Part shown: positions 1-64,000 of the stretch, in pieces | Position numbering within the stretch: position 1 is the stretch's first letter | Layout: each line of letters opens with the position of its first letter | Assembly (NCBI GenBank): GCA_045546615.1 | Contig: JAZQDD010000028.1 | Location: forward strand, 5,626 to 69,625 | Direction: 5' to 3' | Origin: Eubacteriales bacterium | GTDB taxonomy: Bacteria > Bacillota > Clostridia > Oscillospirales > CAG-272 | DNA: 64,000 nt | Position numbers and translations under genes: made by a program | The notes under the pieces: generated by a model | Database searches by the model: none | Told to the model about the DNA's origin: nothing | What the model saw: the letters and a program-made list of their open reading frames with translations, nothing else

Positions 1-246
1 TTACCGTCCGTAGATCCGTTTTCGGTACAAGTTGCCGCTTTTCCGCTAACGGTGATCTCGGTATGTCCCGCGGCGGGTATTTCATTCTGTTTTACTGTAA
101 CCGTACCGCAAACGGAGCATTTCTTACCGTCAGTCAGTCCCTTTTCGGTACAAGTTGCCGCCTTTCCGCCGACGGTGACCTCTATGTGTCCGGCGGCGGG
201 CAATACCCGAATTTCATATTCTCCGCACTCGCAGGTGAACTTTTCA
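1..246. repeat. Two tandem copies of a 123-bp (41-codon) coding repeat
   Basis: Bases 1-80 (ttaccgtccgtagatccgttttcggtacaagttgccgc...) recur at 124-203 (ttaccgtcagtcagtcccttttcggtacaagttgccgc...). The period is 123 bp and in frame with the minus-strand lipoprotein. Confidence 0.8.
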
Positions 247-719
247 GCGCCGTCAGATGTGCAGGTAGGAATCTTTGTCACCAGCCTTACAACGTAGCTG
301 TGAACGTGCGGTGCGCTCGTTTCGGGGGGCGTATCCGTAGTTACGTCGGGAGCTTCCGTAGTCACGTCGGGAGCTTCCGTAGTCACGTCGGGAGCTTCCG
401 TTGTTACCTCGGGAGCTTCCGTTGTTACGTCGGGAGCTTCCGTTGTTACGTCGGGAGCTTCCGTTGTTAGGTCGGGAGCTTCCGTAGTTACATCGGGAGC
501 TCCCGTTGTTACGTCGGGGGCTTCCGTAGTCACGTGGGGAGCTTCCGTTGTTACGTTCGGCTCGCTTGTAGTTTCTTCATCGGGAGATGTTGTAGTGTCC
601 GCAGCCGTGGTATCGGGTACTGTTGTAATATCGCCTTCTCCATCGTCACACGCCGCAAAGCACGAGGCGCACATGACAAGTGCAAGAAAAAGCGCAATAA
701 ATCTACTTATTTTTTTCAT
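1..719 (-). CDS. Secreted lipoprotein, 3'-truncated by the window edge (Thr-rich heptad linker plus Cys-rich 41-aa repeats)
   Basis: Absent from the ORF track because it runs off the window. The reverse complement of 719..600 reads MKKISRFIALFLALVMCASCFAAC-DDGEGDITTVPDTTAA: a basic n-region, a hydrophobic core and a lipobox-like FAAC. The frame stays open to base 1. Downstream come 10 TTEAPDV-type heptads, then PAAGHxExTVxGKAATCTExGxTDGxKCxxCG repeats. Confidence 0.8.
   Translation of the reverse strand, partial: MKKISRFIALFLALVMCASCFAACDDGEGDITTVPDTTAADTTTSPDEETTSEPNVTTEAPHVTTEAPDVTTGAPDVTTEAPDLTTEAPDVTTEAPDVTTEAPEVTTEAPDVTTEAPDVTTEAPDVTTDTPPETSAPHVHSYVVRLVTKIPTCTSDGAEKFTCECGEYEIRVLPAAGHIEVTVGGKAATCTEKGLTDGKKCSVCGTVTVKQNEIPAAGHTEITVSGKAATCTENGSTDG
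335..565. repeat. 21-bp tandem repeat, 10 good copies plus 1 degenerate copy (encodes TTEAPDV heptads on the minus strand)
   Basis: The unit ccgt(a/t)gt(c/t)acgtcgggagctt is repeated head to tail with point variants, giving EAPDVTT, EAPEVTT, EAPDLTT, GAPDVTT and EAPHVTT. Confidence 0.95.
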
Positions 720-785
720 TTTTCTTCCCTTAAACCTTACATTTACTATAAACTGCCTTCACACTCATCCGAAGGCAAAGCTCTT

Positions 786-2522
786 TCACTCTTCCAGCAT
801 TGCAACGTACTCCTCAAGGCAGAGTCCGTTTTCATGCATAACGGCGGCGTGGTACTGTCCCACGAAACGCCAATGATACGGCTCAAAACCGATACCCGTT
901 ATCTTTTCCTTGTTTTCGGGGTATCTGAGGATAAAGCCGAATTTGTGCGCGTTTTCAAGAAGCCATGCGTATGCTTCCTCGTTCGCAAACTTTGCCGATG
1001 TTGTGGATAAATTGTGCATATCGCACGCAAATCCCGTCTGGTGGTCACCCGTACCCGGAGCTGCCGAATATGACCTTACCACGCGCTCGGCATCTTCCTT
1101 TGTCATAACGGTCTTACCCTTGGATATATAATTTTCCTTGATATAGCGCTCTCCGAGCACTTTGTACGCCGCATCGCTGAACCACTTGCCGTTGGTTTCG
1201 TAATTCGTGCGATAGTAGTATCTTTCATTATAAACGTATATGTTGAATTGCTTTTCCTGCGCTTCGTATGCGCGGTACGCCATCGTCACCACTACGTCCG
1301 TATATCCCGCGGCGTACATTTCCACGAACAGCGCCTCAAGTGCCTTTTCAGCGTAGAGCGACATCATTGTGCTCTTTCCCTTTTTCACGTTCAGCACGTT
1401 GGTAAGATCCTGCGGAACGTGAGTTGCATCAACGGGATGTGATGAATTTATCAGCACCAGAAAAGCATCTCTGTCCGACGGATCCATATACTTATAATAG
1501 GACGAAAGATCGCAAGTAAAATTATATTTGGGCGTGTCCGTGGGCAGTATCACCGCGGAAGGCGGAAGCGCCTCTACCTTTGGCATTTCAAGAGGTGATT
1601 CGTTCTTTAACAAAAACGAGCAATTCTCCTCTATCGCCACGGTAAGTGTCTTTTTATCCTCGGAAACGCTTACGCTGACACCGCTTATATATCTGTCGGC
1701 AAATACGGCACTTACCCACAGAGAACCGTCACGCAAAAAGCACGGCGCGTCCATGGAAATGCTGACTCCGTTAACAAGAACGTCGGCAGAATCGGTATCA
1801 AAAGCCAACTTTTCGCCCGAGGGGGTGGAAAATATCATATTATCGCTGTCACCGCTGATGTAAATCCCCGCGTAAGATGCGATACCCGACAGGTCAACAA
1901 AGTATTTTCCGTCGACATATACCGAAGAATACGGCAACGTGACCTTATTCTCGCCCGTGTAATACGTTATCTTGTCGGGCAATGGCTCTGTTTTATCATG
2001 CGAGGTAAGTTCAAGCAAAAAAACGCTGAGTGCGATACCGCAAATAATGAAGAGAATACAGATAAAAGCGCCGAAATATCCCATCACCGCTTGTCTGCGC
2101 GCGAGCAAAGCCTTCTTTTTTTCTTCTTTTCGGGCATCTTCCTCTTGCCTGCGCTTTTCCTGCGCGGCGGCTCTTCGTGCCGCGGCGGCGCGTGCCTGCT
2201 CGGCACTTACACTGCGCCCTTGCTCGGCGCGGCGCGGCGCTTTTTTCGGTGCTTGCCGTGTGCGCTCTCCCGACGGCATTGGCGCTGAGTGCTTCTCGGG
2301 TGGTGTTTGACGCGCGGCGGGGGTGCTTTTCGGCACGCCGCTCTCCGCTTGCGGCGCGGCAGGCTCGGCACGGCGGTTGTTTTCAAGGTGCGCAAAAAAC
2401 GCAGGGTCTACTATCGGCTCTTTGGATTCGATACGCGCCTTTCGCTGCTTGTCCTCGTACGCCTTACGGCTTGCCTCGTGCTGTGCCTTTAGGTCAGCAA
2501 CCATCCTGTCCTTTCCCGTCAT
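786..2522 (-). CDS. M15 family D-alanyl-D-alanine carboxypeptidase (VanY-like), membrane anchored
   Basis: The C-terminal domain has VanY-type metal-site motifs (HQTGFACDMH, EPYHWRFVG). The N-terminus is a Lys/Arg/Ala/Glu-rich segment followed by one TM helix (YFGAFICILFIICGIALSVFLL). The RBS is aaaggagg, 7 nt upstream of the ATG. Confidence 0.8.
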   Translation of the reverse strand: MTGKDRMVADLKAQHEASRKAYEDKQRKARIESKEPIVDPAFFAHLENNRRAEPAAPQAESGVPKSTPAARQTPPEKHSAPMPSGERTRQAPKKAPRRAEQGRSVSAEQARAAAARRAAAQEKRRQEEDARKEEKKKALLARRQAVMGYFGAFICILFIICGIALSVFLLELTSHDKTEPLPDKITYYTGENKVTLPYSSVYVDGKYFVDLSGIASYAGIYISGDSDNMIFSTPSGEKLAFDTDSADVLVNGVSISMDAPCFLRDGSLWVSAVFADRYISGVSVSVSEDKKTLTVAIEENCSFLLKNESPLEMPKVEALPPSAVILPTDTPKYNFTCDLSSYYKYMDPSDRDAFLVLINSSHPVDATHVPQDLTNVLNVKKGKSTMMSLYAEKALEALFVEMYAAGYTDVVVTMAYRAYEAQEKQFNIYVYNERYYYRTNYETNGKWFSDAAYKVLGERYIKENYISKGKTVMTKEDAERVVRSYSAAPGTGDHQTGFACDMHNLSTTSAKFANEEAYAWLLENAHKFGFILRYPENKEKITGIGFEPYHWRFVGQYHAAVMHENGLCLEEYVAMLEE

Positions 2523-2565
2523 TTTTGCGCCTCCTTTCTTGCATAATTATTATAAGCTCTGCCGT

Positions 2566-3126
2566 TTATTTTTTCGCTTTCGTTTCTATAAGGAAAAAGT
2601 ACGGCGAGGTGGGGGAATTTACTATTTTTATCTTGGTAATACATAATTTAAAGCGTGAGAGGGTGGAAAAATACTCCTCTATCATTTTGCCCTCGGCATC
2701 GCCCTCGGGATGACCGGGGTAGACCGCAACCGTCAGCACAGCATCATCGCCAAGGAGAGATATCGCCGCCTCTATCGCGGGCATGGTCGTCTCGCGCATG
2801 GTGGTGATGCTCTTATCTCCGCCGGGTAGCCAGCCGAGATTGAACATTCCCGCCTTTATCGGCTCGTTAATGTAATTTTTTGCGTTGTGGTGCGAGTCGT
2901 GTATCAGCGTATAATTTTCGGGACAGCCGACCTCGCGCAGTCGCGCGCGTGTAGACTCCACAGCCTGCGATTGAACGTCAAAAGCGTAGACCTTGCCGCG
3001 CTCGCCGACTGTTTTTGAAAGAAACTCGGTGTCGTAGCCGTTTCCCATAGTAAAATCGGCACAAACGTCACCCTCACCGAGATGCGTGAGTATAAATTGC
3101 TTGTGGAGTGACAAAAGATCTATCAT
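2566..3126 (-). CDS. Class I SAM-dependent methyltransferase (YtqB-like putative RNA methylase)
   Basis: It has a DFTMGNGYDT motif-I-like Gly-rich loop, is 186 aa long, and has an agaggtg RBS. Confidence 0.6.
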   Translation of the reverse strand: MIDLLSLHKQFILTHLGEGDVCADFTMGNGYDTEFLSKTVGERGKVYAFDVQSQAVESTRARLREVGCPENYTLIHDSHHNAKNYINEPIKAGMFNLGWLPGGDKSITTMRETTMPAIEAAISLLGDDAVLTVAVYPGHPEGDAEGKMIEEYFSTLSRFKLCITKIKIVNSPTSPYFFLIETKAKK

Positions 3127-3176
3127 TTCACACCTCTATTATTTGTAAATTTGAGAAAATTATTCCTCTGTCTGCT

Positions 3177-3881
3177 TTATTTGTTTTTTCTGTGCAGATC
3201 GGAGCGCAAAAACTTCATAGCCCTCTCGACCGAGTCCTTGGAATTGCCCCAAGGCTCTTCATCGTAGCGGTAATCAAACTTTTTGCAGAACCACGAAACG
3301 TCCTCGCAAAGCGAGTCAAAGTACGGAAGCACCACCGCCTGCGAAGCCTTTGAAAACTCACCGTAGCTCTTTTTGGAGAGCTTTGCCTTTGCCACCTCAA
3401 GCATAGCGCGAAAATGCGGCAGGCAGAAATACGGCTGGGCGGAAAACTTTTCCCTGAATTTTTCCTCGGTGCTCCACAGATAGATGATATTGTCTATAAG
3501 GAGCGTAAAATTGGCGTTTATCCTGCCGCAAACGTAGCAGGTCTCTTCAAGCTCCGCAAGGCGCGCGCGTGCGGGATATCCCGTTACGAGCAGAGGCTTG
3601 TCCGCTATATCGGAACGAAGCTCGGCAAGGTGGCTCTCAAGCGTGAGTGCCATGCCAAGGCGGTTCTTGCGCTCAAACATCATATTGCTGTGTGTGGCGC
3701 AAAAGCCGAGCTTGTTTGTCTGTATGCGCACGTCAGGCTCCATCATGGATGCGCCGAGTATCAACTCCAGCTCGTTTTCCTCAAGCATTCGGTGAAGCGA
3801 GCATACGGGACAGCCGCAAGTATGGTCGTCGCGGCTCATATCAAAATGCTCGTTTATCGGGATCGTATATATCTGATTCAT
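3177..3881 (-). CDS. Conserved Cys-rich hypothetical protein (possibly a DUF6062-type family; recalled from memory only)
   Basis: The 234-aa ORF has a ggag RBS. It carries four Cys/His clusters: HTCGCPVCSLH, FCATH, CYVCGR and FCLPH. Confidence 0.45.
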   Translation of the reverse strand: MNQIYTIPINEHFDMSRDDHTCGCPVCSLHRMLEENELELILGASMMEPDVRIQTNKLGFCATHSNMMFERKNRLGMALTLESHLAELRSDIADKPLLVTGYPARARLAELEETCYVCGRINANFTLLIDNIIYLWSTEEKFREKFSAQPYFCLPHFRAMLEVAKAKLSKKSYGEFSKASQAVVLPYFDSLCEDVSWFCKKFDYRYDEEPWGNSKDSVERAMKFLRSDLHRKNK

Positions 3882-3979
3882 TTTAACTCCGTCTTGAAAT
3901 CCATCGTATTTTATTGTATAATGTATACATAGTTAATTATAGCAGAAAATTTGTAACATATCAAGGATAAAAAAGTAAA

Positions 3980-4864
3980 ATGCAGACCATTTTGGATAAA
4001 ATATATTTCGACGGACATACCGTAAGGATAAACGGGGCGGATTTTTTCGACGTTTGCGCCATTTTTGAGTGCGGACAGGCGTTCCGCTTTGACAAAGTAG
4101 AGGGAAGCGCCCACGGCGCGGAATACGGCGGCGTTGCAAACGGACGCTATATCTCGGTGGCGCAGGACGCTGACAGCATTACCGTATACGGCTGTGACGA
4201 GGCGGATTTTCACAATATCTGGCGCGGATATTTCGCCCTTGACGAGGATATGGAAGGAATAAGGCGCGACATACTCTCCCACTCGTCAGCTCCTCGCCTT
4301 GCGCACGCCGCCGAGGTCGGCAGGGGCATACGCATACTGCGGCAAGATGCGTGGGAGGCGCTTTGCTCCTTCATCATCTCGCAAAACAACAATATCCCAC
4401 GCATAAAGGGGCTTATCCGCGCCCTTTGCGAGCGTCTGGGCGAGCCGATAGACACCTCGCACATGCTTGCGCACGGTGCGAGAGAGAGGGAGTACGCCTT
4501 TCCAACGCCCGAGGCTGTTTGCGCGGCGGGCGCGGACGTGCTTCGTGAGCTGAAAACGGGATTTCGCGCCATATACATATACGATGCCGCCTGCCGTGTG
4601 TGCGACGGCAGACTAAACCTTGATGACGTGCGTAACGCCCCGACCGCCAAGGCTTCCGAAATGCTGCAGGAAGTATCGGGCGTAGGCCCGAAGGTTGCCG
4701 CCTGCACGCTCCTTTTCGGTTTTGGGAAGCTCGACGCCTTCCCCGTTGACGTGTGGATACGGCGCGTTATTGAAAAATACGGCTTTGACCCCGCCGCCCT
4801 CGGCGACTTTGCGGGACTCGCCCAGCAGTATCTTTTCTACGCCGAGCGCGAGGAATCAAAATAA
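3980..4864 (+). CDS. 8-oxoguanine DNA glycosylase / HhH-GPD family DNA glycosylase-lyase
   Basis: The HhH-GPD signature is present: GVGPKVAACTLLFGFGKLDAFPVDVWIRRV, with the catalytic-type Lys and Asp. The N-terminal region is OGG-like (FECGQAFRF). Confidence 0.75.
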   Translation: MQTILDKIYFDGHTVRINGADFFDVCAIFECGQAFRFDKVEGSAHGAEYGGVANGRYISVAQDADSITVYGCDEADFHNIWRGYFALDEDMEGIRRDILSHSSAPRLAHAAEVGRGIRILRQDAWEALCSFIISQNNNIPRIKGLIRALCERLGEPIDTSHMLAHGAREREYAFPTPEAVCAAGADVLRELKTGFRAIYIYDAACRVCDGRLNLDDVRNAPTAKASEMLQEVSGVGPKVAACTLLFGFGKLDAFPVDVWIRRVIEKYGFDPAALGDFAGLAQQYLFYAEREESK

Positions 4865-4866
4865 TA

Positions 4867-4900
4867 AATCGGTCAAAGCTGCGGCTTTGACCGATTTATT
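4867..4900. terminator. Bidirectional hairpin terminator, copy 1 of a duplicated 34-bp element
   Basis: The sequence is aatcggtcaaagctgcggctttgaccgatttatt, a perfect 12-13 bp stem flanked by A and T runs. It sits between convergent stop codons at 4864 and 4896. Confidence 0.8.
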
Positions 4901-5135
4901 TTCTTTCCCACTCGGCAAACAACTCGCCGATCGTCACACCCAAAAGCTCCGCTATTCTCGGAACAAGAGCGATATCGGGAAAGTTTACAGACGTCTCCCA
5001 TTTTGAAACGGCTTGACACGTTACACCAAGCTTTTGTGCAAGTTCGGTTTGTGTTATCCCCTTCTCCTGCCGTAGTCGCCTTATATTTTTACCTATATCT
5101 ACCATCTCAATACCCTTCCAAAAAATGTTTTTCAC
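4896..5135 (-). CDS. XRE-family helix-turn-helix transcriptional regulator
   Basis: The HTH_3 pattern is present: IRRLRQEKGITQTELAQKLGVTCQAVSKWETSVNFPDI. Confidence 0.85.
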   Translation of the reverse strand: MKNIFWKGIEMVDIGKNIRRLRQEKGITQTELAQKLGVTCQAVSKWETSVNFPDIALVPRIAELLGVTIGELFAEWERK

Positions 5136-5173
5136 ACCAAAAAGGCATAAACTAAACTCTCACCAAACAATTA

Positions 5174-5216
5174 TACTCAAATATTGAGTAAATGTCAATA
5201 CTCAATTTGTGAGTGT
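5174..5216. promoter_or_regulatory. Two operator-like inverted repeats in the divergent XRE/XRE promoter region
   Basis: There is a perfect 17-bp palindrome tactcaaatattgagta at 5174-5190 and an imperfect second copy atactcaatttgtgagtgt at 5198-5216. Confidence 0.55.
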
Positions 5217-5254
5217 GGTAAGATTTTATAAAACCGCATACCACGGAGGGCAAA

Positions 5255-5467
5255 ATGAACTACCGCACGAGGATGAGAGAACTACGGGAGGACAACGACC
5301 TTACACAGAAACAGGTCGGCGCAATAATAAACAAGTCTCAGCAGGGATACAGCCACATTGAGGATGGACGCGCCGAGCTGAAAATCGATGACCTTATAAC
5401 GCTTTGCCGCTTTTATAACGTAAGCGCAGACTACTTTATCGGACTATCCAATTCCAATAAAAAATAG
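5255..5467 (+). CDS. XRE-family helix-turn-helix transcriptional regulator (70 aa, Cro-like size)
   Basis: The HTH pattern is present: LREDNDLTQKQVGAIINKSQQGYSHIEDGRAELKIDDL. The RBS is ggaggg. Confidence 0.85.
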   Translation: MNYRTRMRELREDNDLTQKQVGAIINKSQQGYSHIEDGRAELKIDDLITLCRFYNVSADYFIGLSNSNKK

Positions 5468-5501
5468 AATCGGTCAAAGCCGCGGCTTTGACCGATTTAT
5501 T
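5468..5501. terminator. Bidirectional hairpin terminator, copy 2 of the duplicated 34-bp element
   Basis: The sequence aatcggtcaaagccgcggctttgaccgatttatt matches 4867-4900 at 33 of 34 positions. Confidence 0.8.
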
Positions 5502-5524
5502 ATTCTTTTGCGAAGCAAAATATT

Positions 5525-7114
5525 TTACGTCTCTGCCTCTTCGACTATCTCGTCACCCTCGGCAAATGGGAGCTTTATGGTCTTTGTCGGGTCTGCGCAC
5601 AGATGCGTATGCACCCTCATTTCGTAATGCAAGCGAGTGTCGACGAAATAAAGCTCGTGCATACTGCCCGATGCCATTACCTTGTAGTGGCTCTTCGACG
5701 TGGGCCAGAAGCATACCGTGGGGTCTATCCTATCGTAAACGCCCGTGGTACAGCCGTCAAAGCCGTGGTGCGAGACCTGTACGATATCGCTCTTGAGTGC
5801 CTTTGTATACCTTTCGCAAATCACCTTCGAGGCGGCGTAGCGCGCGTCACCGAGGAACATCACCGTCTGCCCCGCGATTCCAAGTCTGACAACGGCGGAC
5901 GTGTCGTTGTAGTAGTGAACTATCTCGGGGAAATGGTCGTCCTGCGTATAGAAAACGTCAACTGGAACGTTTCTTATATAAAACTTCATACCCGTGTGAA
6001 TAATATACTTCTTCATATCGGGGAACAGCTCAAGCACTTCGTTGAAATGAACGTGGGGAAGCGGCGGATCGTATGCGTTGTAAACGCACGCACGAGAGGC
6101 GTTGTTGTAATACATTGCCTCAAGGTCTATCTCGTCGGCGTGCTCACGGCAAAATCTGACGAAATTCGCCGTATGGTCCCAGTGCATGTGCGTGAGTATC
6201 CACGCGGCAATGCGTATTCTGCCGCCTTCCTCGCGCGTGTGACGCTTCATTATGCGGTAGAATTTCTCACAGTCATTCGCCTTGTCACCGCCGCCGTCGA
6301 CAACGATGAACGAGCCGTCCTCAAGAGTGAGGAAATATCCGCTTCCGAAGTTTCCTTCCTTATACGCCATACCGAGCTGAGTCATATAGCAATCGCTCTT
6401 TTTCTCGGTGGGTATCGGCTCAAGCGAGGGGAGCATATATCCGCCGTCGCGGCACGTAACTACGCGGATAGCGCACTCAACGGGAATAAAGTAGGTATGT
6501 ATCTTACCTGCCTTCGAGGTATAGGTGGCAAAAAGATTGCCCTCAATGTCATTTTCATCGTAGAGAACGAAGCCCTCGCTCTCCAGCTTCTCCCTGTACG
6601 CTATAAAATCGTCAAGCGTCGCGTCGGGATAATATGCAAGCAGATGTCCCCAGTTCTGGTCGTTCGTTCCGCCTATTTTAAGCGCGGGCTCGGGGAAATC
6701 CGCGTACCATTCGTCCGCGGCAAAAACGCATCTTTCGGGGGCATCCTCACCCTCTGTGATAAGGCGGATAAACTCGGTAACAGCGCGGTCGGTGGTGGTA
6801 TCGTTCCAGCCCGTAACTACGAGCCTTTTGCCTATGAGCGCAAAGCCGTACTCGTTGTAAGCAAGGCTTTCAAGGAACTCGGCGCTTTCTGCCTCGTTAG
6901 TTTTACCGACGAGGACAAGCTCTTCCTTTCCGCAAATATCAACGGTGATGGGAACGTCCGCCTCGCGCTCTGCCATGGCGGCAACTATTTTTTGAGCGCA
7001 AAGCACCTCAAAATCCACCCTGTCCTTTCCGCCGCCAACTTCCTTGGCAATGTCGTCAAGTCCGTACTTGTACGCAACGGAATAGCCGTTTTTTATGATC
7101 TCAAAAATATTCAT
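5525..7114 (-). CDS. MBL-fold metallo-hydrolase with an N-terminal accessory domain
   Basis: It has the HxHxDH motif (ILTHMHWDHTANF) and a later SHHG. The RBS is aggggag. The start lies 1 nt after the stop of the upstream RNHCP gene. Confidence 0.75.
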   Translation of the reverse strand: MNIFEIIKNGYSVAYKYGLDDIAKEVGGGKDRVDFEVLCAQKIVAAMAEREADVPITVDICGKEELVLVGKTNEAESAEFLESLAYNEYGFALIGKRLVVTGWNDTTTDRAVTEFIRLITEGEDAPERCVFAADEWYADFPEPALKIGGTNDQNWGHLLAYYPDATLDDFIAYREKLESEGFVLYDENDIEGNLFATYTSKAGKIHTYFIPVECAIRVVTCRDGGYMLPSLEPIPTEKKSDCYMTQLGMAYKEGNFGSGYFLTLEDGSFIVVDGGGDKANDCEKFYRIMKRHTREEGGRIRIAAWILTHMHWDHTANFVRFCREHADEIDLEAMYYNNASRACVYNAYDPPLPHVHFNEVLELFPDMKKYIIHTGMKFYIRNVPVDVFYTQDDHFPEIVHYYNDTSAVVRLGIAGQTVMFLGDARYAASKVICERYTKALKSDIVQVSHHGFDGCTTGVYDRIDPTVCFWPTSKSHYKVMASGSMHELYFVDTRLHYEMRVHTHLCADPTKTIKLPFAEGDEIVEEAET

Positions 7115-7115
7115 T

Positions 7116-7454
7116 TTACTCCCCTTTCCCTGCGGTAAGCTTTATTATAAGGTCGATATCGTCGGGCTGTACCTTTGCCTCGTGGGCGGCACGGCAACGG
7201 CGTATCTCGCCGCATTTTTGGCATTTATGGATGATAACGTAGCCCTTTTTGGCATCAGGCTCGGTACGGATAGGCTCAAGCGCACCGCCGCAATCGCAAA
7301 GGCGGTCACCCGGATTTATATCGATATGCACCGACCACAGGCAAAACGGGCAATGATTTCTTGACGTATATCCAAGCGGTTCTACACTGCGCCCGCAATG
7401 CGCACAAACGAATCCGCTGTCGTTTTTTGAAAATCTTTTTGCATCAAGTCCCAT
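7116..7454 (-). CDS. RNHCP domain-containing zinc-ribbon protein
   Basis: It contains the literal RNHCPFCLWSVH motif plus CAHCG, CDCGG and CQKCGE Cys pairs. Confidence 0.7.
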   Translation of the reverse strand: MGLDAKRFSKNDSGFVCAHCGRSVEPLGYTSRNHCPFCLWSVHIDINPGDRLCDCGGALEPIRTEPDAKKGYVIIHKCQKCGEIRRCRAAHEAKVQPDDIDLIIKLTAGKGE

Positions 7455-7595
7455 TTTTACTCCGAAATTTCAAAAAAACTCTTTAAGTTTTAAGTATTTT
7501 GTAGTATAATGATTGTGTATATGTAATTATAACACCAAAAACGCCCAAAGGCAATAGTTTTTTGAAAGGGGGAGATAAAAATTAACGAAAAAAGA

Positions 7596-9353
7596 TTGCC
7601 CGAGCTTTTAGCTCCCGCAGGCTCTCCCGCCGCGCTCACCGCCGCGCTGAAAGCGGGCGCTGACGCAGTTTATCTCGGCGCAGGCTCGTTCAACGCGCGT
7701 ATCAACGCAAAAAACTTTACCCTTGAAAACCTACCCCACGCCGTAGCGGAGGCGCACGAGGCCGGCGCGAAGCTCTATCTGACGCTCAACACCCTCGTTT
7801 ACGACCGCGAGATGCGCGATTGGCTCGCCACGGCAGAGGCGGCGTACCTTGCGGGAGTGGATGCCCTTATCGTTGCGGACCTCGGCGGAGCTATGGCTCT
7901 GCGGCGCACCTTTCCCGATATGCCGCTTCACGCCAGCACGCAGATGTCGGGGCATAACGTCGACGCCGCGCGCCGTCTTGCCGCTCTCGGATTTGAGAGA
8001 ATGGTGCTTGCACGCGAGCTTTCCGCAGACAATATAGCCGAATTTTGCAAAAACTCCCCCATAGAGGCAGAGGTGTTCGTCCACGGTGCGCTGTGCGTTT
8101 GCCACTCGGGACAATGCCTGTTTTCCTCAATTGTCGGCGGACGTTCGGGAAACCGAGGCGAATGCGCCCAACCCTGCCGTCTGCCGTACACCACGGCGCA
8201 GGGCAAGGGATATCCGTTGAGCCTTAAAGACCTATCGCTTGCCGAGCACCTGCCGCGCCTTATCGACGCGGGCGTTGCCTCGCTGAAGATAGAGGGAAGA
8301 ATGAACGCGCCCGAATACGTTGCGGCGGTGACGGCAGTATGGCGAAATCTGCTTGACGAGCGACGCGCCGCCACGGAGCGCGAGATGCGCTATCTCGCAA
8401 ACGTTTTTTCACGCTCGGGCTTTACCGACGGCTATTATACCGAAAACATTTCACGGCGGATGCTCGGAGTGAGGACCGAGTCCGACAAGGCGAGAAGCTC
8501 CGCATCCGATATAAAAATCAAAAAAACCGAACGGCGCACCGCACTGCCCACGCGCACGGACGGCGGCTCACGCGCCGCCGCATACGAAAAGCATGCACCC
8601 GAAGGAAAACGTAAGCTTATAAGGACCGCATATTTTTCCTCCCCCCGACAGTACACGTCGGCGGCACGGGACTTTTTCGACCTTGCCTTTATACCCGCCG
8701 AGCAATACGCCGCCGCGGTGAGCGCGGGGATACGCTTTGACGGCGTAGCCCTGCCGCCCGTTATCCCCGACAGCGAAAAAAGCGAGGTGGCGGTACTTCT
8801 TGATTCCGCAAAGCGCACAGGCGCACGCCACGCCCTTGTCGGCAATGTCGGTCATATTGACCTATGCCTTGAGGCAGGTCTTATCCCGCACGGCGACTTC
8901 CGCCTTAACGTATGCAACGCGGAGACTGCCGCGGCGCTTGAGGCTCTCGGCTTTTCCGATTTCATCCTCTCCCCCGAGCTTACCCTGCCGAGGATACGCG
9001 ACATCGGCGGAGACAGCCGAGCCGTAGTATACGGCAGACTGCCGCTGATGATAACCGAAAAATGCGTGGGTAAGGAGTGCGGCACTTGCCGTGACTGCGA
9101 AAACGGCAAAGCGTGCCTTACCGACAGAGTGGGCAAAAAATTCCCCGTACTGCGCGTTTTCCGCCACCGTTCGATGATAGTAAATTCCCTGCCGACATAT
9201 ATGGGCGACTGCCCCGCGGAGCTTCGCTCCGCAGGCATCGCGGGCGAGCACTATATCTTCACCGTTGAATCTCCGCGTGAGGTCGACCGCATAATAGACG
9301 CGCGCCTGAGAAACGCCCCCATCGGAGCTTGCCGGCGAATACCAAAAAAATAA
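7596..9353 (+). CDS. U32 family peptidase-like protein (long form, 585 aa)
   Basis: It has the PELLAPAGSPAALTAALKAGADAVYLG N-terminus and the Cys cluster HGALCVCHSGQCLFSS...GECAQPCR. The start codon is uncertain: TTG at 7596 has a poor RBS, while in-frame ATT at 7581 lies 6 nt after agggggag. Confidence 0.8.
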   Translation: MPELLAPAGSPAALTAALKAGADAVYLGAGSFNARINAKNFTLENLPHAVAEAHEAGAKLYLTLNTLVYDREMRDWLATAEAAYLAGVDALIVADLGGAMALRRTFPDMPLHASTQMSGHNVDAARRLAALGFERMVLARELSADNIAEFCKNSPIEAEVFVHGALCVCHSGQCLFSSIVGGRSGNRGECAQPCRLPYTTAQGKGYPLSLKDLSLAEHLPRLIDAGVASLKIEGRMNAPEYVAAVTAVWRNLLDERRAATEREMRYLANVFSRSGFTDGYYTENISRRMLGVRTESDKARSSASDIKIKKTERRTALPTRTDGGSRAAAYEKHAPEGKRKLIRTAYFSSPRQYTSAARDFFDLAFIPAEQYAAAVSAGIRFDGVALPPVIPDSEKSEVAVLLDSAKRTGARHALVGNVGHIDLCLEAGLIPHGDFRLNVCNAETAAALEALGFSDFILSPELTLPRIRDIGGDSRAVVYGRLPLMITEKCVGKECGTCRDCENGKACLTDRVGKKFPVLRVFRHRSMIVNSLPTYMGDCPAELRSAGIAGEHYIFTVESPREVDRIIDARLRNAPIGACRRIPKK

Positions 9354-9366
9354 TAAGGAACTGAAA

Positions 9367-10467
9367 ATGAAAACTCTGAAAAAATTCACAGACGCGATTG
9401 CGATATGCCTTGCCGTCCTCGCGTTGATATACGTTATGACGAACTATCTCTCATTCGACTTTACCAAGTACGATGAAAAATACAGCGAAGACGCCATTCT
9501 CGAACGAGAAGAGGAAGAAGCTGATATGCCCGAGGAGCAACGGGAGGAAGTGCTCTCAAAAACCGAATACTTCTTACGCCAATCTCCCGAAAGCAAGGAT
9601 TACTTTATCCTTGCCGTCCTGCTCTTGGTCTCGGGCGGTCTCGGATTTCTCCTGCACCGTTTCAGCGGAGTGTCCTTGGTGCTGTCGACACTGCCGATAT
9701 GCTACGCCATGATGCTGTTTGACGCGGACAAGCTGATAAAATACCCCCTGACCGTCATAACCCTCTCGCTCTCGCATTGCGTGGGTGCAATAGTCTTTGC
9801 CGCCGCAAAAAGCAGGCAGGAGCCAACGCTTGCATGCCCTGCGGGCGGTATTGCGTGCGGCATTCTCGCCGCTATCGGCGGAATGTACACCGTTCATTTG
9901 CAAAATATCGTAAGCTCCACGGCGGGATACGTTCATTTTCTTGACGAAAACGCCATTACCATCCCGCAAAATATGCGCCCGATAAAGCACATCGTTGAGT
10001 CCGTATACTTCCGCGCCACACGCGGTGACTGGAAAATGGCAAGCGATATGATATCGAATTTCCGCGATGATATTTCCGACAACACGGCGGTGCGCCTCGT
10101 CTACGACACGGTAAACACCACGCAAAGCGCAGACTATAAGCGCCTTGTGCTTGTAATATTCGCCGCCGCAGTCCTCTCCCTCGCCTTTGTTATCCTGCGC
10201 AAGCGCGGCGCGGCGGCGGCTGTCGCGGCAATTCCCGCCGTATACGTTTTCATACTTCTCCTGCTCGGAAGAATAACCACACTCATACTGCCGATAGCGC
10301 TCCTTTGCCTCATCATGGCAACAGCCGTCGGCGCGTACCGCGATGCCGAGGACGAAACTCCCGTTCCCGAGCTTGAACAAGAGGAATACGAAGCCTATAT
10401 CGCGGAACAAACAGACGATGATCCCCCCGCGTTTGAGCCGCAGAAGGACGAGATATTTTATAACTGA
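9367..10467 (+). CDS. Multi-pass membrane protein of unknown function with acidic N- and C-terminal segments
   Basis: The 366-aa ORF has an aagga RBS and several hydrophobic helices. I did not recognise any family motif. Confidence 0.6.
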   Translation: MKTLKKFTDAIAICLAVLALIYVMTNYLSFDFTKYDEKYSEDAILEREEEEADMPEEQREEVLSKTEYFLRQSPESKDYFILAVLLLVSGGLGFLLHRFSGVSLVLSTLPICYAMMLFDADKLIKYPLTVITLSLSHCVGAIVFAAAKSRQEPTLACPAGGIACGILAAIGGMYTVHLQNIVSSTAGYVHFLDENAITIPQNMRPIKHIVESVYFRATRGDWKMASDMISNFRDDISDNTAVRLVYDTVNTTQSADYKRLVLVIFAAAVLSLAFVILRKRGAAAAVAAIPAVYVFILLLLGRITTLILPIALLCLIMATAVGAYRDAEDETPVPELEQEEYEAYIAEQTDDDPPAFEPQKDEIFYN

Positions 10468-10534
10468 ACCTTCTTATTTATTGCACGGCGGCGTATAATT
10501 CCGCATTTTTCCGATTTATCCTCAAACTTTTTTG

Positions 10535-10563
10535 AATGTCCGCCAAAAAGGCGGACATTTTTC
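10535..10563 (+). terminator. Intrinsic terminator
   Basis: The hairpin is aatgtccgcc-aaaaa-ggcggacatt followed by a T run. Confidence 0.75.
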
Positions 10564-10685
10564 ATCAAAATCTCTTTACTTTTGCCGCAAAAAGTGTTAT
10601 TATATAGAGTGGTGTGAAGAAAATCTTCATATCTTATAAAAGTAGGTTTTAAAAAAACAAAATATAAAACGGAGGAACAAAAAAC

Positions 10686-13600
10686 ATGGCTATCAAACGT
10701 CAAAAGATTTCCATGGACGGTAACACCGCCGCCGCGCACGTTTCGTACGCGTTCACCGAGGTTGCCGCAATCTACCCCATTACCCCTTCCAGCCCTATGG
10801 CTGAAATTACCGACACCTGGTCCGCAGTTGACAAGAACCTTCTTGGCAAGCCCGCCCGCAACATCTTCGGCGAGCGCGTTCAGGTTATGGAGATGCAGTC
10901 CGAGGCAGGTGCCGCAGGCGCAGTTCACGGTTCTCTTGCCGCAGGTGCGCTTACCACCACCTACACCGCTTCGCAGGGACTTCTCCTTATGATCCCCAAC
11001 ATGTACAAGATCGCCGGCGAGCTTCTTCCCGGTGTTATCCACGTTTCCGCGCGTTGCGTAGCTTCCCACGCGCTGAACATCTTCGGTGACCACTCCGACG
11101 TTTATGCCTGCCGCCAGACCGGTTACGCTATGATGGCTGAAACCAACCAGCAGGAGACCATGGACCTCGGCGCAGTTGCCCACCTTGCTTCCATCAAGGG
11201 CAGAGTTCCCGTACTCAACTTCTTCGACGGTTTCCGTACCTCTCATGAGATCCAGAAGATCGAGGCTTGGGACGTTGAGGACCTCAAGGAAATGGTTGAT
11301 TGGGACTCCATCAACGCTTTCCGCGCTCGCTCCATCAACCCCGAGCATCCCGTACTCCGCGGCTCCGCAGAGAACGGCGACATCTTCTTCCAGCACCGCG
11401 AGGCTTGCAACACCTACTATAACAACTTCCCCGCTATCGTCGAGGAGTACATGGACAAGGTCAACGCAAAGCTCGGTACTAACTACAAGCTCTTCAACTA
11501 CTACGGCGCTCCCGATGCTGACCGCGTTATCATCGCTATGGGCTCCGTTTGTGACGTTGCAGAGGAAGTTATCGACTACATGAACGCTCACGGCGAGAAG
11601 GTCGGTCTTGTTAAGGTAAGACTTTACCGTCCTTTCCGCGCTGATAAGCTCATTGAGGCTATCCCCGCTACCGTTAAGTCCATCGCAGTTCTTGACAGAA
11701 CCAAAGAGCCCGGCTCTCTCGGCGAGCCCCTCTACCTTGACGTTGTTACCTCTCTCGCACAGAGCGGCAAGACCGGTATCAAGGTTGTTGGCGGACGTTA
11801 CGGTCTCGGCTCCAAGGACACCACTCCCGCTTCCATCTTCGCAGTTTACGAGAACCTCGCAGCAGCTGCTCCCAAGAACAGCTTCACCATCGGCATCGTT
11901 GACGACGTTACCGGTCTTTCCCTTGAGGAAAAGCCCTGCCCCGACACCGCTGCCGCAGGTACTGTTTCCTGCAAGTTCTGGGGTCTCGGCGGCGACGGAA
12001 CCGTTGGCGCAAACAAGAACTCCATCAAGATCATCGGTGACCACACCGACAAGAATATTCAGGCATACTTCCAGTATGACTCCAAGAAGACTCTTGGTAT
12101 CACCATCTCGCACCTGCGCTTCGGTGATGCTCCCATCAAGAGCCCCTACTACATCAACAAGGCTGATTTCGTTGCTTGCCACAACAAGTCATACCTTAAC
12201 AAGTACGATATGGTTCAGGACGTTAAGCCCGGCGGCACGTTCCTCCTTGACTGCAACTGGTCGGTAGACGAGCTTGACGCTCACCTCCCCTCCGCTGTTA
12301 AGCAGTACATCGCAAAGAACAACATTAACTTCTACATAATCGACGGTACGGGTATCGCCCTCAACCGCATCGGTAACGGTAAGGTTAAGAACACCGTTCT
12401 TCAGTCCGCATTCTTCTCTCTCGCAGGCATCCTTCCCAAGGAAGACGCTATCGAGTACATGAAGAAGATGGCATACAAGTCCTACATCAAGAAGGGACAG
12501 GCTATCGTTGACCTCAACTACAACGCTATCGACGCAGGCGCTGACGCTTACGTTAAGGTAGACGTTCCCGCAGCTTGGGCAACTTGCGCAGATGATGCTC
12601 CCGCAGCTCTCGCAACCGGCAAGCGCGCAGACCTCGTTGACTTCGTTAACAACATCGCTTCCCCCGTTGGCGCTATGCGCGGTGACTCCCTCCCCGTATC
12701 CGCATTCGTGGATTACGTTGACGGTACGTTCCCGCAGGGTTCTGCCGCTTACGAGAAGAGAGGCGTTGCAGTTTCCGTTCCCTCTTGGGACGCTTCCAAG
12801 TGCGTACAGTGTAATATGTGTTCCTTCGTTTGCCCCCACGCCGCTATCAGACCTTACGCTCTGAACGCTGACGAGGCTGCAAACGCTCCCGCTTGCACCA
12901 AGTACACCGACAAGCCCGCACTTAAGACCGACTACAAGTTCACCATCGGCATCTCCACCCTTGACTGTATGGGTTGTACCCTCTGCGTTAAGGCGTGCAA
13001 GCTCGGTTGCCTCACCATGGTTCCCGCAGCTACCGTTGCAGAGCAGCAGGAAGCTTTCGACTACTGCGTAGCTAACGTTTCCGAGAAGGAACTTCCCTAC
13101 GGGGATAACACTGTTAAGGGCAGCCAGTTCAAGCAGCCCCTGCTTGAGTTCTCCGGCTCTTGCGCAGGTTGTGCCGAGACCTCTTACGCTCGCCTTATCA
13201 CACAGCTCTTCGGCGAGAGAATGTACATCTCCAATGCGACCGGATGCTCCTCTATCTGGGGCGGCTCCGCACCCGCAACGCCTTACACCGTAAACCGCGA
13301 AAGCGGCAAGGGTCCCGCTTGGGCTAACTCCCTCTTCGAGGACAACGCCGAGCACGGTCTTGGTATGGCTCTCGGACAGAAGGCTATCCGCGAGAAGCTC
13401 ATCGCAAAGGTTACCGAGATGGCAGCTTCCGACAAGGCTTCCGACTCCTTCAAGGCGGCAGCCGAGGCTTACCTTGCAACCAAGGACGACGGCAAGGCTA
13501 ACACCGCCGCTACCAAGGCTCTCGTTGCAGAGCTTGAGGCTGCAGCAGCCGCAGGCTGCCCCGTTGCTCCCGCTATCCTTGCTGAAAAGGATTACCTCGC

Positions 13601-14258
13601 TAAGAAGTCCGTTTGGATCTTCGGTGGCGACGGTTGGGCATACGATATCGGATTTGGCGGTCTTGACCACGTTCTCGCATCGGGCGAGGATGTAAACGTT
13701 ATGGTATTTGATACCGAGGTTTACTCCAACACGGGCGGACAGGCTTCCAAGGCTTCCCAGATCGGTCAGGTTGCACAGTTCGCAGCCGCAGGTAAGGCAA
13801 TCGGCAAGAAGAACCTTGCAGAGATCGCTATGTCCTACGGTTACGTATACGTAGCACAGGTTGCTATGGGCGCTGATATGAACCAGTTCCTCAAGGCTCT
13901 CTCCGAGGCTGAGGCTTACAACGGACCTTCCCTCATTATCGGTTACGCTCCTTGTGAGATGCACGGTATCAAGGGTGGTATGTTCAACAGCCAGCTCGAG
14001 ATGAAGAGAGCGGTTGACGCAGGCTACTGGCAGATGTTCCGTTACAACCCTGCCCTCAAGGCAGACGGCAAGAATCCTCTTACTGTGGATTCCAAGGAGC
14101 CTACCGCAAGCTACCGCGACTTTATCACCAGCGAAACTCGTTACAGCAGACTTGCACAGCAGTTCCCCGACAGAGCCGAGGCGCTCTTCGAGAAGGCAGA
14201 AGGTGCCGCAAAGGACAAGTACGAGAGACTTATCAAGTACGGCAAGCTGTTTGACTAA
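10686..14258 (+). CDS. nifJ: Pyruvate:ferredoxin (flavodoxin) oxidoreductase
   Basis: The 1190-aa protein has the MDGNTAAAHVSYAFTEVAAIYPITPSSPMAE N-terminus. It has two 4Fe-4S ferredoxin motifs (CVQCNMCSFVCPH, CMGCTLCVKAC) and the TPP-binding GGDGWAYDIGFGG. Confidence 0.97.
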   Translation: MAIKRQKISMDGNTAAAHVSYAFTEVAAIYPITPSSPMAEITDTWSAVDKNLLGKPARNIFGERVQVMEMQSEAGAAGAVHGSLAAGALTTTYTASQGLLLMIPNMYKIAGELLPGVIHVSARCVASHALNIFGDHSDVYACRQTGYAMMAETNQQETMDLGAVAHLASIKGRVPVLNFFDGFRTSHEIQKIEAWDVEDLKEMVDWDSINAFRARSINPEHPVLRGSAENGDIFFQHREACNTYYNNFPAIVEEYMDKVNAKLGTNYKLFNYYGAPDADRVIIAMGSVCDVAEEVIDYMNAHGEKVGLVKVRLYRPFRADKLIEAIPATVKSIAVLDRTKEPGSLGEPLYLDVVTSLAQSGKTGIKVVGGRYGLGSKDTTPASIFAVYENLAAAAPKNSFTIGIVDDVTGLSLEEKPCPDTAAAGTVSCKFWGLGGDGTVGANKNSIKIIGDHTDKNIQAYFQYDSKKTLGITISHLRFGDAPIKSPYYINKADFVACHNKSYLNKYDMVQDVKPGGTFLLDCNWSVDELDAHLPSAVKQYIAKNNINFYIIDGTGIALNRIGNGKVKNTVLQSAFFSLAGILPKEDAIEYMKKMAYKSYIKKGQAIVDLNYNAIDAGADAYVKVDVPAAWATCADDAPAALATGKRADLVDFVNNIASPVGAMRGDSLPVSAFVDYVDGTFPQGSAAYEKRGVAVSVPSWDASKCVQCNMCSFVCPHAAIRPYALNADEAANAPACTKYTDKPALKTDYKFTIGISTLDCMGCTLCVKACKLGCLTMVPAATVAEQQEAFDYCVANVSEKELPYGDNTVKGSQFKQPLLEFSGSCAGCAETSYARLITQLFGERMYISNATGCSSIWGGSAPATPYTVNRESGKGPAWANSLFEDNAEHGLGMALGQKAIREKLIAKVTEMAASDKASDSFKAAAEAYLATKDDGKANTAATKALVAELEAAAAAGCPVAPAILAEKDYLAKKSVWIFGGDGWAYDIGFGGLDHVLASGEDVNVMVFDTEVYSNTGGQASKASQIGQVAQFAAAGKAIGKKNLAEIAMSYGYVYVAQVAMGADMNQFLKALSEAEAYNGPSLIIGYAPCEMHGIKGGMFNSQLEMKRAVDAGYWQMFRYNPALKADGKNPLTVDSKEPTASYRDFITSETRYSRLAQQFPDRAEALFEKAEGAAKDKYERLIKYGKLFD

Positions 14259-14272
14259 TAAAAAACAAAAAG

Positions 14273-14300
14273 TGGGCGCGGAATACCGCGCCCATCTTTA
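14273..14300 (+). terminator. Intrinsic terminator after nifJ (weak T tract)
   Basis: The hairpin is tgggcgcg-gaatac-cgcgccca followed by tcttta. Confidence 0.5.
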
Positions 14301-14313
14301 TTAAGGAAAAAAT

Positions 14314-15105
14314 ATGGAATATAAAAATTCTGGCGGCGTGGTGTTTGCCTATTCGCCGCTTATCGACGTACCGCACGGCTTTTCGACAAGGCTCGGCGGC
14401 GTGAGCGAGGCGGCGCACACGTCAGCCCTCAATCTTGCCTTTGATAAGGGCGACGAGCGCGAAACGGTTCTTCAGAACCTCACACTTTTTGCCGCCGCCG
14501 TTGGCGTGGACGAAAAAAGCATAATTTCCGCGCCGCAGATACACTCCGCCACCGTCATGCGCGTGAGCGCCGCTGATGCGGGAAAAGGATATTTTTGCGA
14601 ATGCAACTTCTCATGTGACGGCTATATCGCCACGGAGCGCGGCATCACCATCGGTGTCAAGACCGCGGACTGCGTGCCGATACTGATGTGTGCCAAAAAA
14701 GGCGGCGAAACGCGCGCCGTTTGCGCCCTGCACGCAGGCTGGCGCGGCACGTCGGCAAGGATAGTCGAGGCGGCGCTCGGTGAGCTTTTCGCCCTCGGCT
14801 TTGCGCCGAGTGATATCTACGCCGCGATAGGACCGTCAATAGGAAGCTGTTGCTACGAGGTAGGCGAGGACTTTTACGCCGCATTTGACGAAGAACTACG
14901 GCAAAAATTTGTTATCCCGACGGGAAACGGCAAATATCGCGCCGACTTGCGCGCGGCAAACCTCGCGCTCTTTGAGGCGGCCGGCGTGCCGAGGCAAAAC
15001 GTAGACGTGAGCGAGGATTGCACCTACTGCCGCGCCGACCTCTACTACTCACACCGCCGCCAAAACGGCACGCGCGGCTCAATGCTGTCTGTAATTGCAT
15101 TATAA
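14314..15105 (+). CDS. pgeF: Peptidoglycan editing factor PgeF (YfiH/laccase-domain family)
   Basis: It has the HGFSTRLGGVS, ADCVPI and ALHAGWRGT motifs. Confidence 0.85.
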   Translation: MEYKNSGGVVFAYSPLIDVPHGFSTRLGGVSEAAHTSALNLAFDKGDERETVLQNLTLFAAAVGVDEKSIISAPQIHSATVMRVSAADAGKGYFCECNFSCDGYIATERGITIGVKTADCVPILMCAKKGGETRAVCALHAGWRGTSARIVEAALGELFALGFAPSDIYAAIGPSIGSCCYEVGEDFYAAFDEELRQKFVIPTGNGKYRADLRAANLALFEAAGVPRQNVDVSEDCTYCRADLYYSHRRQNGTRGSMLSVIAL

Positions 15106-15132
15106 AAAGCGGAAATTTTTTCCGCTTTTTTA
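15105..15132 (+). terminator. Intrinsic terminator
   Basis: The hairpin is aaaagcggaa-attttt-tccgctttttt. Confidence 0.75.
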
Positions 15133-15227
15133 TTTTTCGCGCATAACGGCGGTGGGAATGGGAAAGAATAAAATGTAACTATCGAAAAGGCAAGGGTACT
15201 TCTACATATCAACAAAGGAGTACGAAA

Positions 15228-15911
15228 ATGAAAACGAAAACCACTATTCATAATACAAACTACTGCCGCCTTTGCCTTATTCCGATAATGCTCGCCGCCG
15301 TTATGATACTGTCAGCGGCTTGCTCCGCGGGCGCGAAAAAGGATGACGTATATGAGCGAGTTTTGCGCCTGCACGTCATCGCAAACTCAAACAGCGAAGC
15401 AGACCAAGCGCTGAAATACGAGGTGCGCGACGCCGTCCTTGCCGCTACGCGCGATATGCTTGCGGATTGTTCCGACAAGAAAGACGCGGTAGAACGAGTC
15501 AACGCCTCGCGCTCGCTTATTCTTGATGCCGCCGAAAAAACACTTTCGCTCGGCGGTGCGGACTACGGCGCGGATATGCTCGTAGGTCAGGAAAACTACC
15601 CCGAGCGCGTATATGAGGGCGCGGCGTATCCTGCGGGGGAATACACCTCGGTGCGCATTGTTCTCGGTGAGGGCAAGGGTGAAAATTGGTGGTGTGTGCT
15701 GTTCCCGCCGCTTTGTCTGTCTGCCGCACTTGAGCAAAAGGCAGACGCCACACTTCCCCTTTCACCTGCCGACAGCCTCGCCGCCCCCGAGGACGCCGTC
15801 GAGGTCGGCATAACCGACAAACAGTACGGCATCATCACCGAAACGCAAAACACCCCCAAATACCGCCTGAAATTCAAGCTTTTCGAGCTTATAGCGGAGC
15901 TGTTTGAGTAA
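15228..15911 (+). CDS. spoIIR: Stage II sporulation protein R
   Basis: It has the LRLHVIANSNSEADQALKYEVRDAVL and WWCVLFPPLC signatures and an N-terminal signal/anchor. Confidence 0.85.
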   Translation: MKTKTTIHNTNYCRLCLIPIMLAAVMILSAACSAGAKKDDVYERVLRLHVIANSNSEADQALKYEVRDAVLAATRDMLADCSDKKDAVERVNASRSLILDAAEKTLSLGGADYGADMLVGQENYPERVYEGAAYPAGEYTSVRIVLGEGKGENWWCVLFPPLCLSAALEQKADATLPLSPADSLAAPEDAVEVGITDKQYGIITETQNTPKYRLKFKLFELIAELFE

Positions 15912-15948
15912 AAAAACGCGCTTATGGCAAGCCATAAGCGCGTTTTTT
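15911..15948. terminator. Bidirectional intrinsic terminator
   Basis: The hairpin aaaaaacgcgcttatggc-aa-gccataagcgcgtttttt sits between convergent genes. Confidence 0.85.
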
Positions 15949-15956
15949 ACTAAAAA

Positions 15957-16193
15957 TCAATCTTCCTCAAGCTCGTCAAAATAATCCCTATCGAAAAACT
16001 CCGACAAGGTAATTCCCGCGCCCTCGCAAAATCGCTTTATCGTAATGACTTTAGAGCATTTTGTTCTGCCTTTAATAAGATCATAGATAGCGGAAGGCGA
16101 CATTCCGCCACTCAACGCGATATCGCATATATTACTACCGCGTTCATCACAAATCTCATCTATCCGCCTAATGATAGCATCATTTAATTTCAT
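15957..16193 (-). CDS. XRE-family HTH transcriptional regulator (78 aa)
   Basis: The 78-aa ORF has HTH-like segments: NICDIALSGGMSPSAIYDLIKGRT and the C-terminal ITIKRFCEGAGITLSEFF. Confidence 0.7.
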   Translation of the reverse strand: MKLNDAIIRRIDEICDERGSNICDIALSGGMSPSAIYDLIKGRTKCSKVITIKRFCEGAGITLSEFFDRDYFDELEED

Positions 16194-16213
16194 AACCGTA
16201 TCCTACCTATATT

Positions 16214-16229
16214 TTGTGGAGTTCCACAA
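16214..16229. promoter_or_regulatory. Candidate autoregulatory operator (perfect palindrome)
   Basis: The palindrome ttgtgga-gt-tccacaa lies 21 nt upstream of the start codon of the XRE gene. Confidence 0.4.
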
Positions 16230-16357
16230 TTATTATAGATAAACACCAAAGAGGGACGAGATTTTCTCGTCCCCTTTGCACACAACCTTGCCCTACAAGG
16301 TGTTGCGCGTTATACTGTCTTTTGCTTTCGGTTGGTGAAGAATTTTTTCAAGTTTAG

Positions 16358-16485
16358 AGTTATGAGGTTCGCTTTGCTCAGCGTTATGAATTTGCTACGC
16401 AAATGCTATGATATGATTGCCCGTCTGACTTCAACTTGGGCGTAGCCCAATCATAACTATGCAAAGCATATCATCACTCATAACT
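16358..16485. repeat. 128-nt imperfect inverted repeat (long hairpin), followed by two further hairpins up to 16537
   Basis: The arm segments are nested and complementary: agttatgag(16358)/ctcataact(16477), gctttgc(16371)/gcaaagc(16461), gttatga(16383)/tcataac(16451) and gctacgc(16394)/gcgtagc(16440). Further hairpins are ttgcccc-tt-ggggcaa (16486-16500) and cggcaaacctgc-tttatc-gcaggttgccg (16509-16537), followed by a T7 run at 16547-16553. Confidence 0.7.
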
Positions 16486-16559
16486 TGCCCCTTGGGGCAA
16501 TCATAGTTCGGCAAACCTGCTTTATCGCAGGTTGCCGCTGCGGCTCTTTTTTTATTTAC

Positions 16560-17327
16560 TTACTGTGCGGCGTCGACGATAGCGGCGAATTTTGCGGGAA
16601 CAAGGGATGCTCCGCCGATAAGTCCGCCGTCAACGTTGGGCTTTGCAAGAAGTTCAGCCGCGTTTGCGTCGTTCATAGAACCACCGTACTGGATGGTAAC
16701 GCTCTCGGCAACCTCTGCTCCGTAAAGCTCAACGAGCACGTTACGGATAGCGGCGCAGGTCTCCTCTGCCTGCTCGGGAGTAGCGGTAAGTCCAGTACCG
16801 ATTGCCCATACGGGCTCGTAAGCGATGATAACGTTCTTAAGCTGCTCTGCGGTAATACCTGCAAGGTCGAGCTTGGTCTGCATTCCAACCACCTCGTTGG
16901 TGATGCCCGAAAGTCTCTGCTCCTTGACCTCGCCAAGGCAAAGAATGACCTTCATGCCTGCCTCGAGAGCCGCCTTGGTACGGAGGTTTACGGTCTCGTC
17001 GGTCTCACCGAAATACTGACGTCTCTCGCTGTGACCGATGATAACGTACTCAACGCCGATAGCGGTGAGCATCTCGGCGCTAACCTCGCCCGTGTATGCG
17101 CCCTTGGGTGCGAAATGTACGTTCTCCGCGCCGATCTTGATGTTAGAACCCTCGGCAGCCTCCATAGCTGCGGCGATGGTTACGTAGGGAGCGCAGAAAA
17201 TAATATCACAATTATCCTTGCCTGCAACGAGGGGCTTTACGCCTGCGATAAACTCACGCGCCTGGGCGGGAGTGAAGTTCATCTTCCAGTTGCCTGCAAT
17301 AACAGTTCTTCTCTTTGCGGGATTCAT
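16560..17327 (-). CDS. tpiA: Triose-phosphate isomerase
   Basis: It has RRTVIAGNWKMN, IGHSERR and AYEPVWAIGTG. I prefer the ATG at 17327 (MNPAKRR, RBS gaggtga) over the track start at 17360, which overlaps pgk. Confidence 0.95.
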   Translation of the reverse strand: MNPAKRRTVIAGNWKMNFTPAQAREFIAGVKPLVAGKDNCDIIFCAPYVTIAAAMEAAEGSNIKIGAENVHFAPKGAYTGEVSAEMLTAIGVEYVIIGHSERRQYFGETDETVNLRTKAALEAGMKVILCLGEVKEQRLSGITNEVVGMQTKLDLAGITAEQLKNVIIAYEPVWAIGTGLTATPEQAEETCAAIRNVLVELYGAEVAESVTIQYGGSMNDANAAELLAKPNVDGGLIGGASLVPAKFAAIVDAAQ

Positions 17328-17341
17328 ATCTTTCACCTCAA

Positions 17342-18529
17342 TTATTTGTTCTGGAGGCAAGCGATGCCGGGAAGCTCAAGTCCCTCAAGGAACTCAAGAG
17401 ATGCGCCGCCGCCGGTGGAAACGTGAGTCATTTTTGCTGCGTAGCCAAGCTTTTCAACTGCTGCTGCGCTGTCGCCGCCGCCGATGATGGAAACTGCTCC
17501 GCTCTCTGCAACTGCCTTTGCAACTGCCTCAGTACCTGCGGCAAAGTTCTTCCACTCGGAAACACCCATCGGGCCGTTCCAAACAACGGTTCCTGCGCCT
17601 ACGAGAGCGTCGGAGAAGAGCTTCTGCGTCTTGGGTCCAACGTCAAGTCCCATCCAACCGTCGGGAATGCTGTCGGAGTCAACGATAGAAAACTCGGTGT
17701 TCTCGTCATATTCCTTACCGATCACGTTGTCAATGGGGAGAAGGAACTTAACGCCCTTGTCAGCCGCCTTCTTGAGCATCTCGCGAGCAAGCTCGATCTT
17801 GTCATCCTCGCAGATGGAAGTACCAATGCTGTAGCCCTGTGCCTTGAAGAAGGTGTAAGCCATACCGCCGCCGATGATGAGGGTATCAACCTTCTCGATG
17901 AGGTTGTTGATAACACCGATCTTGTCGGAAACCTTTGCGCCGCCGAGAATAGCAACGAAGGGACGGGCAGGATCCTCAAGAGCCTTACCCATAACGCCGA
18001 TCTCCTTCTGAATGAGGTATCCGCAAACTGCGGGCAGATAATCGGCAACGCCTGCGGTGGAGGCGTGTGCGCGGTGAGCCGCACCAAATGCGTCGTTTAC
18101 AAAGATCTCTGCCATGGAAGCAAGCTCTTTTGCAAACTCGGGATCATTCTTTTCCTCTCTCTTGTCGAAACGGGTGTTCTCAAGAAGGAGAGCTTCGCCG
18201 CTCTTGAGAGCAGCAGCCATAGCCTTGGTCTCCGCGCCGATGGTGTCGGGAGCAAGAGCTACGTTCTGACCGAGAAGCTCGGTGAGTCTTGCGGCAACGG
18301 GAGCAAGGGAGAACTTGGGGTTAGCCTCGCCCTTGGGCTTGCCCATGTGGGAGCAAAGGATAACTGCCGCGCCGTTGTCAAGCAGATACTTGATGGTGGG
18401 AAGAGCCTCTACGATACGCTTGTCCGAGGTGATAACGCCGTCTTTGAGCGGAACGTTAAAATCGCAACGGACGAGGACTTTCTTACCCGATACGTTGATA
18501 TCTTCAATGTTTTTCTTGTTGTAGGTCAT
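17342..18529 (-). CDS. pgk: Phosphoglycerate kinase
   Basis: It has [11 protein letters not shown], the [10 protein letters not shown]-type motif, GGGDSAAA and [13 protein letters not shown]. Confidence 0.97.
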
Positions 18530-18611
18530 AAAATTTAACCTGCCTTTCGCAAATTTTTACATTATATAATATACCACAAATGTAAAGAAATATCAAGCAT
18601 TATTTGCAAAA

Positions 18612-18654
18612 AATAACGCCTTTTCGGAAAAATTTACCGAAAAGGCGTTATTTT
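18612..18654 (-). terminator. Intrinsic terminator after the lipoprotein gene
   Basis: The hairpin is aataacgccttttcgg-aaaaattta-ccgaaaaggcgttatt with a T run on the minus strand. Confidence 0.8.
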
Positions 18655-20212
18655 AATATTTTATCTTCTTTAGTGCCTTGTTTACATTATTGACAACGGC
18701 TTTAATGTTCTCCAGCGGCGTTGAACCGCCAAGAAGCGCGCCTCGGAATGCGCCGAATGTGCCGCTCTCCAATTTTTCGCAGTTTTGGTAGTGCAGATAT
18801 GAAAAATCAGCATAATTTTCCTGCGACAATATCAGCTTTATCATGTGGAAAGAATCGTTGTCGCGAATATAATTCTCCGCGCAGTATACGGCGTATTCGC
18901 CATCCATCCACTCGCCCGATGCCGCCGCAAACGCGGGAAGGATCGCGCCCATCATATCGGGGCGTGAATTGTTGGCGGTCACGCAAAAAACTCCCCTGTC
19001 CTGCGACATTACGGCAGGCGCTTCACCGCTCAAAGTAGGCAGAGGAAGCACTCCCCACGCCGTGCGCTGATTGTAGAAATTAGACATCTCGGAGAGCGTT
19101 CCCATGTGAAACAGAGAATTTCCTTTGGCAAACTGCTCCGCGCCCGTAACTGCGGCAGACGTGCTTCCCTCGGGTGCGGCAGACGTATCCGTGCCGTCGG
19201 CGGCGATAAGTGTCTCGGCCTTCGGCAATTCAGCGCTCGGCAAATAAAGCGCCAAATTGCGCAAAAGACCGATAACGCCGCCCACAGCTTCAACTGCGGA
19301 ATCCGAATATGCAAGTTGGGGGTATCCTCCCGACTTGCCCGAAACAAAGTCTATTCCGCCCCTTATGGCGGCAATATCGCCAAGAAACGCGTCGCTGTCA
19401 TGCTCGCCGCCGACGGTAAGCGAATACTTTCCCTCGGGAACGGCGCTTCGCTCACAAAAAGCGAAAAAATAATCAAAGGTCAGCGTTCCCTCGCGTGCGG
19501 CAGAATAAAGCTCCTGCGCACCCGCCGTGTCCGCCATATCGCGGTTGAAATAAAGCGCGTACACAAGCTCGGGGCTTTCCGTCGCGGCTGAAAGGTCAAA
19601 ATAGCTCTTGCCATTGTAATATCCCGCGCCCACATTGCCCTCGGTAGCCACGCTGTAAAACGGGAGACTGCGCAAGTCAAGGATCAAGTCCTCGGCGGCA
19701 AAAATTGCGGCATACGTCGACGGTATCAGCACAAGATCGGCGTAATATGACGAGGTACTGCCGGATTTTATCGACACGGCAAGATCCGTCCGCATTTGCT
19801 CCACAGATGCGCTCATCGTGTAAAAATCACAACCGAGCTTTTCCGTGATCATTTCGTTTCGTTCCTTGCACGCAGAATAAAACGGAGAATCTTCAGCAGG
19901 CAGAACGGTGTTCTTTGTCTCATTTGCAACAGTCACAAGCAAGGTAGAGCCTGACATATCAAGGCTGAAAACTTTATCAAGCCGTTTTTTTGCCGCCTCT
20001 TTAAGCGCAGGATCTATCAGCTCCGCCTCGGGGTAGACGCCACCCGTGGTATAAGCGGGCGCGGTAGTCATAGCCCCGTGCGTGGTTTGCGCCGTGGTCT
20101 TGATGGGAGCCTCCTCGGTATAAAGGATGAGTCCGCATCCGCCGAAAATCGGCAAAAGACACAGCGCAAGCAAGATGCTGACCACGCCAACCAATCGTTT
20201 TGACAGTTTCAT
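18653..20212 (-). CDS. Putative lipoprotein (possibly an extracellular solute-binding-like fold), function unknown
   Basis: The signal peptide has a lipobox (LLALCLLPIFGGCG). The RBS gaggg lies inside the end of the upstream gene, and only 3 nt separate the two ORFs. Confidence 0.6.
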   Translation of the reverse strand: MKLSKRLVGVVSILLALCLLPIFGGCGLILYTEEAPIKTTAQTTHGAMTTAPAYTTGGVYPEAELIDPALKEAAKKRLDKVFSLDMSGSTLLVTVANETKNTVLPAEDSPFYSACKERNEMITEKLGCDFYTMSASVEQMRTDLAVSIKSGSTSSYYADLVLIPSTYAAIFAAEDLILDLRSLPFYSVATEGNVGAGYYNGKSYFDLSAATESPELVYALYFNRDMADTAGAQELYSAAREGTLTFDYFFAFCERSAVPEGKYSLTVGGEHDSDAFLGDIAAIRGGIDFVSGKSGGYPQLAYSDSAVEAVGGVIGLLRNLALYLPSAELPKAETLIAADGTDTSAAPEGSTSAAVTGAEQFAKGNSLFHMGTLSEMSNFYNQRTAWGVLPLPTLSGEAPAVMSQDRGVFCVTANNSRPDMMGAILPAFAAASGEWMDGEYAVYCAENYIRDNDSFHMIKLILSQENYADFSYLHYQNCEKLESGTFGAFRGALLGGSTPLENIKAVVNNVNKALKKIKY

Positions 20213-20215
20213 ATT

Positions 20216-21721
20216 TTATCCCTCTATCGTTACGATAAATCCGCTGTGGTTATTACCCGAAATAGTATAGTTCTTTCCTGTGGGAACGGGAACGGTAGTC
20301 GTGCTACCCGTTTGAGCAACGAAATATATCTCATAATTCTTGCCCGTATCGGTGGTAAATTTAAGATGATTCGAACCATAGGAATAATAGTTCTCAAGAA
20401 CGGCGATATATTCCTCAAGGCAGAGATTGTTTTGATGCATATAGAATGCATGAGCCTCGCCGACGTATCTGTAATGCCAATCGTCAAGACCCGCGGGCAT
20501 TCCCGTAAACGCTTCCTTTGCAGGATCAAAGCGTCTGACGAAGCCGTACTTGTGGGCATTTGCGTTTATCCATGCAAGAATGGTTCGGCAAGACTCGTTG
20601 GAAGAATCAAGACTATAGACTCTGCCATCCATAAACACAGCCATATTTATACCGTAGCCGCTGTTGTGGTCACTCTGACCGGGAGCGCTGGCAGTTTTCG
20701 GATACGCCGCATAAAGCGCTTCCTGCGTAGCGTAGCTCCTGTATCCGCCGTTGTTATCCACGTAGACGTTAAGTCCTTTTTCGGTAACGAGCCCACGGCA
20801 CATATTCTTAAAATAGGTCAGGGCAGTCGCATCCAGCGAGATGGTCTCGGCACTCGCCAGCTGATAGAGCGCTTTCTTGCTTCCATCGGGAGCGTCCGCG
20901 CGCTCGTTTGCGGCATAGAGATTCTCTATATTAGCTTCACCGCCGGGGAATGTGAACGGATGAGTGGTATTGACCAGCACAAGCGGGCCTGCGCCAACGT
21001 CAGCAGTAGTTTTAATTACCGTGGTATATCCGTTGTTTGGAGCGGTAGTGACGGGCGGCGCGGTGGTGTTGTCCGCCTCGGGGATGAAGGGATATGCCGT
21101 ACTGCCCGCGAATGTCAGCTCAACTGACTCGCCCGCCGAATTGATAACGCTTATCTCATTTATCGCCATGGGAACAGACTTGTTCTCCACAATGCAAACA
21201 CGAAGATATTTCGCGCTAACAGAGGAAACGTCCATAGTATGCTCCAAGCCGTCCTCGGTAGCATCACCCGTGAATTTCTCGCCAATCGACGTCCAAGTGT
21301 TGCCATCAGATGAAAGCTGAAGCTCGCCCCTCTCGATATAGTAATCGGGGTGCGCGGAAATTATTCTGACAGATGAAACGCTGACACTATCCCCAAAACC
21401 GACAGCGAAATACGCGCCCTTGATCTGGTTGAAGGTAGAAAGCATATACGTAGAGCTATCGCCGTCAAAAGCGTTCTCATTGGGGAAATCAACTGCGCCG
21501 TTGTTACCGCCCGGTGTGTTGGTGGGGGCGGTGGTGGTGTCGCCGTCTCCGCCAATAACGTCCTTGAGAACAAAAACAGCGGAGATCAAAAGGAGCAGCG
21601 CCAGCACGCCAAGGATAGCAAGTATCGTGACTTGCTTGCGTCTGCGGCGGCGGAGCCGTTCTGTTCTTGTAGGTCTGGGATTGGGAAAATAGTCCCTTGT
21701 AGATGAATCACGACGGTTCAT
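20216..21721 (-). CDS. M15 family D-alanyl-D-alanine carboxypeptidase with a discoidin (F5/8 type C)-like domain
   Basis: The C-terminal VanY-type motifs are SDHNSGYGINM and DDWHYRYVGEAHAF. The middle segment (SVSSVRIISAHPDYY...LQLSSDGNTWTSIG) resembles a discoidin domain. There is an N-terminal TM anchor and an aaggagg RBS. Confidence 0.75.
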   Translation of the reverse strand: MNRRDSSTRDYFPNPRPTRTERLRRRRRKQVTILAILGVLALLLLISAVFVLKDVIGGDGDTTTAPTNTPGGNNGAVDFPNENAFDGDSSTYMLSTFNQIKGAYFAVGFGDSVSVSSVRIISAHPDYYIERGELQLSSDGNTWTSIGEKFTGDATEDGLEHTMDVSSVSAKYLRVCIVENKSVPMAINEISVINSAGESVELTFAGSTAYPFIPEADNTTAPPVTTAPNNGYTTVIKTTADVGAGPLVLVNTTHPFTFPGGEANIENLYAANERADAPDGSKKALYQLASAETISLDATALTYFKNMCRGLVTEKGLNVYVDNNGGYRSYATQEALYAAYPKTASAPGQSDHNSGYGINMAVFMDGRVYSLDSSNESCRTILAWINANAHKYGFVRRFDPAKEAFTGMPAGLDDWHYRYVGEAHAFYMHQNNLCLEEYIAVLENYYSYGSNHLKFTTDTGKNYEIYFVAQTGSTTTVPVPTGKNYTISGNNHSGFIVTIEG

Positions 21722-21848
21722 ATCACTTGCCTCCTTGAAAGATCGGTAGTTTCATAATTGATTTTTTTACCGCGTTGGTATCAAATATTCTAAAGAGGGG
21801 CAAAATTTGCCCGGATTGTCCAAATTTTGCCCCTCTACAGCTATAGAA

Positions 21849-23960
21849 TTATTGTGCGTCCTTGATGGAGAAGTCCATTCTTCCCTTCTTGTCAAGACCG
21901 ATATACTTAACTTTTACAGTGTCACCGAGCTTAAGAACGTCCTCAACCTTCTCTACGCGGTGGTCAGCCAGCTTGGAAATGTGAACCATTCCCTCCTTGC
22001 CGGGTGCGTACTCAACGAAGCATCCGAATTCCTTGATGCCCGTGACCTTGCCCGTATAAACCGCGCCAACTTCAGGCTCGAAGCAGATAGCGTCGATAAT
22101 TGCCTTTGCAGCCTCGGCAGAGGAACGGTTAACTGCCGCAACGTATACGGTTCCGTCGTCCTCGATGTCGATCTTTGCGCCCGTGTCAGCGGTGATCTTC
22201 TGAATTACAGAGCCGCCCTTACCGATAACCTCGCGGATCTTGTCGGGGTCGATCTTGATAGTGAGCATCTTGGGTGCGCTCTCGTTGACGTCGGCGCGAG
22301 GAGCGTCAATAGCCTTGAGAATAACCTCGTCAATGATATAATCGCGTCCTGCGTGAGTGGTCTCAAGCGCGGACTTGATGATCTCGGGGGTAAGACCGTC
22401 GATCTTGAGGTCCATCTGAATGGAAGTGATACCCTTGTGAGTACCTGCAACCTTAAAGTCCATGTCTCCGTAGAAGTCCTCAACGCCCTGAATGTCGAGC
22501 ATGGTCATCCATCTCTCACCCTCGGTAATAAGGCCGCAGGAAATGCCCGCAACGGGAGCCTTGATCGGAACGCCCGCATCCATAAGAGCGAGAGTCGAAC
22601 CGCAAACAGATGCCTGAGAGGTAGAACCGTTAGAAGAAACGACCTCGGAAACAAGGCGGATAGCGTAGGGGAATTCTTCCTCGGAGGGAAGAACGGGAAC
22701 GAGAGAACGCTCGGCAAGTGCGCCGTGACCGATCTCACGTCTGCCGGGGCTGCGGGAGGACTTTGCCTCGCCCGTGGAGTAGCCGGGCATATTGTAGTGG
22801 TGCATATATCTCTTGGAGGTCTCGTTGTCGATACCGTCAAGCATCTGTACCTCGGCAAGAGTACCGAGAGTTGCAAGGGTCACTACCTGAGTCTGACCGC
22901 GGGTGAACATACCCGAGCCGTGTACCTTCTTAAAGAGTCCAACCTCTGCGCCGAGGGGACGGATCTCGTTCATTGCTCTGCCGTCAACACGCTTGCCGTC
23001 CTCAAGAAGCCAGCGGCGAACGACCTTTTTCTGCATCTTGTAAACAAGCTCGGGCATCTGAACTGCGAGATCGGGATACTCCTCGGAGAACTTCTCCATA
23101 ATAGCGTCGGTGATGGGAACCATTCTCGCATCGCGGACGTTCTTATCATCTGTGTCAAGAGCGTTCATAAGATCAGATTCGCAGAATGCGAAGATCTTAT
23201 CGAACATATCGTGGTCAAGGTCGCAAGAGGGATACTCGAACTTGGGCTTGCCGATCTCGTCAACAATAGCGTCAACGAACTTGAGCAGCTCCTTGATCTC
23301 CTCGTGAGCCTTCATGATAGCATCGTACATTACGTCGTCGGGAACTTCGTTAGCGCCCGCCTCGATCATAACTACCTTTTCCTTGCTTGCGGCAACGGTC
23401 AGCTCAAGGTCGGAAACCTTGCGCTCTGCCTCGGTGGGGTTGATGACGATCTTGCCGTCAACAAGACCTACGTGAAGTCCCGCGATAGGGCCGTTCCACG
23501 GAATATCGGAAATGGAAAGCGCGATGGACGCGCCGATCATAGCAACTACTTCAGGCTCGCAATCCTGATCAACAGCCATAACGGTAAGAGACAGCGCAAC
23601 GTCGTTACGCAGATCCTTGGGGAAAAGGGGACGAACGGGACGGTCGATAACACGAGAGGTGAGGATAGCCTTTTCGCTGGGCTTACCCTCTCTCTTGAGG
23701 TATCCGCCGGGGATCTTACCTGCTGCGTACATTCTCTCCTCAAAGTCAACGGACAGAGGGAGGAAGTCGATACCGTCGCGGGGCTTTGCCGATGCGGTAG
23801 CACAGCAAAGAACGGCGGTCTCGCCGTATCTTACAAGACAGGAGCCGTTGCAAAGACCGGCCATCTTGCCTGTCTCAATGGTGAGAGGCCTGCCTGCGAG
23901 GGTGTAATTGAACACGCGGTTGTTGGGGAAAGTCATTTGAGAGCTTTTTACTTCGTACAT
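21849..23960 (-). CDS. pnp: Polyribonucleotide nucleotidyltransferase (PNPase)
   Basis: The 703-aa protein has two RNase PH domains, a KH domain (IGKGGSVIQKI) and an S1 domain (GKVTGIKEFGCFVE). Confidence 0.97.
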   Translation of the reverse strand: MYEVKSSQMTFPNNRVFNYTLAGRPLTIETGKMAGLCNGSCLVRYGETAVLCCATASAKPRDGIDFLPLSVDFEERMYAAGKIPGGYLKREGKPSEKAILTSRVIDRPVRPLFPKDLRNDVALSLTVMAVDQDCEPEVVAMIGASIALSISDIPWNGPIAGLHVGLVDGKIVINPTEAERKVSDLELTVAASKEKVVMIEAGANEVPDDVMYDAIMKAHEEIKELLKFVDAIVDEIGKPKFEYPSCDLDHDMFDKIFAFCESDLMNALDTDDKNVRDARMVPITDAIMEKFSEEYPDLAVQMPELVYKMQKKVVRRWLLEDGKRVDGRAMNEIRPLGAEVGLFKKVHGSGMFTRGQTQVVTLATLGTLAEVQMLDGIDNETSKRYMHHYNMPGYSTGEAKSSRSPGRREIGHGALAERSLVPVLPSEEEFPYAIRLVSEVVSSNGSTSQASVCGSTLALMDAGVPIKAPVAGISCGLITEGERWMTMLDIQGVEDFYGDMDFKVAGTHKGITSIQMDLKIDGLTPEIIKSALETTHAGRDYIIDEVILKAIDAPRADVNESAPKMLTIKIDPDKIREVIGKGGSVIQKITADTGAKIDIEDDGTVYVAAVNRSSAEAAKAIIDAICFEPEVGAVYTGKVTGIKEFGCFVEYAPGKEGMVHISKLADHRVEKVEDVLKLGDTVKVKYIGLDKKGRMDFSIKDAQ

Positions 23961-24124
23961 TGTGTACCTCCGTTAAATAATATATATTTATCCCGCGAAG
24001 GTTTAGCACTTAACGGCATGTCCGAGGCATCGGGCACACGGTTAACTGCTAATCCTGCGGAATTTTGATAAAGATTTCAGGCGAGAAGCGACAGAACTTG
24101 CCGACTCCTCGCCCATTGAAGAAA

Positions 24125-24388
24125 TTATTTTCTGATATCGAGTCTTGCGATAATGGAGCGGTAACGCTCGATATCGACCTTCATCAGATACTTGAGCAGA
24201 TTTCTTCTGCGTCCGACCATCTTGAGCAGACCGCGACGGCTGTGATTGTCGTTGTGGTTAGCCTTGAGATGCTCGTTGAGAGTGTTGATCCTGTTTGTGA
24301 GGATCGCGATCTGTACCTCGGGCGAGCCTGTGTCACCTTCGCAGGTGGCGTACTCGGCGATTATCGCCTGCTTTTCTTCTTTGGTCAT
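24125..24388 (-). CDS. rpsO: 30S ribosomal protein S15
   Basis: It has [51 protein letters not shown]. Confidence 0.97.
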
Positions 24389-24608
24389 TTTTTCACCTCT
24401 AAAAATATTTTTCGTGCGCCGACACAGAGATCGGTGGGTGAAGTGCTCGTTGAGCCTTTATCCGAAACCCGAGACGGCGTTACGCAGAATTATTATATCA
24501 CAACTAAAATAAAAAGTAAATACTTTTTTGGGCTTTTTTGTGAACTATTTGAAAAACTTTGCAAAAAATTCGGCGTTGCGACTTATAATGGCGCAACGCC
24601 GAAGGAAT

Positions 24609-25775
24609 TTATACTATTCTCGCTCTGATAATGCCGTTAATGCTTGCGATAGTCTCGCAAAGTTCATCAGCCGCCTGTACGTTTCCGTCAAGCTCGATGA
24701 TGGTGCAAGCAACGTCGCCCTTTGCCTTACTCATCATGTCCGCGATATTTATACCCTTTGCGGAGACCGCAGAGGTAGCTTTTGCTATCATCTCGGGAAT
24801 GTTGCGGTGCAGAATAACGAGGCGGCGTCTGCCCGTGGCGGGCATTTCGATGTTCGGGAAGTTTACCGAATTGCGGATATTTCCCGTGCGCAGGAACACA
24901 TCAAGCTGACGGGCAGCCATAACCGCGCAGTTATCCTCGGACTCGGCAGTAGATGCGCCAAGGTGGGGAATGGCAACAATGCCCTTAACACCGAGAACCT
25001 CCTCGGTGGGGAAATCGGTAACGTATCTTGCTATCTTGCCATTTTCAAGGGCTTCCTTAACGTCCTCGGCAATAACGAGGTCAGCGCGAGCAAGGTTAAT
25101 GATGCGAACGCCGTCCTTCATCATTTCTATGTTCTTTTTGCAGATCATTCCCTTGGTAGCGGCTACTGCGGGAACGTGCAGAGTAATGTAATCGGATTTC
25201 TCAAAGATCTCCTCAAGCTTCGTAGCGTGAGCAACGCTGCTGGAAAGGTGCCATGCGGCGTCAACGGTAACGTAAGGGTCGTATCCGATAACGTTCATGC
25301 CGAGAGCCTCTGCCGCGTTTGCGACCATGCCGCCGATAGCGCCAAGACCGACAACGCCGAGTGTCTTGCCTGCGAACTCACAGCCGCCAAAAGCGGACTT
25401 GCCCTTTTCAACCGCGCCCGCAACGTTGTCGGTAAGGGTAGATGCCCAATTTACACCGCCTATGATATCACGGGAAGCAAGAGCGAGAGCGCATATAGTA
25501 AGCTCTTTAACACCGTTTGCGTTAGCGCCGGGAGTATTGAAAACAACGATTCCCTCCTCGGTACAACGGTCAATCGGAATATTGTTCACGCCCGCGCCGC
25601 AACGAGCGATGGCGAGAGTGGTCTTTTCAAACTCGGCATCGTGCAAGGATGCGGAACGCACCATTATCGCATCGGCATCGGTCAGAGTGTCAGAAACGTT
25701 ATACATCGAACGGTCAAACACGTCCGTTCCAACCGCCGCGATCTTATTCATCAGCTTAATATTAGTCTTTTTCAT
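24609..25775 (-). CDS. serA: D-3-phosphoglycerate dehydrogenase
   Basis: It has the 2-hydroxyacid dehydrogenase NAD motif GVVGLGAIGGMVA, a catalytic-region HLGAST and a C-terminal ACT-like domain. It lies immediately downstream of serC. Confidence 0.9.
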   Translation of the reverse strand: MKKTNIKLMNKIAAVGTDVFDRSMYNVSDTLTDADAIMVRSASLHDAEFEKTTLAIARCGAGVNNIPIDRCTEEGIVVFNTPGANANGVKELTICALALASRDIIGGVNWASTLTDNVAGAVEKGKSAFGGCEFAGKTLGVVGLGAIGGMVANAAEALGMNVIGYDPYVTVDAAWHLSSSVAHATKLEEIFEKSDYITLHVPAVAATKGMICKKNIEMMKDGVRIINLARADLVIAEDVKEALENGKIARYVTDFPTEEVLGVKGIVAIPHLGASTAESEDNCAVMAARQLDVFLRTGNIRNSVNFPNIEMPATGRRRLVILHRNIPEMIAKATSAVSAKGINIADMMSKAKGDVACTIIELDGNVQAADELCETIASINGIIRARIV

Positions 25776-25787
25776 AGCAATTCTCCA

Positions 25788-26876
25788 TTAGTTTTTAGGA
25801 TTATTCTTCGCAAATTCCTTCATAAAGGCAACAAGCGCCTCAACACCCTCGTAGGGCATCGCGTTATAGATGGAAGCTCTCATACCGCCGACGGAACGGT
25901 GTCCCTTGAGGTTCTTCATACCCGCCTTTGCGGCATCGGACGCAAACTTCTTGTCAAGGTCAGCATCTCCGGTAACGAACGTGACGTTCATCATCGAACG
26001 GCAATCGGGGCGAACGGGAGCGATATAGTAATCCTGCGAGTCGAGGTAATCGTAAAGCAGAGCCGCTTTTTTCTGATTCATCTCCTGCATCTTCTCAAGT
26101 CCGCCGAGGGAGAGTATCCACTCGTAAACGAGATTTGCCATATAGATGGTGTAGCAGGGGGGAGTGTTATACATTGAGCCGTTCTCCGCCATTACGTTCC
26201 AATCGAGCATGGTGGGGCATTCGGGGCGAGCCTTGCCGAGCAGGTCGCGGCGAACGATAACAAGGGTAAGTCCCGCGGGAGCCATATTCTTCTGCGCACC
26301 TGCGTAGATAACGCCGAACTTGGTTACGTCGACGGGCACGGAGATGATGCAGGAGGACATATCGGCAACAAGGGGAATGTCACCCGTGTCGGGGATATAG
26401 TTGTACTTGGTTCCGAAAATAGTGTTGTTATAGCAGATATGGACGTACGAAGCATCGGGGCGGAAGCTCTCGCGAGTGGTCGCGGGAACGTAGGAAAAAC
26501 CGTCTGCCTTGGAGGTGGCAACAAGTGCGATATCACCGTACTTTTGTGCCTCGGTATACGCCTTACCCGAAAACTGTCCCGAAACGATATAATCAGCCTT
26601 TCCGCCCTCACCGAGAAGGTTGAGGGGAACTGCTGCAAACTGCGTGGAAGCTCCGCCCTGCAAGAAAAGCACGGCGTAGTTGTCGGGAATATTCATCAGC
26701 TTGCGCAGATTTGCCTCTGCAGCAGCAATGATGGGCTCGAAATCGGGAGAACGGTGAGACATCTCCGCGACTGACATTCCGGATGTACCGTAATTCACCA
26801 TTTCGGCAGCTGCGCGCTCAAGCACGGGCAGCGGGAGCATAGAAGGGCCTGCAGAAAAATTAAATACTCTTTCCAT
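25788..26876 (-). CDS. serC: 3-phosphoserine/phosphohydroxythreonine aminotransferase
   Basis: It has FNFSAGPSMLP, FLQGGASTQF and a GAQKN PLP-Lys region. Confidence 0.95.
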   Translation of the reverse strand: MERVFNFSAGPSMLPLPVLERAAAEMVNYGTSGMSVAEMSHRSPDFEPIIAAAEANLRKLMNIPDNYAVLFLQGGASTQFAAVPLNLLGEGGKADYIVSGQFSGKAYTEAQKYGDIALVATSKADGFSYVPATTRESFRPDASYVHICYNNTIFGTKYNYIPDTGDIPLVADMSSCIISVPVDVTKFGVIYAGAQKNMAPAGLTLVIVRRDLLGKARPECPTMLDWNVMAENGSMYNTPPCYTIYMANLVYEWILSLGGLEKMQEMNQKKAALLYDYLDSQDYYIAPVRPDCRSMMNVTFVTGDADLDKKFASDAAKAGMKNLKGHRSVGGMRASIYNAMPYEGVEALVAFMKEFAKNNPKN

Positions 26877-27071
26877 TTTCGTTCTCCTTTTGGATAAAAT
26901 AATAATTAGTTTTATTATATATCAAATAGTTTAACAAGTCAATTGCTTTAAAGAAAAAACATTAACAAAAAACACTCTCGAAAAAACAATATTTTTGACT
27001 TAATGGAGTGAAGAGCAAAAATGAAAAGCATCCAAAGACAATGCAATTAAAATTATGGCACAAAAGAGAAA

Positions 27072-27104
27072 GAGCCAAGTTCTTTTCCGAACTTGGTTCT
27101 TTTC
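27072..27104 (-). terminator. Hairpin terminator downstream of the CPBP gene
   Basis: The hairpin is gagccaagttc-ttttcc-gaacttggttc with T-rich flanks on both strands. Confidence 0.55.
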
Positions 27105-27152
27105 TTAACTTATCGGCATTGCATCCGAATATTTAAATTGATCTGAATATGA

Positions 27153-27821
27153 TCACAAAACGACTGCTATAAAATTTATGATCCCATGCAAAATTATAGG
27201 ATACCATATATTTTTTGTTTTTTGATATAGAATAGAAAAACCTAAACTCATGCACATATATGGAAGCATATTAACAAGTTGGATATATGATTTCTCTATC
27301 AGTACATATCCCCATATGTGAAAAAATCCAAAAAGCAGTGCAACAGAGATATGAGACAATACAGGATTGATTTTTTCTATGCTACGGTACACCAGAAATC
27401 GAAAAAATAATTCTTCTGTGATGGGGGCAAATAAAATCGCAGCAACAGCTGTCAAAATATAATTGATCCTATTGCTACTCAAAGCTGTATCAATATTATT
27501 TTCATTAGAATTGGCAATACCCATAAGATCAATCATTATTCCGCAAAGGACGATTGCAACAAAAGTAATTATGCCGATAACCGCCATTTTCTCAAGATTT
27601 GACGGGTCAAATTTTTTAATTGAATTTATCAACAATTTGAAAAAGCAAATAAGCGAGCATATAAATATGAGTGCATAAACACCAAATGTCAGGTTGTTTG
27701 AAACAAGTTCGATGTTAATAAAGGATAGCAAATTACCTCCAAATATCTGAAGGAAGCAGAAAACAATCCCATATAAGCCACCCCATAGGTATGTTCTTTT
27801 TTCAAATGTTTCTATATACAT
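27153..27821 (-). CDS. CPBP family intramembrane glutamic endopeptidase (CAAX protease/Abi family)
   Basis: It has the motifs APITEELFFRFLVYR (EExxxR), FGFFH (FxxxH) and ILHGIINF. It is a multi-pass membrane protein, and the gene and its flanks are markedly AT-rich compared with their neighbours. Confidence 0.85.
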   Translation of the reverse strand: MYIETFEKRTYLWGGLYGIVFCFLQIFGGNLLSFINIELVSNNLTFGVYALIFICSLICFFKLLINSIKKFDPSNLEKMAVIGIITFVAIVLCGIMIDLMGIANSNENNIDTALSSNRINYILTAVAAILFAPITEELFFRFLVYRSIEKINPVLSHISVALLFGFFHIWGYVLIEKSYIQLVNMLPYMCMSLGFSILYQKTKNIWYPIILHGIINFIAVVL

Positions 27822-27890
27822 GAATATTACCTTTTCTTATTCCTTATGTTAATAATAACTTTTATCGAATGATAAAGTATATTTCCTACT

Positions 27891-27937
27891 CAAAAGACCG
27901 CTTTTTTCATCTTTTGGAGTAAAAAAGCGGTCTTTTG
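27891..27937 (-). terminator. Intrinsic terminator after the LtaS-family gene
   Basis: The hairpin is caaaagaccgctttttt...aaaaaagcggtcttttg. Confidence 0.6.
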
Positions 27938-27990
27938 GTTTTGCTTATTTTTGTTTTATTGTTATGCGCTAAATGAAACCGCCCAAAGTA

Positions 27991-30243
27991 TTATTTTCCA
28001 AACACCTTGCCGTAATAATCGTTCTCAAGAATGTAGTTCGAGTAAGTTCTCATCTTCTTGAGCAGGTCGTTGTGGGCGGAAACGTAGCCCATAGAAACAA
28101 GCGTGTCTATCTGCTCCTGCGTATACTTGGGATTACGCTCGAGCGTCTTGGTTCTCGAATTGTAAATGCCGTACTTTGTTACCCAGTTGTTGCTGGAGCT
28201 GATTCCCGAGGAGTTCGAGCAGTTAAGGATAACAAATCCGTCAGCATCCGAGAGAATATCACGTCCCATGATAAGGCGGGAATCGTACTTCGCGCCAAAG
28301 AGGTTCAGCACGGTGGGAAGTACGTCGATAGCGGAGCAGACCTTGTCCACCTTGACGGGCTCTTTCATCGAAGCTGACCAGATAATGAGGGGCGCACGGT
28401 AAAGGTCAAAATTCAAGAAGATGTTCTCAACAGGGAGTCCGTAAAGCTCCGAAAGAGCCTCCATCGTACCCTCGTCATCATCCACCGCCTGATTTTTGTC
28501 GTTGGTCTTACCTACGATGGAGTAGGGATAGTGGTCGGGAGCCATAACGAACACGGTGTTCTCAAGCTCACCCTGACGCTCAAGCTCGGCGCAAAGCTCC
28601 TGCACCATCAGCTCTACCTCGTACTGCGATGCAACGTAGGAGATAGCTCCGTTGCTCTTGTATCCGAGGTCGAGCGATTTAACGTAGGTTTTATGCTTGC
28701 TCGCCTGCGCGTTACCCGTGTGATACGCGTGTCCGCTGACCGTCATATAGTAAAGATGGAAAGGCTTGTCGGGCGTGATATAGGAAAGGGTGTTCACCGC
28801 AAGCTCACGGTCGGATTTCGGCCAGCCGTTGGTAAATTTAACATCCCAGTTGTTAACGCCGTGCCAGCCGTAGCCGAAATTCGGATGCGACTTGTCGCGG
28901 CTGTAATAGGTGTAGGTGTGGTTGTGGAAGCCGTTTGACTTGTAGCCGAGACTTCCCATCATATTGCCAAGCACGAAGGGCATATAGTTTGACGCGCTCT
29001 TTTTAAGGCAGGACGAGCTTGCGTAGAAATTACCCGTCATCACCGCGTACTCGCCCGTCGCGGTAGAGCCGCCCCAGTTGGAGCAGTAGTAGTTTTCAAA
29101 AACGAAGCCCTCATTCTTCATCTTATAAAGAGTGGGCGTGAGCTTTTCGTTTATTGCGGCGGGCGCCCAGCCCTCGACAGTTATGCAAATGAGGTTTTTG
29201 CCCTCAAACATACCCGTATAGGCGTTTTTATTGGTAGGCTCTCGCTCGGAGAACCATTGATGCGCAGATTTCAAACTGCCGCTCGACTTCGCGATAAGAG
29301 ATTCAAAATCAATATCCATCACGTTCGGGGACGTGTCCACGGGGGGAGCGGGGGGAGCTGTAGTAACGTCGCCCGAGCTACCGTTGCCCGAGGTGCTCTC
29401 ACCCGAAACGGGCGGATTGGTAACGGGGGGAGTCGTTTCATCCTCAAAGAGATTATCCCAGCCCTTATCGGGCACGGTGACCTCCGGACCGTCGTCGGTG
29501 AAATCCGCGTCGGGCCTGCCGAAGAGAGTATACTGCGTGTCAAGCCTGAGTGCGGTGATGATACCGAAGCGGCTTGCCGCCTCCGCCATAATAAAGCCCT
29601 CGTTATAATAATACTCGTCGCCAAGGTCATCAGAATGCAAGTTTACAAAACCGATTCCCGCCCAAAAAATAACGATAGCAAGAGCCAAGCCAATGCCCCT
29701 GAACGCCCACGAGGTCATAACGGCGGGGAGATATCTCCTGCCGAAAATTATATAAAGTACAGCGGGCAAAAGCAAAAATACAAGCCAAATAATATTTTGG
29801 GCTATGCACGCCAATATCTCACGCCAGAATGCCGTAACGTCGCCCGCAACGAGCATCTGATCCCAATAGAAAAAGTCTTGAAAAAACTTGGAATACACAA
29901 GCTGAACGCAGAAATACAGACATATAACCGACAAAATACAGCTTTCAACGATGTGGTTGACCTTTTCGGAGAAGAACGAGGCTACAAGAGCCATTATCGT
30001 GCCTGCCGACACGGAAAACATGGTGATGTAAACAAAAAACGTCGATGATACCGAGCCTCCCGACGCGAGACGGAACACGATCTCAAGGAAAAACAGCGTC
30101 AGAGCCACTGCCCCTGCGTGAATAACCCCGTCTACGGTCTGTTCGCCCGCATCCTTGTCCGCTGGACGGCGGCGGACTGCACCTTTTTGATACTCGTTTT
30201 CGCGAGAATTTGGATTTTTGTTCATTTTCTTCCTTTTCCGCAT
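27991..30243 (-). CDS. LTA synthase (LtaS)/sulfatase family membrane protein
   Basis: The N-terminus has multiple TM helices. A Thr/Pro-rich linker follows, then an extracellular alkaline-phosphatase-superfamily domain (NWGGSTATGEYAVMTG, APDHYPY). The start is uncertain: ATG at 30243 or the MNKNP ATG 18 nt downstream. Confidence 0.8.
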   Translation of the reverse strand: MRKRKKMNKNPNSRENEYQKGAVRRRPADKDAGEQTVDGVIHAGAVALTLFFLEIVFRLASGGSVSSTFFVYITMFSVSAGTIMALVASFFSEKVNHIVESCILSVICLYFCVQLVYSKFFQDFFYWDQMLVAGDVTAFWREILACIAQNIIWLVFLLLPAVLYIIFGRRYLPAVMTSWAFRGIGLALAIVIFWAGIGFVNLHSDDLGDEYYYNEGFIMAEAASRFGIITALRLDTQYTLFGRPDADFTDDGPEVTVPDKGWDNLFEDETTPPVTNPPVSGESTSGNGSSGDVTTAPPAPPVDTSPNVMDIDFESLIAKSSGSLKSAHQWFSEREPTNKNAYTGMFEGKNLICITVEGWAPAAINEKLTPTLYKMKNEGFVFENYYCSNWGGSTATGEYAVMTGNFYASSSCLKKSASNYMPFVLGNMMGSLGYKSNGFHNHTYTYYSRDKSHPNFGYGWHGVNNWDVKFTNGWPKSDRELAVNTLSYITPDKPFHLYYMTVSGHAYHTGNAQASKHKTYVKSLDLGYKSNGAISYVASQYEVELMVQELCAELERQGELENTVFVMAPDHYPYSIVGKTNDKNQAVDDDEGTMEALSELYGLPVENIFLNFDLYRAPLIIWSASMKEPVKVDKVCSAIDVLPTVLNLFGAKYDSRLIMGRDILSDADGFVILNCSNSSGISSSNNWVTKYGIYNSRTKTLERNPKYTQEQIDTLVSMGYVSAHNDLLKKMRTYSNYILENDYYGKVFGK

Positions 30244-30254
30244 CAGCGGACGTT

Positions 30255-31745
30255 TTATTTGTGATAGAGCTTTTTGGTTTGATATACAGGCTCGTAGGTG
30301 ATATTTATCCCCAGCTTTTTAAGTAAGGTTTCATCGGCGGGAGAGAGTATGACCGTGGAGTGCGCGTCGCATCCACGTAGATTTGCAAGCTCCTCCATCG
30401 CCTGCTCCGCCTCGGGCGAATTTACCGCGCAGACCGACAGCGCGATAAGAAGCTCGTCGGTATGGAGACGGGGATTGTGATTTCCGAGATGCTCGACCTT
30501 GAGATGCTGTACAGGCTCAATGACCGAGGGGGAGATGAGATGTGCCTCATCCGGAATACCCGCAAGAGTTTTGAGCGCGTTAAGCAGCATCGCCGAGGTA
30601 GCTCCCAGCAATATAGACGTTTTACCCGTCACAATTGTTCCGTCAAGAAGCTCGATAGCCGTAGCAGGCTCACCCGTCTGGTCACGCTTTGCAAGCGCGG
30701 CGGCGATAACGGGTCTGTCGGCGGTAGTGACGCCCGCCTGCTTCATTTGCAGCTCGTGTTTATATACTATCTCGTCGGAAAGCTCGCCCTTGCGCACCGC
30801 GACGAGCGCGTTATAATAACGGCGGACGATCTCCTTTTTGGCGGCTGCTCGAACAGCCTCATCATCCGTGATGCAAAAACCGGCCATATTTACGCCCATG
30901 TCCGTGGGAGATTTGTACGGACACTCGCCGTATATCTTTTCAAACGTAGCGCAAAGCACGGGGAATATCTCAATATCGCGGTTGTAATTGACCGTCGTAG
31001 TGCCGTACGCCTCAAGATGAAAGGGATCGAGCATATTGACGTCGCTAAGATCGGCAGTAGCCGCCTCGTACGCTATGTTCACAGGGTGGCGAAGCGGGAG
31101 ATTCCACACGGGGAACGTCTCAAACTTCGCGTATCCCGCCTGAACGCCGCGGCGGTTCTCGTTATATACCTGCGAAAGGCAAACTGCCATTTTTCCGCTT
31201 CCGGGGCCCGGGGCGGTAACGACGACGAGAGAACGCTCCGTCTCGATAAAGTCGTTCTTTCCATATCCTTCCTCGGAAACGATAAACTCAACGTTAGAGG
31301 GATATCCTTCGATGGGGTAATGGCGATATACCTTGATACCCTGACTTTTCAGCTTTTCCTCAAAAGCGTTTGCCGCAGGCTGTGACTCATACTTTGTAAG
31401 AACCACGCTGCCGACGTACAAGCCGAAATGCCTGAAAACGTCAATAAGGCGCATAGCATCGGCATCGTACGTTATGCCGAGATCTCCGCGCTTTTTATTC
31501 TTTTCAATGTCGCCTGCGCTGATAACGATAACGATCTCCGCCTGATCTTTAAGCTCAAGAAGCATGCGGAGCTTACTGTCAGGCTCAAAGCCGGGAAGCA
31601 CGCGGGATGCGTGATTATCATCATACAGCTTGCCGCCGAACTCAAGATAGAGCTTACCGCCAAAACGATCTATTCTTTCCCTTATTTTTTCGGATTGAAG
31701 CTTCAGATACTTATCATTATCAAATCCAAGCCCGTTGTTTTTCAT
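30255..31745 (-). CDS. DUF1846/UPF0371 family protein
   Basis: It has GFDNDKYLKLQSEKIRERI and YDDNHASRVLPGFEPDSK. I prefer the ATG at 31745 (RBS ggaggg, 5 nt upstream) over the track start at 31760. Confidence 0.7.
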   Translation of the reverse strand: MKNNGLGFDNDKYLKLQSEKIRERIDRFGGKLYLEFGGKLYDDNHASRVLPGFEPDSKLRMLLELKDQAEIVIVISAGDIEKNKKRGDLGITYDADAMRLIDVFRHFGLYVGSVVLTKYESQPAANAFEEKLKSQGIKVYRHYPIEGYPSNVEFIVSEEGYGKNDFIETERSLVVVTAPGPGSGKMAVCLSQVYNENRRGVQAGYAKFETFPVWNLPLRHPVNIAYEAATADLSDVNMLDPFHLEAYGTTTVNYNRDIEIFPVLCATFEKIYGECPYKSPTDMGVNMAGFCITDDEAVRAAAKKEIVRRYYNALVAVRKGELSDEIVYKHELQMKQAGVTTADRPVIAAALAKRDQTGEPATAIELLDGTIVTGKTSILLGATSAMLLNALKTLAGIPDEAHLISPSVIEPVQHLKVEHLGNHNPRLHTDELLIALSVCAVNSPEAEQAMEELANLRGCDAHSTVILSPADETLLKKLGINITYEPVYQTKKLYHK

Positions 31746-31916
31746 AATGTCCCTCCACATTAAAATACAGAGTAATTATACACCATTTGAAAAGCTTTTT
31801 CAACCGTATTTGTGAGCATTTTTCAAAATTTTATAATTTATTTTTTATTAAATACCTCAAACGCAAAAAAAGAACTTGAACGGCAAATTCTCTTGCCGTT
31901 CAAGCTGTATCTTTTA

Positions 31917-32819
31917 TTATTTGAGAAGCGCTGCCGCCTTGTGCAAATTCGTTATAAGCGGATTTACCGCGCGGGCTTCCTCGCCGTCAAGCGTCCAGTG
32001 AATATCGGGGGAAAGCTCAAACTTTATCTCCTTTGCCTTAAAGAACTCTATCATATCGCACTTGAGATTGGATGAAAGGCAGGCGGAAACGATGAGGTTA
32101 AGGTCTCCGACGCTCTTCGGATTTTTAACAAGCACTACCTCAAACTCGCCGTCGCTCATGTCAACGAGAGTGGAATCGAGCTTAACTATTCCGCCGACCG
32201 AGGTGGTATTGGTGACTCCGCCGAATATGTACTCGCCCTCGTAGCACTCGCCGCCCTTGACGGTGCATTTGACGTGTATCGGCTTGATAGCGAAAAAGTC
32301 CTTTGCCCCCTGAAGCACGTATGCGAGATGTCCAAGCACGTTCTTCATCGACTGGGGCGCGCTGTAGGACGAAGCGGCAAACGCGCCAAAGGAAGCAACG
32401 TAGGTAAAGTGTCGCAGTGAGCCAAAGCGTCCGACGTCAAGCAAGGCAGTTTTGCCCGAATTCAGCGCGCGGCACGCGCTTGCCGCCGCCTCGGGAAGCT
32501 CAAGCGGAAGTCCGAGAGCCGCCGCAAAATCATTGGTGCTTCCCGCGGGTATATAGCCCACGGGCAGGCTCGCGCCCGACGAGACCACGCCCGTGATGAC
32601 CTCGTTTAGCGTTCCGTCGCCGCCGCAACAGAAAACCGCATCAAATTTGCCCGATTTCGCGCAAGATGCGGCAATGTCCTTTGCCTCACCGCGGTGGCGC
32701 GTCATCATGACCGTGGGGATAACGGCGTGCAACGTCATCGTGTGGATAACGTCAAAAAGCTCCGCCTTCGCCTTCAGCTTTCCCGACACGGGGTTTATAA
32801 TAAGCAATACCTTTTTCAT
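31917..32819 (-). CDS. Diacylglycerol kinase family lipid kinase (YegS/DagK-like)
   Basis: It has KKVLLIINPVSG and CCGGDGTLNEV, and the RBS is aggag. Confidence 0.85.
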   Translation of the reverse strand: MKKVLLIINPVSGKLKAKAELFDVIHTMTLHAVIPTVMMTRHRGEAKDIAASCAKSGKFDAVFCCGGDGTLNEVITGVVSSGASLPVGYIPAGSTNDFAAALGLPLELPEAAASACRALNSGKTALLDVGRFGSLRHFTYVASFGAFAASSYSAPQSMKNVLGHLAYVLQGAKDFFAIKPIHVKCTVKGGECYEGEYIFGGVTNTTSVGGIVKLDSTLVDMSDGEFEVVLVKNPKSVGDLNLIVSACLSSNLKCDMIEFFKAKEIKFELSPDIHWTLDGEEARAVNPLITNLHKAAALLK

Positions 32820-32832
32820 TTCGTTTTTTCTC

Positions 32833-33417
32833 CTATAGCTTTTTTACGGCTGAAAGATATTCTTCGTAAGTCAGCATAAATTTGAGCGCCGCAAGCAACG
32901 CCTTGGCGTTCATATCGGGGGGCAAATCAAGCACGGCGCAGAGCTTATTTCGCCTTTCGGCACTTCCCTCTCCGCCCGTAAGCCCGTCGCGCATAAGGTC
33001 AGCGGCGCACAGCGGATTTTCCGCCCACCGTCCGCCATCGTCCTGTGCGTACGGCAAAAATATGCGGCGCAAATGCTCCGTATCCATGCCCTCAACGCCG
33101 AGAACACCCTCGGCTGACGGCTCTTTTTTGCGTTTTTCAACGCCCTTTACCCTCGGAACGTAGAGGCGTATCACCGAGTCGGCAGGCAAGACCGAACAGA
33201 TGTGCGAGCGAATAACACCGCCCGCGCCGTCGGGGTCTGTAAGCACGATAAGCGGCGTTTTTTTGGCAAGCGCGCGCAAAAGCGCCGTCTTTTCCTTATT
33301 TTTAAATATCCCGAACCCGTCGGTGGTAATTATCCTTGCATCAATGACGGACGAGAGCTTCGCCCTATCGTACTTTCCCTCGACAATGACGGGGTACGGG
33401 ATCTTTAGTCTGTCCAT
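32833..33417 (-). CDS. Toprim domain protein (RNase M5-like, DUF4093-type C-terminus)
   Basis: Toprim motifs VIVEGKYD and LTDPDGAGGVIR are present. I prefer the ATG at 33417 (MDRLKIP), which sits 1 nt after the uppP stop, over the track start at 33456. Confidence 0.6.
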   Translation of the reverse strand: MDRLKIPYPVIVEGKYDRAKLSSVIDARIITTDGFGIFKNKEKTALLRALAKKTPLIVLTDPDGAGGVIRSHICSVLPADSVIRLYVPRVKGVEKRKKEPSAEGVLGVEGMDTEHLRRIFLPYAQDDGGRWAENPLCAADLMRDGLTGGEGSAERRNKLCAVLDLPPDMNAKALLAALKFMLTYEEYLSAVKKL

Positions 33418-33418
33418 A

Positions 33419-34297
33419 TCAATTGAATATAAAGTACAAAAGCACCGCCGCGCCAAGTATTATGCGGTAATATCCAAACACGGCAAAGGAATGTTTCTTT
33501 ACAAAATCCGTAAGGAACTTTATTGCCGCCATGGACACCGCAAAGGCTGTGATGCTCGCCACGGCAAGCACCGCAATAGCGGTAAGAGTCACCTCCGCGC
33601 CGCTCTCTGCAACGTAGGAAACAAAGCCGAGTCCCTTTAGCAGACTTGCGCCCGCCATAGCGGGAACGGCGAGGAAGAATGAAAATTCCGCCGCCGCACC
33701 GCGCGAAAGACCAAGCATCATAGAACCGAGAATGGTCGAGCCGGAGCGTGACGTTCCCGGGATTATCGCAAGCATCTGAAAGATGCCGATGAATATTGCG
33801 TGCTTGGGCTTAATGTCGTGTACGGACGTAACCGCAGGAGCTTTATTGCCCCTGAAACGCTCGATAAGAATGAAAAGCACACCGTAAATTATCAAAGCTG
33901 ACGCAACGACCGTGGCGTTATATATCCAGCCGTCGATGTCCTTGCCCGTTGCGTTCTCAATGACCTTGTCAAGCACTATGCCGACTGCCGCCGCTGGAAT
34001 GCTGGCAATACAGATATTGAGCCAGAGCCGCCAAGTGCTTTTCTTTTCCTCGGCACTTTTTGACGCGCCAAAGGGCAACAATACCTTAAAGAAGCTGACA
34101 GCCACGGCAAGTATCGCGCCAAGCTGTATAACGACCTCAAACATCTGCCCGAATTCCGCGCGGAAAGCGGCATCGGATGAAACGTTCAGCGCGAGAAACT
34201 CATCAAGCAGTATAAGATGTCCCGTAGAGCTTACGGGAAGCCACTCGGTTATTCCCTCAACGATGCCGTACAGCACCGCTTTTAAAATTTCTATCAT
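33419..34297 (-). CDS. uppP: Undecaprenyl-diphosphate phosphatase
   Basis: It has the BacA family motifs GIVEGITEWLPVSSTGHL and PGTSRSGSTI and eight TM helices. Its start overlaps the stop of the upstream U32 gene (ATGA). Confidence 0.95.
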   Translation of the reverse strand: MIEILKAVLYGIVEGITEWLPVSSTGHLILLDEFLALNVSSDAAFRAEFGQMFEVVIQLGAILAVAVSFFKVLLPFGASKSAEEKKSTWRLWLNICIASIPAAAVGIVLDKVIENATGKDIDGWIYNATVVASALIIYGVLFILIERFRGNKAPAVTSVHDIKPKHAIFIGIFQMLAIIPGTSRSGSTILGSMMLGLSRGAAAEFSFFLAVPAMAGASLLKGLGFVSYVAESGAEVTLTAIAVLAVASITAFAVSMAAIKFLTDFVKKHSFAVFGYYRIILGAAVLLYFIFN

Positions 34298-35574
34298 TTC
34301 TCTCCTCCCGAGGCGCGAACTATGTCGCCCTCCTTCACCTCTATCGGCATTCTCATATAGAATATCATGGACGGATGCGGCGCACTTTCAAGCGGCGTGC
34401 CGTCCTCGGCATATATCTCCGCTATTTCAAAGGGGATTCCGACCCTTCCGGGAGTGAGAAGCTCGCCCGCCTCCCCACAGCTCAATTTGTTGCGCTGGGC
34501 AAATTTATAAACTCTGCCGTTTTCATTTACTGCCTCAACGCCCTCGGGAGCTTCTTCGGCAAGCGCAACGGCAAGATACGCCTTTTCACGCTCATAGCCG
34601 CCGCGAGTGACTGTCTGCGTGTTCTCCATGGGGGAATCAAAATAAAATCCCGTAGAATACTCGCGGTGCGAGACCGAGCAAAGCTCATCGTAAAGTGCGC
34701 CGTCGGGAACGAAATCCGCAATATTCTCACATTTTTCGCAGGCGTCAAGTGCCATTTTGTATGCGTTGGTAACGACGGCGGTATAATACGCCGACTTCAT
34801 TCTGCCCTCGATCTTAAACGAGGACACGCCCGCCTGCCAGAGCTTGCCGACGTGCTCTATCATGCACATATCCTTCGAGGACATGATGAAAGTTCCCACA
34901 GGGCTTTCCTCAATGGGAAAATGGTCGTCGGGGCGTTTATCCTCCACGATGGTGTAACCCCAACGGCAGGGCTGGGTGCACGCGCCGCGGTTGGCATCTC
35001 TGCCCGTGAGTGCGCTGGACAAAAGGCATCTTCCGCTGTACGAGATGCACATCGAGCCGTGAACGAACGCCTCAAGCTCCACGCCGTCGGGTATCGCCTC
35101 GCGTATTGCGGCTATCTCGTCAAGCGCAAGCTCGCGCGCAAGCACAAGGCGCTCCGCGCCCATTGCGGCGTATGCGCAAGCCGCCTCGGGGCTCATGATG
35201 CTCGCCTGCGTGGATATATGCACCGCCGCCGTGGGAATGATTCGGCGCAAAAGCGCCATTACGCCAAGGTCGGCAACGATAAAGGCGTCAATGCCAAAAT
35301 CCTTTATCGCGGTAAGAAACTCGGCAAGCGAGGGATATTCGTAACCGTGCGGAAGCGTGTTGAGCGTGAGATAGAGCTTTTTTCCTGCGGCGTGAACGGT
35401 GCTTGCCGCCGCGCGAAGCTCCTCGACGGAGAAATTGTCCGCCGCCGCCCTCATTCCAAAGCGCTGTCCCGCAAGATAAACGGCATCCGCGCCAAAACGG
35501 AGAGCCGCCGCCAGCTTTTCGGGGTTTCCCGCGGGGGAAAGTATTTCGGGACGGGGTAGTGTTATTTTTTTCAT
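34294..35574 (-). CDS. U32 family peptidase-like protein (426 aa)
   Basis: It has PEILSPAGNPEKLAAALRFGADAVYLAG and the Cys cluster HGSMCISYSGRCLLSS...GACTQPCRW. Confidence 0.85.
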   Translation of the reverse strand: MKKITLPRPEILSPAGNPEKLAAALRFGADAVYLAGQRFGMRAAADNFSVEELRAAASTVHAAGKKLYLTLNTLPHGYEYPSLAEFLTAIKDFGIDAFIVADLGVMALLRRIIPTAAVHISTQASIMSPEAACAYAAMGAERLVLARELALDEIAAIREAIPDGVELEAFVHGSMCISYSGRCLLSSALTGRDANRGACTQPCRWGYTIVEDKRPDDHFPIEESPVGTFIMSSKDMCMIEHVGKLWQAGVSSFKIEGRMKSAYYTAVVTNAYKMALDACEKCENIADFVPDGALYDELCSVSHREYSTGFYFDSPMENTQTVTRGGYEREKAYLAVALAEEAPEGVEAVNENGRVYKFAQRNKLSCGEAGELLTPGRVGIPFEIAEIYAEDGTPLESAPHPSMIFYMRMPIEVKEGDIVRASGGEK

Positions 35575-35588
35575 ATTATCAAAGCCTC

Positions 35589-36005
35589 TTACGATTCGCC
35601 GCCGTCCTTTGCGGGCGGACGGAAATCTATTCTATATACGTTTTCGCTGTTTATCTTTATTTTCGGTATTCTGATGGGCGGAGTGCCTGCCGCCGCGGTG
35701 ACGGTGTTGCACAGCGCCGCCATATAGGGGTACATCTCCCCAAAGGTGGCAACGTGTATATCCTCGCGCGACATATCCTCGGGCACGGCAAAAACGCCCG
35801 TTTGCACAAGCTTTAGCTTGAATTTGTCGGGATTCTCCTTATCTTCCGCCATGACCGAAAGCTCGGCGTGCGCGATTCCCGCGGCGGGATAGCGGAGCTG
35901 ATGATTGTATCTGAATGACAGCGTGATACGGCTTCCCGGAGCCATTCGGTTGACGAAGGTGACCTCGTCAGCCTTTATCAGCTTCATTTCAAGTGCGCCC
36001 GCCAT
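35589..36005 (-). CDS. SecB-like chaperone-fold protein (tentative)
   Basis: The segment KFKLKLVQTGVFAVPEDMSREDIHVATFGEMYPYMAALCNTVTAAAGTPPIRIP parallels E. coli SecB FLCEVQQGGIFSIAG...[27 protein letters not shown]. The start at 36005 overlaps the stop of the upstream gene (TGATG). Alternative starts are 36029 and 35987. Confidence 0.45.
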   Translation of the reverse strand: MAGALEMKLIKADEVTFVNRMAPGSRITLSFRYNHQLRYPAAGIAHAELSVMAEDKENPDKFKLKLVQTGVFAVPEDMSREDIHVATFGEMYPYMAALCNTVTAAAGTPPIRIPKIKINSENVYRIDFRPPAKDGGES

Positions 36006-36352
36006 CAGATGCAAACGATGAAGAGCCACGCGAGAAGTGCCTGAACAAGGCTCATATCGCTATACGCTCCGCGCAAAAACGAAAGCACGACCGACGCGGC
36101 GGAAGCAACGAAAATTATCACGCCGCACAAATGACAGACCGCAGGCTTGACCTTGGCAAGCCCCATAATACCCGCGATGAACATCAAAACGCCCACCGCC
36201 GTCGATATAAGCTCGTAAACGGGCATGGAAAAATCAAGCGAAACTATGAAATCCCACGCCGCCAGCACCGAGCTGACACCAAGCAATATATAAATTATGC
36301 TGATAACTATCCTCGTAGTCTCTATTTTTGAAGCAATGCTCTTTTTAGCCAT
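36005..36352 (-). CDS. Small 3-TM membrane protein, function unknown
   Basis: It has hydrophobic helices. I prefer the ATG at 36352 (RBS ggagga, 7 nt upstream) over 36367. Confidence 0.6.
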   Translation of the reverse strand: MAKKSIASKIETTRIVISIIYILLGVSSVLAAWDFIVSLDFSMPVYELISTAVGVLMFIAGIMGLAKVKPAVCHLCGVIIFVASAASVVLSFLRGAYSDMSLVQALLAWLFIVCI

Positions 36353-36425
36353 ATAAACGTCCTCCATGCTTACCGCAATATTTTCCTATTTTATATTTTA
36401 CATCAAATAAAACTCTTTGTCAAGT

Positions 36426-36457
36426 AAAAACGGCCGAAGCACAGCTTCGACCGTTTT
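36426..36457 (-). terminator. Intrinsic terminator after the SGNH hydrolase gene
   Basis: On the minus strand the sequence is aaaaacggtcgaagc-tgt-gcttcggccgttttt. Confidence 0.8.
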
Positions 36458-36481
36458 TGTTTATGGTGACGGCTGAAAGTG

Positions 36482-37405
36482 TCAGTCGTTTTCACGTTTT
36501 CTTCCAAACACAGCGCAAAGAGCGATGGCGGATGGGATAACGGCAAGAGCCGTTACCGAGCCGCATCCGCCCTCGGCAGCCGCGGTAGTGCTTTCCGCAG
36601 TAGTCTCGGGTGCTGTGGTCTGGGGGATTGTAGTTTCGGGGACGGTGGTGACCTCCGCCTTCTTGATAAACGTCTCCTCCATCCACGACGCTATGAAGGG
36701 AGTGAGTATATCATAGCCCTTTGCGTTGGGATGAACGTTTATATCATCTCTGAAATGCGTGCCTGTTTTGAGCCTTTTGGCAAGTGTTTCGTTGTGGTAA
36801 AGGTCCGCATAGGGAACGTCCCACTTTTCGAGGATCTGTATTGTCAGGTCAACGTAAGGCTCCATTGCCTCAAGCTTCGAGGGAGCATTCTTGAACTTGA
36901 AATTGACAATAAATCCTACCGCCGCGTCGGGATACATACCCTTGGTATAATAAAGCAGATTTTCAAGTCCGCCCCCAAAAGTGTTCTTATCAAACGCAGA
37001 CGGCTCAAATCCCTCGGTCATTACGCCGATGGGGAGATCCTGCCACGCATCGTTTGTGCCGCCGTGAAGGATTATTATATCGGCATCCTTGTGCTTTGCG
37101 CGTGCCGAACGTACCTGCGAAAGAATATTCTTTGCGGTCTGCTGGGACACGAATGCACCGGGCACACCGAGATTTTCACAAGCTCTGAAATTATATCTCT
37201 CGGCAATTCTTCCGGGCCAGCCCTTGTTATCCACGGTCGCTCTCGTTATCGAGTCGCCGCAAAAGAGTACCTTGAGTCCGTCAAAGCTCTCAAAGGTCTT
37301 TGCCGACTCGGTATTGTCCTCGGCGCTTGCGCCAAGGGTAAGAGAGGATATCAACATCACAACTGCGACAAGCGCATTGAGCAGTCTTTTTATTGCAATT
37401 TTCAT
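36482..37405 (-). CDS. Secreted SGNH/GDSL hydrolase with a Thr-rich linker and a GGCGS-TM-RKREND C-terminal tail
   Basis: It has a signal peptide ([28 protein letters not shown]), SGNH block I (VLFCGDSIT), block III (GGTND) and a C-terminal ...[35 protein letters not shown]. Its ATG overlaps the infB stop (ATGA at 37402-37405). Confidence 0.8.
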
Positions 37406-40038
37406 ACCTGCTTTACCTCTTCCATAACGAACGCCTCAAGAATATCGCCCGTCTTAAGGTCGTTGAATTTTTCAAGTCCGATACCGCACTCGTAGCCCTG
37501 TGCTACCTCGCGGACGTCGTCCTTGAAGCGGCGCAGAGATGCTATCTTATCCTCGTATACCACAATACCGTCGCGAACTACGCGGATCTGCGCGGTGCGG
37601 GTGATCTTGCCGTCCTGCACGTAAGAGCCTGCGATAAAGCCGACGTGGGGAACGTGAATAAGCTGACGAACCTCGGCGTGACCGAGCAGTGCTTCCTTGA
37701 ACTTGGGAGCAAGCATACCCTTCATTGCCGCCGTGACCTCGTCGATACAATCGTAGATTACGCGGTAAGTGCGCACGTCAACGCCCTGACGCTCGGCAGA
37801 CTCAAGCGCGCTCTTGTCGGGGCGCACGTTGAAGCCGACGATAATGGCGTTGGATGCGGCGGCGAACATAACATCGCCCTCGGTAATACCGCCTGCGGCG
37901 GCGTGGATAACGCGAACGTGAACTTCCTCGTTGGAGATCTTCTCCAGCGACTGCTTAACTGCCTCGGCAGAGCCGCCCACGTCAGCCTTAACGATAATGT
38001 TAAGCTCCTTAACACCGTCCTTGATCTGCGCAAAGAGGTCATTGAGGTTAGTTCGGGCATTCGCCTTGAAGGTATCCTCCTTCGCCTTTTCGCGGCGCTG
38101 ATCCGCAAGAGTACGCGCCATTCTCTCGTCAACAACGGCGTTAAACTCGTCACCCGACGCAGGAACGTCGGAAAGACCTGTGATCTCAACGGGCATTGAG
38201 GGGGGAGCGACCTTTACGATTCGTCCCGCGTGGTCTGTCATAGCGCGGACGCGTCCTACCGAAGTACCCGCGATAACGATGTCGCCCGAACGGAGAGTAC
38301 CGTTCTGCACAAGCACCGTAGCAACGGGGCCGCGTCCCTTATCCAGCTTTGCCTCGATAACGATACCCTTGGCGCGGCGGTTGGGATTAGCCTTGTATTC
38401 CTTGACCTCGGCAATGAGAAGCACGCTCTCAAGCAGGTCGTCTATACCCTCGTGCTTGAGTGCGGAAACGGGAACACACATAACGTCGCCGCCCCATTCC
38501 TCGGGAACGAGGTCGTATTTGGTAAGCTCTTGCTTAATATTGTCGGGGTTTGCGCCGAGCTTATCCATCTTGTTGATAGCAACGATTATCTCAACACCTG
38601 CCGCCTTGGCATGGTTTATAGCCTCAACGGTCTGCGGCATGATTCCGTCGTCTGCGGCGACGACGAGAATGGCAATATCCGTAGCCTGCGCACCTCTTGC
38701 ACGCATTGCGGTAAACGCCTCGTGTCCGGGGGTGTCAAGGAAGGTGATGTCCTTGTCATTGATGCGCACACGGTAAGCACCGATGTGCTGGGTGATACCG
38801 CCTGCCTCGCCTGCGGTAACGTGGGTGTTTCTGATAGCGTCAAGAAGTGAGGTCTTACCGTGGTCAACGTGTCCCATTACGCAAACGACGGGCGCACGCT
38901 CAACGAGCTTATCATCGCTGTCCTCGCCCTCGTCAAAGAGACGCTCCTCGATGCTGACGACAACTTCCTTCGTAACTACCGCGCCAAGCTCGTCGGCTAT
39001 GAGATACGCGGTATCAAAATCTATGGTCTGGTTAACGGTGACCATCATTCCCATAAGCATAAGGCGCTTGACGACCTCTGCCGCCGTAACCTTGATGCGG
39101 GACGCGAACTCGCCAACCGTGATCTCCTCGGGGATCTCGGCGTGGACGGGCTGCTTCTTTATAGGAGCGGCGGGTGCGGGAACAAAGCCGCCCTTGCCGC
39201 CGCGCTTGCCGTTCTGCTGTGCGCCCTTGCGGTCATTGCGGTTATCCTTGCCGCCCTTTTTCTGATCATTCTTTGAGAACTGTGCGCCCTTGCCCTGCTG
39301 CTGGGACTTGTTGTTCTGTCCCTGCGGACGTGCGCCTTCCTTATCTGCGGCGGCAGCGGCAGGCTTTTTGGCAACCTTGCTGCGCGCAGAGCCGCGATTG
39401 TCTCTGTCATCGGTCACGAAATTATCGAGCTTTTCATCGTACTTGGACAGATCCACGGCATCGCCGCCTCTGGTATCTACCACGCGAGTAGCCGCCTTGG
39501 GAGTGACCGTAACGACCTCGCGCTCACCCTCGGGGCGTGCTTCTCTGACCTCAAGGCGCGTATGCTTTTGCGGCTTTTGCGCCTTTTCAGCCTTCTCCGC
39601 CTTTTTGGGCTGTTGCTCCGCCTTGGCGTTTGCGGCGTTCATTCTCTGCTCGAATCGCTCACCCGCGCTTCTGTTGATATTCTGCTGCTGTGTGGGCTTC
39701 GAGGACTTTTTCTCCTCCTTTGCGGGAGCTTTCTCCTGCGGCGGAGGCGTGGGGGCAGACTTCTCCTTTGTCTCCTCTGCCACGGGCTGTGGCTTTTCCG
39801 CCTTCGCCTTCTTGCGTGTCGAGGGGATGCCGGTAACTCCGTCGATATAGTCCTCTATATTCGATACCTGATTTGCCGTTGTGAGCTTTTCCCACATAAA
39901 ATCAAGCTCGAAGCTTGTAAGAGTCTTTTGTGTTTTTGCATCGATCCCGCCCTCCGCAAAAAGATCGGAGAGATCCTTTGCCTTGAGAGAAAGATCCTTT
40001 GCCAACTGGTTTACCTTAAACTGTGAGCTTACTGCCAT
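37402..40038 (-). CDS. infB: Translation initiation factor IF-2
   Basis: The GTPase domain has [24 protein letters not shown] and NKMD. The N-terminal region is low-complexity and Lys/Ala/Gln-rich. Confidence 0.97.
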
Positions 40039-40067
40039 ATTCCTTGTTATCCTCCTTGGGATACTAT

Positions 40068-40427
40068 TTACATATTTTCAAGCTCCGTCTGCGCCGCCTT
40101 TGCAAATGCTTTTACAAATGAAGCGTCAGTAAGAGCCACGGCGGCGCAAGTGCCGCCCCTTCCTATCGCCGCGCCAAGCTCTGCTGAAGCGACGGGAAGA
40201 AATATAATTTGTTTTTCGTAAAATGCGCAACGGTCACAAAGCCGTTTTTTCGTATTATCCGAGGCATCCGACGCCACGGCAACGAGAAGAGCCTTTCGCT
40301 CCTTGAGAGCATCGCAAACTATCTGCGTACCCGACACAAGCCGCCTTGCCCTTCTTGCAAGCCCGAGGACTCCAAGAACTTTGCGTTCCGACTCCTGCGT
40401 CAGCGCTAACTGCCGAGTATCCATCAT
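40068..40427 (-). CDS. L7Ae/L30e/S12e/Gadd45 family RNA-binding protein (YlxQ-like)
   Basis: It has [39 protein letters not shown] and occupies the expected position between ylxR and infB. Confidence 0.8.
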
Positions 40428-40708
40428 TCGCTTGCCTCAAGCTCCGCCTCGATAGCGTCAAAGACCTCCTCGGATATCGCAACACCGAGTGTAGATGCGA
40501 TCCTGCCGTTCTTTCTCGCCTTTTTAAGACAAGAGGTCTTTTTGCATATATATGCGCCCCTGCCCGATTTTTTGCCCGTTATATCAAGGCTTATCTCTCC
40601 CTCGGGGGAGCGAACCACTCTGATTAGCGAGGGCTTTGGCAAATGCTCGTTACAGCCGAGACATTGCCTTACGGGGACGCGGCGCGCAGGTCTTTGCTCG
40701 CCTGCCAT
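40424..40708 (-). CDS. rnpM: YlxR/RnpM family protein (DUF448)
   Basis: It has RQCLGC...GRGAYIC motifs and lies downstream of nusA. Confidence 0.85.
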   Translation of the reverse strand: MAGEQRPARRVPVRQCLGCNEHLPKPSLIRVVRSPEGEISLDITGKKSGRGAYICKKTSCLKKARKNGRIASTLGVAISEEVFDAIEAELEASE

Positions 40709-40709
40709 A

Positions 40710-41735
40710 TTATTCCGCCTTTATATCGACCTTACAGCCTGTAAGGCGGGCGGCGAGACGGGCGTTCTGTCCCTCGCGTCCGATCGCGAGAGAGAGCTGG
40801 TCTGCGGCAACCGTGATCTGCGCGGTGCGCTCGTCAAGCATAACGACCTTCTTTATATCTGCGGGGGCAAGAGCCGCCGTGATGTACTCATCCATATTTT
40901 CGCTGTAACGGACGATATCTACCTTCTCGCCGCCAAGCTCCTCGAGAATGGTATTGATTCTGATTCCTCTGTTACCTATACAAGCGCCGACGGGATCAAC
41001 GTTTTCGTCGCGGGACATTACCGCGAGCTTCGTTCTTGAGCCTGCCTCACGCGCAACACCCTTGATTATTACCGTTCCGTCCGCGATCTCGGGGACTTCA
41101 AGCTCGAACATACGGCGTACAAGACCGGGATGCGCTCTTGAAATCGTAACGAGCGGACCCTTTTCCTCGCGGTTTACCTCAAGGATATATACCTTTATCT
41201 TGCCGCCGACAATGAGACGCTCACCGGGTATCTGCTCGCTGACACGGAGAAGGGCGTTTCCTGTTCCCGTGAATATAACGGCATCGCCCGTCTGGGGATC
41301 GACCTTTGAAACGGTGGCGGTAATTATCTCCTCGCGCTTCTTTTCGTAAGCGTCGCGGGCGATCTTTCTTTCCGCCTCGCGGATAGCCTGAATGATAACG
41401 GACTTTGCCGCGCCTGCGGAGAGACGGCGGAAATTCTTGGTCTTTACCTCGGTCTCAAGTATCTTGCCGACGGTCATTCGCTTGTTATGCGTTCTTGCTT
41501 CCTCAAGAGATATCTCTACCTCGGGGTTCTCAACCTCGGCAACTACCGTCTTTTGCTGATAAACGCGGACGTCTTTTTTGTTGGGATCTATCAGAACACG
41601 GACGTTGGTGTTGTTTCCGTATTCCTTTTTATACGCGGCGACAAGAGCCGCCTCGATCTTTTCAAGCATATAATCGTGGGGTATCCCCGTCTTTTTTTCC
41701 AGCTCCTCAAGAGCGGCAAAGAATTCTGAGTTCAT
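40710..41735 (-). CDS. nusA: Transcription termination/antitermination factor NusA
   Basis: It has the N-terminal domain, an S1 domain and two KH domains (PVGACIGNRGIRI, LSLAIGREGQNARLAARLTG). Confidence 0.95.
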   Translation of the reverse strand: MNSEFFAALEELEKKTGIPHDYMLEKIEAALVAAYKKEYGNNTNVRVLIDPNKKDVRVYQQKTVVAEVENPEVEISLEEARTHNKRMTVGKILETEVKTKNFRRLSAGAAKSVIIQAIREAERKIARDAYEKKREEIITATVSKVDPQTGDAVIFTGTGNALLRVSEQIPGERLIVGGKIKVYILEVNREEKGPLVTISRAHPGLVRRMFELEVPEIADGTVIIKGVAREAGSRTKLAVMSRDENVDPVGACIGNRGIRINTILEELGGEKVDIVRYSENMDEYITAALAPADIKKVVMLDERTAQITVAADQLSLAIGREGQNARLAARLTGCKVDIKAE

Positions 41736-41772
41736 TTGACTCTTTTTCCTTTCAGATCATGTGTTTTAAAGC

Positions 41773-42258
41773 TCATATATTTGAGAAATCAAAAAGAAGC
41801 TTCATTTTTGAAATAGCGGCGTACGGAAGCGCAAGCTCCTGTCCGTCCCTCGTTATCAGCACCTCGCCGTCGGCGTTCATACCGCCGAGTATACCGACGA
41901 TAACGCGGCTTCCGAAGAGAGGAGCAAAAAGCCTTGCCTCCACCTTTTCACCCGTGAGTGCCTCAATGTGTCGGGGCAGCGTGATATCGCGCTCCACGCC
42001 CGGAGAGGATACCTGAAGATAATAAGCGTTTTCGATTGGGTCAGCCTCATCAAGAAGCGGATCGAGCGCGCGATGCACTCTCTCGCAGTCCTCGATATTT
42101 ACCGCGCCGTCGCGCCCCGTGTCAAGAGTTATGCGCAAAACGTAGTCCGCGCCCTCTCGCAGATAGTCTATATCCCAAAGGGTACAACCCTCGGCGGCAA
42201 CAGCCGCCTCGGCAAGCGGCTTGACCTTCAAGGCAACGCCTGTCAGTTCTTTTTTCAT
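41773..42258 (-). CDS. rimP: Ribosome maturation factor RimP
   Basis: It is the 161-aa first gene of the nusA-infB operon and carries an LQVSSPGVERDI motif. Confidence 0.9.
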   Translation of the reverse strand: MKKELTGVALKVKPLAEAAVAAEGCTLWDIDYLREGADYVLRITLDTGRDGAVNIEDCERVHRALDPLLDEADPIENAYYLQVSSPGVERDITLPRHIEALTGEKVEARLFAPLFGSRVIVGILGGMNADGEVLITRDGQELALPYAAISKMKLLFDFSNI

Positions 42259-42506
42259 TTTTCTTCCTTAAAAATCGTATTTCCGATAGCAAAATTAAAA
42301 GTGGGTTCATCGCCCACTCCTTACCTTACTCTATCATACTGCAACAAGTATAACACATTATTTGCGCAAATGCAAGAGATTTTAAATATTTTTTTCGTTT
42401 CTATCAAAAATTTTACTCATTTTATAAATAATTCGTTACAAAAAGTATATACATTTACCCTAAAATTATGATATAATTATTACAAATATTAAAAGGGGGG
42501 ACGGCA

Positions 42507-43694
42507 ATGGAAAAAGAAGAACGCTTCGTCTGCCCCGAATATCTTGAAAAAATAATAAATCGCATCGAAAACGCAGGGTTTGAAGCCTTTGTCGTTGGCG
42601 GTGCGGTGCGTGACAGCCTGCTTGGGCGCGCGCCGCACGATTACGACGTTGCCGCCTCTGCCACGCCCGAGGAGAGCGCCGAGATATTTTCAGATATGCG
42701 CACCATACCCACGGGCATCGCCCACGGAACGCTGACAGTCCTATCCGACTCCCACCCCGTGGAGATAACCACCTTCCGCATAGACGGCAATTACTCCGAC
42801 GGCAGACACCCCGACGGCGTGAGATTTTCGCGCAGACTTTGCGACGACCTTGCGCGGCGCGATTTTACCGTAAACGCTCTGGCGTGGTCACAAAGAACGG
42901 GGGTTGTTGACCTTTTTGGCGGCAGGGCTGACCTTGAGGCGGGAGTAATTCGCGCGGTGGGAGATCCCTCGCTTCGGTTTGAAGAGGACGCGCTTCGCAT
43001 ACTGCGTGCCTTCCGCTTTGCCGCAAAGCTCGGTTTTTCAATAGAAAAGGAAACATTTTGCGCCGCCGTACGTCTTAAAGACAGACTCTCGCGCATATCC
43101 GCGGAGAGGATAGCATCCGAGCTGTGCGGACTGCTGTGCGCTCCCTTCCCCGCGGATGCGCTGATGCAAATGAACAACGCCGGCATTCTCACGCTTATTC
43201 TCGGAGTTGACGTCCCCCGCGAAAACATATCGCGCGTAGGCCGCTTGCCCGAAGGCGCGCGGCTTGAACTTCGCCTCGGTGCGCTGTTGCGCGGAACCGA
43301 CAATGTAAAAAAGACTCTCGGCAAGCTTCGCCTTTCAAACAAGATATGTGCCGACGCCGCCGAGATAGCCCTAACATACTCACCAAAAGAATGTTCCGAC
43401 TATGCGCTGCGCCGTTTTGCCTCGGCACACGCGACGGCGCGGGAAATTCTTTTGCTTGACGAAAACACAGACGCGCTCACGCGATTTGACGAGCTGATGG
43501 CGCAAAAACCGCCGCTTCGCATCTCGGAGCTTGCCATCGGCGGAAACGAGATTTCCGAAGCGGGGATCGCACACGGCAGAGAGCTTGGTGAGCTTCTTGC
43601 CGCGTTGCTTGACGAGGTACTCAAAGACCCCCGAAAAAACACCGCCGACTCGCTCCTTTGCATAGCGCGGCAGTACAAGGAGGGCAAAAAATGA
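42507..43694 (+). CDS. cca: CCA tRNA nucleotidyltransferase / poly(A) polymerase family protein
   Basis: It has the VVGGAVRDSLLGRAPHDYDVA and RDFTVNALA motifs. Confidence 0.85.
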   Translation: MEKEERFVCPEYLEKIINRIENAGFEAFVVGGAVRDSLLGRAPHDYDVAASATPEESAEIFSDMRTIPTGIAHGTLTVLSDSHPVEITTFRIDGNYSDGRHPDGVRFSRRLCDDLARRDFTVNALAWSQRTGVVDLFGGRADLEAGVIRAVGDPSLRFEEDALRILRAFRFAAKLGFSIEKETFCAAVRLKDRLSRISAERIASELCGLLCAPFPADALMQMNNAGILTLILGVDVPRENISRVGRLPEGARLELRLGALLRGTDNVKKTLGKLRLSNKICADAAEIALTYSPKECSDYALRRFASAHATAREILLLDENTDALTRFDELMAQKPPLRISELAIGGNEISEAGIAHGRELGELLAALLDEVLKDPRKNTADSLLCIARQYKEGKK

Positions 43695-44083
43695 GCGCAA
43701 GATACGAAATAATCCGCGATTTCAGCGGCAACTGCCACTTTGAGCTTTGCATGGGCGCATCCATGCCCCTGCTGACGGGCGGAAGCCGCGCAAACCTCGC
43801 CCTCTGCCGAGGGAGCATCGCCTCGGCGCGGATAATATGCGACGCGCCCCTTGAGGACACGCGCGGATATACGGGTACTGCCACGGAAGTGCTGAAATTC
43901 CCCAAATATCGCTTTGAGCGAATGCCATCGGGCAGATATACCTACACTCTGTGGGCAAAAAACGGCAAAAAGCTCGCCGCAGGGCCTGCGATGGGTACTA
44001 TCTCCGCGGCACTCGATGCCCTTTCGGCAACACGCCGAGAGGCGAGATACGCGCCCGTTTCAGAAAAAATAAGCGGAACATGA
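43691..44083 (+). CDS. YegP/DUF1508 family protein (tentative)
   Basis: The ATG at 43691 overlaps the cca stop (ATGA). The second half, YTYTLWAKNGKKLAAGPAMGTISAALDALSATR, fits the DUF1508 repeat pattern. Confidence 0.5.
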   Translation: MSARYEIIRDFSGNCHFELCMGASMPLLTGGSRANLALCRGSIASARIICDAPLEDTRGYTGTATEVLKFPKYRFERMPSGRYTYTLWAKNGKKLAAGPAMGTISAALDALSATRREARYAPVSEKISGT

Positions 44084-44116
44084 CCGCACAAGATACAGCA
44101 AGGAAAGGATACCGCC

Positions 44117-45388
44117 ATGCAAGAACAGCTCCCCACCCCCGCAGAAAAAACTGAAAAAAGACGGCGTTTTTTGATAAATTTCGCCTATTTCGTTTTACTG
44201 TTTGCCATCTCCCTTTTCATCGTAAGATACGCCCTCGGCGCACTTATGCCGTTCATTATCGCGCTGATAGTGACACTCATCCTGCGCCCCGCGGTTCGTT
44301 TCATAAAAAATAAAATAGGAATAAAAAGCCGCTTGGTCGAGCCCGTGCTGGCAATCCTCTTCTATTGCACGATAGGCGTGATAGCCGCGCTCATCGTGTT
44401 CGAGGTAGCCAAATCGCTCGGTTCGATCATATCATATCTTCCCTCTTTTTACTCCAACAGCGTTTCGCCCACGCTTTCGTCCGCCATCTCCGCGATCAAC
44501 GGGGTGCTTGACAAACTTGACCTGAACTACACCCTGTCCACAGGCACGATACTTTCATCCCTCGGCAGTGCGATAACGTCTCTTTCCGGTACGATAATTT
44601 CAAGCGCGGGTGACATCGCCCTTGCCACTCCGTCGTTCTTGATAAACGTCGTCATAACCGTTGTCGCAACCATATTTATGCTGATGGACCTTGACCTTTT
44701 GATCAAATTTGCACACCATCAGCTATCGGAAAAAAATTCCTTGCTCGTGCATAACGTTATCGAGCGTCTGAAATTCGTAGTTAAGAAATATATCCTCTCG
44801 TATGCGGCAATAATGTTAATAACCTTTGCGGAAATATGGGTGGGGTTGAGCATCCTCGGTGTCACGAACGCCGCCCTGATCGCCGCCATCATCGCCGTAT
44901 TTGACATTCTCCCCGTCGTTGGCGCGTCCCTCGTGATACTGCCGTGGGCTGCGATCTCCCTCATCACGGGAAACATCGGACTCACCGTCGGACTCATCGT
45001 ACTCCTTGCCATCCTCGCGGTGGTCAGAAACATCATTGAACCGAAGATCGTCGGTTCAAGCGTCGGAATGCACCCCCTGCTCACACTTTTCTCCATGCTC
45101 ATCGGTAGCTTTATCTACGGCCCTATAGGAATCCTGCTTATGCCCGTCGGCATGGCGCTTGTGCAAAACCTTGTAGACGGCGGCATTATCCACCTTTATA
45201 AAACTTTGGAAAAAGAAGAGCCCGAGGAAAAGCCAAGCAAGTTCAACACCTTTATCAACCGCATTTTTGACAAGTGCGCCGCCGCAGTAACAGGCTTTTT
45301 CAAAAAAATATTTAAAAGAAAAAAGAAATCCAATACAATATCAAACAATAAAAAAACAAACAACGAGAAAGGAAACGATAATGGCTAA
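44117..45388 (+). CDS. AI-2E family transporter (sporulation membrane protein YtvI-like)
   Basis: It is a multi-pass membrane protein. The typical N-terminus is RRRFLINFAYFVLLFAISLFIV, and the C-terminal region has EPKIVGSSVGMHPLLTLFS. Confidence 0.75.
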   Translation: MQEQLPTPAEKTEKRRRFLINFAYFVLLFAISLFIVRYALGALMPFIIALIVTLILRPAVRFIKNKIGIKSRLVEPVLAILFYCTIGVIAALIVFEVAKSLGSIISYLPSFYSNSVSPTLSSAISAINGVLDKLDLNYTLSTGTILSSLGSAITSLSGTIISSAGDIALATPSFLINVVITVVATIFMLMDLDLLIKFAHHQLSEKNSLLVHNVIERLKFVVKKYILSYAAIMLITFAEIWVGLSILGVTNAALIAAIIAVFDILPVVGASLVILPWAAISLITGNIGLTVGLIVLLAILAVVRNIIEPKIVGSSVGMHPLLTLFSMLIGSFIYGPIGILLMPVGMALVQNLVDGGIIHLYKTLEKEEPEEKPSKFNTFINRIFDKCAAAVTGFFKKIFKRKKKSNTISNNKKTNNEKGNDNG

Positions 45389-45995
45389 TATCGACAACAC
45401 CGCCCTGTTTAAAATCAGCTACGGTCTTTACGCACTTACCACAAATGACTCCGCACGCGACAACGCAATGATACTCAACACCGCCGTTCAGCTTACAGAC
45501 AATCCCCTGCAGCTCGCAATTTGCATAAACAATAACAACTATTCGTGCGAGACCGTTCGCAAAACGGGCAAAATGAATCTCAACTGCCTTGACACACGCG
45601 CAACGTTCGATCTTTTCAAAAAATTCGGCTTTGTAAGCGGCAGAGACACCGACAAGCTTGCGGGCGAGAGCTTTACCCGCAGTGAAAACGGACTTGCCGT
45701 GATAAACGAATACTCCAACGCCTTTATATCGCTGACTGTCGAATCCTATCTCAATCTCGGCACGCACACCCTTTTCATCTGCCGTGTCAGCGAGGCGCAA
45801 AACCTCGGCGGCGAGGCATCTATGACGTATGAATACTACCACAAGAACGTAAAACCCAAGCCCGAAGCTAAACCCGCAGAGAAAAAACGCTACGTTTGCC
45901 GCATTTGCGGATACGTCCACGAGGGCGAGGAGCTTCCCGCGGATTTCATCTGCCCTTGGTGCGGACACGGAGTGGCGGATTTTGAAGAAATGTAA
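45381..45995 (+). CDS. Flavin reductase-like domain fused to a C-terminal rubredoxin
   Basis: The N-terminus is flavin reductase-like (FKISYGLYALTT). The C-terminus has YVCRICGYVHEGEELPADFICPWCGHGVADFEEM, two CxxCG knuckles. The start overlaps the ytvI-like stop by 8 nt. Confidence 0.8.
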   Translation: MANIDNTALFKISYGLYALTTNDSARDNAMILNTAVQLTDNPLQLAICINNNNYSCETVRKTGKMNLNCLDTRATFDLFKKFGFVSGRDTDKLAGESFTRSENGLAVINEYSNAFISLTVESYLNLGTHTLFICRVSEAQNLGGEASMTYEYYHKNVKPKPEAKPAEKKRYVCRICGYVHEGEELPADFICPWCGHGVADFEEM

Positions 45996-46075
45996 AACAG
46001 AACACACACCAAACTATTGGGGGAGTCAAACTTGACTCCCCCATTATTTTTTACAAAGTTGCAGACGCGCTAAAA

Positions 46076-46106
46076 ACAAAAAACAGGCGCAGAGCGCCTG
46101 TTTTTT
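46076..46106. terminator. Bidirectional intrinsic terminator
   Basis: The hairpin aaaaaacaggcgc-aga-gcgcctgtttttt sits between convergent genes. Confidence 0.85.
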
Positions 46107-46129
46107 ATATGTTAGCTAATTATTGCTAA

Positions 46130-47602
46130 TTAGTCCTCTTTCTTGCGAGCGATTGCTACTGCGCCAGCGGCTGCAACAGCAACGATTGCGAGAGAGATGC
46201 TGGAACCGCATCCGCCCTCTGCAGGAGCTGCAGTGGTGTTAGCGGGAGCCTTAGTGGTCTCGGGAGCCTTGGTGGTCTCGGGAGCCTTAGTAGTAGTCTC
46301 ATCAACAGTGGGAGCAGTGGTGGTCTCGCCGCCTTCAGCGGTGGTAACATCACCATCACCCTCAGCGGTGGTATCATCGCCATCCTCGGAAGGAACGGTA
46401 ACCTCAGGAGCGGGAGCAGTCTTAGCGCCCTCTACGATAGCGTCGAAAGCAGCCTGGCAAGCAACCTGGTCAAGAGCAGTGAAGCCGGTAGCACCCTCTA
46501 CGAGAGTAACAGCCTGCTCACCGATAACGTTCATACCATGGAGGTAGGAGCAATCAGTAAGAGTTACGATACCGCCGTTAGCATATCCGTTGAAGGGATC
46601 AGCGGAGGAGTAAGCAGAACCGTCAGCAGTAGCATCGTTGTCCATAACGCCCATTACTACGCAGTTGTTCATAGCGATTACTGCGCTGGAAGAGGAGAAT
46701 CTGGGGCAGATACCTGCAGAACCGTACTTGGTACCGGTCTTGTCACCGCCGGTGAGCTTCTCGCCGGTCTCGGTGTTGATGATGGGGTTCTGGTCGATAG
46801 TAGCATTGTTTGCGCAGTAGCTGAAAGTACCCTCTGCGCTGCCGTTAACCTGACCAACGATACCGCCGGCATCGTTCTGTGCAGAAACCTTACCGTTGTT
46901 AATGCAGTATCTGAAGTCAGCTACGAGACCTGCGTTAACGTTACCAACGATACCGCCGGCGTAGGAGTTGTTAGCGTAAACTTCACCATTGTTAGTAGCG
47001 TTTACGATGGTGAGGTAGCTCTTACCGGAAGCGTGACCGCAGTTACCTATGATACCGCCGGTCTGGTTTCTGGAGAACATGTTACCGTTGTTAACAACGT
47101 TGTACATGTAGATCCAGTTCTCGGAGTCAGCATAGCCGAGAATACCCGCGATGGGGGTCTGATCCTCGGGATGCTCGGTAACGTTTACGTTGTTGGTAAC
47201 ACCGGAGATCCAGATGGGCATATCAGCGGTACTACCTGCAGCAAGGCTAACAACGGGGTTTACGTAGAATACTACGTCCTTGCCCTCAGCGTCCTTTGCC
47301 TGGTTAACGGTAAAGTCCTTGATGGTTGCGCCGCCACTGATCTCTACGAAGAGAGTGGTGGAAGCAGTAATGGTGTGGTTTCCGCCATCAAAGCTTCCAT
47401 AGAAGCCCTCAACGGAAACGTCTGCGGTGGTGTCAGCAGTGAGCTTGTAGTTGCCTTCGCCGTAAGCTGCATTAGCCTTCTCAGCGAATTCTGCCCAAGA
47501 TGCAACTTCTACAACGCCTTCAGCGGAAGAGAAAATGCTCATGGGAAGAGCCATTGCTGCGATCATTGCGATAGCAATGATGATGGAAAGTGTCTTTTTC
47601 AT
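46130..47602 (-). CDS. Secreted GLUG-motif repeat protein A with a Thr-rich linker and a GGCGS-TM-RKKED tail
   Basis: I prefer the ATG at 47602 (MKKTLSIIIAIAMIAAMALPMSIFSSAEG signal peptide). It has repeats of the type NNGxVxxxxxAGGIVGN (GLUG-like), TTKAPE repeats, and a C-terminal ...AEGGCGSSISLAIVAVAAAGAVAIARKKED. Confidence 0.8.
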   Translation of the reverse strand: MKKTLSIIIAIAMIAAMALPMSIFSSAEGVVEVASWAEFAEKANAAYGEGNYKLTADTTADVSVEGFYGSFDGGNHTITASTTLFVEISGGATIKDFTVNQAKDAEGKDVVFYVNPVVSLAAGSTADMPIWISGVTNNVNVTEHPEDQTPIAGILGYADSENWIYMYNVVNNGNMFSRNQTGGIIGNCGHASGKSYLTIVNATNNGEVYANNSYAGGIVGNVNAGLVADFRYCINNGKVSAQNDAGGIVGQVNGSAEGTFSYCANNATIDQNPIINTETGEKLTGGDKTGTKYGSAGICPRFSSSSAVIAMNNCVVMGVMDNDATADGSAYSSADPFNGYANGGIVTLTDCSYLHGMNVIGEQAVTLVEGATGFTALDQVACQAAFDAIVEGAKTAPAPEVTVPSEDGDDTTAEGDGDVTTAEGGETTTAPTVDETTTKAPETTKAPETTKAPANTTAAPAEGGCGSSISLAIVAVAAAGAVAIARKKED

Positions 47603-47639
47603 TTCTTTTTTTCCTTTCAAAGGTTTTATGGGTATATGT

Positions 47640-47668
47640 ATTTTAGCACTATTTTGGGCATTTGTCAA
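47640..47668 (-). promoter_or_regulatory. Sigma-A type promoter for GLUG protein A
   Basis: On the minus strand it reads TTGACA (47668-47663), a 17-nt spacer, then TAAAAT (47645-47640). Confidence 0.6.
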
Positions 47669-47767
47669 TACAAAAAACAAAAACTAATCTTCATATTTAT
47701 ATGTTTTTATAGAATTTTTTTCAAAAAAACACAGTTCCTTAACAAAAAACACAAAAGAAAACAGCGA

Positions 47768-47834
47768 GGGTGAGTGCCAAATGCATTTTGCATTCGTCTC
47801 ACCCCCGCCTTGCGGTGGGCTATGTATTCTTAAC
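47768..47834. repeat. Intergenic palindromic repeat, copy 1
   Basis: The core gggtgagtgccaaatgcattttgcattcgtctcacccccgc ... attcttaac recurs at 60607-60659. Confidence 0.8.
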
Positions 47835-47879
47835 TAAATTTATACCCGACCGTCCGTTTTATCGGTTTAACTATTGTGA

Positions 47880-49430
47880 TCAGTCCTCTTTCTTGCGAGC
47901 GATCGCTACTGCGCCTGCGGCGAAGGTAGCAACGATTGCAAGAGAGATGCTGGAACCGCATCCGCTGTCCTTGGGAGCAGCGGTAGTGTTAGCAGGAGCT
48001 TTAGTGGTCTCGGGAGCCTTAGTGGTCTCGGGAGCCTTGGTGGTCTCAGGAGCCTTGGTGGTCACATCTGCGGTGGGAGCAGTGGTGGTCTCGCCGCCTT
48101 CAGCGGTGGTAACGTCAGCAGAAGGAGCTGTAGTTACGTCTGCAGAAGGAGCAGTAGTTACATGAGCAGTAGTTAAGTCCGCAGAGGGAGCGGTGGTCTC
48201 AACGAAAGGATCAGCCTTTGCATTTTCCTTAGCGGCAAGCATAGTGTCGATCTTGGCGTCGATAGCAACCTTATCGGCAGTGGTGAAGCCCTTGTTGGTG
48301 GTAGCGGCGATAGCCTGCTCACCGTAAACTTCCATACCGTGGAGGTATACGGAATCGGTAACGGTTACAAGACCGCCGTTAGCGTATCCGTTGAAGGGGT
48401 CGGTGGAAGCCTTTTCAGAGCCGTCAGCCGTCTTGTCACCAACGAGAGTAGCAGCTACTACGCAGTTGGAGATGGTGATGGTAGCGGTGGCAGCATTGCT
48501 TCTTGCGATGATACCGGAAGCGCCGTACTTGGTGCTGGTCTTATCAGAGCCTGCGAGCTTAGTGCCCTCGGAGTCGATTACGGGGTTGTTGGTAACAGTG
48601 CACTTTGCAACGCTGTTGGTGATGGTAATATTCGCATTAGCGTTAACGTTACCGATGATACCGCCGGCATCGTTCTCGGCAGTTACGTTACCGAAGTTGA
48701 AGCAGTAGTCAAGAGTACCCTCAAGGCTGCCGTTAACGTTACCGATGATACCGCCGCCGTAGTTCTTGGTACCGTATACTTCGCCGTAGTTTACAAGGTT
48801 AGCGGCGTGAATGTAAAGAGTGTTAGCATCGCTGTCGTGGCAAGCGTTACCGATGATACCGCCGGCCTGGTCGTCGCAACGAATGTTACCGTAGTTGGTA
48901 AGCTTGTTAAGTACGAGATAGTTATCAGAAGTGGTTCTGCCGATGATACCTGCGATGGGGTCCTGATTGAAGGACGAGGTCTCGTAGGTGTCAACGTAGT
49001 TGGTTACGTTCTCAACGGTGATGGGAAGGTCCTCGGTGCTTCCGGAAGCGAGGTCGATAACGGGGCTTCTGAGCATCTTGAACTCGGTGGGGTTACCCTC
49101 GTCGTCAGTAGCGACTGCGTTGGGGTCCTGCTTTGTGGTGAAGTTCTTGATTACCGCACCTGCACCAACGTCCATGAACATGGTGGAAGAAAGGTAAACG
49201 GTGTGACCGTTGCCGTCAAAGCTTCCGAAGAAGCCCTCTACTGCGGTGTCACAGTAAACGTCAGCGGTGAGCTTGTAGTGACCGTCGCCAAAGCTGTCAG
49301 CAACAAGGAGAACGAAATCCATCCAATCGCTGACCTCAACAACTTCTGCTGCGGATGAGAAAATGCCCATGGGAACGAGCATAGCGGCGATCATCGCGAT
49401 AGCAATGATCATAGAAAGTGTCTTTTTCAT
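47880..49430 (-). CDS. Secreted GLUG-motif repeat protein B (tandem paralog of A) with the same C-terminal tail
   Basis: I prefer the ATG at 49430 (MKKTLSMIIAIAMIAAMLVPMGIFSSAAE). It has AGGIIGN repeats, TTAPSADV and TTKAPE repeats, and a C-terminal ...KDSGCGSSISLAIVATFAAGAVAIARKKED. Confidence 0.8.
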   Translation of the reverse strand: MKKTLSMIIAIAMIAAMLVPMGIFSSAAEVVEVSDWMDFVLLVADSFGDGHYKLTADVYCDTAVEGFFGSFDGNGHTVYLSSTMFMDVGAGAVIKNFTTKQDPNAVATDDEGNPTEFKMLRSPVIDLASGSTEDLPITVENVTNYVDTYETSSFNQDPIAGIIGRTTSDNYLVLNKLTNYGNIRCDDQAGGIIGNACHDSDANTLYIHAANLVNYGEVYGTKNYGGGIIGNVNGSLEGTLDYCFNFGNVTAENDAGGIIGNVNANANITITNSVAKCTVTNNPVIDSEGTKLAGSDKTSTKYGASGIIARSNAATATITISNCVVAATLVGDKTADGSEKASTDPFNGYANGGLVTVTDSVYLHGMEVYGEQAIAATTNKGFTTADKVAIDAKIDTMLAAKENAKADPFVETTAPSADLTTAHVTTAPSADVTTAPSADVTTAEGGETTTAPTADVTTKAPETTKAPETTKAPETTKAPANTTAAPKDSGCGSSISLAIVATFAAGAVAIARKKED

Positions 49431-49479
49431 TTCATAAATTCCTTTCAAAAATTTTTTTGCGAAATTTTGGGACATATTT

Positions 49480-49508
49480 ATTTTACCATTCTTTTTATAT
49501 TTTGTCAA
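49480..49508 (-). promoter_or_regulatory. Sigma-A type promoter for GLUG protein B
   Basis: On the minus strand it reads TTGACA (49508-49503), a 17-nt spacer, then TAAAAT (49485-49480). It is paralogous to the promoter of gene A. Confidence 0.6.
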
Positions 49509-49561
49509 GCAAAAAATAAAAAACGCACGGCGATCCCCCCCTCGCCTGCCATGCATTGGTG

Positions 49562-49599
49562 AAAACCGCCGCCGAAGCGTAGCTCCGACGTCGGTTTTT
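49562..49599 (-). terminator. Hairpin terminator after ftsK
   Basis: The hairpin aaaaccgccg...cgtcggtttt has one mismatch and short T runs on both strands. Confidence 0.55.
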
Positions 49600-49616
49600 C
49601 TTCCTATATTAATATA

Positions 49617-52367
49617 TTAACCAAAATTCCCCGTCACTCTCGGGTCTTGCGCCATCTCCATCTCCATAAGCTGTTGCTTGGTGATGAGAACGTTTCGGGG
49701 CTTTGTACCGTTCGCGGCGGAAACAAATCCGAGCGCTTCCATGCGGTCGATGATCTTACCCGCCCTGCCAAAGCCAACGGAGAGCTTTCTTTGCAGGAAG
49801 GACGTAGCCACCGTGCCGTTATCCACGGCTATGCGCAACGCCTGCGTAAAGAGGGGATCGGCGTCGCGAATGGCGATCTCGCCGGACTCAAGCTCGCCGC
49901 CGCTCTTTTTATCGGACGCGGCAAGGCGCTCCGTCTCGCGCTCGATCTCGGACATGAATTCGCTATCATACTCGACCTTGCAGGAATTTGCCTTGATAAA
50001 TTCGGTAACCGCCTCGACCTCGTCATCGGCAACGAACGCGCCCTGCACGCGCATCGGCTTTGTCGCGCCAATGGGAGCGTAGAGCATATCACCCTTACCT
50101 ATGAGCTTTTCCGCGCCACCCATATCCATAATTACGCGCGAGTCGGTCTGCGACGCGACGGCAAAGGATATACGCGAGGGGACGTTCGCCTTGATAAGTC
50201 CCGTAATAACGTCAACCGACGGTCTTTGCGTACCTATAATTATATGGATACCCGCCGCGCGCGCCTTTTGCGCCAGACGGATGATGGACATTTCGACCTC
50301 GTTGTGAGCAGTCATCATAAGATCGGCAAGCTCGTCGATGAAGATAACGAGCTTGGGCAGGGGGACGAAATCGGGATCGTCCGACGCCATTACGCGGTTA
50401 TACGCATCGATATCTCGCACGCCTACTTCCTCAAGAAGCTCGTAGCGGTGCTCCATCTCGTTGACGGCGGCATTCAGCGTACCTGCCGCCTTTTTCATGT
50501 CCGTAACGACGGGGACTTTGAGATGCGGGAGCTTGTTGTACATACCCATTTCTATCTTTTTCGGGTCTATCATGATAAACTGTACCTCGTCGGGACGCGC
50601 CTTGTACAGAAGCGAGAGGATGATGCAGTTCATGCAGACCGATTTACCCGATCCCGTCGTACCCGCGATAAGCAGGTGGGGCATTTTGGCAATATCGAAA
50701 AATATCATATTTCCGCCTACGTCCTTGCCAAGGCACGCGGACAGGCGCGAGGGCATATTGCGGAACTTTTCGGACTCGATAAGCTCGCGGATAAACACCG
50801 TTGCGCGGCATTTGTTCGGCACTTCCACGCCGACGGCGCTCTTGTTCGGAATGGGCGCTTCAATACGCACGGCAGTAGCAAGCTCGAGCGCTATATCGTC
50901 CGAGAGATTTGCAATAGAGCGCACTCTCGTACCCGATTCGGGATACAGCTCGTATCGCGTGATCGTAGGTCCGCGCGAATACTCTATCTTGTTTATCTTT
51001 ACGTTGAAGGACGCGAGCTTGTTCATCAATTTCTGCGCGTTGGTGCGTAGCTCGGCGGCAACGTCCTCCTTTGACGGATTTTCCACCTCGTGAAGCAGAT
51101 CGATGCTCGGGTAAATGTATGCGGCAAGCTGTTCCGTGCGCGACTTTCGCATCGCAGAGGGGTCTACCACGTCGGGCGCAACGTCAAGTGCGGCGCTGTC
51201 GCCGTCGGTTATCTGCGTAAGCGTAAACTCCGGCTCTCGCTTCTCCTCTGCGGGTGCTTGCGGTACGGGTGCTTGCGGTGCGGGAAGCGGTGTTACGATG
51301 GGGGGTGCTTCCGCCGCGGGAGCGGCTCCCTCGCCAAATATATCGTCAAGCACGCTGTACGTGTCCTCCATGCTCCTTGCGTCCTGCGCCGCACGCACGG
51401 GAGCGGGAGCGATGGGTGTCGGCGCGGCAGGCTCGGGGACGATCTCGCTCACGGGCGGCTCTGCCGGCGCGGCGGGCATGGGGATCGGCTCGGGCGTTTT
51501 TTCTACGCTTCCGCGCACTTCGTCAGATGCAAAATCATATTCTTCAAGCTCGTCCATATCGTCATTCATATCGACGGGTGCGGCTTTTTTATTCTTCCGC
51601 TGGCTTTTTCTGTATTCTTCCTCGCGCTCACGTTCTGTCTCCTCTCGTTCAGCGAGAGTAGCGGCGCGTTTTTCTCTCGCGAGCATAAATCTATATTTAA
51701 TAGCGGTCCACACGTATCTCGGCGTGACTCCGACAAGGAACATAACCCCCACTGCGATAGTGGCGATAAGGACTATCAGCGAGCCGACAAAGCCGATAAG
51801 ACAGCGGAAAAGTCCGCCGAAAAATCCGCCGAGGAAGCCTCCGCCGACAAGCTCAAGTCCGTAGCTCCAGTTGCTTACCGCACTTCCCGTGCCGAAAATG
51901 GACGCGCCCCAATCACCCCAAGTGTAGGTGGTCTCGTTAATGGCGGGAATGGTGCAAACGTGGACGAGCGCGGCGATAAAGAAAAGCATTATCGCGGAAA
52001 GCGTGACCTTCCATACAACCATATTCATATCAACGTATTTACGCCAGAATACAGCCAGATTTATAAGAAATACGGGGATGAGAAACGCGGGCCAGCCAAA
52101 GAAACCGCAAAGCAGATTGCGCAAAAGTCCGCCTATCACGCCCATTGCTCCGTCGATCCTCGCCAAAAGATAGCACGCGGTCAAAAATATCGCGGAAACT
52201 ATTAATATATAAGGAATGAACTGATGCACGAATCCCGAGGATTCGGGGACGGCTTCTATCTTCTCCTTCTTTTTGGACACAGTATTCTTCTTCTCTACAC
52301 CGCTATCCTTCTTTTTGGTAACAGCGCGGCTGTTTGCGGCGGTAGTTCTTTTTTTATTTTCAGCCAA
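49617..52367 (-). CDS. ftsK: DNA translocase FtsK/SpoIIIE
   Basis: It has N-terminal TM helices, a Pro/Ala-rich linker, a motor domain (HLLIAGTTGSGKSVCMN, a FIDELADLM Walker B-like motif) and a C-terminal gamma domain. The apparent TTG start lies 7 nt after aaagga. Confidence 0.95.
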   Translation of the reverse strand: MAENKKRTTAANSRAVTKKKDSGVEKKNTVSKKKEKIEAVPESSGFVHQFIPYILIVSAIFLTACYLLARIDGAMGVIGGLLRNLLCGFFGWPAFLIPVFLINLAVFWRKYVDMNMVVWKVTLSAIMLFFIAALVHVCTIPAINETTYTWGDWGASIFGTGSAVSNWSYGLELVGGGFLGGFFGGLFRCLIGFVGSLIVLIATIAVGVMFLVGVTPRYVWTAIKYRFMLAREKRAATLAEREETEREREEEYRKSQRKNKKAAPVDMNDDMDELEEYDFASDEVRGSVEKTPEPIPMPAAPAEPPVSEIVPEPAAPTPIAPAPVRAAQDARSMEDTYSVLDDIFGEGAAPAAEAPPIVTPLPAPQAPVPQAPAEEKREPEFTLTQITDGDSAALDVAPDVVDPSAMRKSRTEQLAAYIYPSIDLLHEVENPSKEDVAAELRTNAQKLMNKLASFNVKINKIEYSRGPTITRYELYPESGTRVRSIANLSDDIALELATAVRIEAPIPNKSAVGVEVPNKCRATVFIRELIESEKFRNMPSRLSACLGKDVGGNMIFFDIAKMPHLLIAGTTGSGKSVCMNCIILSLLYKARPDEVQFIMIDPKKIEMGMYNKLPHLKVPVVTDMKKAAGTLNAAVNEMEHRYELLEEVGVRDIDAYNRVMASDDPDFVPLPKLVIFIDELADLMMTAHNEVEMSIIRLAQKARAAGIHIIIGTQRPSVDVITGLIKANVPSRISFAVASQTDSRVIMDMGGAEKLIGKGDMLYAPIGATKPMRVQGAFVADDEVEAVTEFIKANSCKVEYDSEFMSEIERETERLAASDKKSGGELESGEIAIRDADPLFTQALRIAVDNGTVATSFLQRKLSVGFGRAGKIIDRMEALGFVSAANGTKPRNVLITKQQLMEMEMAQDPRVTGNFG

Positions 52368-52536
52368 TTTATTATCCTTTCCCGATGTATCGTCTTAGCT
52401 TTGGAATGACATACTAAAACAGCAAGATGTCGACATCGTAAAAATCTATAATTAAAATTATTATATCATATATTCCCAAAAAATACAACACTTAACGAAA
52501 AAACAGGCACAAGGGAATTTTCAAGAGGTTTATCAC

Positions 52537-52917
52537 ATGAAACGTCACAGCTCGATAGCAAAAGATGCGGCAGCCCTTATCCTTGGGGCGGCGGCAGGAT
52601 TTATAAACGGTCTTTTGGGCGCGGGGGGCGGAATACTGCTGGTCCGCGCGGCAAAATATCTTTTTCCCGACAGCTCCTCACAGCCCCGCGACGTTTTTGC
52701 ATCCGCGCTTGCGGTAATGCTGCCCATATCCGCCGCGTCGGTCGCACTTTACAGCCTGCGCGGAAACGCCATACCGCTTGAGCTTCCGCGCTTCGCTCTC
52801 CCCGCCGTCCTCGGCGGCACGGGAGGAGCGATGCTCCTTTCGGTCATCGAGCCGCGCCTGCTAAAGCTGATATTCTCCGCGCTTACGGTGTGGTCGGGAA
52901 TCATGATGCTGCGATAA
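52537..52917 (+). CDS. TauE/SafE (TSUP) family membrane protein, N-terminal half-size unit
   Basis: The 126-aa protein has 4 TM helices, a GAAAGFINGLLGAGGGILLV Gly-rich helix, and an agagg RBS. Confidence 0.7.
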   Translation: MKRHSSIAKDAAALILGAAAGFINGLLGAGGGILLVRAAKYLFPDSSSQPRDVFASALAVMLPISAASVALYSLRGNAIPLELPRFALPAVLGGTGGAMLLSVIEPRLLKLIFSALTVWSGIMMLR

Positions 52918-52938
52918 AGCGGCAGAAAGGTAGCGAAA

Positions 52939-53331
52939 ATGATTGATTTTTTCGTAGCTCTCGGGGTAGCTCTGCTGTCGGGGCTGGGCGTGGGAAGCGG
53001 CGGTCTGCTCGTAGTGTGGCTGACGCTCCGCCGCGGACTCGGTCAGGTCGCGGCGCAGGGGATAAATCTCTTTTTCTTTCTCTTTTCGTCGGGCGCGTCA
53101 ACTGCTGTAAACTGCTTTCGCCGCCGCATCGCGTGGCGGCAGGTCATCCTGCTCAGCATCGGGGGCGTTGCGGGGGCGGCGGCAGGATATGCGGTGCTGA
53201 ATCTGCTTGATCCGTCGCTGTTAAAAAAGCTCTTCGGCGTGATGCTTCTGCTCACGGGCGCGCCCGCCCTGTTGCGCTCTCTATCGCATCTGAAAAAAGA
53301 AAAAACGGAACGCCGAACGAGCGATCCGTAA
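52939..53331 (+). CDS. TauE/SafE (TSUP) family membrane protein, C-terminal half-size unit
   Basis: The 130-aa protein has 4 TM helices and LLSGLGVGSGGLLVV. It is in the same reading frame as 52537..52917, separated by a single TAA plus 21 nt. Confidence 0.7.
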   Translation: MIDFFVALGVALLSGLGVGSGGLLVVWLTLRRGLGQVAAQGINLFFFLFSSGASTAVNCFRRRIAWRQVILLSIGGVAGAAAGYAVLNLLDPSLLKKLFGVMLLLTGAPALLRSLSHLKKEKTERRTSDP

Positions 53332-53390
53332 CACGAATATTTTTACACCACACCATTTATCATTATATCACAAATAAAAACAAATGTAAA

Positions 53391-53427
53391 GAGAAATTTG
53401 GTGTCTTTCACCAAATTCTCTCTTTTC
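53391..53427 (+). terminator. Intrinsic terminator after the TauE pair
   Basis: The hairpin is gagaaatttggtg-tctttc-accaaattctc followed by tctttt. Confidence 0.75.
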
Positions 53428-53464
53428 AATAAAAAAATATTGTAAACTTTGTATAAGTTGTGTA

Positions 53465-53493
53465 TTGCAAATGCCGAAAATATGTGCTATAAT
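53465..53493 (+). promoter_or_regulatory. Near-consensus sigma-A promoter with an extended -10
   Basis: It reads TTGCAA (53465-53470), a 17-nt spacer ending in TGc, then TATAAT (53488-53493). Confidence 0.7.
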
Positions 53494-53499
53494 ATAGAC

Positions 53500-53832
53500 A
53501 CAGGAAAGGAAGGTACGGTCCAATGTACAACTAACCACAAGGCATTCGGCAGCGACGTAAGTTCAAGTGTATCGGGCAGGGAGCAAAAAACCGAGACCTG
53601 AAGGCTGTGACGGCGGATCACAGATTTACGGCTCTCACATTTAAGGATAGATAAGCCCATATCTTAAACGACAAGTCAAGCCCGAATCCAAAAGCACCAA
53701 ACGCCTTTTAAAATCAGCAAAGGCAAGTTAACGAAAGCGAGGTATAAAAAATGATGTTAGATATCAAGGGTGAAGCGAAATGACCCTTGGTTGCGGAGAT
53801 AAAATCCTGCAATCAAGGGTCATTTCTTTTTT
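53500..53832 (+). ncRNA. Candidate independent transcript of about 330 nt (unclassified structured RNA and/or a 10-codon micro-ORF)
   Basis: It is bounded by the promoter above and a strong terminator: gaaatgacccttg...caagggtcatttc plus T6 at 53777-53832. Internal hairpins are ctgtga-cggcgga-tcacag (53604-53622), ttaaggata...tatcttaa (53641-53667) and gccttt-taaaatcagc-aaaggc (53702-53723). The micro-ORF ATGATGTTAGATATCAAGGGTGAAGCGAAATGA (53751-53783) has a GAGG 8 nt upstream. Confidence 0.45.
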
Positions 53833-53867
53833 GCGCAAAAATTTTACACGCTTGAGCCAAAAAGCTG

Positions 53868-53896
53868 TTGAAATCACGCGTGTTTTGTTATATAAT
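53868..53896 (+). promoter_or_regulatory. Sigma-A type promoter for queA
   Basis: It reads TTGAAA (53868-53873), a 17-nt spacer, then TATAAT (53891-53896). Confidence 0.6.
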
Positions 53897-53931
53897 ATAT
53901 ACTGTAAATTTATGTTTTATTAAGGATTGAT

Positions 53932-55008
53932 ATGAGTATTATTATAAACGATAAGCCCGCAACTGACCTCTCTACCGCAGATTTTGATTATTATCTCCCC
54001 GAGGAGCAAATAGCGCAACACCCCCTTGAGCCGCGCGATTCCTCGCGCCTTATGGTGATAGACCGCGAAAGCGGCGAGCTTGCCCACAAGCATTTTTATG
54101 ACGTTATCGACTACCTGCGCGAGGGCGACACGCTCGTTGTCAACGACTCACGCGTTATTCCCGCACGCCTGTACGGTCACGCCGAGGGACGCCCCGAGGC
54201 GGCTGTGGAGCTTCTCTTGCTCCGTCAGCGCGGCGACAGTGAGTGGGAAACGCTCGTAAAGCCCGGCAAACGCGCGCGCCTCGGCGCAAAAATGGTCTTT
54301 GGCGGCGGCGATATGACAGCCGCCGTAGTTGACATCGTCGAGGAAGGCAACCGCATCATTCACATCGATTTCGACAAGAATAAATACGAAAATATCTACT
54401 CAATGCTCTCCGAGGTCGGCGTAATGCCCCTCCCCCCTTACATAACGGAAAAGTTAAGTGACCGCGAGCGCTACCAAACGGTGTACGCGCGTGAGAACGG
54501 CTCTGCCGCCGCACCGACGGCGGGACTGCATTTCACCCCCGAGCTTCTTGAAAAGATCCGCAAAAAGGGCGTTGAGATAGTCCCCGTTATGCTCCACGTC
54601 GGGCTTGGCACGTTCCGCCCCGTCAAGGAGGACAGAGTGGACAGGCACATAATGCACTCGGAATACTTCTCCGTCAGCGAGGAGGCGGCACAGACCATCA
54701 ACAGCCGCCGCGCCGCGGGCGGAAGAACGATATGCGTCGGCACGACCTCGTGCCGCACGCTTGAAAGCGCGTCGGACGAGAACGGAACGGTACGCGCGAT
54801 GAGCGCGGACACGGGCATTTTCATCTACCCGGGATACAAATTCAAGGCGACGGACGCCCTGATAACCAATTTCCACCTGCCCAAAAGCACGCTCCTTATG
54901 CTTGTCAGCGCGCTTTACGACCGCGAAAAAATGCTTAACGCCTACGAGACTGCCGTCCGTGAAAAATACCGCTTTTTCTCGTTTGGCGACGCAATGATGA
55001 TATGTTAA
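53932..55008 (+). CDS. queA: S-adenosylmethionine:tRNA ribosyltransferase-isomerase
   Basis: It has [30 protein letters not shown] and [10 protein letters not shown]. Confidence 0.95.
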
Positions 55009-55087
55009 AAAAGCAACACAAAATGCGCATAACGCGTTGACAAATTGGATGTAATATGCTATACTAATATCGAAAGGAGTTGATATT

Positions 55088-55369
55088 ATGTCTAAAGTAT
55101 CTACAAACATCAGCATTGATGCCGAGACCAAAGCAAAGGCACAGCTAATGCTTGCCGACCTTGGAATGGATCTGTCCACGGCCGTTAATATTTTTTTGAA
55201 GCAAATGCTCTACGAGGGAGGAATCCCGTTTTCCATCACCAGAGACGTTCCCAACAAGATCACTCTTGAAGCAATGAAAGAAGCACAGGAAATGCTCCGT
55301 TCTCCCGAAAAGTATAAAAAGTATGACAATGTAGACAGGATGATGGAGGACATTTTAGGTGAGGTATGA
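55088..55369 (+). CDS. Type II antitoxin, RelB/DinJ family
   Basis: The ribbon-helix-helix N-terminus is TNISIDAETKAKAQLMLADLGMDLSTAVNIFLKQ. It overlaps the downstream toxin gene by 11 nt. Confidence 0.85.
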   Translation: MSKVSTNISIDAETKAKAQLMLADLGMDLSTAVNIFLKQMLYEGGIPFSITRDVPNKITLEAMKEAQEMLRSPEKYKKYDNVDRMMEDILGEV

Positions 55370-55634
55370 GATCGTCCCTTCAAATCAATTCAAGAAGGAC
55401 TTGAAGCTTGCCCAAAAACGCGGATATGACCTTGATAAAATAAAAAAGGTCATTACGGTTCTTGCGAATGGGGAAATTCTCGCAGCACAATACCGCGACC
55501 ATTTATTGAGCGGCGATTACGGCGGCTATCGGGAATGTCACATTCAACCGGACTGGTTGCTTGTATATCAGATAGACGGAAACCGATTGATACTGTTCTT
55601 GGCCCGAACGGGTACGCATAGCGACTTGTTTTGA
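55359..55634 (+). CDS. yafQ: Type II toxin, YafQ/RelE-family mRNA interferase
   Basis: It has FKKDLKLAQKRGYDLDKI, RDHLLSGDYGGYRECHIQPDWLLVY and RTGTHSDLF. Confidence 0.85.
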   Translation: MRYEIVPSNQFKKDLKLAQKRGYDLDKIKKVITVLANGEILAAQYRDHLLSGDYGGYRECHIQPDWLLVYQIDGNRLILFLARTGTHSDLF

Positions 55635-55636
55635 GC

Positions 55637-55674
55637 TTCACCGATTGGTTTGTGCGATCTTACCAATCGGTGAA
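55637..55674 (+). terminator. Hairpin after the TA pair (weak T tract)
   Basis: The hairpin is ttcaccgattggt-ttgtgcgatctt-accaatcggtgaa. Confidence 0.45.
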
Positions 55675-55796
55675 ATCTTATATAGCGTCAGCGCCGCAGA
55701 CTATATGTTTGTTGAATAAAGACCTTATCTTTGATCAAAGAGCAATGAAGAACTCATTTGCATTACCAAAAAATAAACACTAAATTCGAGAAAAAA

Positions 55797-56783
55797 ATGC
55801 CAAACTACACACTTAAAATATGGCTCAGCTCCATACCCGAGGAGCTTCCGAGGCTTCCCGCGCTCGTAGACGCGCACATGATCGCTTCCCCCGTAGAGCC
55901 GCTTGAAAAAAGCTCCGTTCCTTCAAAAATACTCACCGCCGCGCCCGACGTCAACGCCATTCTTACCGTCAGCGCGGAAGGAAGCCTTACCGAGGCGGTG
56001 CGCAACACCGTAAAGAAATACGCAAACGCGCTTTGCTCAACTTACGGCGGTATCACCGAGGAGGAGGACGGCACGCTCGGCGCGCCCGCAAATCCGTATG
56101 ATTTTCCGAAGATAAATCTCTACTCGGAAATGCTCACTATCGCGCTGTGGTACGAGCCCTCGCGCGGCTTTGACACCTTTGCCGAGGATTTTGTCACGGC
56201 GCTCGAGGAAGAACTGCCCTGCGCACTGCCCGTCACCTACGGCAAGGAAGACGCGCCCTACTCGCGCGAAGGCTTCATAGAATATCTCAAAGCACAAAGC
56301 GCACCCGTATGGCGTCCCGCCCGCCCCGTCGCATCCGTCGGAATAAGCGATGCCGCACGCCGCGAGTCCGATTACGAGGGCTACCGCGCCTCGCGCATCG
56401 CCATTGAGCTTCCCGCAGAATTATACGCGATAGAGGACTGGGCGATAGTTGTCCGCAGGGTGCTTCTGCGCCTTTGCGAGCTTACCGATGCCTTTTTCGG
56501 TCAGATAACGCTTGGTGAATGCCCCGTCAGCGCGTGGTGGTGGCAGGGCGTTCCCGCCGAGCTTGGCGTGGCGTGCTATTTCGGAACGCCGTACGCAGAG
56601 CTTATCCCCGACTGCGAGCAGATAGGCACACGCACGAAGAAGGGCTACACCTTCACAGAGCCGAACGGCCCGCGCGTACCCGACGAGCTTATTTCGTTCA
56701 AAAAAAGCCGCATACACCAAAAAAAGACAGACTACCCCTACTACGATAATTTCACCGCAGCACAAAAAATACCGCTTAAATAA
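55797..56783 (+). CDS. Hypothetical protein, no recognisable family
   Basis: It is a long ORF with host-like codon usage. The start is uncertain (ATG at 55797 or TTG at 55758), and neither has a clear RBS. Confidence 0.55.
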   Translation: MPNYTLKIWLSSIPEELPRLPALVDAHMIASPVEPLEKSSVPSKILTAAPDVNAILTVSAEGSLTEAVRNTVKKYANALCSTYGGITEEEDGTLGAPANPYDFPKINLYSEMLTIALWYEPSRGFDTFAEDFVTALEEELPCALPVTYGKEDAPYSREGFIEYLKAQSAPVWRPARPVASVGISDAARRESDYEGYRASRIAIELPAELYAIEDWAIVVRRVLLRLCELTDAFFGQITLGECPVSAWWWQGVPAELGVACYFGTPYAELIPDCEQIGTRTKKGYTFTEPNGPRVPDELISFKKSRIHQKKTDYPYYDNFTAAQKIPLK

Positions 56784-56802
56784 GCAACCGAAAGGAGCGC
56801 CC

Positions 56803-57741
56803 ATGAAACGACCGATACTTGCCATAGTGGGCGCAACCGCCTCGGGCAAAAGCTCACTCGCACTTCGCATAGCCCCCCTGCTTGGCGGCGAGATAATCGC
56901 CTGCGACTCAATGCAGATATACGAAAAAATGGACGTCGGCACGGCAAAGCCGACACCCGAGGAGCGCAAAGCAGTTCCGCACCACATGATAGATTTTCTG
57001 CCGCCCGACACGCCGTTTTCCTGCGCCGAATACGCAGAGCGTGCACTCGCCGCCGTGGATGACGTTCACAGCCGCGGCAAGCTCCCCATCGTTGTCGGCG
57101 GAACGGGGCTTTACCTTGACTCTCTCCTCTTTGAACGCCCCTACGCCGCAAGCGAGGGCGCAAGCGCACTTCGTGACGAGCTTTCCGAGCTGGCAAAAAA
57201 AGAGGGCGGAGCGCACGCGCTGTGGCTTGAGCTGTCACGCATTGACCCCGAAAGCGCAGAAAAAACACACGAAAACAACGTGCGCCGCGTTATACGCGCG
57301 CTTGAGATATACCGCGCGACGGGCATTCCGAAAAGCCGCCTTGACAAAATGGGCGGAGAGGCGAGGTTTGACCATGCCGTAATCTGCCTGCGCTACCCCG
57401 ACCGCAATTTTCTGTTGCGCAGGATAGAGCAAAGAGTCGACGCAATGCTTGCAGACGGTCTGCTTGAAGAAACAGCCATGCTTTTGCGCCTTGGCGTTTT
57501 CGGCACGGACTCAACGGCGGCAAAAGCGATAGGCTACAAGGAGATGCTCGGCTGCATACAGGGCAAAATGAGCCTTGATGAATGCCGCGAGGCACTTGTG
57601 ATAGCCACACGGCAATACGCCAAACGGCAGATGACGTGGTTTTCTGCAAAGGACTACGTAAACATGATAGACGTTACCGAGGACGAGCCGGATCCTTTCG
57701 AGAAAGTTCTCGCCCTCGCAAACCAACTGCTAAAGCAGTAA
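56803..57741 (+). CDS. miaA: tRNA dimethylallyltransferase
   Basis: It has a P-loop (IVGATASGKSSLAL), DSMQIYEKMDVGTAKP and VGGTGLY. Confidence 0.95.
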   Translation: MKRPILAIVGATASGKSSLALRIAPLLGGEIIACDSMQIYEKMDVGTAKPTPEERKAVPHHMIDFLPPDTPFSCAEYAERALAAVDDVHSRGKLPIVVGGTGLYLDSLLFERPYAASEGASALRDELSELAKKEGGAHALWLELSRIDPESAEKTHENNVRRVIRALEIYRATGIPKSRLDKMGGEARFDHAVICLRYPDRNFLLRRIEQRVDAMLADGLLEETAMLLRLGVFGTDSTAAKAIGYKEMLGCIQGKMSLDECREALVIATRQYAKRQMTWFSAKDYVNMIDVTEDEPDPFEKVLALANQLLKQ

Positions 57742-57765
57742 ATTTTACAGAAAGGCAATATTGGT

Positions 57766-59223
57766 ATGCCACGAAAGGAATACAACGCTCTCGCCGCGTT
57801 TCGCGCGCAGGACAAGCCGCGAAAAACACGGCAGCGGCTTGATCTTTCATATATTTTTACCGCGCTCTTACAAATATTCGTTGCGCTTGGCGCAATGACT
57901 CTTGTGGTATACTTCGGATACCACACGGTAACGGCGTTTACCAGCTCCGTAACAACCACCCCCGCGTACACGATAGAGCATTCGGCATACACCGACTCTA
58001 CGGCGTATATCATACGCGACGAAGCCCCCATAAAAACGTCCTTCGTTTCGGGCTTTGCCGATTACCGCGTGAGCAACGGCGAGCGTGTGGGAAAGGGCGA
58101 GATAATTTGCGACATCTACCCCGCGGCAGAGGAAACTCTGCGCCGACAGATAGGCGCTATCGACGAGGAAATAGCTCTGCTTGAGGACGTGCTGGCATCC
58201 GCCGCCGCTTCGGGAAGCATATCCGCCGTCGGCAAGCGTGTCTCTGCCGACTACACAGCTCTCATGTCCGCTCTCTACGGCGGAGAGCTTGCCGACGCCG
58301 TAAGGCTCTCCGACTCACTGCGCGGCTCGCTGACCGCACTCGCGGCGCTATCGGGCGAGGCGGACGGCGTAAACACGCGCCTGACGGAGCTTAAAGAACA
58401 GCGAGCCTCCACGCTGACAATGCTCGGCGGAAGCATCGGCAAAACAAGTGCGCCCTCCATAGGCTACTTTTTCGCCGAATGCGATGGGTACGAAAACGTT
58501 TTCACGCCCGAACTTATCAAAAAATTCAGCACGGAGGCGTTTTACACCGCGGTAAATACCGCACCCGAGCAGGCATCCTTTATCGGAAAGATAGTCAATT
58601 CCGCAAAATGGTACGTAGCCGCCCCCATGAGCGCAAGCCAGAGCAAAAATTACACCGTTGGGCAAAGCTATCGCCTGACCTTCCCCGATAACGGCGGCTA
58701 CGTCATAAAAATGACTCTTGAAAAATTCGCCTATGACGAGGAGGGCGGTGCGATACTGCTGTTTTCCTCGTCCGATATCCCGTCCGACTTCCTATATATG
58801 CGCGCCCAGCGGGTGCGCGTGGAATACCGCGTTTTCAACGGATACCGCATACCCATCGAGGCTGTGCGCCACTATGACGGAATGACGGGCGTGTATACCC
58901 TGCACGGCGGCTACGTTTACTTTCGCCGAATAAACGTCCTTTACGAGGGCGAGGGCTACTACATCGTTTCAAAATACGCCGATATCGAAAAAGGTAAACC
59001 GAAAACGTTCCGAGTGCTTGGCTTCAACCCCGACGGCGTGTTGCACGAATACGACTCCATTTTTACCGTAGCAGAAAAGCTCGGACTTGAAAAAACCGTT
59101 CACAATAACGGCGGAACGCCGTTAAAATACGGCTATTCCGCGCCGTATTTCTACCATCTTGCCGACCTTGAGGAGATAATCATAGCCGGCAACGACCTAT
59201 ATCACGGAAAGGTGCTTGATTGA
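57766..59223 (+). CDS. HlyD-like membrane-fusion-type protein (tentative), single N-terminal TM
   Basis: It has a TM anchor, a lipoyl-like hairpin (GERVGKGEIICDIY), coiled-coil segments (LRRQIGAIDEEIALLEDV, LTELKEQRASTL) and a beta-rich C-terminus. Confidence 0.4.
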   Translation: MPRKEYNALAAFRAQDKPRKTRQRLDLSYIFTALLQIFVALGAMTLVVYFGYHTVTAFTSSVTTTPAYTIEHSAYTDSTAYIIRDEAPIKTSFVSGFADYRVSNGERVGKGEIICDIYPAAEETLRRQIGAIDEEIALLEDVLASAAASGSISAVGKRVSADYTALMSALYGGELADAVRLSDSLRGSLTALAALSGEADGVNTRLTELKEQRASTLTMLGGSIGKTSAPSIGYFFAECDGYENVFTPELIKKFSTEAFYTAVNTAPEQASFIGKIVNSAKWYVAAPMSASQSKNYTVGQSYRLTFPDNGGYVIKMTLEKFAYDEEGGAILLFSSSDIPSDFLYMRAQRVRVEYRVFNGYRIPIEAVRHYDGMTGVYTLHGGYVYFRRINVLYEGEGYYIVSKYADIEKGKPKTFRVLGFNPDGVLHEYDSIFTVAEKLGLEKTVHNNGGTPLKYGYSAPYFYHLADLEEIIIAGNDLYHGKVLD

Positions 59224-59930
59224 TGCAAGATCTTAAACAACGCTATATGGCAGTAAAAGCCGCCGTAGCCGAGGCGGCGATAGCCTCGGGCAGAAATGCA
59301 GATGACGTAGAGCTTATCGCGGCTGTGAAATACGCCACCGCAGAGGAGATAAACTTCCTGCACAGAGAATGCGGACTTTGCCACATCGGAGAAAACCGCG
59401 TCCAACAGCTTCTCGATCATTATGAGGCGCTGGAATGCCGAGATGAGATGAAGATACACTTTATCGGCTCGTTGCAAAAAAATAAGGTAAAATACATCGT
59501 CGACAAGGTATGCCTTATCCACTCGCTCGACTCCCTCTCCCTTGCCGCCGAGATAGAAAAGCAATCGGCAAAGCGCGGCATCACAACGGACGTACTCGTT
59601 GAGATAAACAGCGGCAGAGAGGAAGCCAAGGGCGGCGTTATGCCCGAGGATGCAGAAGCCTTTTGCCTTTCCCTTTCGGCGTTTGAACACGTGCGCCTGC
59701 GCGGTTTTATGACAATGGCGCCAAAATGTGAAAAAAAAGAAGAATATTTTAATTATTTTCAAGAAACTTCACAACTTGTTCTTGACATTTGGCAAGAAAA
59801 ACTTCATAATATATATAAGCCTGTCTTGTCGATGGGTATGAGCGCAAGCGTCATCCCCGCAATCGAGGCGGGCGCAGATTGCGTACGAGTAGGCTCTGCC
59901 ATTTTCGGCAGGACCACACCCCTTAAATAA
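59223..59930 (+). CDS. YggS/YlmE family pyridoxal-phosphate homeostasis protein
   Basis: It has AVKYATAEEI, GENRVQQL and HFIGSLQKNKVKYIV. The ATG overlaps the upstream stop (TGATG). Confidence 0.9.
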   Translation: MQDLKQRYMAVKAAVAEAAIASGRNADDVELIAAVKYATAEEINFLHRECGLCHIGENRVQQLLDHYEALECRDEMKIHFIGSLQKNKVKYIVDKVCLIHSLDSLSLAAEIEKQSAKRGITTDVLVEINSGREEAKGGVMPEDAEAFCLSLSAFEHVRLRGFMTMAPKCEKKEEYFNYFQETSQLVLDIWQEKLHNIYKPVLSMGMSASVIPAIEAGADCVRVGSAIFGRTTPLK

Positions 59931-59965
59931 AAATAAATGAATTATAGAAAGCATGGAGGAACAAC

Positions 59966-60454
59966 ATGGCACGTTTTACCAACCCCTTTAAGAACACTGC
60001 CCCCAAGGACGATTTTGACACCACTTACTACGGTGAGGATACCGCTGATATTCAGGACGACACATTGTTTACCGCACCCAAGACCGAAGAGAGTATAGAG
60101 CGCCCCGTTTCCGCCCCCTCGGTCGCTCCCAAGCGCACGGGATTTATGTCCACAAGCACCGCAGCCGTTACCATGAAACTGATGAAGCCCACAAGCTATC
60201 AGGAGGGCACTTCCATTGCTGACCAGCTTATGAATAATTGCGCAGTAGTTATGAACCTCGAAAACACCAATAAGGAGACTGCCTCCAACCTTATATACTT
60301 CCTTAGCGGAGTTATCTACGCTATCAACGGACACATGAAGCCCGTTTCGGGAGACACCTACATGCTCACTCCCAACAACATGGAGATAGCAGAGGAAGGC
60401 ACGGGCGCCGCTCCCGCCGACGACGGGCTTGACGCTTACGGATACAATTATTGA
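59966..60454 (+). CDS. sepF: Cell division protein SepF
   Basis: It has KLMKPTSYQEGTSIADQLMNNCAVVMNLE and sits between the ylmE-like and yggT genes. Confidence 0.9.
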   Translation: MARFTNPFKNTAPKDDFDTTYYGEDTADIQDDTLFTAPKTEESIERPVSAPSVAPKRTGFMSTSTAAVTMKLMKPTSYQEGTSIADQLMNNCAVVMNLENTNKETASNLIYFLSGVIYAINGHMKPVSGDTYMLTPNNMEIAEEGTGAAPADDGLDAYGYNY

Positions 60455-60606
60455 TTTTCGCCGCCGCTTGGCGGATATGGGCTGCGTCTTTAGTGCAACC
60501 ACTCCAAAAAAAGTCTGACGCAGGCTTTTTGAGGTGCGTGATTTGCGTTTTTTGCCCGTGAAACAGGCAAAAATTGCGGTGTTTCGCCGCAAAGCAAAAA
60601 CGATAG

Positions 60607-60659
60607 GGGTGAGTACCAAATGCATTTTTGCATTTGCCTCACCCCCCGCAATTCTTAAC
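60607..60659. repeat. Intergenic palindromic repeat, copy 2
   Basis: The sequence gggtgagtaccaaatgcatttttgcatttgcctcaccccccgc-aattcttaac has the same orientation as copy 1 at 47768. Confidence 0.8.
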
Positions 60660-60675
60660 AAGAAAGGTAAAAAAC

Positions 60676-60957
60676 TTGAAGTTTTTTCTTTATCTCGTAA
60701 TTAATCTGTGTGACACGTTTTTAACCGTCATACTTTTCGCAATGCTCGCTCGGGCGCTGATGAGCTTCCTCTTCATGGGAGAGGAAAACAAGTTCTCCCT
60801 TTTCCTGTACTCGATAACGGAGCCGTTCATTCTGCCCTTCCGCGCACTTTTTGCGAAGTTCGGTTGGTTTGAGGGAATGCCGCTTGACGCCGCATTCTTT
60901 TTCGCCACCGTATTCCTTTCGATAATCCAGACATGCCTGTTTAGCATACCAATATAA
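60676..60957 (+). CDS. YggT family membrane protein
   Basis: It has LARALMSFLF...ITEPFILPFR. I prefer the in-frame TTG at 60676 (RBS gaaaggt, 7 nt upstream) because the track start at 60628 lies inside the palindromic repeat. Confidence 0.8.
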   Translation: MKFFLYLVINLCDTFLTVILFAMLARALMSFLFMGEENKFSLFLYSITEPFILPFRALFAKFGWFEGMPLDAAFFFATVFLSIIQTCLFSIPI

Positions 60958-60980
60958 AATTTAAGGAAGGTTTTCCAGAA

Positions 60981-61913
60981 ATGGCAATTCCGCAAAGCTT
61001 TAAGGAAAAATACTCTCTTACAGGTGACGAGTACGAAAAACGGAATGTGGACCTTGCGCTTTCCGACCTTTTTTCCGCATCCACCAGACTCTATGCCGAT
61101 AACGCAGAGCTGCGCCGTCAGCTCGAAGAAGTAAAGGCGGAGCGCCAAAAGCTCGCCGCACAGCTTAACGAAGCAAGGTCTGCCCCCGCCCCCGAGACGG
61201 CAGCACCCGTGACAGCAATGAAGCTTGATGAAATAAGCCGCCGCCTTGATGCACTCGAGAGCAAGATAGGCGCAAACGCAGGAGTGCTTGGCGAAAAGCT
61301 CTCCGCTATTGCCGAGGCGCTTTCGGGCGCAGTCGTGTACACATCCGCAGGGGATGACCTCTCCTCGGATGAAGAGACCCTTGCCGATGCCGAGGCGCTC
61401 GAATACGCCGAGGAAGCACCGTCCGAGGAATGCACCGACGACCACTCCCCCGAGGCTGTTTCAGCCGCTATCCGCACCGTAAGTGTTGAACCTACGCTCG
61501 ATTTTAGCGAGATCATAAAAGAAACCACCGCGCCCAAGGAAGAAATCATAATTGATAAAGCATCCGAAGCCGAGGAAGAACCCATGATCGAGGAAGTACC
61601 CGAAGCCGAGGAAGAGCTCATGATCGAGGAAGCTCCCGCCGAAAGTACCGAGCCATCGCGCGAGGAAATTATAAAAGCGGCAGGACTTGAGGAAGCGGCA
61701 GAGGAAATAGAACCCGCAGAGCCAATTCCCGACGACAGCGTTTCAAGCATGCTGGCGGCTCTTTACTCCTCGCCCGCCGAAGAACCCTCTCCCGCCGAGG
61801 AAGAAAAATCCGAACAGGAGCAAACGGACGCTCCCACAGCCGAGTCAGGCAAGGTCAGCGGAATGCGCAGTTCACTCGATGCCATCCGCCGCCGCCGCGA
61901 AAAGAAGAAATAA
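60981..61913 (+). CDS. DivIVA-like coiled-coil protein with a long acidic repeat tail (tentative)
   Basis: It sits between yggT and ileS. It has an N-terminal coiled coil (NAELRRQLEEVKAERQKLAAQLNE) and a Glu/Ala/Pro-rich C-terminus with a duplicated AEEEPMIEEVPE/AEEELMIEEAPA unit. Confidence 0.5.
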   Translation: MAIPQSFKEKYSLTGDEYEKRNVDLALSDLFSASTRLYADNAELRRQLEEVKAERQKLAAQLNEARSAPAPETAAPVTAMKLDEISRRLDALESKIGANAGVLGEKLSAIAEALSGAVVYTSAGDDLSSDEETLADAEALEYAEEAPSEECTDDHSPEAVSAAIRTVSVEPTLDFSEIIKETTAPKEEIIIDKASEAEEEPMIEEVPEAEEELMIEEAPAESTEPSREEIIKAAGLEEAAEEIEPAEPIPDDSVSSMLAALYSSPAEEPSPAEEEKSEQEQTDAPTAESGKVSGMRSSLDAIRRRREKKK

Positions 61914-61933
61914 TTTATTTTAGGAGTCAAAAA

Positions 61934-64000
61934 ATGCCTAAGGACTATACAAGCACACTTAATCTGCCGCAGACCGATTTTGCGATGCGCGCAAATCTCC
62001 CCCAGCGCGAGCCCGAAATGTTAAAGTATTGGGACAGCATCGACCTTTACGACACCCTTCTCAAGAATGCCGAGGGCAAGGAGCAGTTCGTTCTTCACGA
62101 CGGCCCTCCTTTCTCCAACGGTAACATCCACATGGGCCACGCCCTCAACAAAACGCTCAAGGACATCATCAACAAGTCCAAGATAATGGAAGGCTACCGC
62201 GTACCCTACGTTCCCGGCTGGGACAACCACGGTATGCCCATTGAGAGCGCCATCATCAAAAAGAACAAGCTCAACCGCAAGAATATGTCCATCTCCGAGT
62301 TCAGAAGCGCGTGCCACGCCTTCGCACAGGACTTTGTGGACAAGCAGAGCGAGCAGTTCCGGCGCCTCGGTGTAGTTGGCGATTGGAAAAACCCCTACAT
62401 CACCATGGCTCCCGAGTTTGAGGCACGCGAGGTCAAGGTCTTTGGAGAAATGTTCAAAAAAGGCTACATCTACAAGGGACTCAAGCCCGTTTATTGGTGC
62501 CCCCACGACGAGACCGCGCTTGCCGAGGCTGAAATCGAGTACGCTAACGACAAATGCACCTCTATATTCGTAAAATTCGCCGTAAAGGACGACAAGGGCA
62601 AGCTCGCTGATAAGGTAGACCTCAAAAAGACCTACTTCATCATCTGGACTACCACCACTTGGACGCTCCCCGGTAACCTTGCCATCGCCCTTCACCCCGA
62701 CGAGAGCTACGCCGTAGTTTCTGCCGAGGGTAACTACTACATCGTTGCCGAGGCTCTTGCCGCAAGAACCATGGCAAAGGGTGGTATCGAATCCTACGAG
62801 ATCGTCACCACCATGGCGGGTAAGGAATTCGAATACATGACTGCTTTCCATCCCTTCCTTGACCGCGACAGCCTTGTGGTCAACGCAGATTACGTAACCA
62901 TGGACAGCGGTACGGGATGCGTTCACACCGCACCCGGCTTTGGCGCGGACGACTATCTGACGGGCCGCCGCTATAATATGAACATCATCGTTCCCGTTGA
63001 CGACCGCGGATATCAGACCGCCGATGCGGGCAAGTTCGCAGGTCTTTACTACGAGGACTCCAACAAGGCAATTCTTGCTGATATGACCGAGAGCGGTGCG
63101 CTCTTTGCTTCCGAGGAGATGGAGCACTCCTATCCTCACTGCTGGAGATGTAAGCACCCCATCATCTTCCGCGCAACTCCGCAGTGGTTCTGCTCGGTAG
63201 ACGCCTTCAAGGATGCCGCCGTTGCCGCTTGCGCCGACGTTAAGTGGCTTCCCGCTTGGGGCGGCGAGCGTATGGTGCAGATGATACGCGAGCGTGCAGA
63301 CTGGTGCATCTCCCGTCAGCGCCATTGGGGACTGCCCATTCCCGTATTCTATTGCGACGATTGCGGCAAGGCTCTTTGCGATGACGTTACAATCGACGCT
63401 ATCGCCCGCGTTTTCGCCAAGAAAGGCTCTAACGCTTGGTTTGATATGACTCCCGCCGAGATACTCGGTGAGGACTACGTTTGCCCCTACTGCGGCAAAA
63501 AGCATTTTAGTGCCGAGACCAACACCCTTGACGGTTGGTTTGACTCCGGCTCTACGCACTTCTCCGTTATCGACGACTGCGCCGACACCGAGTGGCCCGC
63601 AGCCGTTTACCTTGAGGGTGCTGACCAGTACCGCGGTTGGTTCCAGTCCTCGCTCCTTACCGCCATCGGCTCGGGCAAGACGAGCGCGCCCTTCAAGCAG
63701 GTGCTGACTCACGGCTGGGTAGTTGACGGCGAGGGCAAGGCGATGCACAAGTCCCTTGGCAACTCCATCTACCCCGAGGACGTTATCAAGAAATACGGCG
63801 CAGACCTCGTTCGCCTTTGGGTTGCATCGAGCGACTACACCGTAGACGTGCGCGTTTCCGACAACATCTTCAAGCAGCTCTCCGAGACCTACCGTAAGTT
63901 CCGTAACACCGCGCGTATCATTATGGCAAATCTCAACGATTTTAACCCCGATACCGACATGGTTGCCGTCGCTGATATGCAGGGCATCGACCGCTACATC
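61934..64000 (+). CDS. ileS: Isoleucine--tRNA ligase, 3'-truncated by the window edge
   Basis: It is absent from the ORF track because the frame is open-ended. ATG at 61934 follows taggag, and the protein starts MPKDYTSTLNLPQTDFAMRANLPQREPEMLKYWD. HDGPPFSNGNIHMGHALNK carries the HIGH motif, and KAMHKSLGN carries the KMSKS-like motif. Confidence 0.95.
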   Translation, partial: MPKDYTSTLNLPQTDFAMRANLPQREPEMLKYWDSIDLYDTLLKNAEGKEQFVLHDGPPFSNGNIHMGHALNKTLKDIINKSKIMEGYRVPYVPGWDNHGMPIESAIIKKNKLNRKNMSISEFRSACHAFAQDFVDKQSEQFRRLGVVGDWKNPYITMAPEFEAREVKVFGEMFKKGYIYKGLKPVYWCPHDETALAEAEIEYANDKCTSIFVKFAVKDDKGKLADKVDLKKTYFIIWTTTTWTLPGNLAIALHPDESYAVVSAEGNYYIVAEALAARTMAKGGIESYEIVTTMAGKEFEYMTAFHPFLDRDSLVVNADYVTMDSGTGCVHTAPGFGADDYLTGRRYNMNIIVPVDDRGYQTADAGKFAGLYYEDSNKAILADMTESGALFASEEMEHSYPHCWRCKHPIIFRATPQWFCSVDAFKDAAVAACADVKWLPAWGGERMVQMIRERADWCISRQRHWGLPIPVFYCDDCGKALCDDVTIDAIARVFAKKGSNAWFDMTPAEILGEDYVCPYCGKKHFSAETNTLDGWFDSGSTHFSVIDDCADTEWPAAVYLEGADQYRGWFQSSLLTAIGSGKTSAPFKQVLTHGWVVDGEGKAMHKSLGNSIYPEDVIKKYGADLVRLWVASSDYTVDVRVSDNIFKQLSETYRKFRNTARIIMANLNDFNPDTDMVAVADMQGIDRYI

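What the first reader, a model, noticed from the sequence alone, without database searches (positions are those of the whole stretch)
46130..46219. Shared Cys-containing C-terminal tail (GGCGS, hydrophobic helix, RKKED) on three exported proteins: a candidate non-LPXTG sorting signal
Three proteins with N-terminal signal peptides and different catalytic or repeat bodies end in nearly the same tripartite tail. GLUG protein A ends in AEGGCGSSISLAIVAVAAAGAVAIARKKED (46130-46219). GLUG protein B ends in KDSGCGSSISLAIVATFAAGAVAIARKKED (47880-47969). The SGNH hydrolase ends in [31 protein letters not shown] (36482-36574). Each tail follows a Thr/Pro/Ala/Glu-rich linker, and none of the three has LPXTG. 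A short signature motif, a TM helix and a basic cluster at the extreme C-terminus is the architecture of substrates of dedicated sorting enzymes (sortase, exosortase, archaeosortase, rhombosortase). An invariant Cys in the signature recalls MYXO-CTERM-type domains, for which a CPBP-family intramembrane protease has been proposed as the sorting enzyme. It is inference that this tail is a recognition and cleavage site, possibly with Cys modification, in a Gram-positive organism. I cannot tell from memory whether it matches an existing model such as Firmicu-CTERM.
Basis: partly seen in the sequence, partly recalled or inferred. Interest (0 to 1): 0.8.

Follow-up and report, generated by a model that had tools for sequence, protein, structure and literature searches.

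The report
New Cys-bearing C-terminal anchor signal, Clostridia
Three exported proteins in this window end in the same short tail (Gly-Cys-Gly, a membrane helix, then KKKED), and the same tail turns up on dozens of unrelated surface enzymes of uncultured gut or rumen Clostridia yet matches no catalogued sorting signal, so it is probably an undescribed surface-anchoring signal whose processing enzyme is still unknown.

Summary
All three genes are on the minus strand. Each has a Sec signal peptide, a Thr/Ala/Pro/Glu-rich linker and a tail of G-C-G-S, about 18 hydrophobic residues and R/K-K-K/R-E-(N)-D at the stop codon.

It is not a local duplication. Profile and pattern searches recovered 63 distinct tails. 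They sit on at least eight unrelated bodies (listed in the full report), on about nine body-less mini-lipoproteins, and on contigs of 42-58% GC. The few with source names are Clostridia or Eubacteriales MAGs. G-C is invariant, G follows in 59 of 63, and the Cys-to-Lys-cluster spacing is 20-24 residues.

No NCBIfam (release 20, 2026) or Pfam model reaches its cutoff. Positive controls (TraA MYXO-CTERM, M-protein LPXTG) do. The nearest model is Synerg-CTERM at 17.1 bits against a cutoff of 22.5.

The CPBP protease in the window is a poor sorter candidate. It lies in a 32% GC islet, and its orthologues sit in bacteriocin loci of organisms whose fetched contigs carry no tails.

Best reading: a new Cys-type tripartite C-terminal sorting or anchoring signal of Gram-positive Clostridia, analogous to MYXO-CTERM. 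Lipidation, cleavage and the enzyme are inferred, not shown.

The parts
46130..47602 (-). Carrier A. A 490-aa exported GLUG-type parallel beta-helix protein made of a signal peptide, a beta-helix, a TTKAPE linker and the GCG tail.
   Evidence: Translation. AlphaFold2 pLDDT is above 85 over about residues 30-270. The best PDB match is 3N6Z. Pfam finds nothing.
47522..47602 (-). Sec-type signal peptide of A (MKKTLSIIIAIAMIAAMALPMSIFSSA).
   Evidence: Read directly from the sequence. The cleavage site is inferred.
46223..46402 (-). Disordered Thr/Pro/Ala/Glu-rich linker of A. It includes 18-bp tandem repeats at 46243-46291 that encode TTKAPE.
   Evidence: pLDDT is below 50 from residue about 402. 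Tandem repeats. Composition.
46133..46222 (-). GCG tail of A: AEGG-C-GS, then the helix SISLAIVAVAAAGAVAIA, then RKKED and the stop codon.
   Evidence: It is 92% identical to the B tail and about 96% (25 of 26, read from the sequence) to that of orthologue P0002, while the whole proteins are 56% and 76% identical.
47880..49430 (-). Carrier B. A 516-aa tandem paralogue of A with the same architecture.
   Evidence: Its body is 46% identical to that of A.
47883..47972 (-). GCG tail of B: KDSG-C-GS, then the helix SISLAIVATFAAGAVAIA, then RKKED and the stop codon.
36482..37405 (-). Carrier S. A 307-aa exported SGNH/GDSL hydrolase with a signal peptide, catalytic domain, TTxPE linker and GCG tail. 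Its start overlaps the infB stop by 4 nt.
   Evidence: PF13472 at E 3e-17. Orthologue P0005 keeps the tail.
36485..36577 (-). GCG tail of the SGNH hydrolase: AEGG-C-GS, then the helix [18 protein letters not shown], then RKREND and the stop codon.
   Evidence: The Cys-to-Arg spacing of 21 is the same as in A and B. The body is 14% identical to A, while the tail is 41% identical with the same motif.

Best explanation
The tail is a real, modular, widely used C-terminal sorting or anchoring domain of uncultured Clostridia. I call it GCG-CTERM here.

Shown or read directly from sequence:
- The carriers are exported through N-terminal Sec signal peptides.
- The C-terminal helix and the Lys-rich cluster (positive inside) hold them in the membrane as type I proteins.
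- A long, disordered and possibly glycosylated T/P/A/E stalk lifts the enzyme or adhesin domain off the membrane.
- The invariant Gly-Cys-Gly lies on the outer face, with no spacer before the helix.

- The Cys thiol is modified, most plausibly with a lipid by an Lgt-like or other transferase.
- A dedicated membrane-embedded endopeptidase encoded elsewhere in the genome then removes the helix and the KKKED end.
- The protein is left lipid-anchored at its C-terminus. This would be the mirror image of an N-terminal lipoprotein.

The sorting enzyme is not identified. The CPBP gene in the window is probably not it.
For: Reality and breadth:
- There are 63 distinct tails. The bodies include GLUG-type beta-helix, SGNH/GDSL, GDPD, Metallophos, NAGPA, Cthe_2159-like and an unknown 883-aa protein. 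There are also about nine mini-lipoproteins.
- The contigs carrying tails range from 42 to 58% GC. The named sources are all Clostridia or Eubacteriales MAGs.

Constraint:
- G(-1) and C are present in 63 of 63 tails and G(+1) in 59 of 63. Position -3 is K or E in 52 of 63. The Cys-to-Lys-cluster distance is 20-24 residues, while the helix sequence varies freely.
- Tail codons of window A against L001 show 8 synonymous and 1 non-synonymous change within C...KED.
- The tail is far more conserved than the body: 92% against 46% for A versus B.
- Some tails double the Cys, as GCGGCGS or GCGVC (P0021, P0023, P0031). MYXO-CTERM does the same with GCGC.

Functional equivalence to lipid anchoring:
- In the L005 operon and in L004, exported hydrolases carry either an N-terminal lipobox or a Sec signal peptide plus a GCG tail.

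Membrane-embedded enzyme:
[quoted passage not shown] Haft notes this for signals cut by membrane-embedded enzymes, in contrast to LPXTG.

Precedent:
- MrtX cleaves MYXO-CTERM, dependent on the Cys, with proposed prior lipidation, possibly by Lgt (PMC11980579; bioRxiv 10.1101/2023.06.07.544157).

Weak sequence affinity to that class:
- Synerg-CTERM scores 17.1 against a cutoff of 22.5. The C-terminal ends of several MYXO-CTERM-anchored family models give 12-17 bits.
Against: - There is no direct evidence of cleavage or lipidation. A helix plus a basic cluster is sufficient as a permanent anchor.
- No candidate sorter was found. No membrane protease recurs within 10 kb of tail genes in six independent loci. 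The only CPBP nearby looks unrelated to the system.
- Position -3 is charged (K or E), not Leu, so the motif is not a canonical Lgt lipobox.
- The invariance of the Cys is partly built into the ascertainment, because profiles and patterns containing GCG were used to find the tails.
- Whole-genome co-occurrence could not be tested with the tools at hand.
Confidence: 0.5

Rival explanations
1. The tail is a plain, unprocessed C-terminal transmembrane anchor. It is a mobile 'anchor module' spread by domain shuffling and gene conversion. The Gly-Cys-Gly has a structural or minor role at the membrane interface, for example helix capping, metal or thiol chemistry, or reversible acylation, and the helix is never removed.
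For: - A helix with a positive-inside Lys cluster is enough for anchoring.
- No sorter was identified in any neighbourhood.
- The A and B tails within the window are kept alike by concerted evolution at the DNA level. This shows that the module can spread without any need for an enzyme.
Against: - G-C is strictly conserved and G(+1) nearly so across 63 tails whose helices are otherwise free to vary, and the spacing to the Lys cluster is fixed.
- The Cys motif is duplicated in some tails.
- The tail is used in alternation with lipoboxes in the same operons.
- The mini-lipoproteins would be pointless loops if both ends were permanent anchors.
- All four known Cys-bearing tripartite tails are linked to processing enzymes.
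Confidence: 0.3
2. The tail is a divergent sortase signal. A specialised sortase recognises the GGCGS region in place of LPXTG and links the protein to peptidoglycan.
For: - The organisms are Clostridia.
- The helix plus K/R-K-K-E-D end resembles LPXTG-type anchors. This gives weak hits to Rumino_NPXTG (up to 16.4 bits against a cutoff of 23.5, in 16 of 64 tails), LPXTG_anchor (13.4 against 15.9) and Pfam Gram_pos_anchor (12.9 against 20).
Against: - Those hits cover only the helix and basic part and are all below cutoff.
- There is no Pro or Thr in the motif and no LPXTG-like pentapeptide anywhere in the three proteins.
- The motif abuts the helix without the spacer typical of sortase signals.
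- A genuine LPXTG tail scores 29.4 bits in the same scan.
Confidence: 0.06
3. The CPBP (Rce1-like) intramembrane protease encoded in the window at 27153-27821(-) is the cognate sorting enzyme, a myxosortase analogue, for these tails.
For: - It matches PF02517 at E 6e-19 and has intact EExxxR, FxxxH and HxxxN motifs.
- It lies 8.7 kb from the SGNH gene.
- It has weak similarity to MrtJ and MrtS (27 and 26.5 bits).
- CPBP enzymes sort all four known Cys-type signals.
Against: - It scores below every Mrt model cutoff: 27 against 75, 26.5 against 130, and Mrt_core 17 against 100.
- It sits in a sharp 32% GC islet within DNA of about 52% GC.
- Its orthologues (47-89% identity) are on contigs of 26-40% GC. 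At 61% identity they sit between a LytTR two-component system, small ORFs and a C39-peptidase ABC exporter with LcnD, which is a class II bacteriocin locus.
- There are no GCG tails in about 91 kb of those eight loci, about 65 kb of it non-redundant.
- PF02517 genes average more than three per genome, so proximity means little.
Confidence: 0.06
4. The shared tail is only a by-product of a recent local duplication and has no wider significance.
For: A and B are tandem paralogues whose 3' ends are about 90% identical at the nucleotide level.
Against: - The SGNH hydrolase is unrelated to A and B (14% identity) and lies 9 kb away.
- Dozens of unrelated carriers occur in other organisms.
Confidence: 0.01

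Closest known systems
MYXO-CTERM (TIGR03901) with myxosortase MrtX, MrtC or MrtP, in Myxococcota
   Same: - Both are tripartite C-terminal domains on Sec-exported proteins.
- Both have a Gly-flanked invariant Cys, sometimes doubled (GCGC there, GCG or GCGGCG here), then a TM helix and a basic cluster.
- Both occur on many unrelated surface enzymes per organism and are preceded by a disordered linker.
- The sorter is not encoded next to its substrates.
   Different: - No TIGR03901.2 hit appeared for any of the 25 tails scanned individually at E up to 10. The TraA control tail reaches 21 bits against a cutoff of 20.
- The end here is Lys-rich and finishes in Glu-Asp, not Arg-rich.
- The host is Clostridia, presumably with no outer membrane and no T2SS step.
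- No Mrt-type enzyme was identified.
Synerg-CTERM (TIGR04564) with MrtS, in Synergistota
   Same: - Both have a small Gly/Ser cluster with a single invariant Cys that abuts the TM helix.
- It is the best-scoring CTERM model for any tail (P0015, 17.1 bits, E 0.004).
   Different: - The score is below the cutoff of 22.5, and only one of the scanned tails hits it.
- Synerg-CTERM ends its motif at the Cys and has an invariant Pro in a Leu-rich helix.
- Here G-S/G follows the Cys, and the helix is rich in Ala, Val, Ile and Gly with no fixed Pro.
CGP-CTERM (TIGR04288) with archaeomyxosortase MrtA, in Thermococcales
   Same: - Both occur in a cell without an outer membrane.
- Both have a Thr/Ser-rich linker before the tail.
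- In both, Cys-Gly starts the domain and abuts the helix.
   Different: - The CGP motif has an invariant Pro, whereas here it is C-G-S/G.
- The CGP domain is 20 residues long, against 26-27 from the Cys here.
- CGP-CTERM is archaeal, and no HMM hit was seen.
Bacterial N-terminal lipoprotein signal (lipobox, Lgt/LspA)
   Same: - Both have a Cys flanked by small residues at the outer membrane face, next to a single TM helix that could be removed.
- The GCG tail and the lipobox alternate on sister enzymes within one operon.
   Different: - The topology is inverted: the Cys lies before the helix, at the C-terminus.
- Position -3 is Lys or Glu, not Leu.
- LspA-type cleavage cannot apply.
LPXTG and NPXTG sortase signals (TIGR01167, PF00746, NF033846)
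   Same: - Both occur in Gram-positive hosts.
- Both have a helix followed by a K/R-K-K-E-D/N type end, which gives weak partial HMM matches.
   Different: - The tails have no LPXTG-like pentapeptide, no spacer and an invariant Cys.
- All scores are below cutoff.
NF058595 'invert_tail', the lipo-invert putative C-terminal anchoring domain
   Same: The concept is similar: a lipoprotein-like anchoring element at a C-terminus.
   Different: - The model has 113 positions and a cutoff of 37.
- It matches only the N-terminal lipoprotein signal peptides of two mini-lipoproteins, at 14-15 bits, and never the GCG tail.
- Its order is helix then Cys. The order here is Cys then helix.

Membership tests
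Generic class: tripartite C-terminal protein-sorting domain with invariant Cys (Haft 2023) | Located at the extreme C-terminus. A short signature with an invariant Cys, then a hydrophobic TM segment, then a basic cluster. | tested here: met
   All 63 of 63 tails have this layout. From the Cys to the end is 24-32 residues in 62 of 63.
Generic class: tripartite C-terminal protein-sorting domain with invariant Cys (Haft 2023) | Found on multiple unrelated proteins that carry N-terminal signal peptides, several per genome. | tested here: met
   There are 3 carriers in the 64-kb window and 3 of 8 genes in L005. At least 8 body types were found, and all full-length carriers have a signal peptide.
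Generic class: tripartite C-terminal protein-sorting domain with invariant Cys (Haft 2023) | A cognate processing enzyme (a CPBP/myxosortase-family subgroup) co-occurs with the signal across genomes. | not testable with these tools
Neighbourhoods show no recurrent protease. The in-window CPBP is disfavoured.
Generic class: tripartite C-terminal protein-sorting domain with invariant Cys (Haft 2023) | The tail is actually cleaved or the Cys is modified. | not testable with these tools
   This needs proteomics or genetics.
MYXO-CTERM (TIGR03901.2) | HMM score at or above the cutoff of 20 bits. | tested here: not met
   No hit at E up to 10 for the 25 individually scanned tails. The model is not among the 25 families listed, of 101 matched, for the 64 tails. 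The TraA control scores 21 bits.
MYXO-CTERM (TIGR03901.2) | Restricted to Myxococcota, with an Arg-rich cluster and T2SS-dependent surface delivery. | tested here: not met
   The named sources are Clostridia or Eubacteriales MAGs. The end is Lys-rich and terminates in an acidic pair.
Synerg-CTERM (TIGR04564) | HMM score at or above 22.5 bits, and an invariant Pro in a Leu-rich TM segment. | tested here: not met
   The best score is 17.1 bits, for P0015 only. There is no conserved Pro and the helix is not Leu-rich.
CGP-CTERM (TIGR04288) | An invariant Cys-Gly-Pro, a domain of about 20 residues, and restriction to Thermococcales. | tested here: not met
   Position +2 is S, G or A in 62 of 63 tails and never P. 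No HMM hit was seen.
JDVT-CTERM (NF033191) with MrtJ | A near-invariant Asp-Pro before a Leu-rich helix, and a single target encoded next to MrtJ. | tested here: not met
   There is no DP motif and no adjacent CPBP at any tail locus. The window CPBP scores 27 against a cutoff of 75 for MrtJ.
LPXTG or NPXTG sortase signal (TIGR01167, PF00746, NF033846) | An LPXTG-like pentapeptide, and an HMM score above the cutoffs of 15.9, 20 and 23.5 bits. | tested here: not met
   There is no such motif in A, B or S. The best scores are 13.4, 12.9 and 16.4 bits. The M-protein control tail scores 29.4.
lipo-invert C-terminal anchoring domain (NF058595) | HMM score at or above 37 bits over the C-terminal region. 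| tested here: not met
   It scores 14.2-15.4 bits, and only on N-terminal signal peptides (residues 4-38) of P0018 and P0036.
Firmicu-CTERM (TIGR04145) | HMM match. | tested here: inconclusive
   The model never appeared in any scan at E up to 10. I could not run a positive control for this model or confirm that it is in the library copy.
GLUG-motif beta-helix (body of A and B) | Pfam GLUG (PF07581) HMM match, or the IgA1-protease-type beta-helix fold. | tested here: inconclusive
   Pfam finds no families. The fold is a parallel beta-helix closest to 3N6Z and 6XJA, with a TM-score of only about 0.4-0.54.

The most novel reading that the evidence does not exclude
Monoderm Clostridia have a hitherto unrecognised C-terminal lipid-anchoring pathway that is functionally GPI-like. 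The extracytoplasmic Cys of the GCG tail is lipidated. A dedicated membrane protease then removes the helix. That protease would be a new CPBP/myxosortase subfamily or a different enzyme class.

The pathway would serve as a general route for displaying hydrolases and adhesins in gut and rumen fibre-degrading bacteria. It would also produce doubly lipidated mini-peptides from the body-less lipoprotein-plus-tail genes.
Probability: 0.4. Interest if true: 0.8.

Novelty: new variant of a known kind. Interest (0 to 1): 0.62.

Why it matters
Cys-bearing tripartite C-terminal sorting signals are so far described only for Myxococcota, some Proteobacteria, Synergistota and Thermococcales. None is described for Gram-positive bacteria, where sortase/LPXTG and N-terminal lipoproteins are the textbook anchors.

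If it holds up, a third, widely used anchor type in uncultured gut and rumen Clostridia would have several consequences:

- **Annotation.** NCBI currently labels such proteins only by their catalytic domain. Gene callers often truncate or mis-strand them.
- **Surface proteome.** Predictions of which hydrolases are surface-displayed in fibre-degrading communities would change.
- **Mechanism.** It would offer a monoderm model, free of T2SS complications, for the open question of which enzyme lipidates the Cys in MYXO-CTERM-type signals.
- **Application.** It would supply a compact tag for surface display in anaerobic Firmicutes.

Tried and rejected
1. The in-window CPBP as sorter was rejected as unsupported. 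It lies in a low-GC islet, its orthologues are in bacteriocin loci, there are no tails near those orthologues, and its Mrt scores are below cutoff.

2. NF058595 'lipo-invert' looked at first as if it removed the novelty. Its hits fall on N-terminal lipoprotein signal peptides and not on the tail, and they are far below cutoff.

3. A neighbourhood search for a recurrent membrane protease around tail genes found only generic U32 and ABC ATPase matches. It covered six independent loci by all-vs-all BLASTP.

4. A tail-only search of the 5.8-billion-protein word-indexed database with a single sequence gave only one hit. The profile version returned only proteins of 36-79 aa. This appears to be a bias of the candidate step combined with truncated gene calls, so counts from it are lower bounds.

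5. Exact-sequence look-ups of A and the SGNH hydrolase failed. For A, I had included one extra codon upstream of the ATG.

6. The unannotated 8-TM protein at 9367-10467(+) and the 4-TM protein at 36005-36367(-), just downstream of the SGNH gene, have no Pfam or NCBIfam match and no obvious catalytic motifs. I did not pursue them.

7. Five literature searches found no description of a Cys-type C-terminal signal in Clostridia or Firmicutes. The library lacks most subscription-journal papers.

8. The single genome-collection scan returned only one related MAG, so no genome-wide count or phylogenetic profile was possible.
Full report
**Observation.** The three genes are on the minus strand.

- Protein A is 46130-47602, 490 aa.
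- Protein B is 47880-49430, 516 aa.
- The SGNH/GDSL hydrolase is 36482-37405, 307 aa.

All three proteins begin with a Sec-type signal peptide, have a Thr/Ala/Pro/Glu-rich linker before the tail, and lack any LPXTG-like pentapeptide. The Cys lies 21 residues before the first Arg in all three.

Only these 3 of 58 gene-sized ORFs in the window match the pattern, and residue shuffling predicts 0.002. The SGNH assignment is solid (PF13472, E 3e-17). 'GLUG' is not recovered by Pfam. However, an AlphaFold2 model of A has pLDDT above 85 for residues about 30-270 and is a parallel beta-helix. Its closest PDB matches are the Bacteroides 'putative IgA1 protease' 3N6Z (E 6.6e-5) and the streptococcal IgA1 proteases. 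The linker and tail are predicted disordered.

**Is it only a local duplication?** A and B are tandem paralogues. Their bodies are 46% identical, yet their last 200 nt are about 90% identical, including shared 18-bp repeats that encode TTKAPE. A and B are therefore not independent, and concerted evolution of their 3' ends is likely. The SGNH hydrolase is unrelated to them (14% identity) and its tail is 41% identical to A's, retaining the motif and spacing. The tail is also common elsewhere:

- A species-level MAG, 'Eubacteriales bacterium' JAZNOD010000161, keeps both A and B with the tail.
- A profile of four tails was run against 1.84 billion representative proteins. It found an A orthologue, a 43%-identical paralogue, an SGNH orthologue, a 796-aa metallophosphoesterase and several fragments.
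- A back-translated pattern scan of metagenomes found an 863-aa Cthe_2159-type protein, and its upstream neighbour also carries the tail.
- In locus L005, three of eight adjacent genes carry it: a GDPD phosphodiesterase, an unknown 883-aa protein and the metallophosphoesterase.
- A 13-tail profile against the 5.8-billion-protein database added 50 more sequences.
- One of those belongs to an 812-codon NAGPA phosphodiester glycosidase ORF that the public gene call had placed on the wrong strand.

Contigs with tails range from 42 to 58% GC. The few with source names are all 'Clostridia bacterium' MAGs.

**Anatomy of the domain.** The following comes from 63 non-identical tails.

| Position relative to Cys | Residues |
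|---|---|
| -6 to -4 | A, P or E |
| -3 | K or E in 52 of 63 |
| -2 | G, K or S |
| -1 | G in 63 of 63 |
| 0 | C in 63 of 63 |
| +1 | G in 59 of 63 |
| +2 | S or G in 57 of 63 |
| +3 | V, S or M |
| +4 | I or V |

The hydrophobic segment begins right after these positions, with no spacer. The Lys/Arg cluster starts 20-24 residues after the Cys in 59 of 63 tails. The usual end is KKKED; ED is the final pair in 31 of 63. The helix sequence itself varies widely between lineages.

Some tails double the Cys, as GCGGCGS or GCGVC. Between window A and a 42% GC metagenome contig, the C...KED stretch differs by eight synonymous codons and one non-synonymous codon. That indicates selection on the peptide. 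One caveat applies: because GCG was part of the search profiles, the invariance of the Cys is partly built into the ascertainment. Even so, hits down to 24 bits all retained it.

**Comparison with known models.** All tails were scanned against NCBIfam release 20 (June 2026), and some against Pfam. None reaches a curated cutoff. The best CTERM-type scores are as follows.

| Model | Best score (bits) | Cutoff (bits) | Note |
|---|---|---|---|
| Synerg-CTERM | 17.1 | 22.5 | one tail only |
| Rumino_NPXTG | 16.4 | 23.5 | helix and basic part only |
| LPXTG_anchor | 13.4 | 15.9 | |
| Ends of MYXO-CTERM-anchored family models | 12-17 | far higher | cutoff 150 for NF045522 |

A recent model, NF058595 'lipo-invert putative C-terminal anchoring domain', appeared in the summary. 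On inspection it matches the N-terminal lipoprotein signal peptides of two mini-proteins (residues 4-38) at 14-15 bits against a cutoff of 37, and not the GCG tail.

Positive controls show that the scan can detect short tails. The TraA MYXO-CTERM fragment quoted in PMC11980579 reaches 21 bits against a cutoff of 20. An M-protein LPXTG tail, written from memory, reaches 29.4 against 15.9. NCBI names one full-length carrier simply 'metallophosphoesterase'. Five full-text searches found no description of such a signal in Clostridia or Firmicutes.

**Mechanism: what is shown and what is inferred.** Three things can be read from the sequence. The proteins are exported by Sec signal peptides. The C-terminal helix with a positive-inside cluster gives type I topology. 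The invariant Cys therefore lies on the extracytoplasmic face, directly at the helix start.

The rest is inferred by analogy. Haft's analysis links every known Cys-bearing tripartite tail (MYXO-, JDVT-, Synerg- and CGP-CTERM) to a cognate CPBP-family intramembrane protease. It also notes that motifs abutting the helix are typical of membrane-embedded processing enzymes. Experiments show that MrtX cleaves MYXO-CTERM, that the cleavage depends on conserved residues, and that processing even occurs in E. coli. Lgt was proposed there as the lipidating enzyme.

Two observations here fit a lipid-anchor function:

- In L005 and L004, sister exo-enzymes of one operon carry either an N-terminal lipobox or a Sec signal peptide plus a GCG tail.
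- About nine complete 65-76-aa genes consist only of a lipoprotein signal peptide, a linker and a GCG tail.

One observation argues against simple Lgt recognition: the -3 position is charged rather than Leu.

**The sorter.** The window does encode a CPBP, at 27153-27821(-). It matches PF02517 at E 6e-19 and has EELFFR, FGFFH and HGIIN motifs. Four results argue against it as the sorter:

- It scores far below all Mrt cutoffs.
- It lies in a 32% GC islet in DNA of about 52% GC.
- Its orthologues lie on contigs of 26-40% GC. At 61% identity they are embedded in a LytTR/histidine-kinase, small-ORF, C39-ABC-exporter and LcnD locus. That is the classical setting of bacteriocin-immunity CPBPs, a comparison I draw from general knowledge of class II bacteriocin loci.
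- None of the eight CPBP-anchored loci, about 91 kb in all and about 65 kb non-redundant, contains a tail.

No membrane protease recurs near tail genes in six independent loci. That is what one expects of a housekeeping sorter with many substrates, but it leaves the enzyme unidentified. Whole-genome co-occurrence, the decisive computation, could not be run with the capped tools.

**Verdict.** I put the existence of a modular, conserved, widely distributed and so far uncatalogued Cys-bearing C-terminal tail in Clostridia at about 0.95. I put its being a processed sorting signal (Cys modification plus helix removal), and not a permanent anchor, at about 0.5. The permanent-anchor rival stands at about 0.3, and the sortase-variant and in-window-CPBP ideas at about 0.06 each. 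I classify the tail as a new variant of a known kind: the Cys-type tripartite C-terminal sorting signals, here in a different envelope context, with a distinct signature and an unknown enzyme.

Noticed in passing
window 26700-28200 (CPBP gene 27153-27821, minus strand): A sharp low-GC islet (32% against about 52%) holds a single Rce1-like/CPBP gene next to an LtaS-like sulfatase-domain membrane protein (27991-30243). Orthologues of the CPBP sit in class II bacteriocin-type loci of low-GC organisms. It is probably an acquired orphan immunity-type gene.
   Followed up: yes
P0001, P0018, P0028, P0030, P0032, P0036, P0037, P0045, P0053 (L001 255-467 for P0001): These are complete 62-76-aa genes made only of a lipoprotein signal peptide (a canonical L-A/V-A/G-C lipobox), a T/P/A/E linker and the GCG tail. 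They have no body domain and potentially carry an anchor at both ends. Their function is unknown.
   Followed up: partly
L005 1-12391; L004 1-4011: These are operons of exported hydrolases (GDPD, GH65, GDSL, Metallophos, unknowns). The members carry either an N-terminal lipobox or a Sec signal peptide plus a GCG tail, as if the two were interchangeable anchors.
   Followed up: partly
L009 9944-10225: An in-frame TAA separates a 620-aa Listeria-Bacteroides-repeat protein from the linker-plus-tail ORF. That ORF has its own AGGAGA-N3-GTG start but no signal peptide. It could be a pseudogene, a sequencing error or a split gene.
   Followed up: no
L008 7793-10231 (+): The tail belongs to an 812-codon ORF with a signal peptide and a NAGPA domain. 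The public annotation instead calls a 631-aa gene on the opposite strand and a 76-aa fragment. Gene callers appear to mishandle these low-complexity linker genes, so database counts of carriers are underestimates.
   Followed up: partly
window 46130-46330 and 47880-48080; tandem repeats 46243-46291 and 47995-48063: The 3' ends of paralogues A and B (linker repeats plus tail) are about 90% identical in DNA, while the bodies are 46% identical in protein. A keeps a TAA stop and B a TGA stop in both the window and the related MAG. This points to concerted evolution of the linker-tail module.
   Followed up: partly
window 36482-41735 (minus strand): The SGNH hydrolase start codon overlaps the infB stop by 4 nt. 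The gene is therefore the last member of a nusA, ylxR-like, L7Ae-like and infB operon, which is an unusual place for a surface esterase.
   Followed up: no
window 18653-20212 (minus strand): A 519-aa predicted lipoprotein with no Pfam or NCBIfam family. Its N-terminal lipobox reads I-F-G-G-C-G, the same G-G-C-G core as the C-terminal tails.
   Followed up: no
window 9367-10467 (+) and 36005-36367 (-): Two multi-pass membrane proteins have no family match: one of 366 aa and about 8 TM segments downstream of a U32 peptidase-like gene, and one of 120 aa and about 4 TM segments just downstream of the SGNH gene. No catalytic motifs were recognised.
   Followed up: partly

What the first reader, a model, noticed from the sequence alone, without database searches (positions are those of the whole stretch)
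53465..53832. Orphan promoter-to-terminator unit of about 330 nt upstream of queA: unclassified ncRNA or micro-ORF gene
The 600-bp gap between the TauE pair and queA contains its own near-consensus extended -10 promoter, TTGCAA-17(TGc)-TATAAT. About 330 nt later there is a strong intrinsic terminator with a 13-bp stem and T6. A separate promoter for queA follows at 53868-53896. No ORF longer than 10 codons lies inside the unit. There are several stable local hairpins, and a possible long-range pairing between tcgggc (53572-53577) and gcccga (53680-53685). A 10-codon ORF (MMLDIKGEAK, 53751-53783) has a well-spaced GAGG, and its stop codon lies within the 5' arm of the terminator stem. I could not match the sequence to RNase P, tmRNA, SRP or 6S signatures from memory.
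Basis: partly seen in the sequence, partly recalled or inferred. Interest (0 to 1): 0.65.

Follow-up and report, generated by a model that had tools for sequence, protein, structure and literature searches.

The report
Abundant small RNA carrying two mini-genes
The gap before queA holds a real, separately transcribed RNA of about 335 bases, as abundant as tmRNA, that belongs to an undescribed family of gut Clostridia and always carries a 3-codon and a 9-10-codon mini-gene; what it does is unknown.

Summary
Window 53465-53832 is a self-contained transcription unit with an extended -10 promoter and an 18-bp terminator. In two gut metatranscriptomes its unique middle has contig depth 3237 and 2078. 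The flanking genes have 2-6.5, the spacers on both sides 0, and the same organism's tmRNA 2066 and 1130.

It matches no Rfam family. It is not tmRNA, not a queA leader and not a minus-strand protein gene.

It belongs to a family found in 74 of 401 genomes of the order and in other orders of Clostridia, with 1-4 copies per genome. This genome has a second copy, equally abundant.

The ends are conserved and the middle varies.
- **5' end:** a roughly 10-nt Shine-Dalgarno plus an ORF of exactly 3 codons in 117 of 137 distinct units, with over 44 different tripeptides.
- **3' end:** a Shine-Dalgarno plus a 9/10-codon ORF, (M)MLD[IT]Kx[ED]xK. Its stop codon sits in the terminator stem in 96 of 97 units and changes only in ways that keep both the stop and the base pair.

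Best reading: a ribosome-loaded, very stable micro-mRNA or dual-function RNA. Translation is inferred and the function is unknown. I found no description of it in the literature searched. A cultured carrier exists, Vescimonas fastidiosa MM35.

The parts
53465..53493 (+). Promoter of the RNA: TTGCAA, 17-nt spacer, TGc-TATAAT (extended -10). The predicted transcription start is near 53500.
   Evidence: 10/12 plus TG. The same promoter is aligned in 24 genus-level units and in about 140 family members. RNA coverage begins in the bin 53470-53516.
53502..53513 (+). 5' extended Shine-Dalgarno AGGAAAGGAAGG. About 10 nt are complementary to the 16S tail GGAUCACCUCCUUUCUA, with one bulged A.
   Evidence: The 16S tail was read in Vescimonas and in a complete genome of the same order. 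This assembly lacks its own 16S 3' end.
53523..53534 (+). 5' mini-ORF ATG TAC AAC TAA (MYN*), 3 codons.
   Evidence: 117 of 137 distinct family units have exactly 3 codons, with over 44 different tripeptides. The random expectation is about 6%.
53541..53689 (+). Structured core domain closed by a helix, 53541-53549 with 53682-53689. It contains the hairpin CTGTGA-cggcgga-TCACAG (53605-53623) shared with the ancestral long form, and the motif GGATAGATAAG (53645-53655).
   Evidence: Consensus fold of the five A-type orthologues, with covariation at 2 closing pairs and several inner pairs. There is a 24-nt, 96% match to long-type units.
53733..53744 (+). 3' Shine-Dalgarno GAAAGCGAGGTA. Family consensus GAAAGAGAGGT.
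   Evidence: These columns are invariant or nearly so in A1 and A2.
53751..53783 (+). 3' micro-ORF MMLDIKGEAK*, or MLDIKGEAK from the second ATG at 53754. The stop TGA is at 53781-53783.
   Evidence: Among 97 distinct CM matches, 96 have a stop codon at this stem position and about 80 have a start 9 (or 9 and 10) codons upstream. Leu is encoded by TTA, TTG, CTA, CTC and CTG.
53777..53832 (+). Intrinsic terminator. The 18-bp stem is GAAATGACCCTTGGTTGC / GCAATCAAGGGTCATTTC, with apical part GGAGATAAAATCCT, followed by T6. The stem includes the last sense codon and the stop codon.
   Evidence: RNA coverage falls to 0 after 53845.
53362..53390 (-). Conserved divergent promoter on the minus strand: TTTACA, 17-nt spacer, TG-TATAAT. 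It belongs to the duplicated and conserved module.
   Evidence: 11/12 plus TG. It is identical in copy B. It is present at the same distance in 101 of 104 family units, against 18 of 104 for the same scan on the other strand.
53291..53329 (-). Terminator-like hairpin (53329 to 53305) plus U-run (53304 to 53291), read on the minus strand, about 30-60 nt downstream of the divergent promoter. It overlaps the last codons of the TauE gene.
   Evidence: 79 of 101 family units have such a hairpin with a U-run, and its 3' end lies a median of 30 nt from the predicted start. No RNA evidence either way; a product this short would be lost in these libraries.
53391..53464 (.). Spacer between the two promoters, conserved between copies A and B and across the family (A/T-rich, AATTTCT...ACAAAAAA...TTTGTAyA...TATTGCAA). 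It includes the hairpin 53395-53417.
   Evidence: The function was not tested.

Best explanation
This is a stand-alone gene for an RNA of about 335 nt (about 53500 to 53832, + strand). It is one of two paralogous copies in this genome of a widespread, undescribed RNA family of gut Clostridia. The RNA appears to be built to be occupied by ribosomes at both ends.

**5' end.** A roughly 10-nt Shine-Dalgarno and a 3-codon mini-gene sit within 35 nt of the 5' end. I propose that they keep a ribosome parked or re-initiating there. That would block 5'-end-dependent decay, as in STAB-SD and hbs-type 5' stabilisers.

**3' end.** A second strong Shine-Dalgarno drives a 9/10-codon ORF encoding (M)MLD[IT]Kx[ED]xK. 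Its stop codon lies in the base of an 18-bp terminator hairpin that protects the 3' end. ORFs this short can be translated again and again without the ribosome leaving, as shown for mccA.

**Result.** The RNA would be an extremely stable micro-mRNA or dual-function RNA that accumulates to tmRNA level.

**Middle.** It is folded and evolves quickly. After a duplication, copy A kept the 5' hairpin domain of the ancestral long form and copy B kept the 3' domain.

**Shown:** an independent transcription unit, its abundance, family membership, selection on ORF length, frame and stop, and the terminator structure.

**Inferred:** that both ORFs are translated, that ribosomes stabilise the RNA, and that the nonapeptide (or the act of translating it) is the active output. 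The cellular role is unknown.
For: - **Transcript:** contig depth is 3237/2078 on 53509-53763 (2 mismatches in 255 nt), against 2-6.5 on TauE and queA and 0 in both flanking spacers. Copy B has 4108/2666. The tmRNA of the same genome has 2066/1130.
- **Known families:** no Rfam match for this unit or for 7 other members.
- **Family:** 24 of 61 relatives by BLAST; 74 of 401 genomes of the order; hits in 11 families labelled 'same class'; over 120 loci in named Oscillospirales MAGs.
- **5' ORF:** exactly 3 codons in 117 of 137 units, with over 44 tripeptides, against about 6% expected by chance.
- **3' ORF:** a stop at the same stem position in 96 of 97 units (TAA 47, TGA 42, TAG 7), with a start 9 or 9+10 codons upstream in about 80.
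- **Stop codon covariation:** the second base of the stop covaries only as A-U (62) or G-C (60), which keeps it a stop.
- **Leu codons:** they switch between the TTR and CTN families.
- **Not a leader:** the downstream gene is co-directional in 54 cases and convergent in 54, and neighbours are not conserved.
- **Shine-Dalgarno:** complementary to the 16S tail read in the clade.
- **Mechanistic precedents:** ribosome binding makes the short mccA RNA abundant and exceptionally stable (PMC4231749). ORFs of 2-8 codons are translated reiteratively without ribosome release (PMC6495379). Ribosomes initiating at a strong Shine-Dalgarno block RNase J1 in B. subtilis (PMC5737220).
Against: - There is no direct evidence of translation: no Ribo-seq and no peptide detection.
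- Selection at the peptide level is only suggestive. At the five best-conserved codons, variants are 14 synonymous against 46 non-synonymous. Entropy by codon position is 0.68, 0.43 and 0.82, a modest coding pattern. A second peptide type, M[LIV]EP...K, also exists.
- Much of the ORF's nucleotide conservation could be at the RNA level.
- Predicted accessibility of the Shine-Dalgarno sites is only moderate (unpaired probability 0.51 and 0.66).
- Logan contig depth is a rough measure of abundance and carries no strand information.
- No partner enzyme, transporter or target was found next to the units.
- The role of the variable folded middle is unexplained by a pure mRNA model.
Confidence: 0.55

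Rival explanations
1. A non-coding regulatory RNA, such as a base-pairing sRNA, a protein sponge, or a decoy that titrates 30S/70S ribosomes. On this view the two mini-ORFs are only devices that bind ribosomes and set RNA stability or ribosome capture, and the peptide sequence has no function of its own.
For: - Abundance equals or exceeds tmRNA.
- The core is folded, with covarying helices and patchily conserved motifs.
- The 5' ORF is conserved in length but not in sequence.
- The synonymous excess in the 3' ORF is weak.
- A second peptide type exists.
- No partner gene is found.
- Earlier notes of this scan describe other Clostridia RNAs made of mini-cistron arrays. These are leads only.
Against: - The 3' ORF keeps the same length and largely the same residues (M-L-D-[IT]-K) across families.
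- Leu is encoded by five codons from both codon families, which pure ribosome capture would not require.
- No target or partner protein was identified.
Confidence: 0.27
2. A cis-acting leader or attenuator of queA. Translation of the micro-ORF over the 5' arm of the terminator would decide read-through into the downstream gene.
For: - The stop codon lies inside the terminator arm.
- In this subclade CAAGGGT (53765-71) could pair with ACCCTTG (53783-89) as an alternative hairpin.
- Long-type units in the genus often precede a flavodiiron-protein gene.
Against: - queA has its own 11/12 promoter.
- RNA depth is 0 between the terminator and queA, and queA depth is about 1000-fold lower.
- The downstream gene is convergent in 54 of 108 loci.
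- Copy B faces a convergent gene.
- The alternative hairpin is absent from long-type units, which read CAAGAT.
Confidence: 0.03
3. A mobile or selfish repeat (MITE-like or prophage-borne), or an assembly artefact, rather than a host gene.
For: - The unit occurs in 1-4 copies per genome.
- The repeat broke the assembly at copy B: the end of contig C59 overlaps the start of C40.
- Locations differ between genera.
Against: - There is no match in 50,697 phage records. The only plasmid match is an 861-kb secondary replicon of Vescimonas.
- There are no terminal inverted repeats or target duplications.
- The position is stable within the subclade.
- Expression is strong.
- ORF and hairpin constraints hold across orders.
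Confidence: 0.02
4. A small protein gene on the minus strand: the 57-aa ORF at 53487-53660.
For: An ATG-started 57-codon frame exists and is kept in the 93%-identical relative.
Against: - The frame and length are lost in the other three orthologues.
- No minus-strand promoter lies next to the covered region, and coverage is 0 at 53846-53892.
- Its conserved C-terminus is simply the 5' module read backwards.
Confidence: 0.01

Closest known systems
Short mccA transcript of microcin C operons (E. coli, H. pylori)
   Same: A tiny ORF is followed directly by an intrinsic terminator. The short transcript is highly abundant and exceptionally stable because ribosomes bind it (PMC4231749). ORF length is conserved, which is linked to reiterative translation of very short ORFs (PMC6495379).
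   Different: There is no mccB-E operon downstream and no read-through. The peptide is 9-10 residues ending in Lys, not 7 ending in Asn. There is an extra 5' 3-codon cistron and a folded spacer of 150-500 nt. Here the stop codon lies inside the terminator stem.
5' stabilisers of Firmicutes mRNAs (STAB-SD of cryIIIA, recalled from memory; hbs mRNA, PMC5737220)
   Same: A very strong Shine-Dalgarno lies close to the 5' end. A bound or initiating ribosome there blocks RNase J1 and RNase Y.
   Different: Here the Shine-Dalgarno is followed by a start codon and an almost invariably 3-codon ORF. The stabilising effect was not tested.
Minigenes (phage lambda bar, 2-8-codon ORFs; recalled from memory and cited within PMC6495379)
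   Same: A Shine-Dalgarno, a start, very few codons and a stop. Ribosomes recycle on the same RNA.
   Different: The bar minigenes are toxic curiosities that deplete tRNA. Here the minigene is a conserved, chromosomal, highly expressed feature of a host RNA.
Dual-function sRNAs (S. aureus RNAIII/hld, B. subtilis SR1/SR1P, E. coli SgrS/SgrT; from memory)
   Same: An abundant structured RNA that also encodes a small peptide.
   Different: Those peptides are 26-43 aa, and the RNAs have known base-pairing targets. No target is known here, and the ORFs are far shorter.
tmRNA
   Same: Similar size (about 350 nt) and abundance, with an internal short ORF.
   Different: There is no tRNA-like domain. 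ARAGORN finds the true tmRNA elsewhere, at C44:8144-8511. The unit ends in an intrinsic terminator.
Leader-peptide attenuators (ermC, tnaC, pyrL type)
   Same: A short ORF overlaps a terminator element.
   Different: There is no consistent downstream gene, no read-through and no conserved alternative pairing.

Membership tests
Any Rfam 15 family (including tmRNA, 6S, RNase P, SRP, T-box, raiA, ROOL, OLE) | Covariance-model score at or above the family's gathering threshold | tested here: not met
   There were 0 hits over the whole window. The best E<=10 hits are terminator-hairpin noise far below threshold. There were 0 hits in 7 other family members.
tmRNA | tRNA-like acceptor/T-arm domain plus a tag ORF | tested here: not met
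   ARAGORN finds none in the window. The genome's tmRNA is at C44:8144-8511 with tag ADNNLAYAA.
mccA-type micro-mRNA | Tiny ORF followed by an intrinsic terminator, giving a short, very abundant transcript | tested here: met
   The ORF at 53751-53783 ends inside the terminator. Depth is 3237/2078 against 2-6.5 on neighbouring genes.
mccA-type micro-mRNA | Downstream mccB (adenylyltransferase) operon reached by partial read-through | tested here: not met
   Downstream genes are unrelated and convergent in half of the loci. There is no read-through here.
mccA-type micro-mRNA | Heptapeptide ending in Asn | tested here: not met
   The ORFs have 9-10 codons and end in Lys in 45 of 52 aligned ORFs.
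STAB-SD / 5' stabiliser | Shine-Dalgarno-like element near the 5' end, complementary to the 16S 3' tail | tested here: met
   AGGAAAGGAAGG at +3 to +14 compared with the complement of GGAUCACCUCCUUUCUA. The 16S tail was read in relatives, not in this assembly.
STAB-SD / 5' stabiliser | The element prolongs RNA half-life through ribosome binding | not testable with these tools
   This needs rifampicin chase experiments with Shine-Dalgarno or start-codon mutants.
Leader-peptide transcription attenuator | A co-directional regulated gene downstream and conditional read-through | tested here: not met
   Orientation is 54:54. Depth is 0 after the terminator. queA has its own promoter.
   All elements are present at 53465-53832. 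The CM R1 score is 124 bits.
Dual-function sRNA | Demonstrated base-pairing target in addition to the peptide | not tested
   No target search was made. The middle is too variable for a conserved seed.

The most novel reading that the evidence does not exclude
Gut Clostridia make, at tmRNA-like levels, a dedicated 'ribosome-engaging' RNA. Its two obligatorily tiny cistrons (3 and 9 codons) would hold 70S ribosomes in repeated cycles. This would make it either a buffer or sensor of translational capacity, or the factory for a conserved intracellular nonapeptide effector, MLD[IT]KxExK. It would come as a fixed module together with a divergent promoter that makes a tiny hairpin RNA of about 30-60 nt. 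That would be a new class of housekeeping RNA, comparable in rank to 6S or tmRNA.
Probability: 0.2. Interest if true: 0.9.

Novelty: new variant of a known kind. Interest (0 to 1): 0.75.

Why it matters
One of the most abundant transcripts of a large group of gut and rumen Clostridia (Oscillospiraceae, Acutalibacteraceae and relatives) matches no Rfam family, is unannotated at the one annotated locus I inspected, and was not found in the literature I searched. Its design is unusual: selection clearly acts on the lengths of two ORFs, 3 and 9 codons, and on a stop codon buried in a terminator stem.

If the nonapeptide is made, it is among the shortest conserved bacterial gene products not tied to a biosynthetic cluster. 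If it is not, the RNA is a new kind of ribosome-binding RNA. Either way it bears on how Firmicutes stabilise RNAs with ribosomes.

It also has practical consequences. Such RNAs dominate metatranscriptomes and break MAG assemblies. A cultured carrier, Vescimonas fastidiosa MM35, makes the question directly testable.

Tried and rejected
- **Rfam:** gathering and permissive scans gave nothing.
- **tRNA/tmRNA:** the tmRNA lies elsewhere.
- **queA leader or attenuator:** rejected on the separate promoter, zero read-through and the 54:54 orientation of downstream genes.
- **Antiterminator pairing CAAGGGT/ACCCTTG:** present only in this subclade and absent from long-type units.
not kept in relatives.
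- **Minus-strand 57-aa ORF:** not conserved.
- **Universal conserved core in the middle:** none. Four motifs are patchy, and 45 of 142 units have none of them.
- **CsrA-sponge idea:** the window RNA has only 6 GGA motifs. I did not pursue it.
- **Conserved neighbour or partner gene:** none beyond close relatives.
- **Phage or plasmid origin:** no phage match and one match on a secondary replicon.
- **Literature:** searches for the peptide strings and for abundant unannotated RNAs of Ruminococcaceae found nothing relevant.
- **16S tail:** A short one worked.
- **Peptide-level selection:** the test gave only a modest signal.

Full report
**1. What is in the sequence**

- **Promoter:** TTGCAA (53465-70), 17-nt spacer, TGc, TATAAT (53488-93). 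It scores 10/12 with the TG extension.
- **Terminator:** the stem is 18 bp, not 13. It pairs 53777-53794 with 53809-53826 and is followed by T6.
- **queA promoter:** a separate 11/12 promoter lies at 53868-53896.
- **Micro-ORF:** MMLDIKGEAK occupies 53751-53783, with GAGG 8 nt upstream. Its TGA lies inside the 5' arm of the terminator.
- **Fold:** the 334-nt RNA folds better than shuffles (z = -4.3).
- **ORFs:** no ATG-started ORF exceeds 10 codons. Longer GTG/TTG frames, and a 57-aa minus-strand frame, are not conserved in orthologues.

**2. It is transcribed, discretely and at very high level**

Two gut metatranscriptomes hold contigs that match the unit's unique middle. One covers 53509-53763 with 2 mismatches in 255 nt.
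- Depth on the unit is 3237 and 2078.
- Depth on the TauE and queA genes is 2-6.5.
- Depth on both flanking spacers (53329-53469 and 53846-54127) is 0.

So there is no read-through into queA. As a yardstick, the same organism's tmRNA (found by ARAGORN on contig C44) has depth 2066 and 1130 in the same runs. Contig depth is a rough measure and carries no strand information. The + strand is inferred from the promoter, the terminator and the absence of coverage to the right.

**3. It is a member of a large family, and this genome has two copies**

- **Second copy.** BLAST against relatives finds a second copy (B) in this genome. It spans the break between contigs C59 and C40. It shares the first 74 nt (97% identity) and the last 117 nt (90%) with copy A, but not the middle. 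Copy B is equally abundant, at 4108 and 2666.
- **Forms within the genus.** Most species of the genus have one longer unit of about 470 nt. Five species have an A plus a B.
- **Complementary retention.** Copy A keeps the long form's 5' hairpin CTGTGA-cgrcgga-TCACAG (24 nt, 96% identity). Copy B keeps the long form's last 185 nt or so. This looks like complementary retention after a duplication.
- **Synteny.** The TauE-unit-queA arrangement occurs only in those five species, and the unit is present in all of them.
- **Spread.** A covariance model of the 3' module finds the family in 74 of 401 genomes of the order, with 1-4 copies each. It also finds hits in 11 families labelled only 'same class'.
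- **Named carriers.** A pattern scan hits more than 120 loci, all in gut or rumen MAGs named Faecousia, Acutalibacteraceae, Flemingiibacterium, Oscillospiraceae and similar.
- **Cultured carrier.** Vescimonas fastidiosa MM35 carries an unannotated member.
- **Negative searches.** There is no Rfam match for this unit or for seven other members, no phage match, and no literature hit.

**4. What is conserved**

Unit length varies from 256 to 773 nt. The middle is A-rich, with only patchy motifs. The ends are universal.

*5' end.*
- An extended -10 promoter.
- A long Shine-Dalgarno, AGAAAGGGTGATACC or AGGAAAGGAAGGT. It is complementary to the 16S tail GGAUCACCUCCUUUCUA read in the clade.
- A start codon.
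- A stop after exactly 3 codons in 117 of 137 distinct units, after 2 codons in 12, and after 4 in 5. More than 44 different tripeptides occur. The chance expectation for exactly 3 codons is about 6%.

Selection therefore acts on the length of this ORF, not on its product.

*3' end.*
- The Shine-Dalgarno GAAAGAGAGGT.
- An ORF with consensus (M)MLD[IT]K-x-[ED]-x-K, plus a rarer M[LIV]EP...K type.
- A terminator whose stem begins in the last sense codon.

Among 97 distinct matches, the triplet at the same stem position is a stop codon in 96 (TAA 47, TGA 42, TAG 7). An in-frame start lies 9, or 9 and 10, codons upstream in about 80.

The hairpin is strongly supported. 17 of 18 pairs change on both sides, 96.6% of cells are paired, and 0 of 500 shuffles reach this. 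That alignment also contains antisense matches to the near-palindromic hairpin.

The second base of the stop varies only as A-U (62) or G-C (60). Pairing and the stop are therefore both preserved.

Evidence that the peptide sequence itself is selected is suggestive, not decisive.
- Leu is encoded by TTA, TTG, CTA, CTC and CTG.
- Entropy by codon position is 0.68, 0.43 and 0.82.
- Variants at the five best-conserved codons are 14 synonymous against 46 non-synonymous.

**5. It is not a leader**

Across 108 loci the next gene downstream is co-directional in 54 and convergent in 54. Neighbouring genes are shared only among close relatives. Copy B faces a convergent gene. The one candidate antiterminator pairing in this copy is absent from the long-type units.

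**6. Structure of this copy**

The consensus fold of the five A-type orthologues closes a 150-nt domain with the helix 53541-49 / 53682-89. Two of its pairs covary.

Family-wide, the 30 nt after the mini-ORF tend to pair either locally or with the middle of the RNA. A ribosome on the 3-codon ORF would therefore reach this helix. That last point is inference.

**7. Mechanism proposed**

Three published results provide the precedents.
- Ribosome binding makes the short mccA RNA abundant and exceptionally stable (PMC4231749).
- ORFs of 2-8 codons are translated repeatedly without ribosome release, and longer ORFs less so (PMC6495379).
- In B. subtilis, ribosomes initiating at a strong Shine-Dalgarno block RNase J1 and mask an RNase Y site (PMC5737220).

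From these and the anatomy, I read the unit as a ribosome-loaded, doubly end-protected micro-mRNA or dual-function RNA.
- The 5' mini-cistron acts as stabiliser and loading site.
- The terminator hairpin protects the 3' end.
- The 9/10-codon ORF is the translated cargo.

Translation, stabilisation by ribosomes and any activity of the nonapeptide are inferences. The main rival, which I rate at about a quarter, is that the ORFs only recruit ribosomes and the RNA itself is the effector.

**8. Extra anatomy**

The duplicated and conserved module extends about 130 nt upstream of the promoter. A near-consensus extended -10 promoter on the opposite strand (window 53390-53362) is present at a fixed distance in 101 of 104 units, against 18 of 104 for the control strand. 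In 79 of the 101 units it is followed within about 30-60 nt by a hairpin and a U-run. Here that hairpin (53329-53305) lies inside the last codons of the TauE gene. A product this short would not be captured in these libraries, so its existence is untested.

**9. Verdict**

The unit is a paralogous member of a widespread, highly expressed, uncatalogued RNA family with two mini-genes. I reached the same features independently, and the tests reported here are my own.

Noticed in passing
window 53291-53390 (minus strand): A conserved divergent promoter (TTTACA, 17 nt, TG-TATAAT) is followed about 30-60 nt later by a hairpin plus U-run. It is present at a fixed distance in 101 of 104 family units, and 79 of those have the hairpin. 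It could make a tiny RNA, or it could serve as a regulatory or supercoiling partner of the main promoter.
   Followed up: partly
window 53295-53331: The last codons of the second TauE half-gene (KKEKTERRTSDP*) are encoded by the A-run and hairpin of that minus-strand terminator-like element. The protein tail and the RNA-module element therefore overlap.
   Followed up: no
window 53391-53464; same region in about 110 family loci: The spacer between the two promoters is conserved family-wide (AATTTCT..., ACAAAAAA, TTTGTAyA...TATTGCAA). In many members it contains the palindrome TTTGTACAAA just upstream of the -35. It may be a transcription-factor site or an UP element.
   Followed up: partly
G000 contigs C59 (end) and C40 (start) = L032 1829-1915 / L031 1-429: The second copy of the RNA gene broke the assembly. 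The two contig ends overlap within the shared 5' module. Copy B lies between a HAD-like gene and a convergent gene that I read by eye as glnA-like (not verified).
   Followed up: yes
L259 2290-2590 (Vescimonas fastidiosa MM35, NZ_AP023416.1 about 65.2-65.5 kb): A cultured, completely sequenced species carries an unannotated family member on its 861-kb secondary replicon, between a TetR regulator gene and spoVAC. It has a 2-codon 5' ORF (MT*) and the 3' ORF MMLDIKSEG* with TAG in the stem.
   Followed up: partly
A2 alignment rows such as L234, L236, L237, L239, L243-L246: A second type of 3' micro-ORF, M[LIV]EP(A/K)xxxK*, has the same length and the same stop-in-stem arrangement. It often sits in genomes that also carry an MLDIK-type copy.
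   Followed up: no
terminator loops across the family (A1/A2); window 53795-53808: The apical part of the terminator hairpin often carries a conserved purine-rich loop (GTGTAAAGAAAC, GGGTGAAAGACA; here GGAGATAAAATCC). Terminator loops are not normally conserved, so this may be a binding site.
   Followed up: no
L031 336-840: One metatranscriptome (X20) has a 505-nt contig at depth 18 that runs from inside copy B's 3' module across its terminator towards the convergent downstream gene. It is either about 0.7% read-through or the 3' end of that gene's transcript.
   Followed up: no
long-type units of the genus (L007-L020): The single long-form unit usually lies just upstream of a gene I read by eye as a flavodiiron protein. 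In other genera the neighbours include genes I read as rubrerythrin and thioredoxin reductase. None of these names was checked against a protein library. This hints at a link to oxidative stress, but it does not hold across the family.
   Followed up: partly
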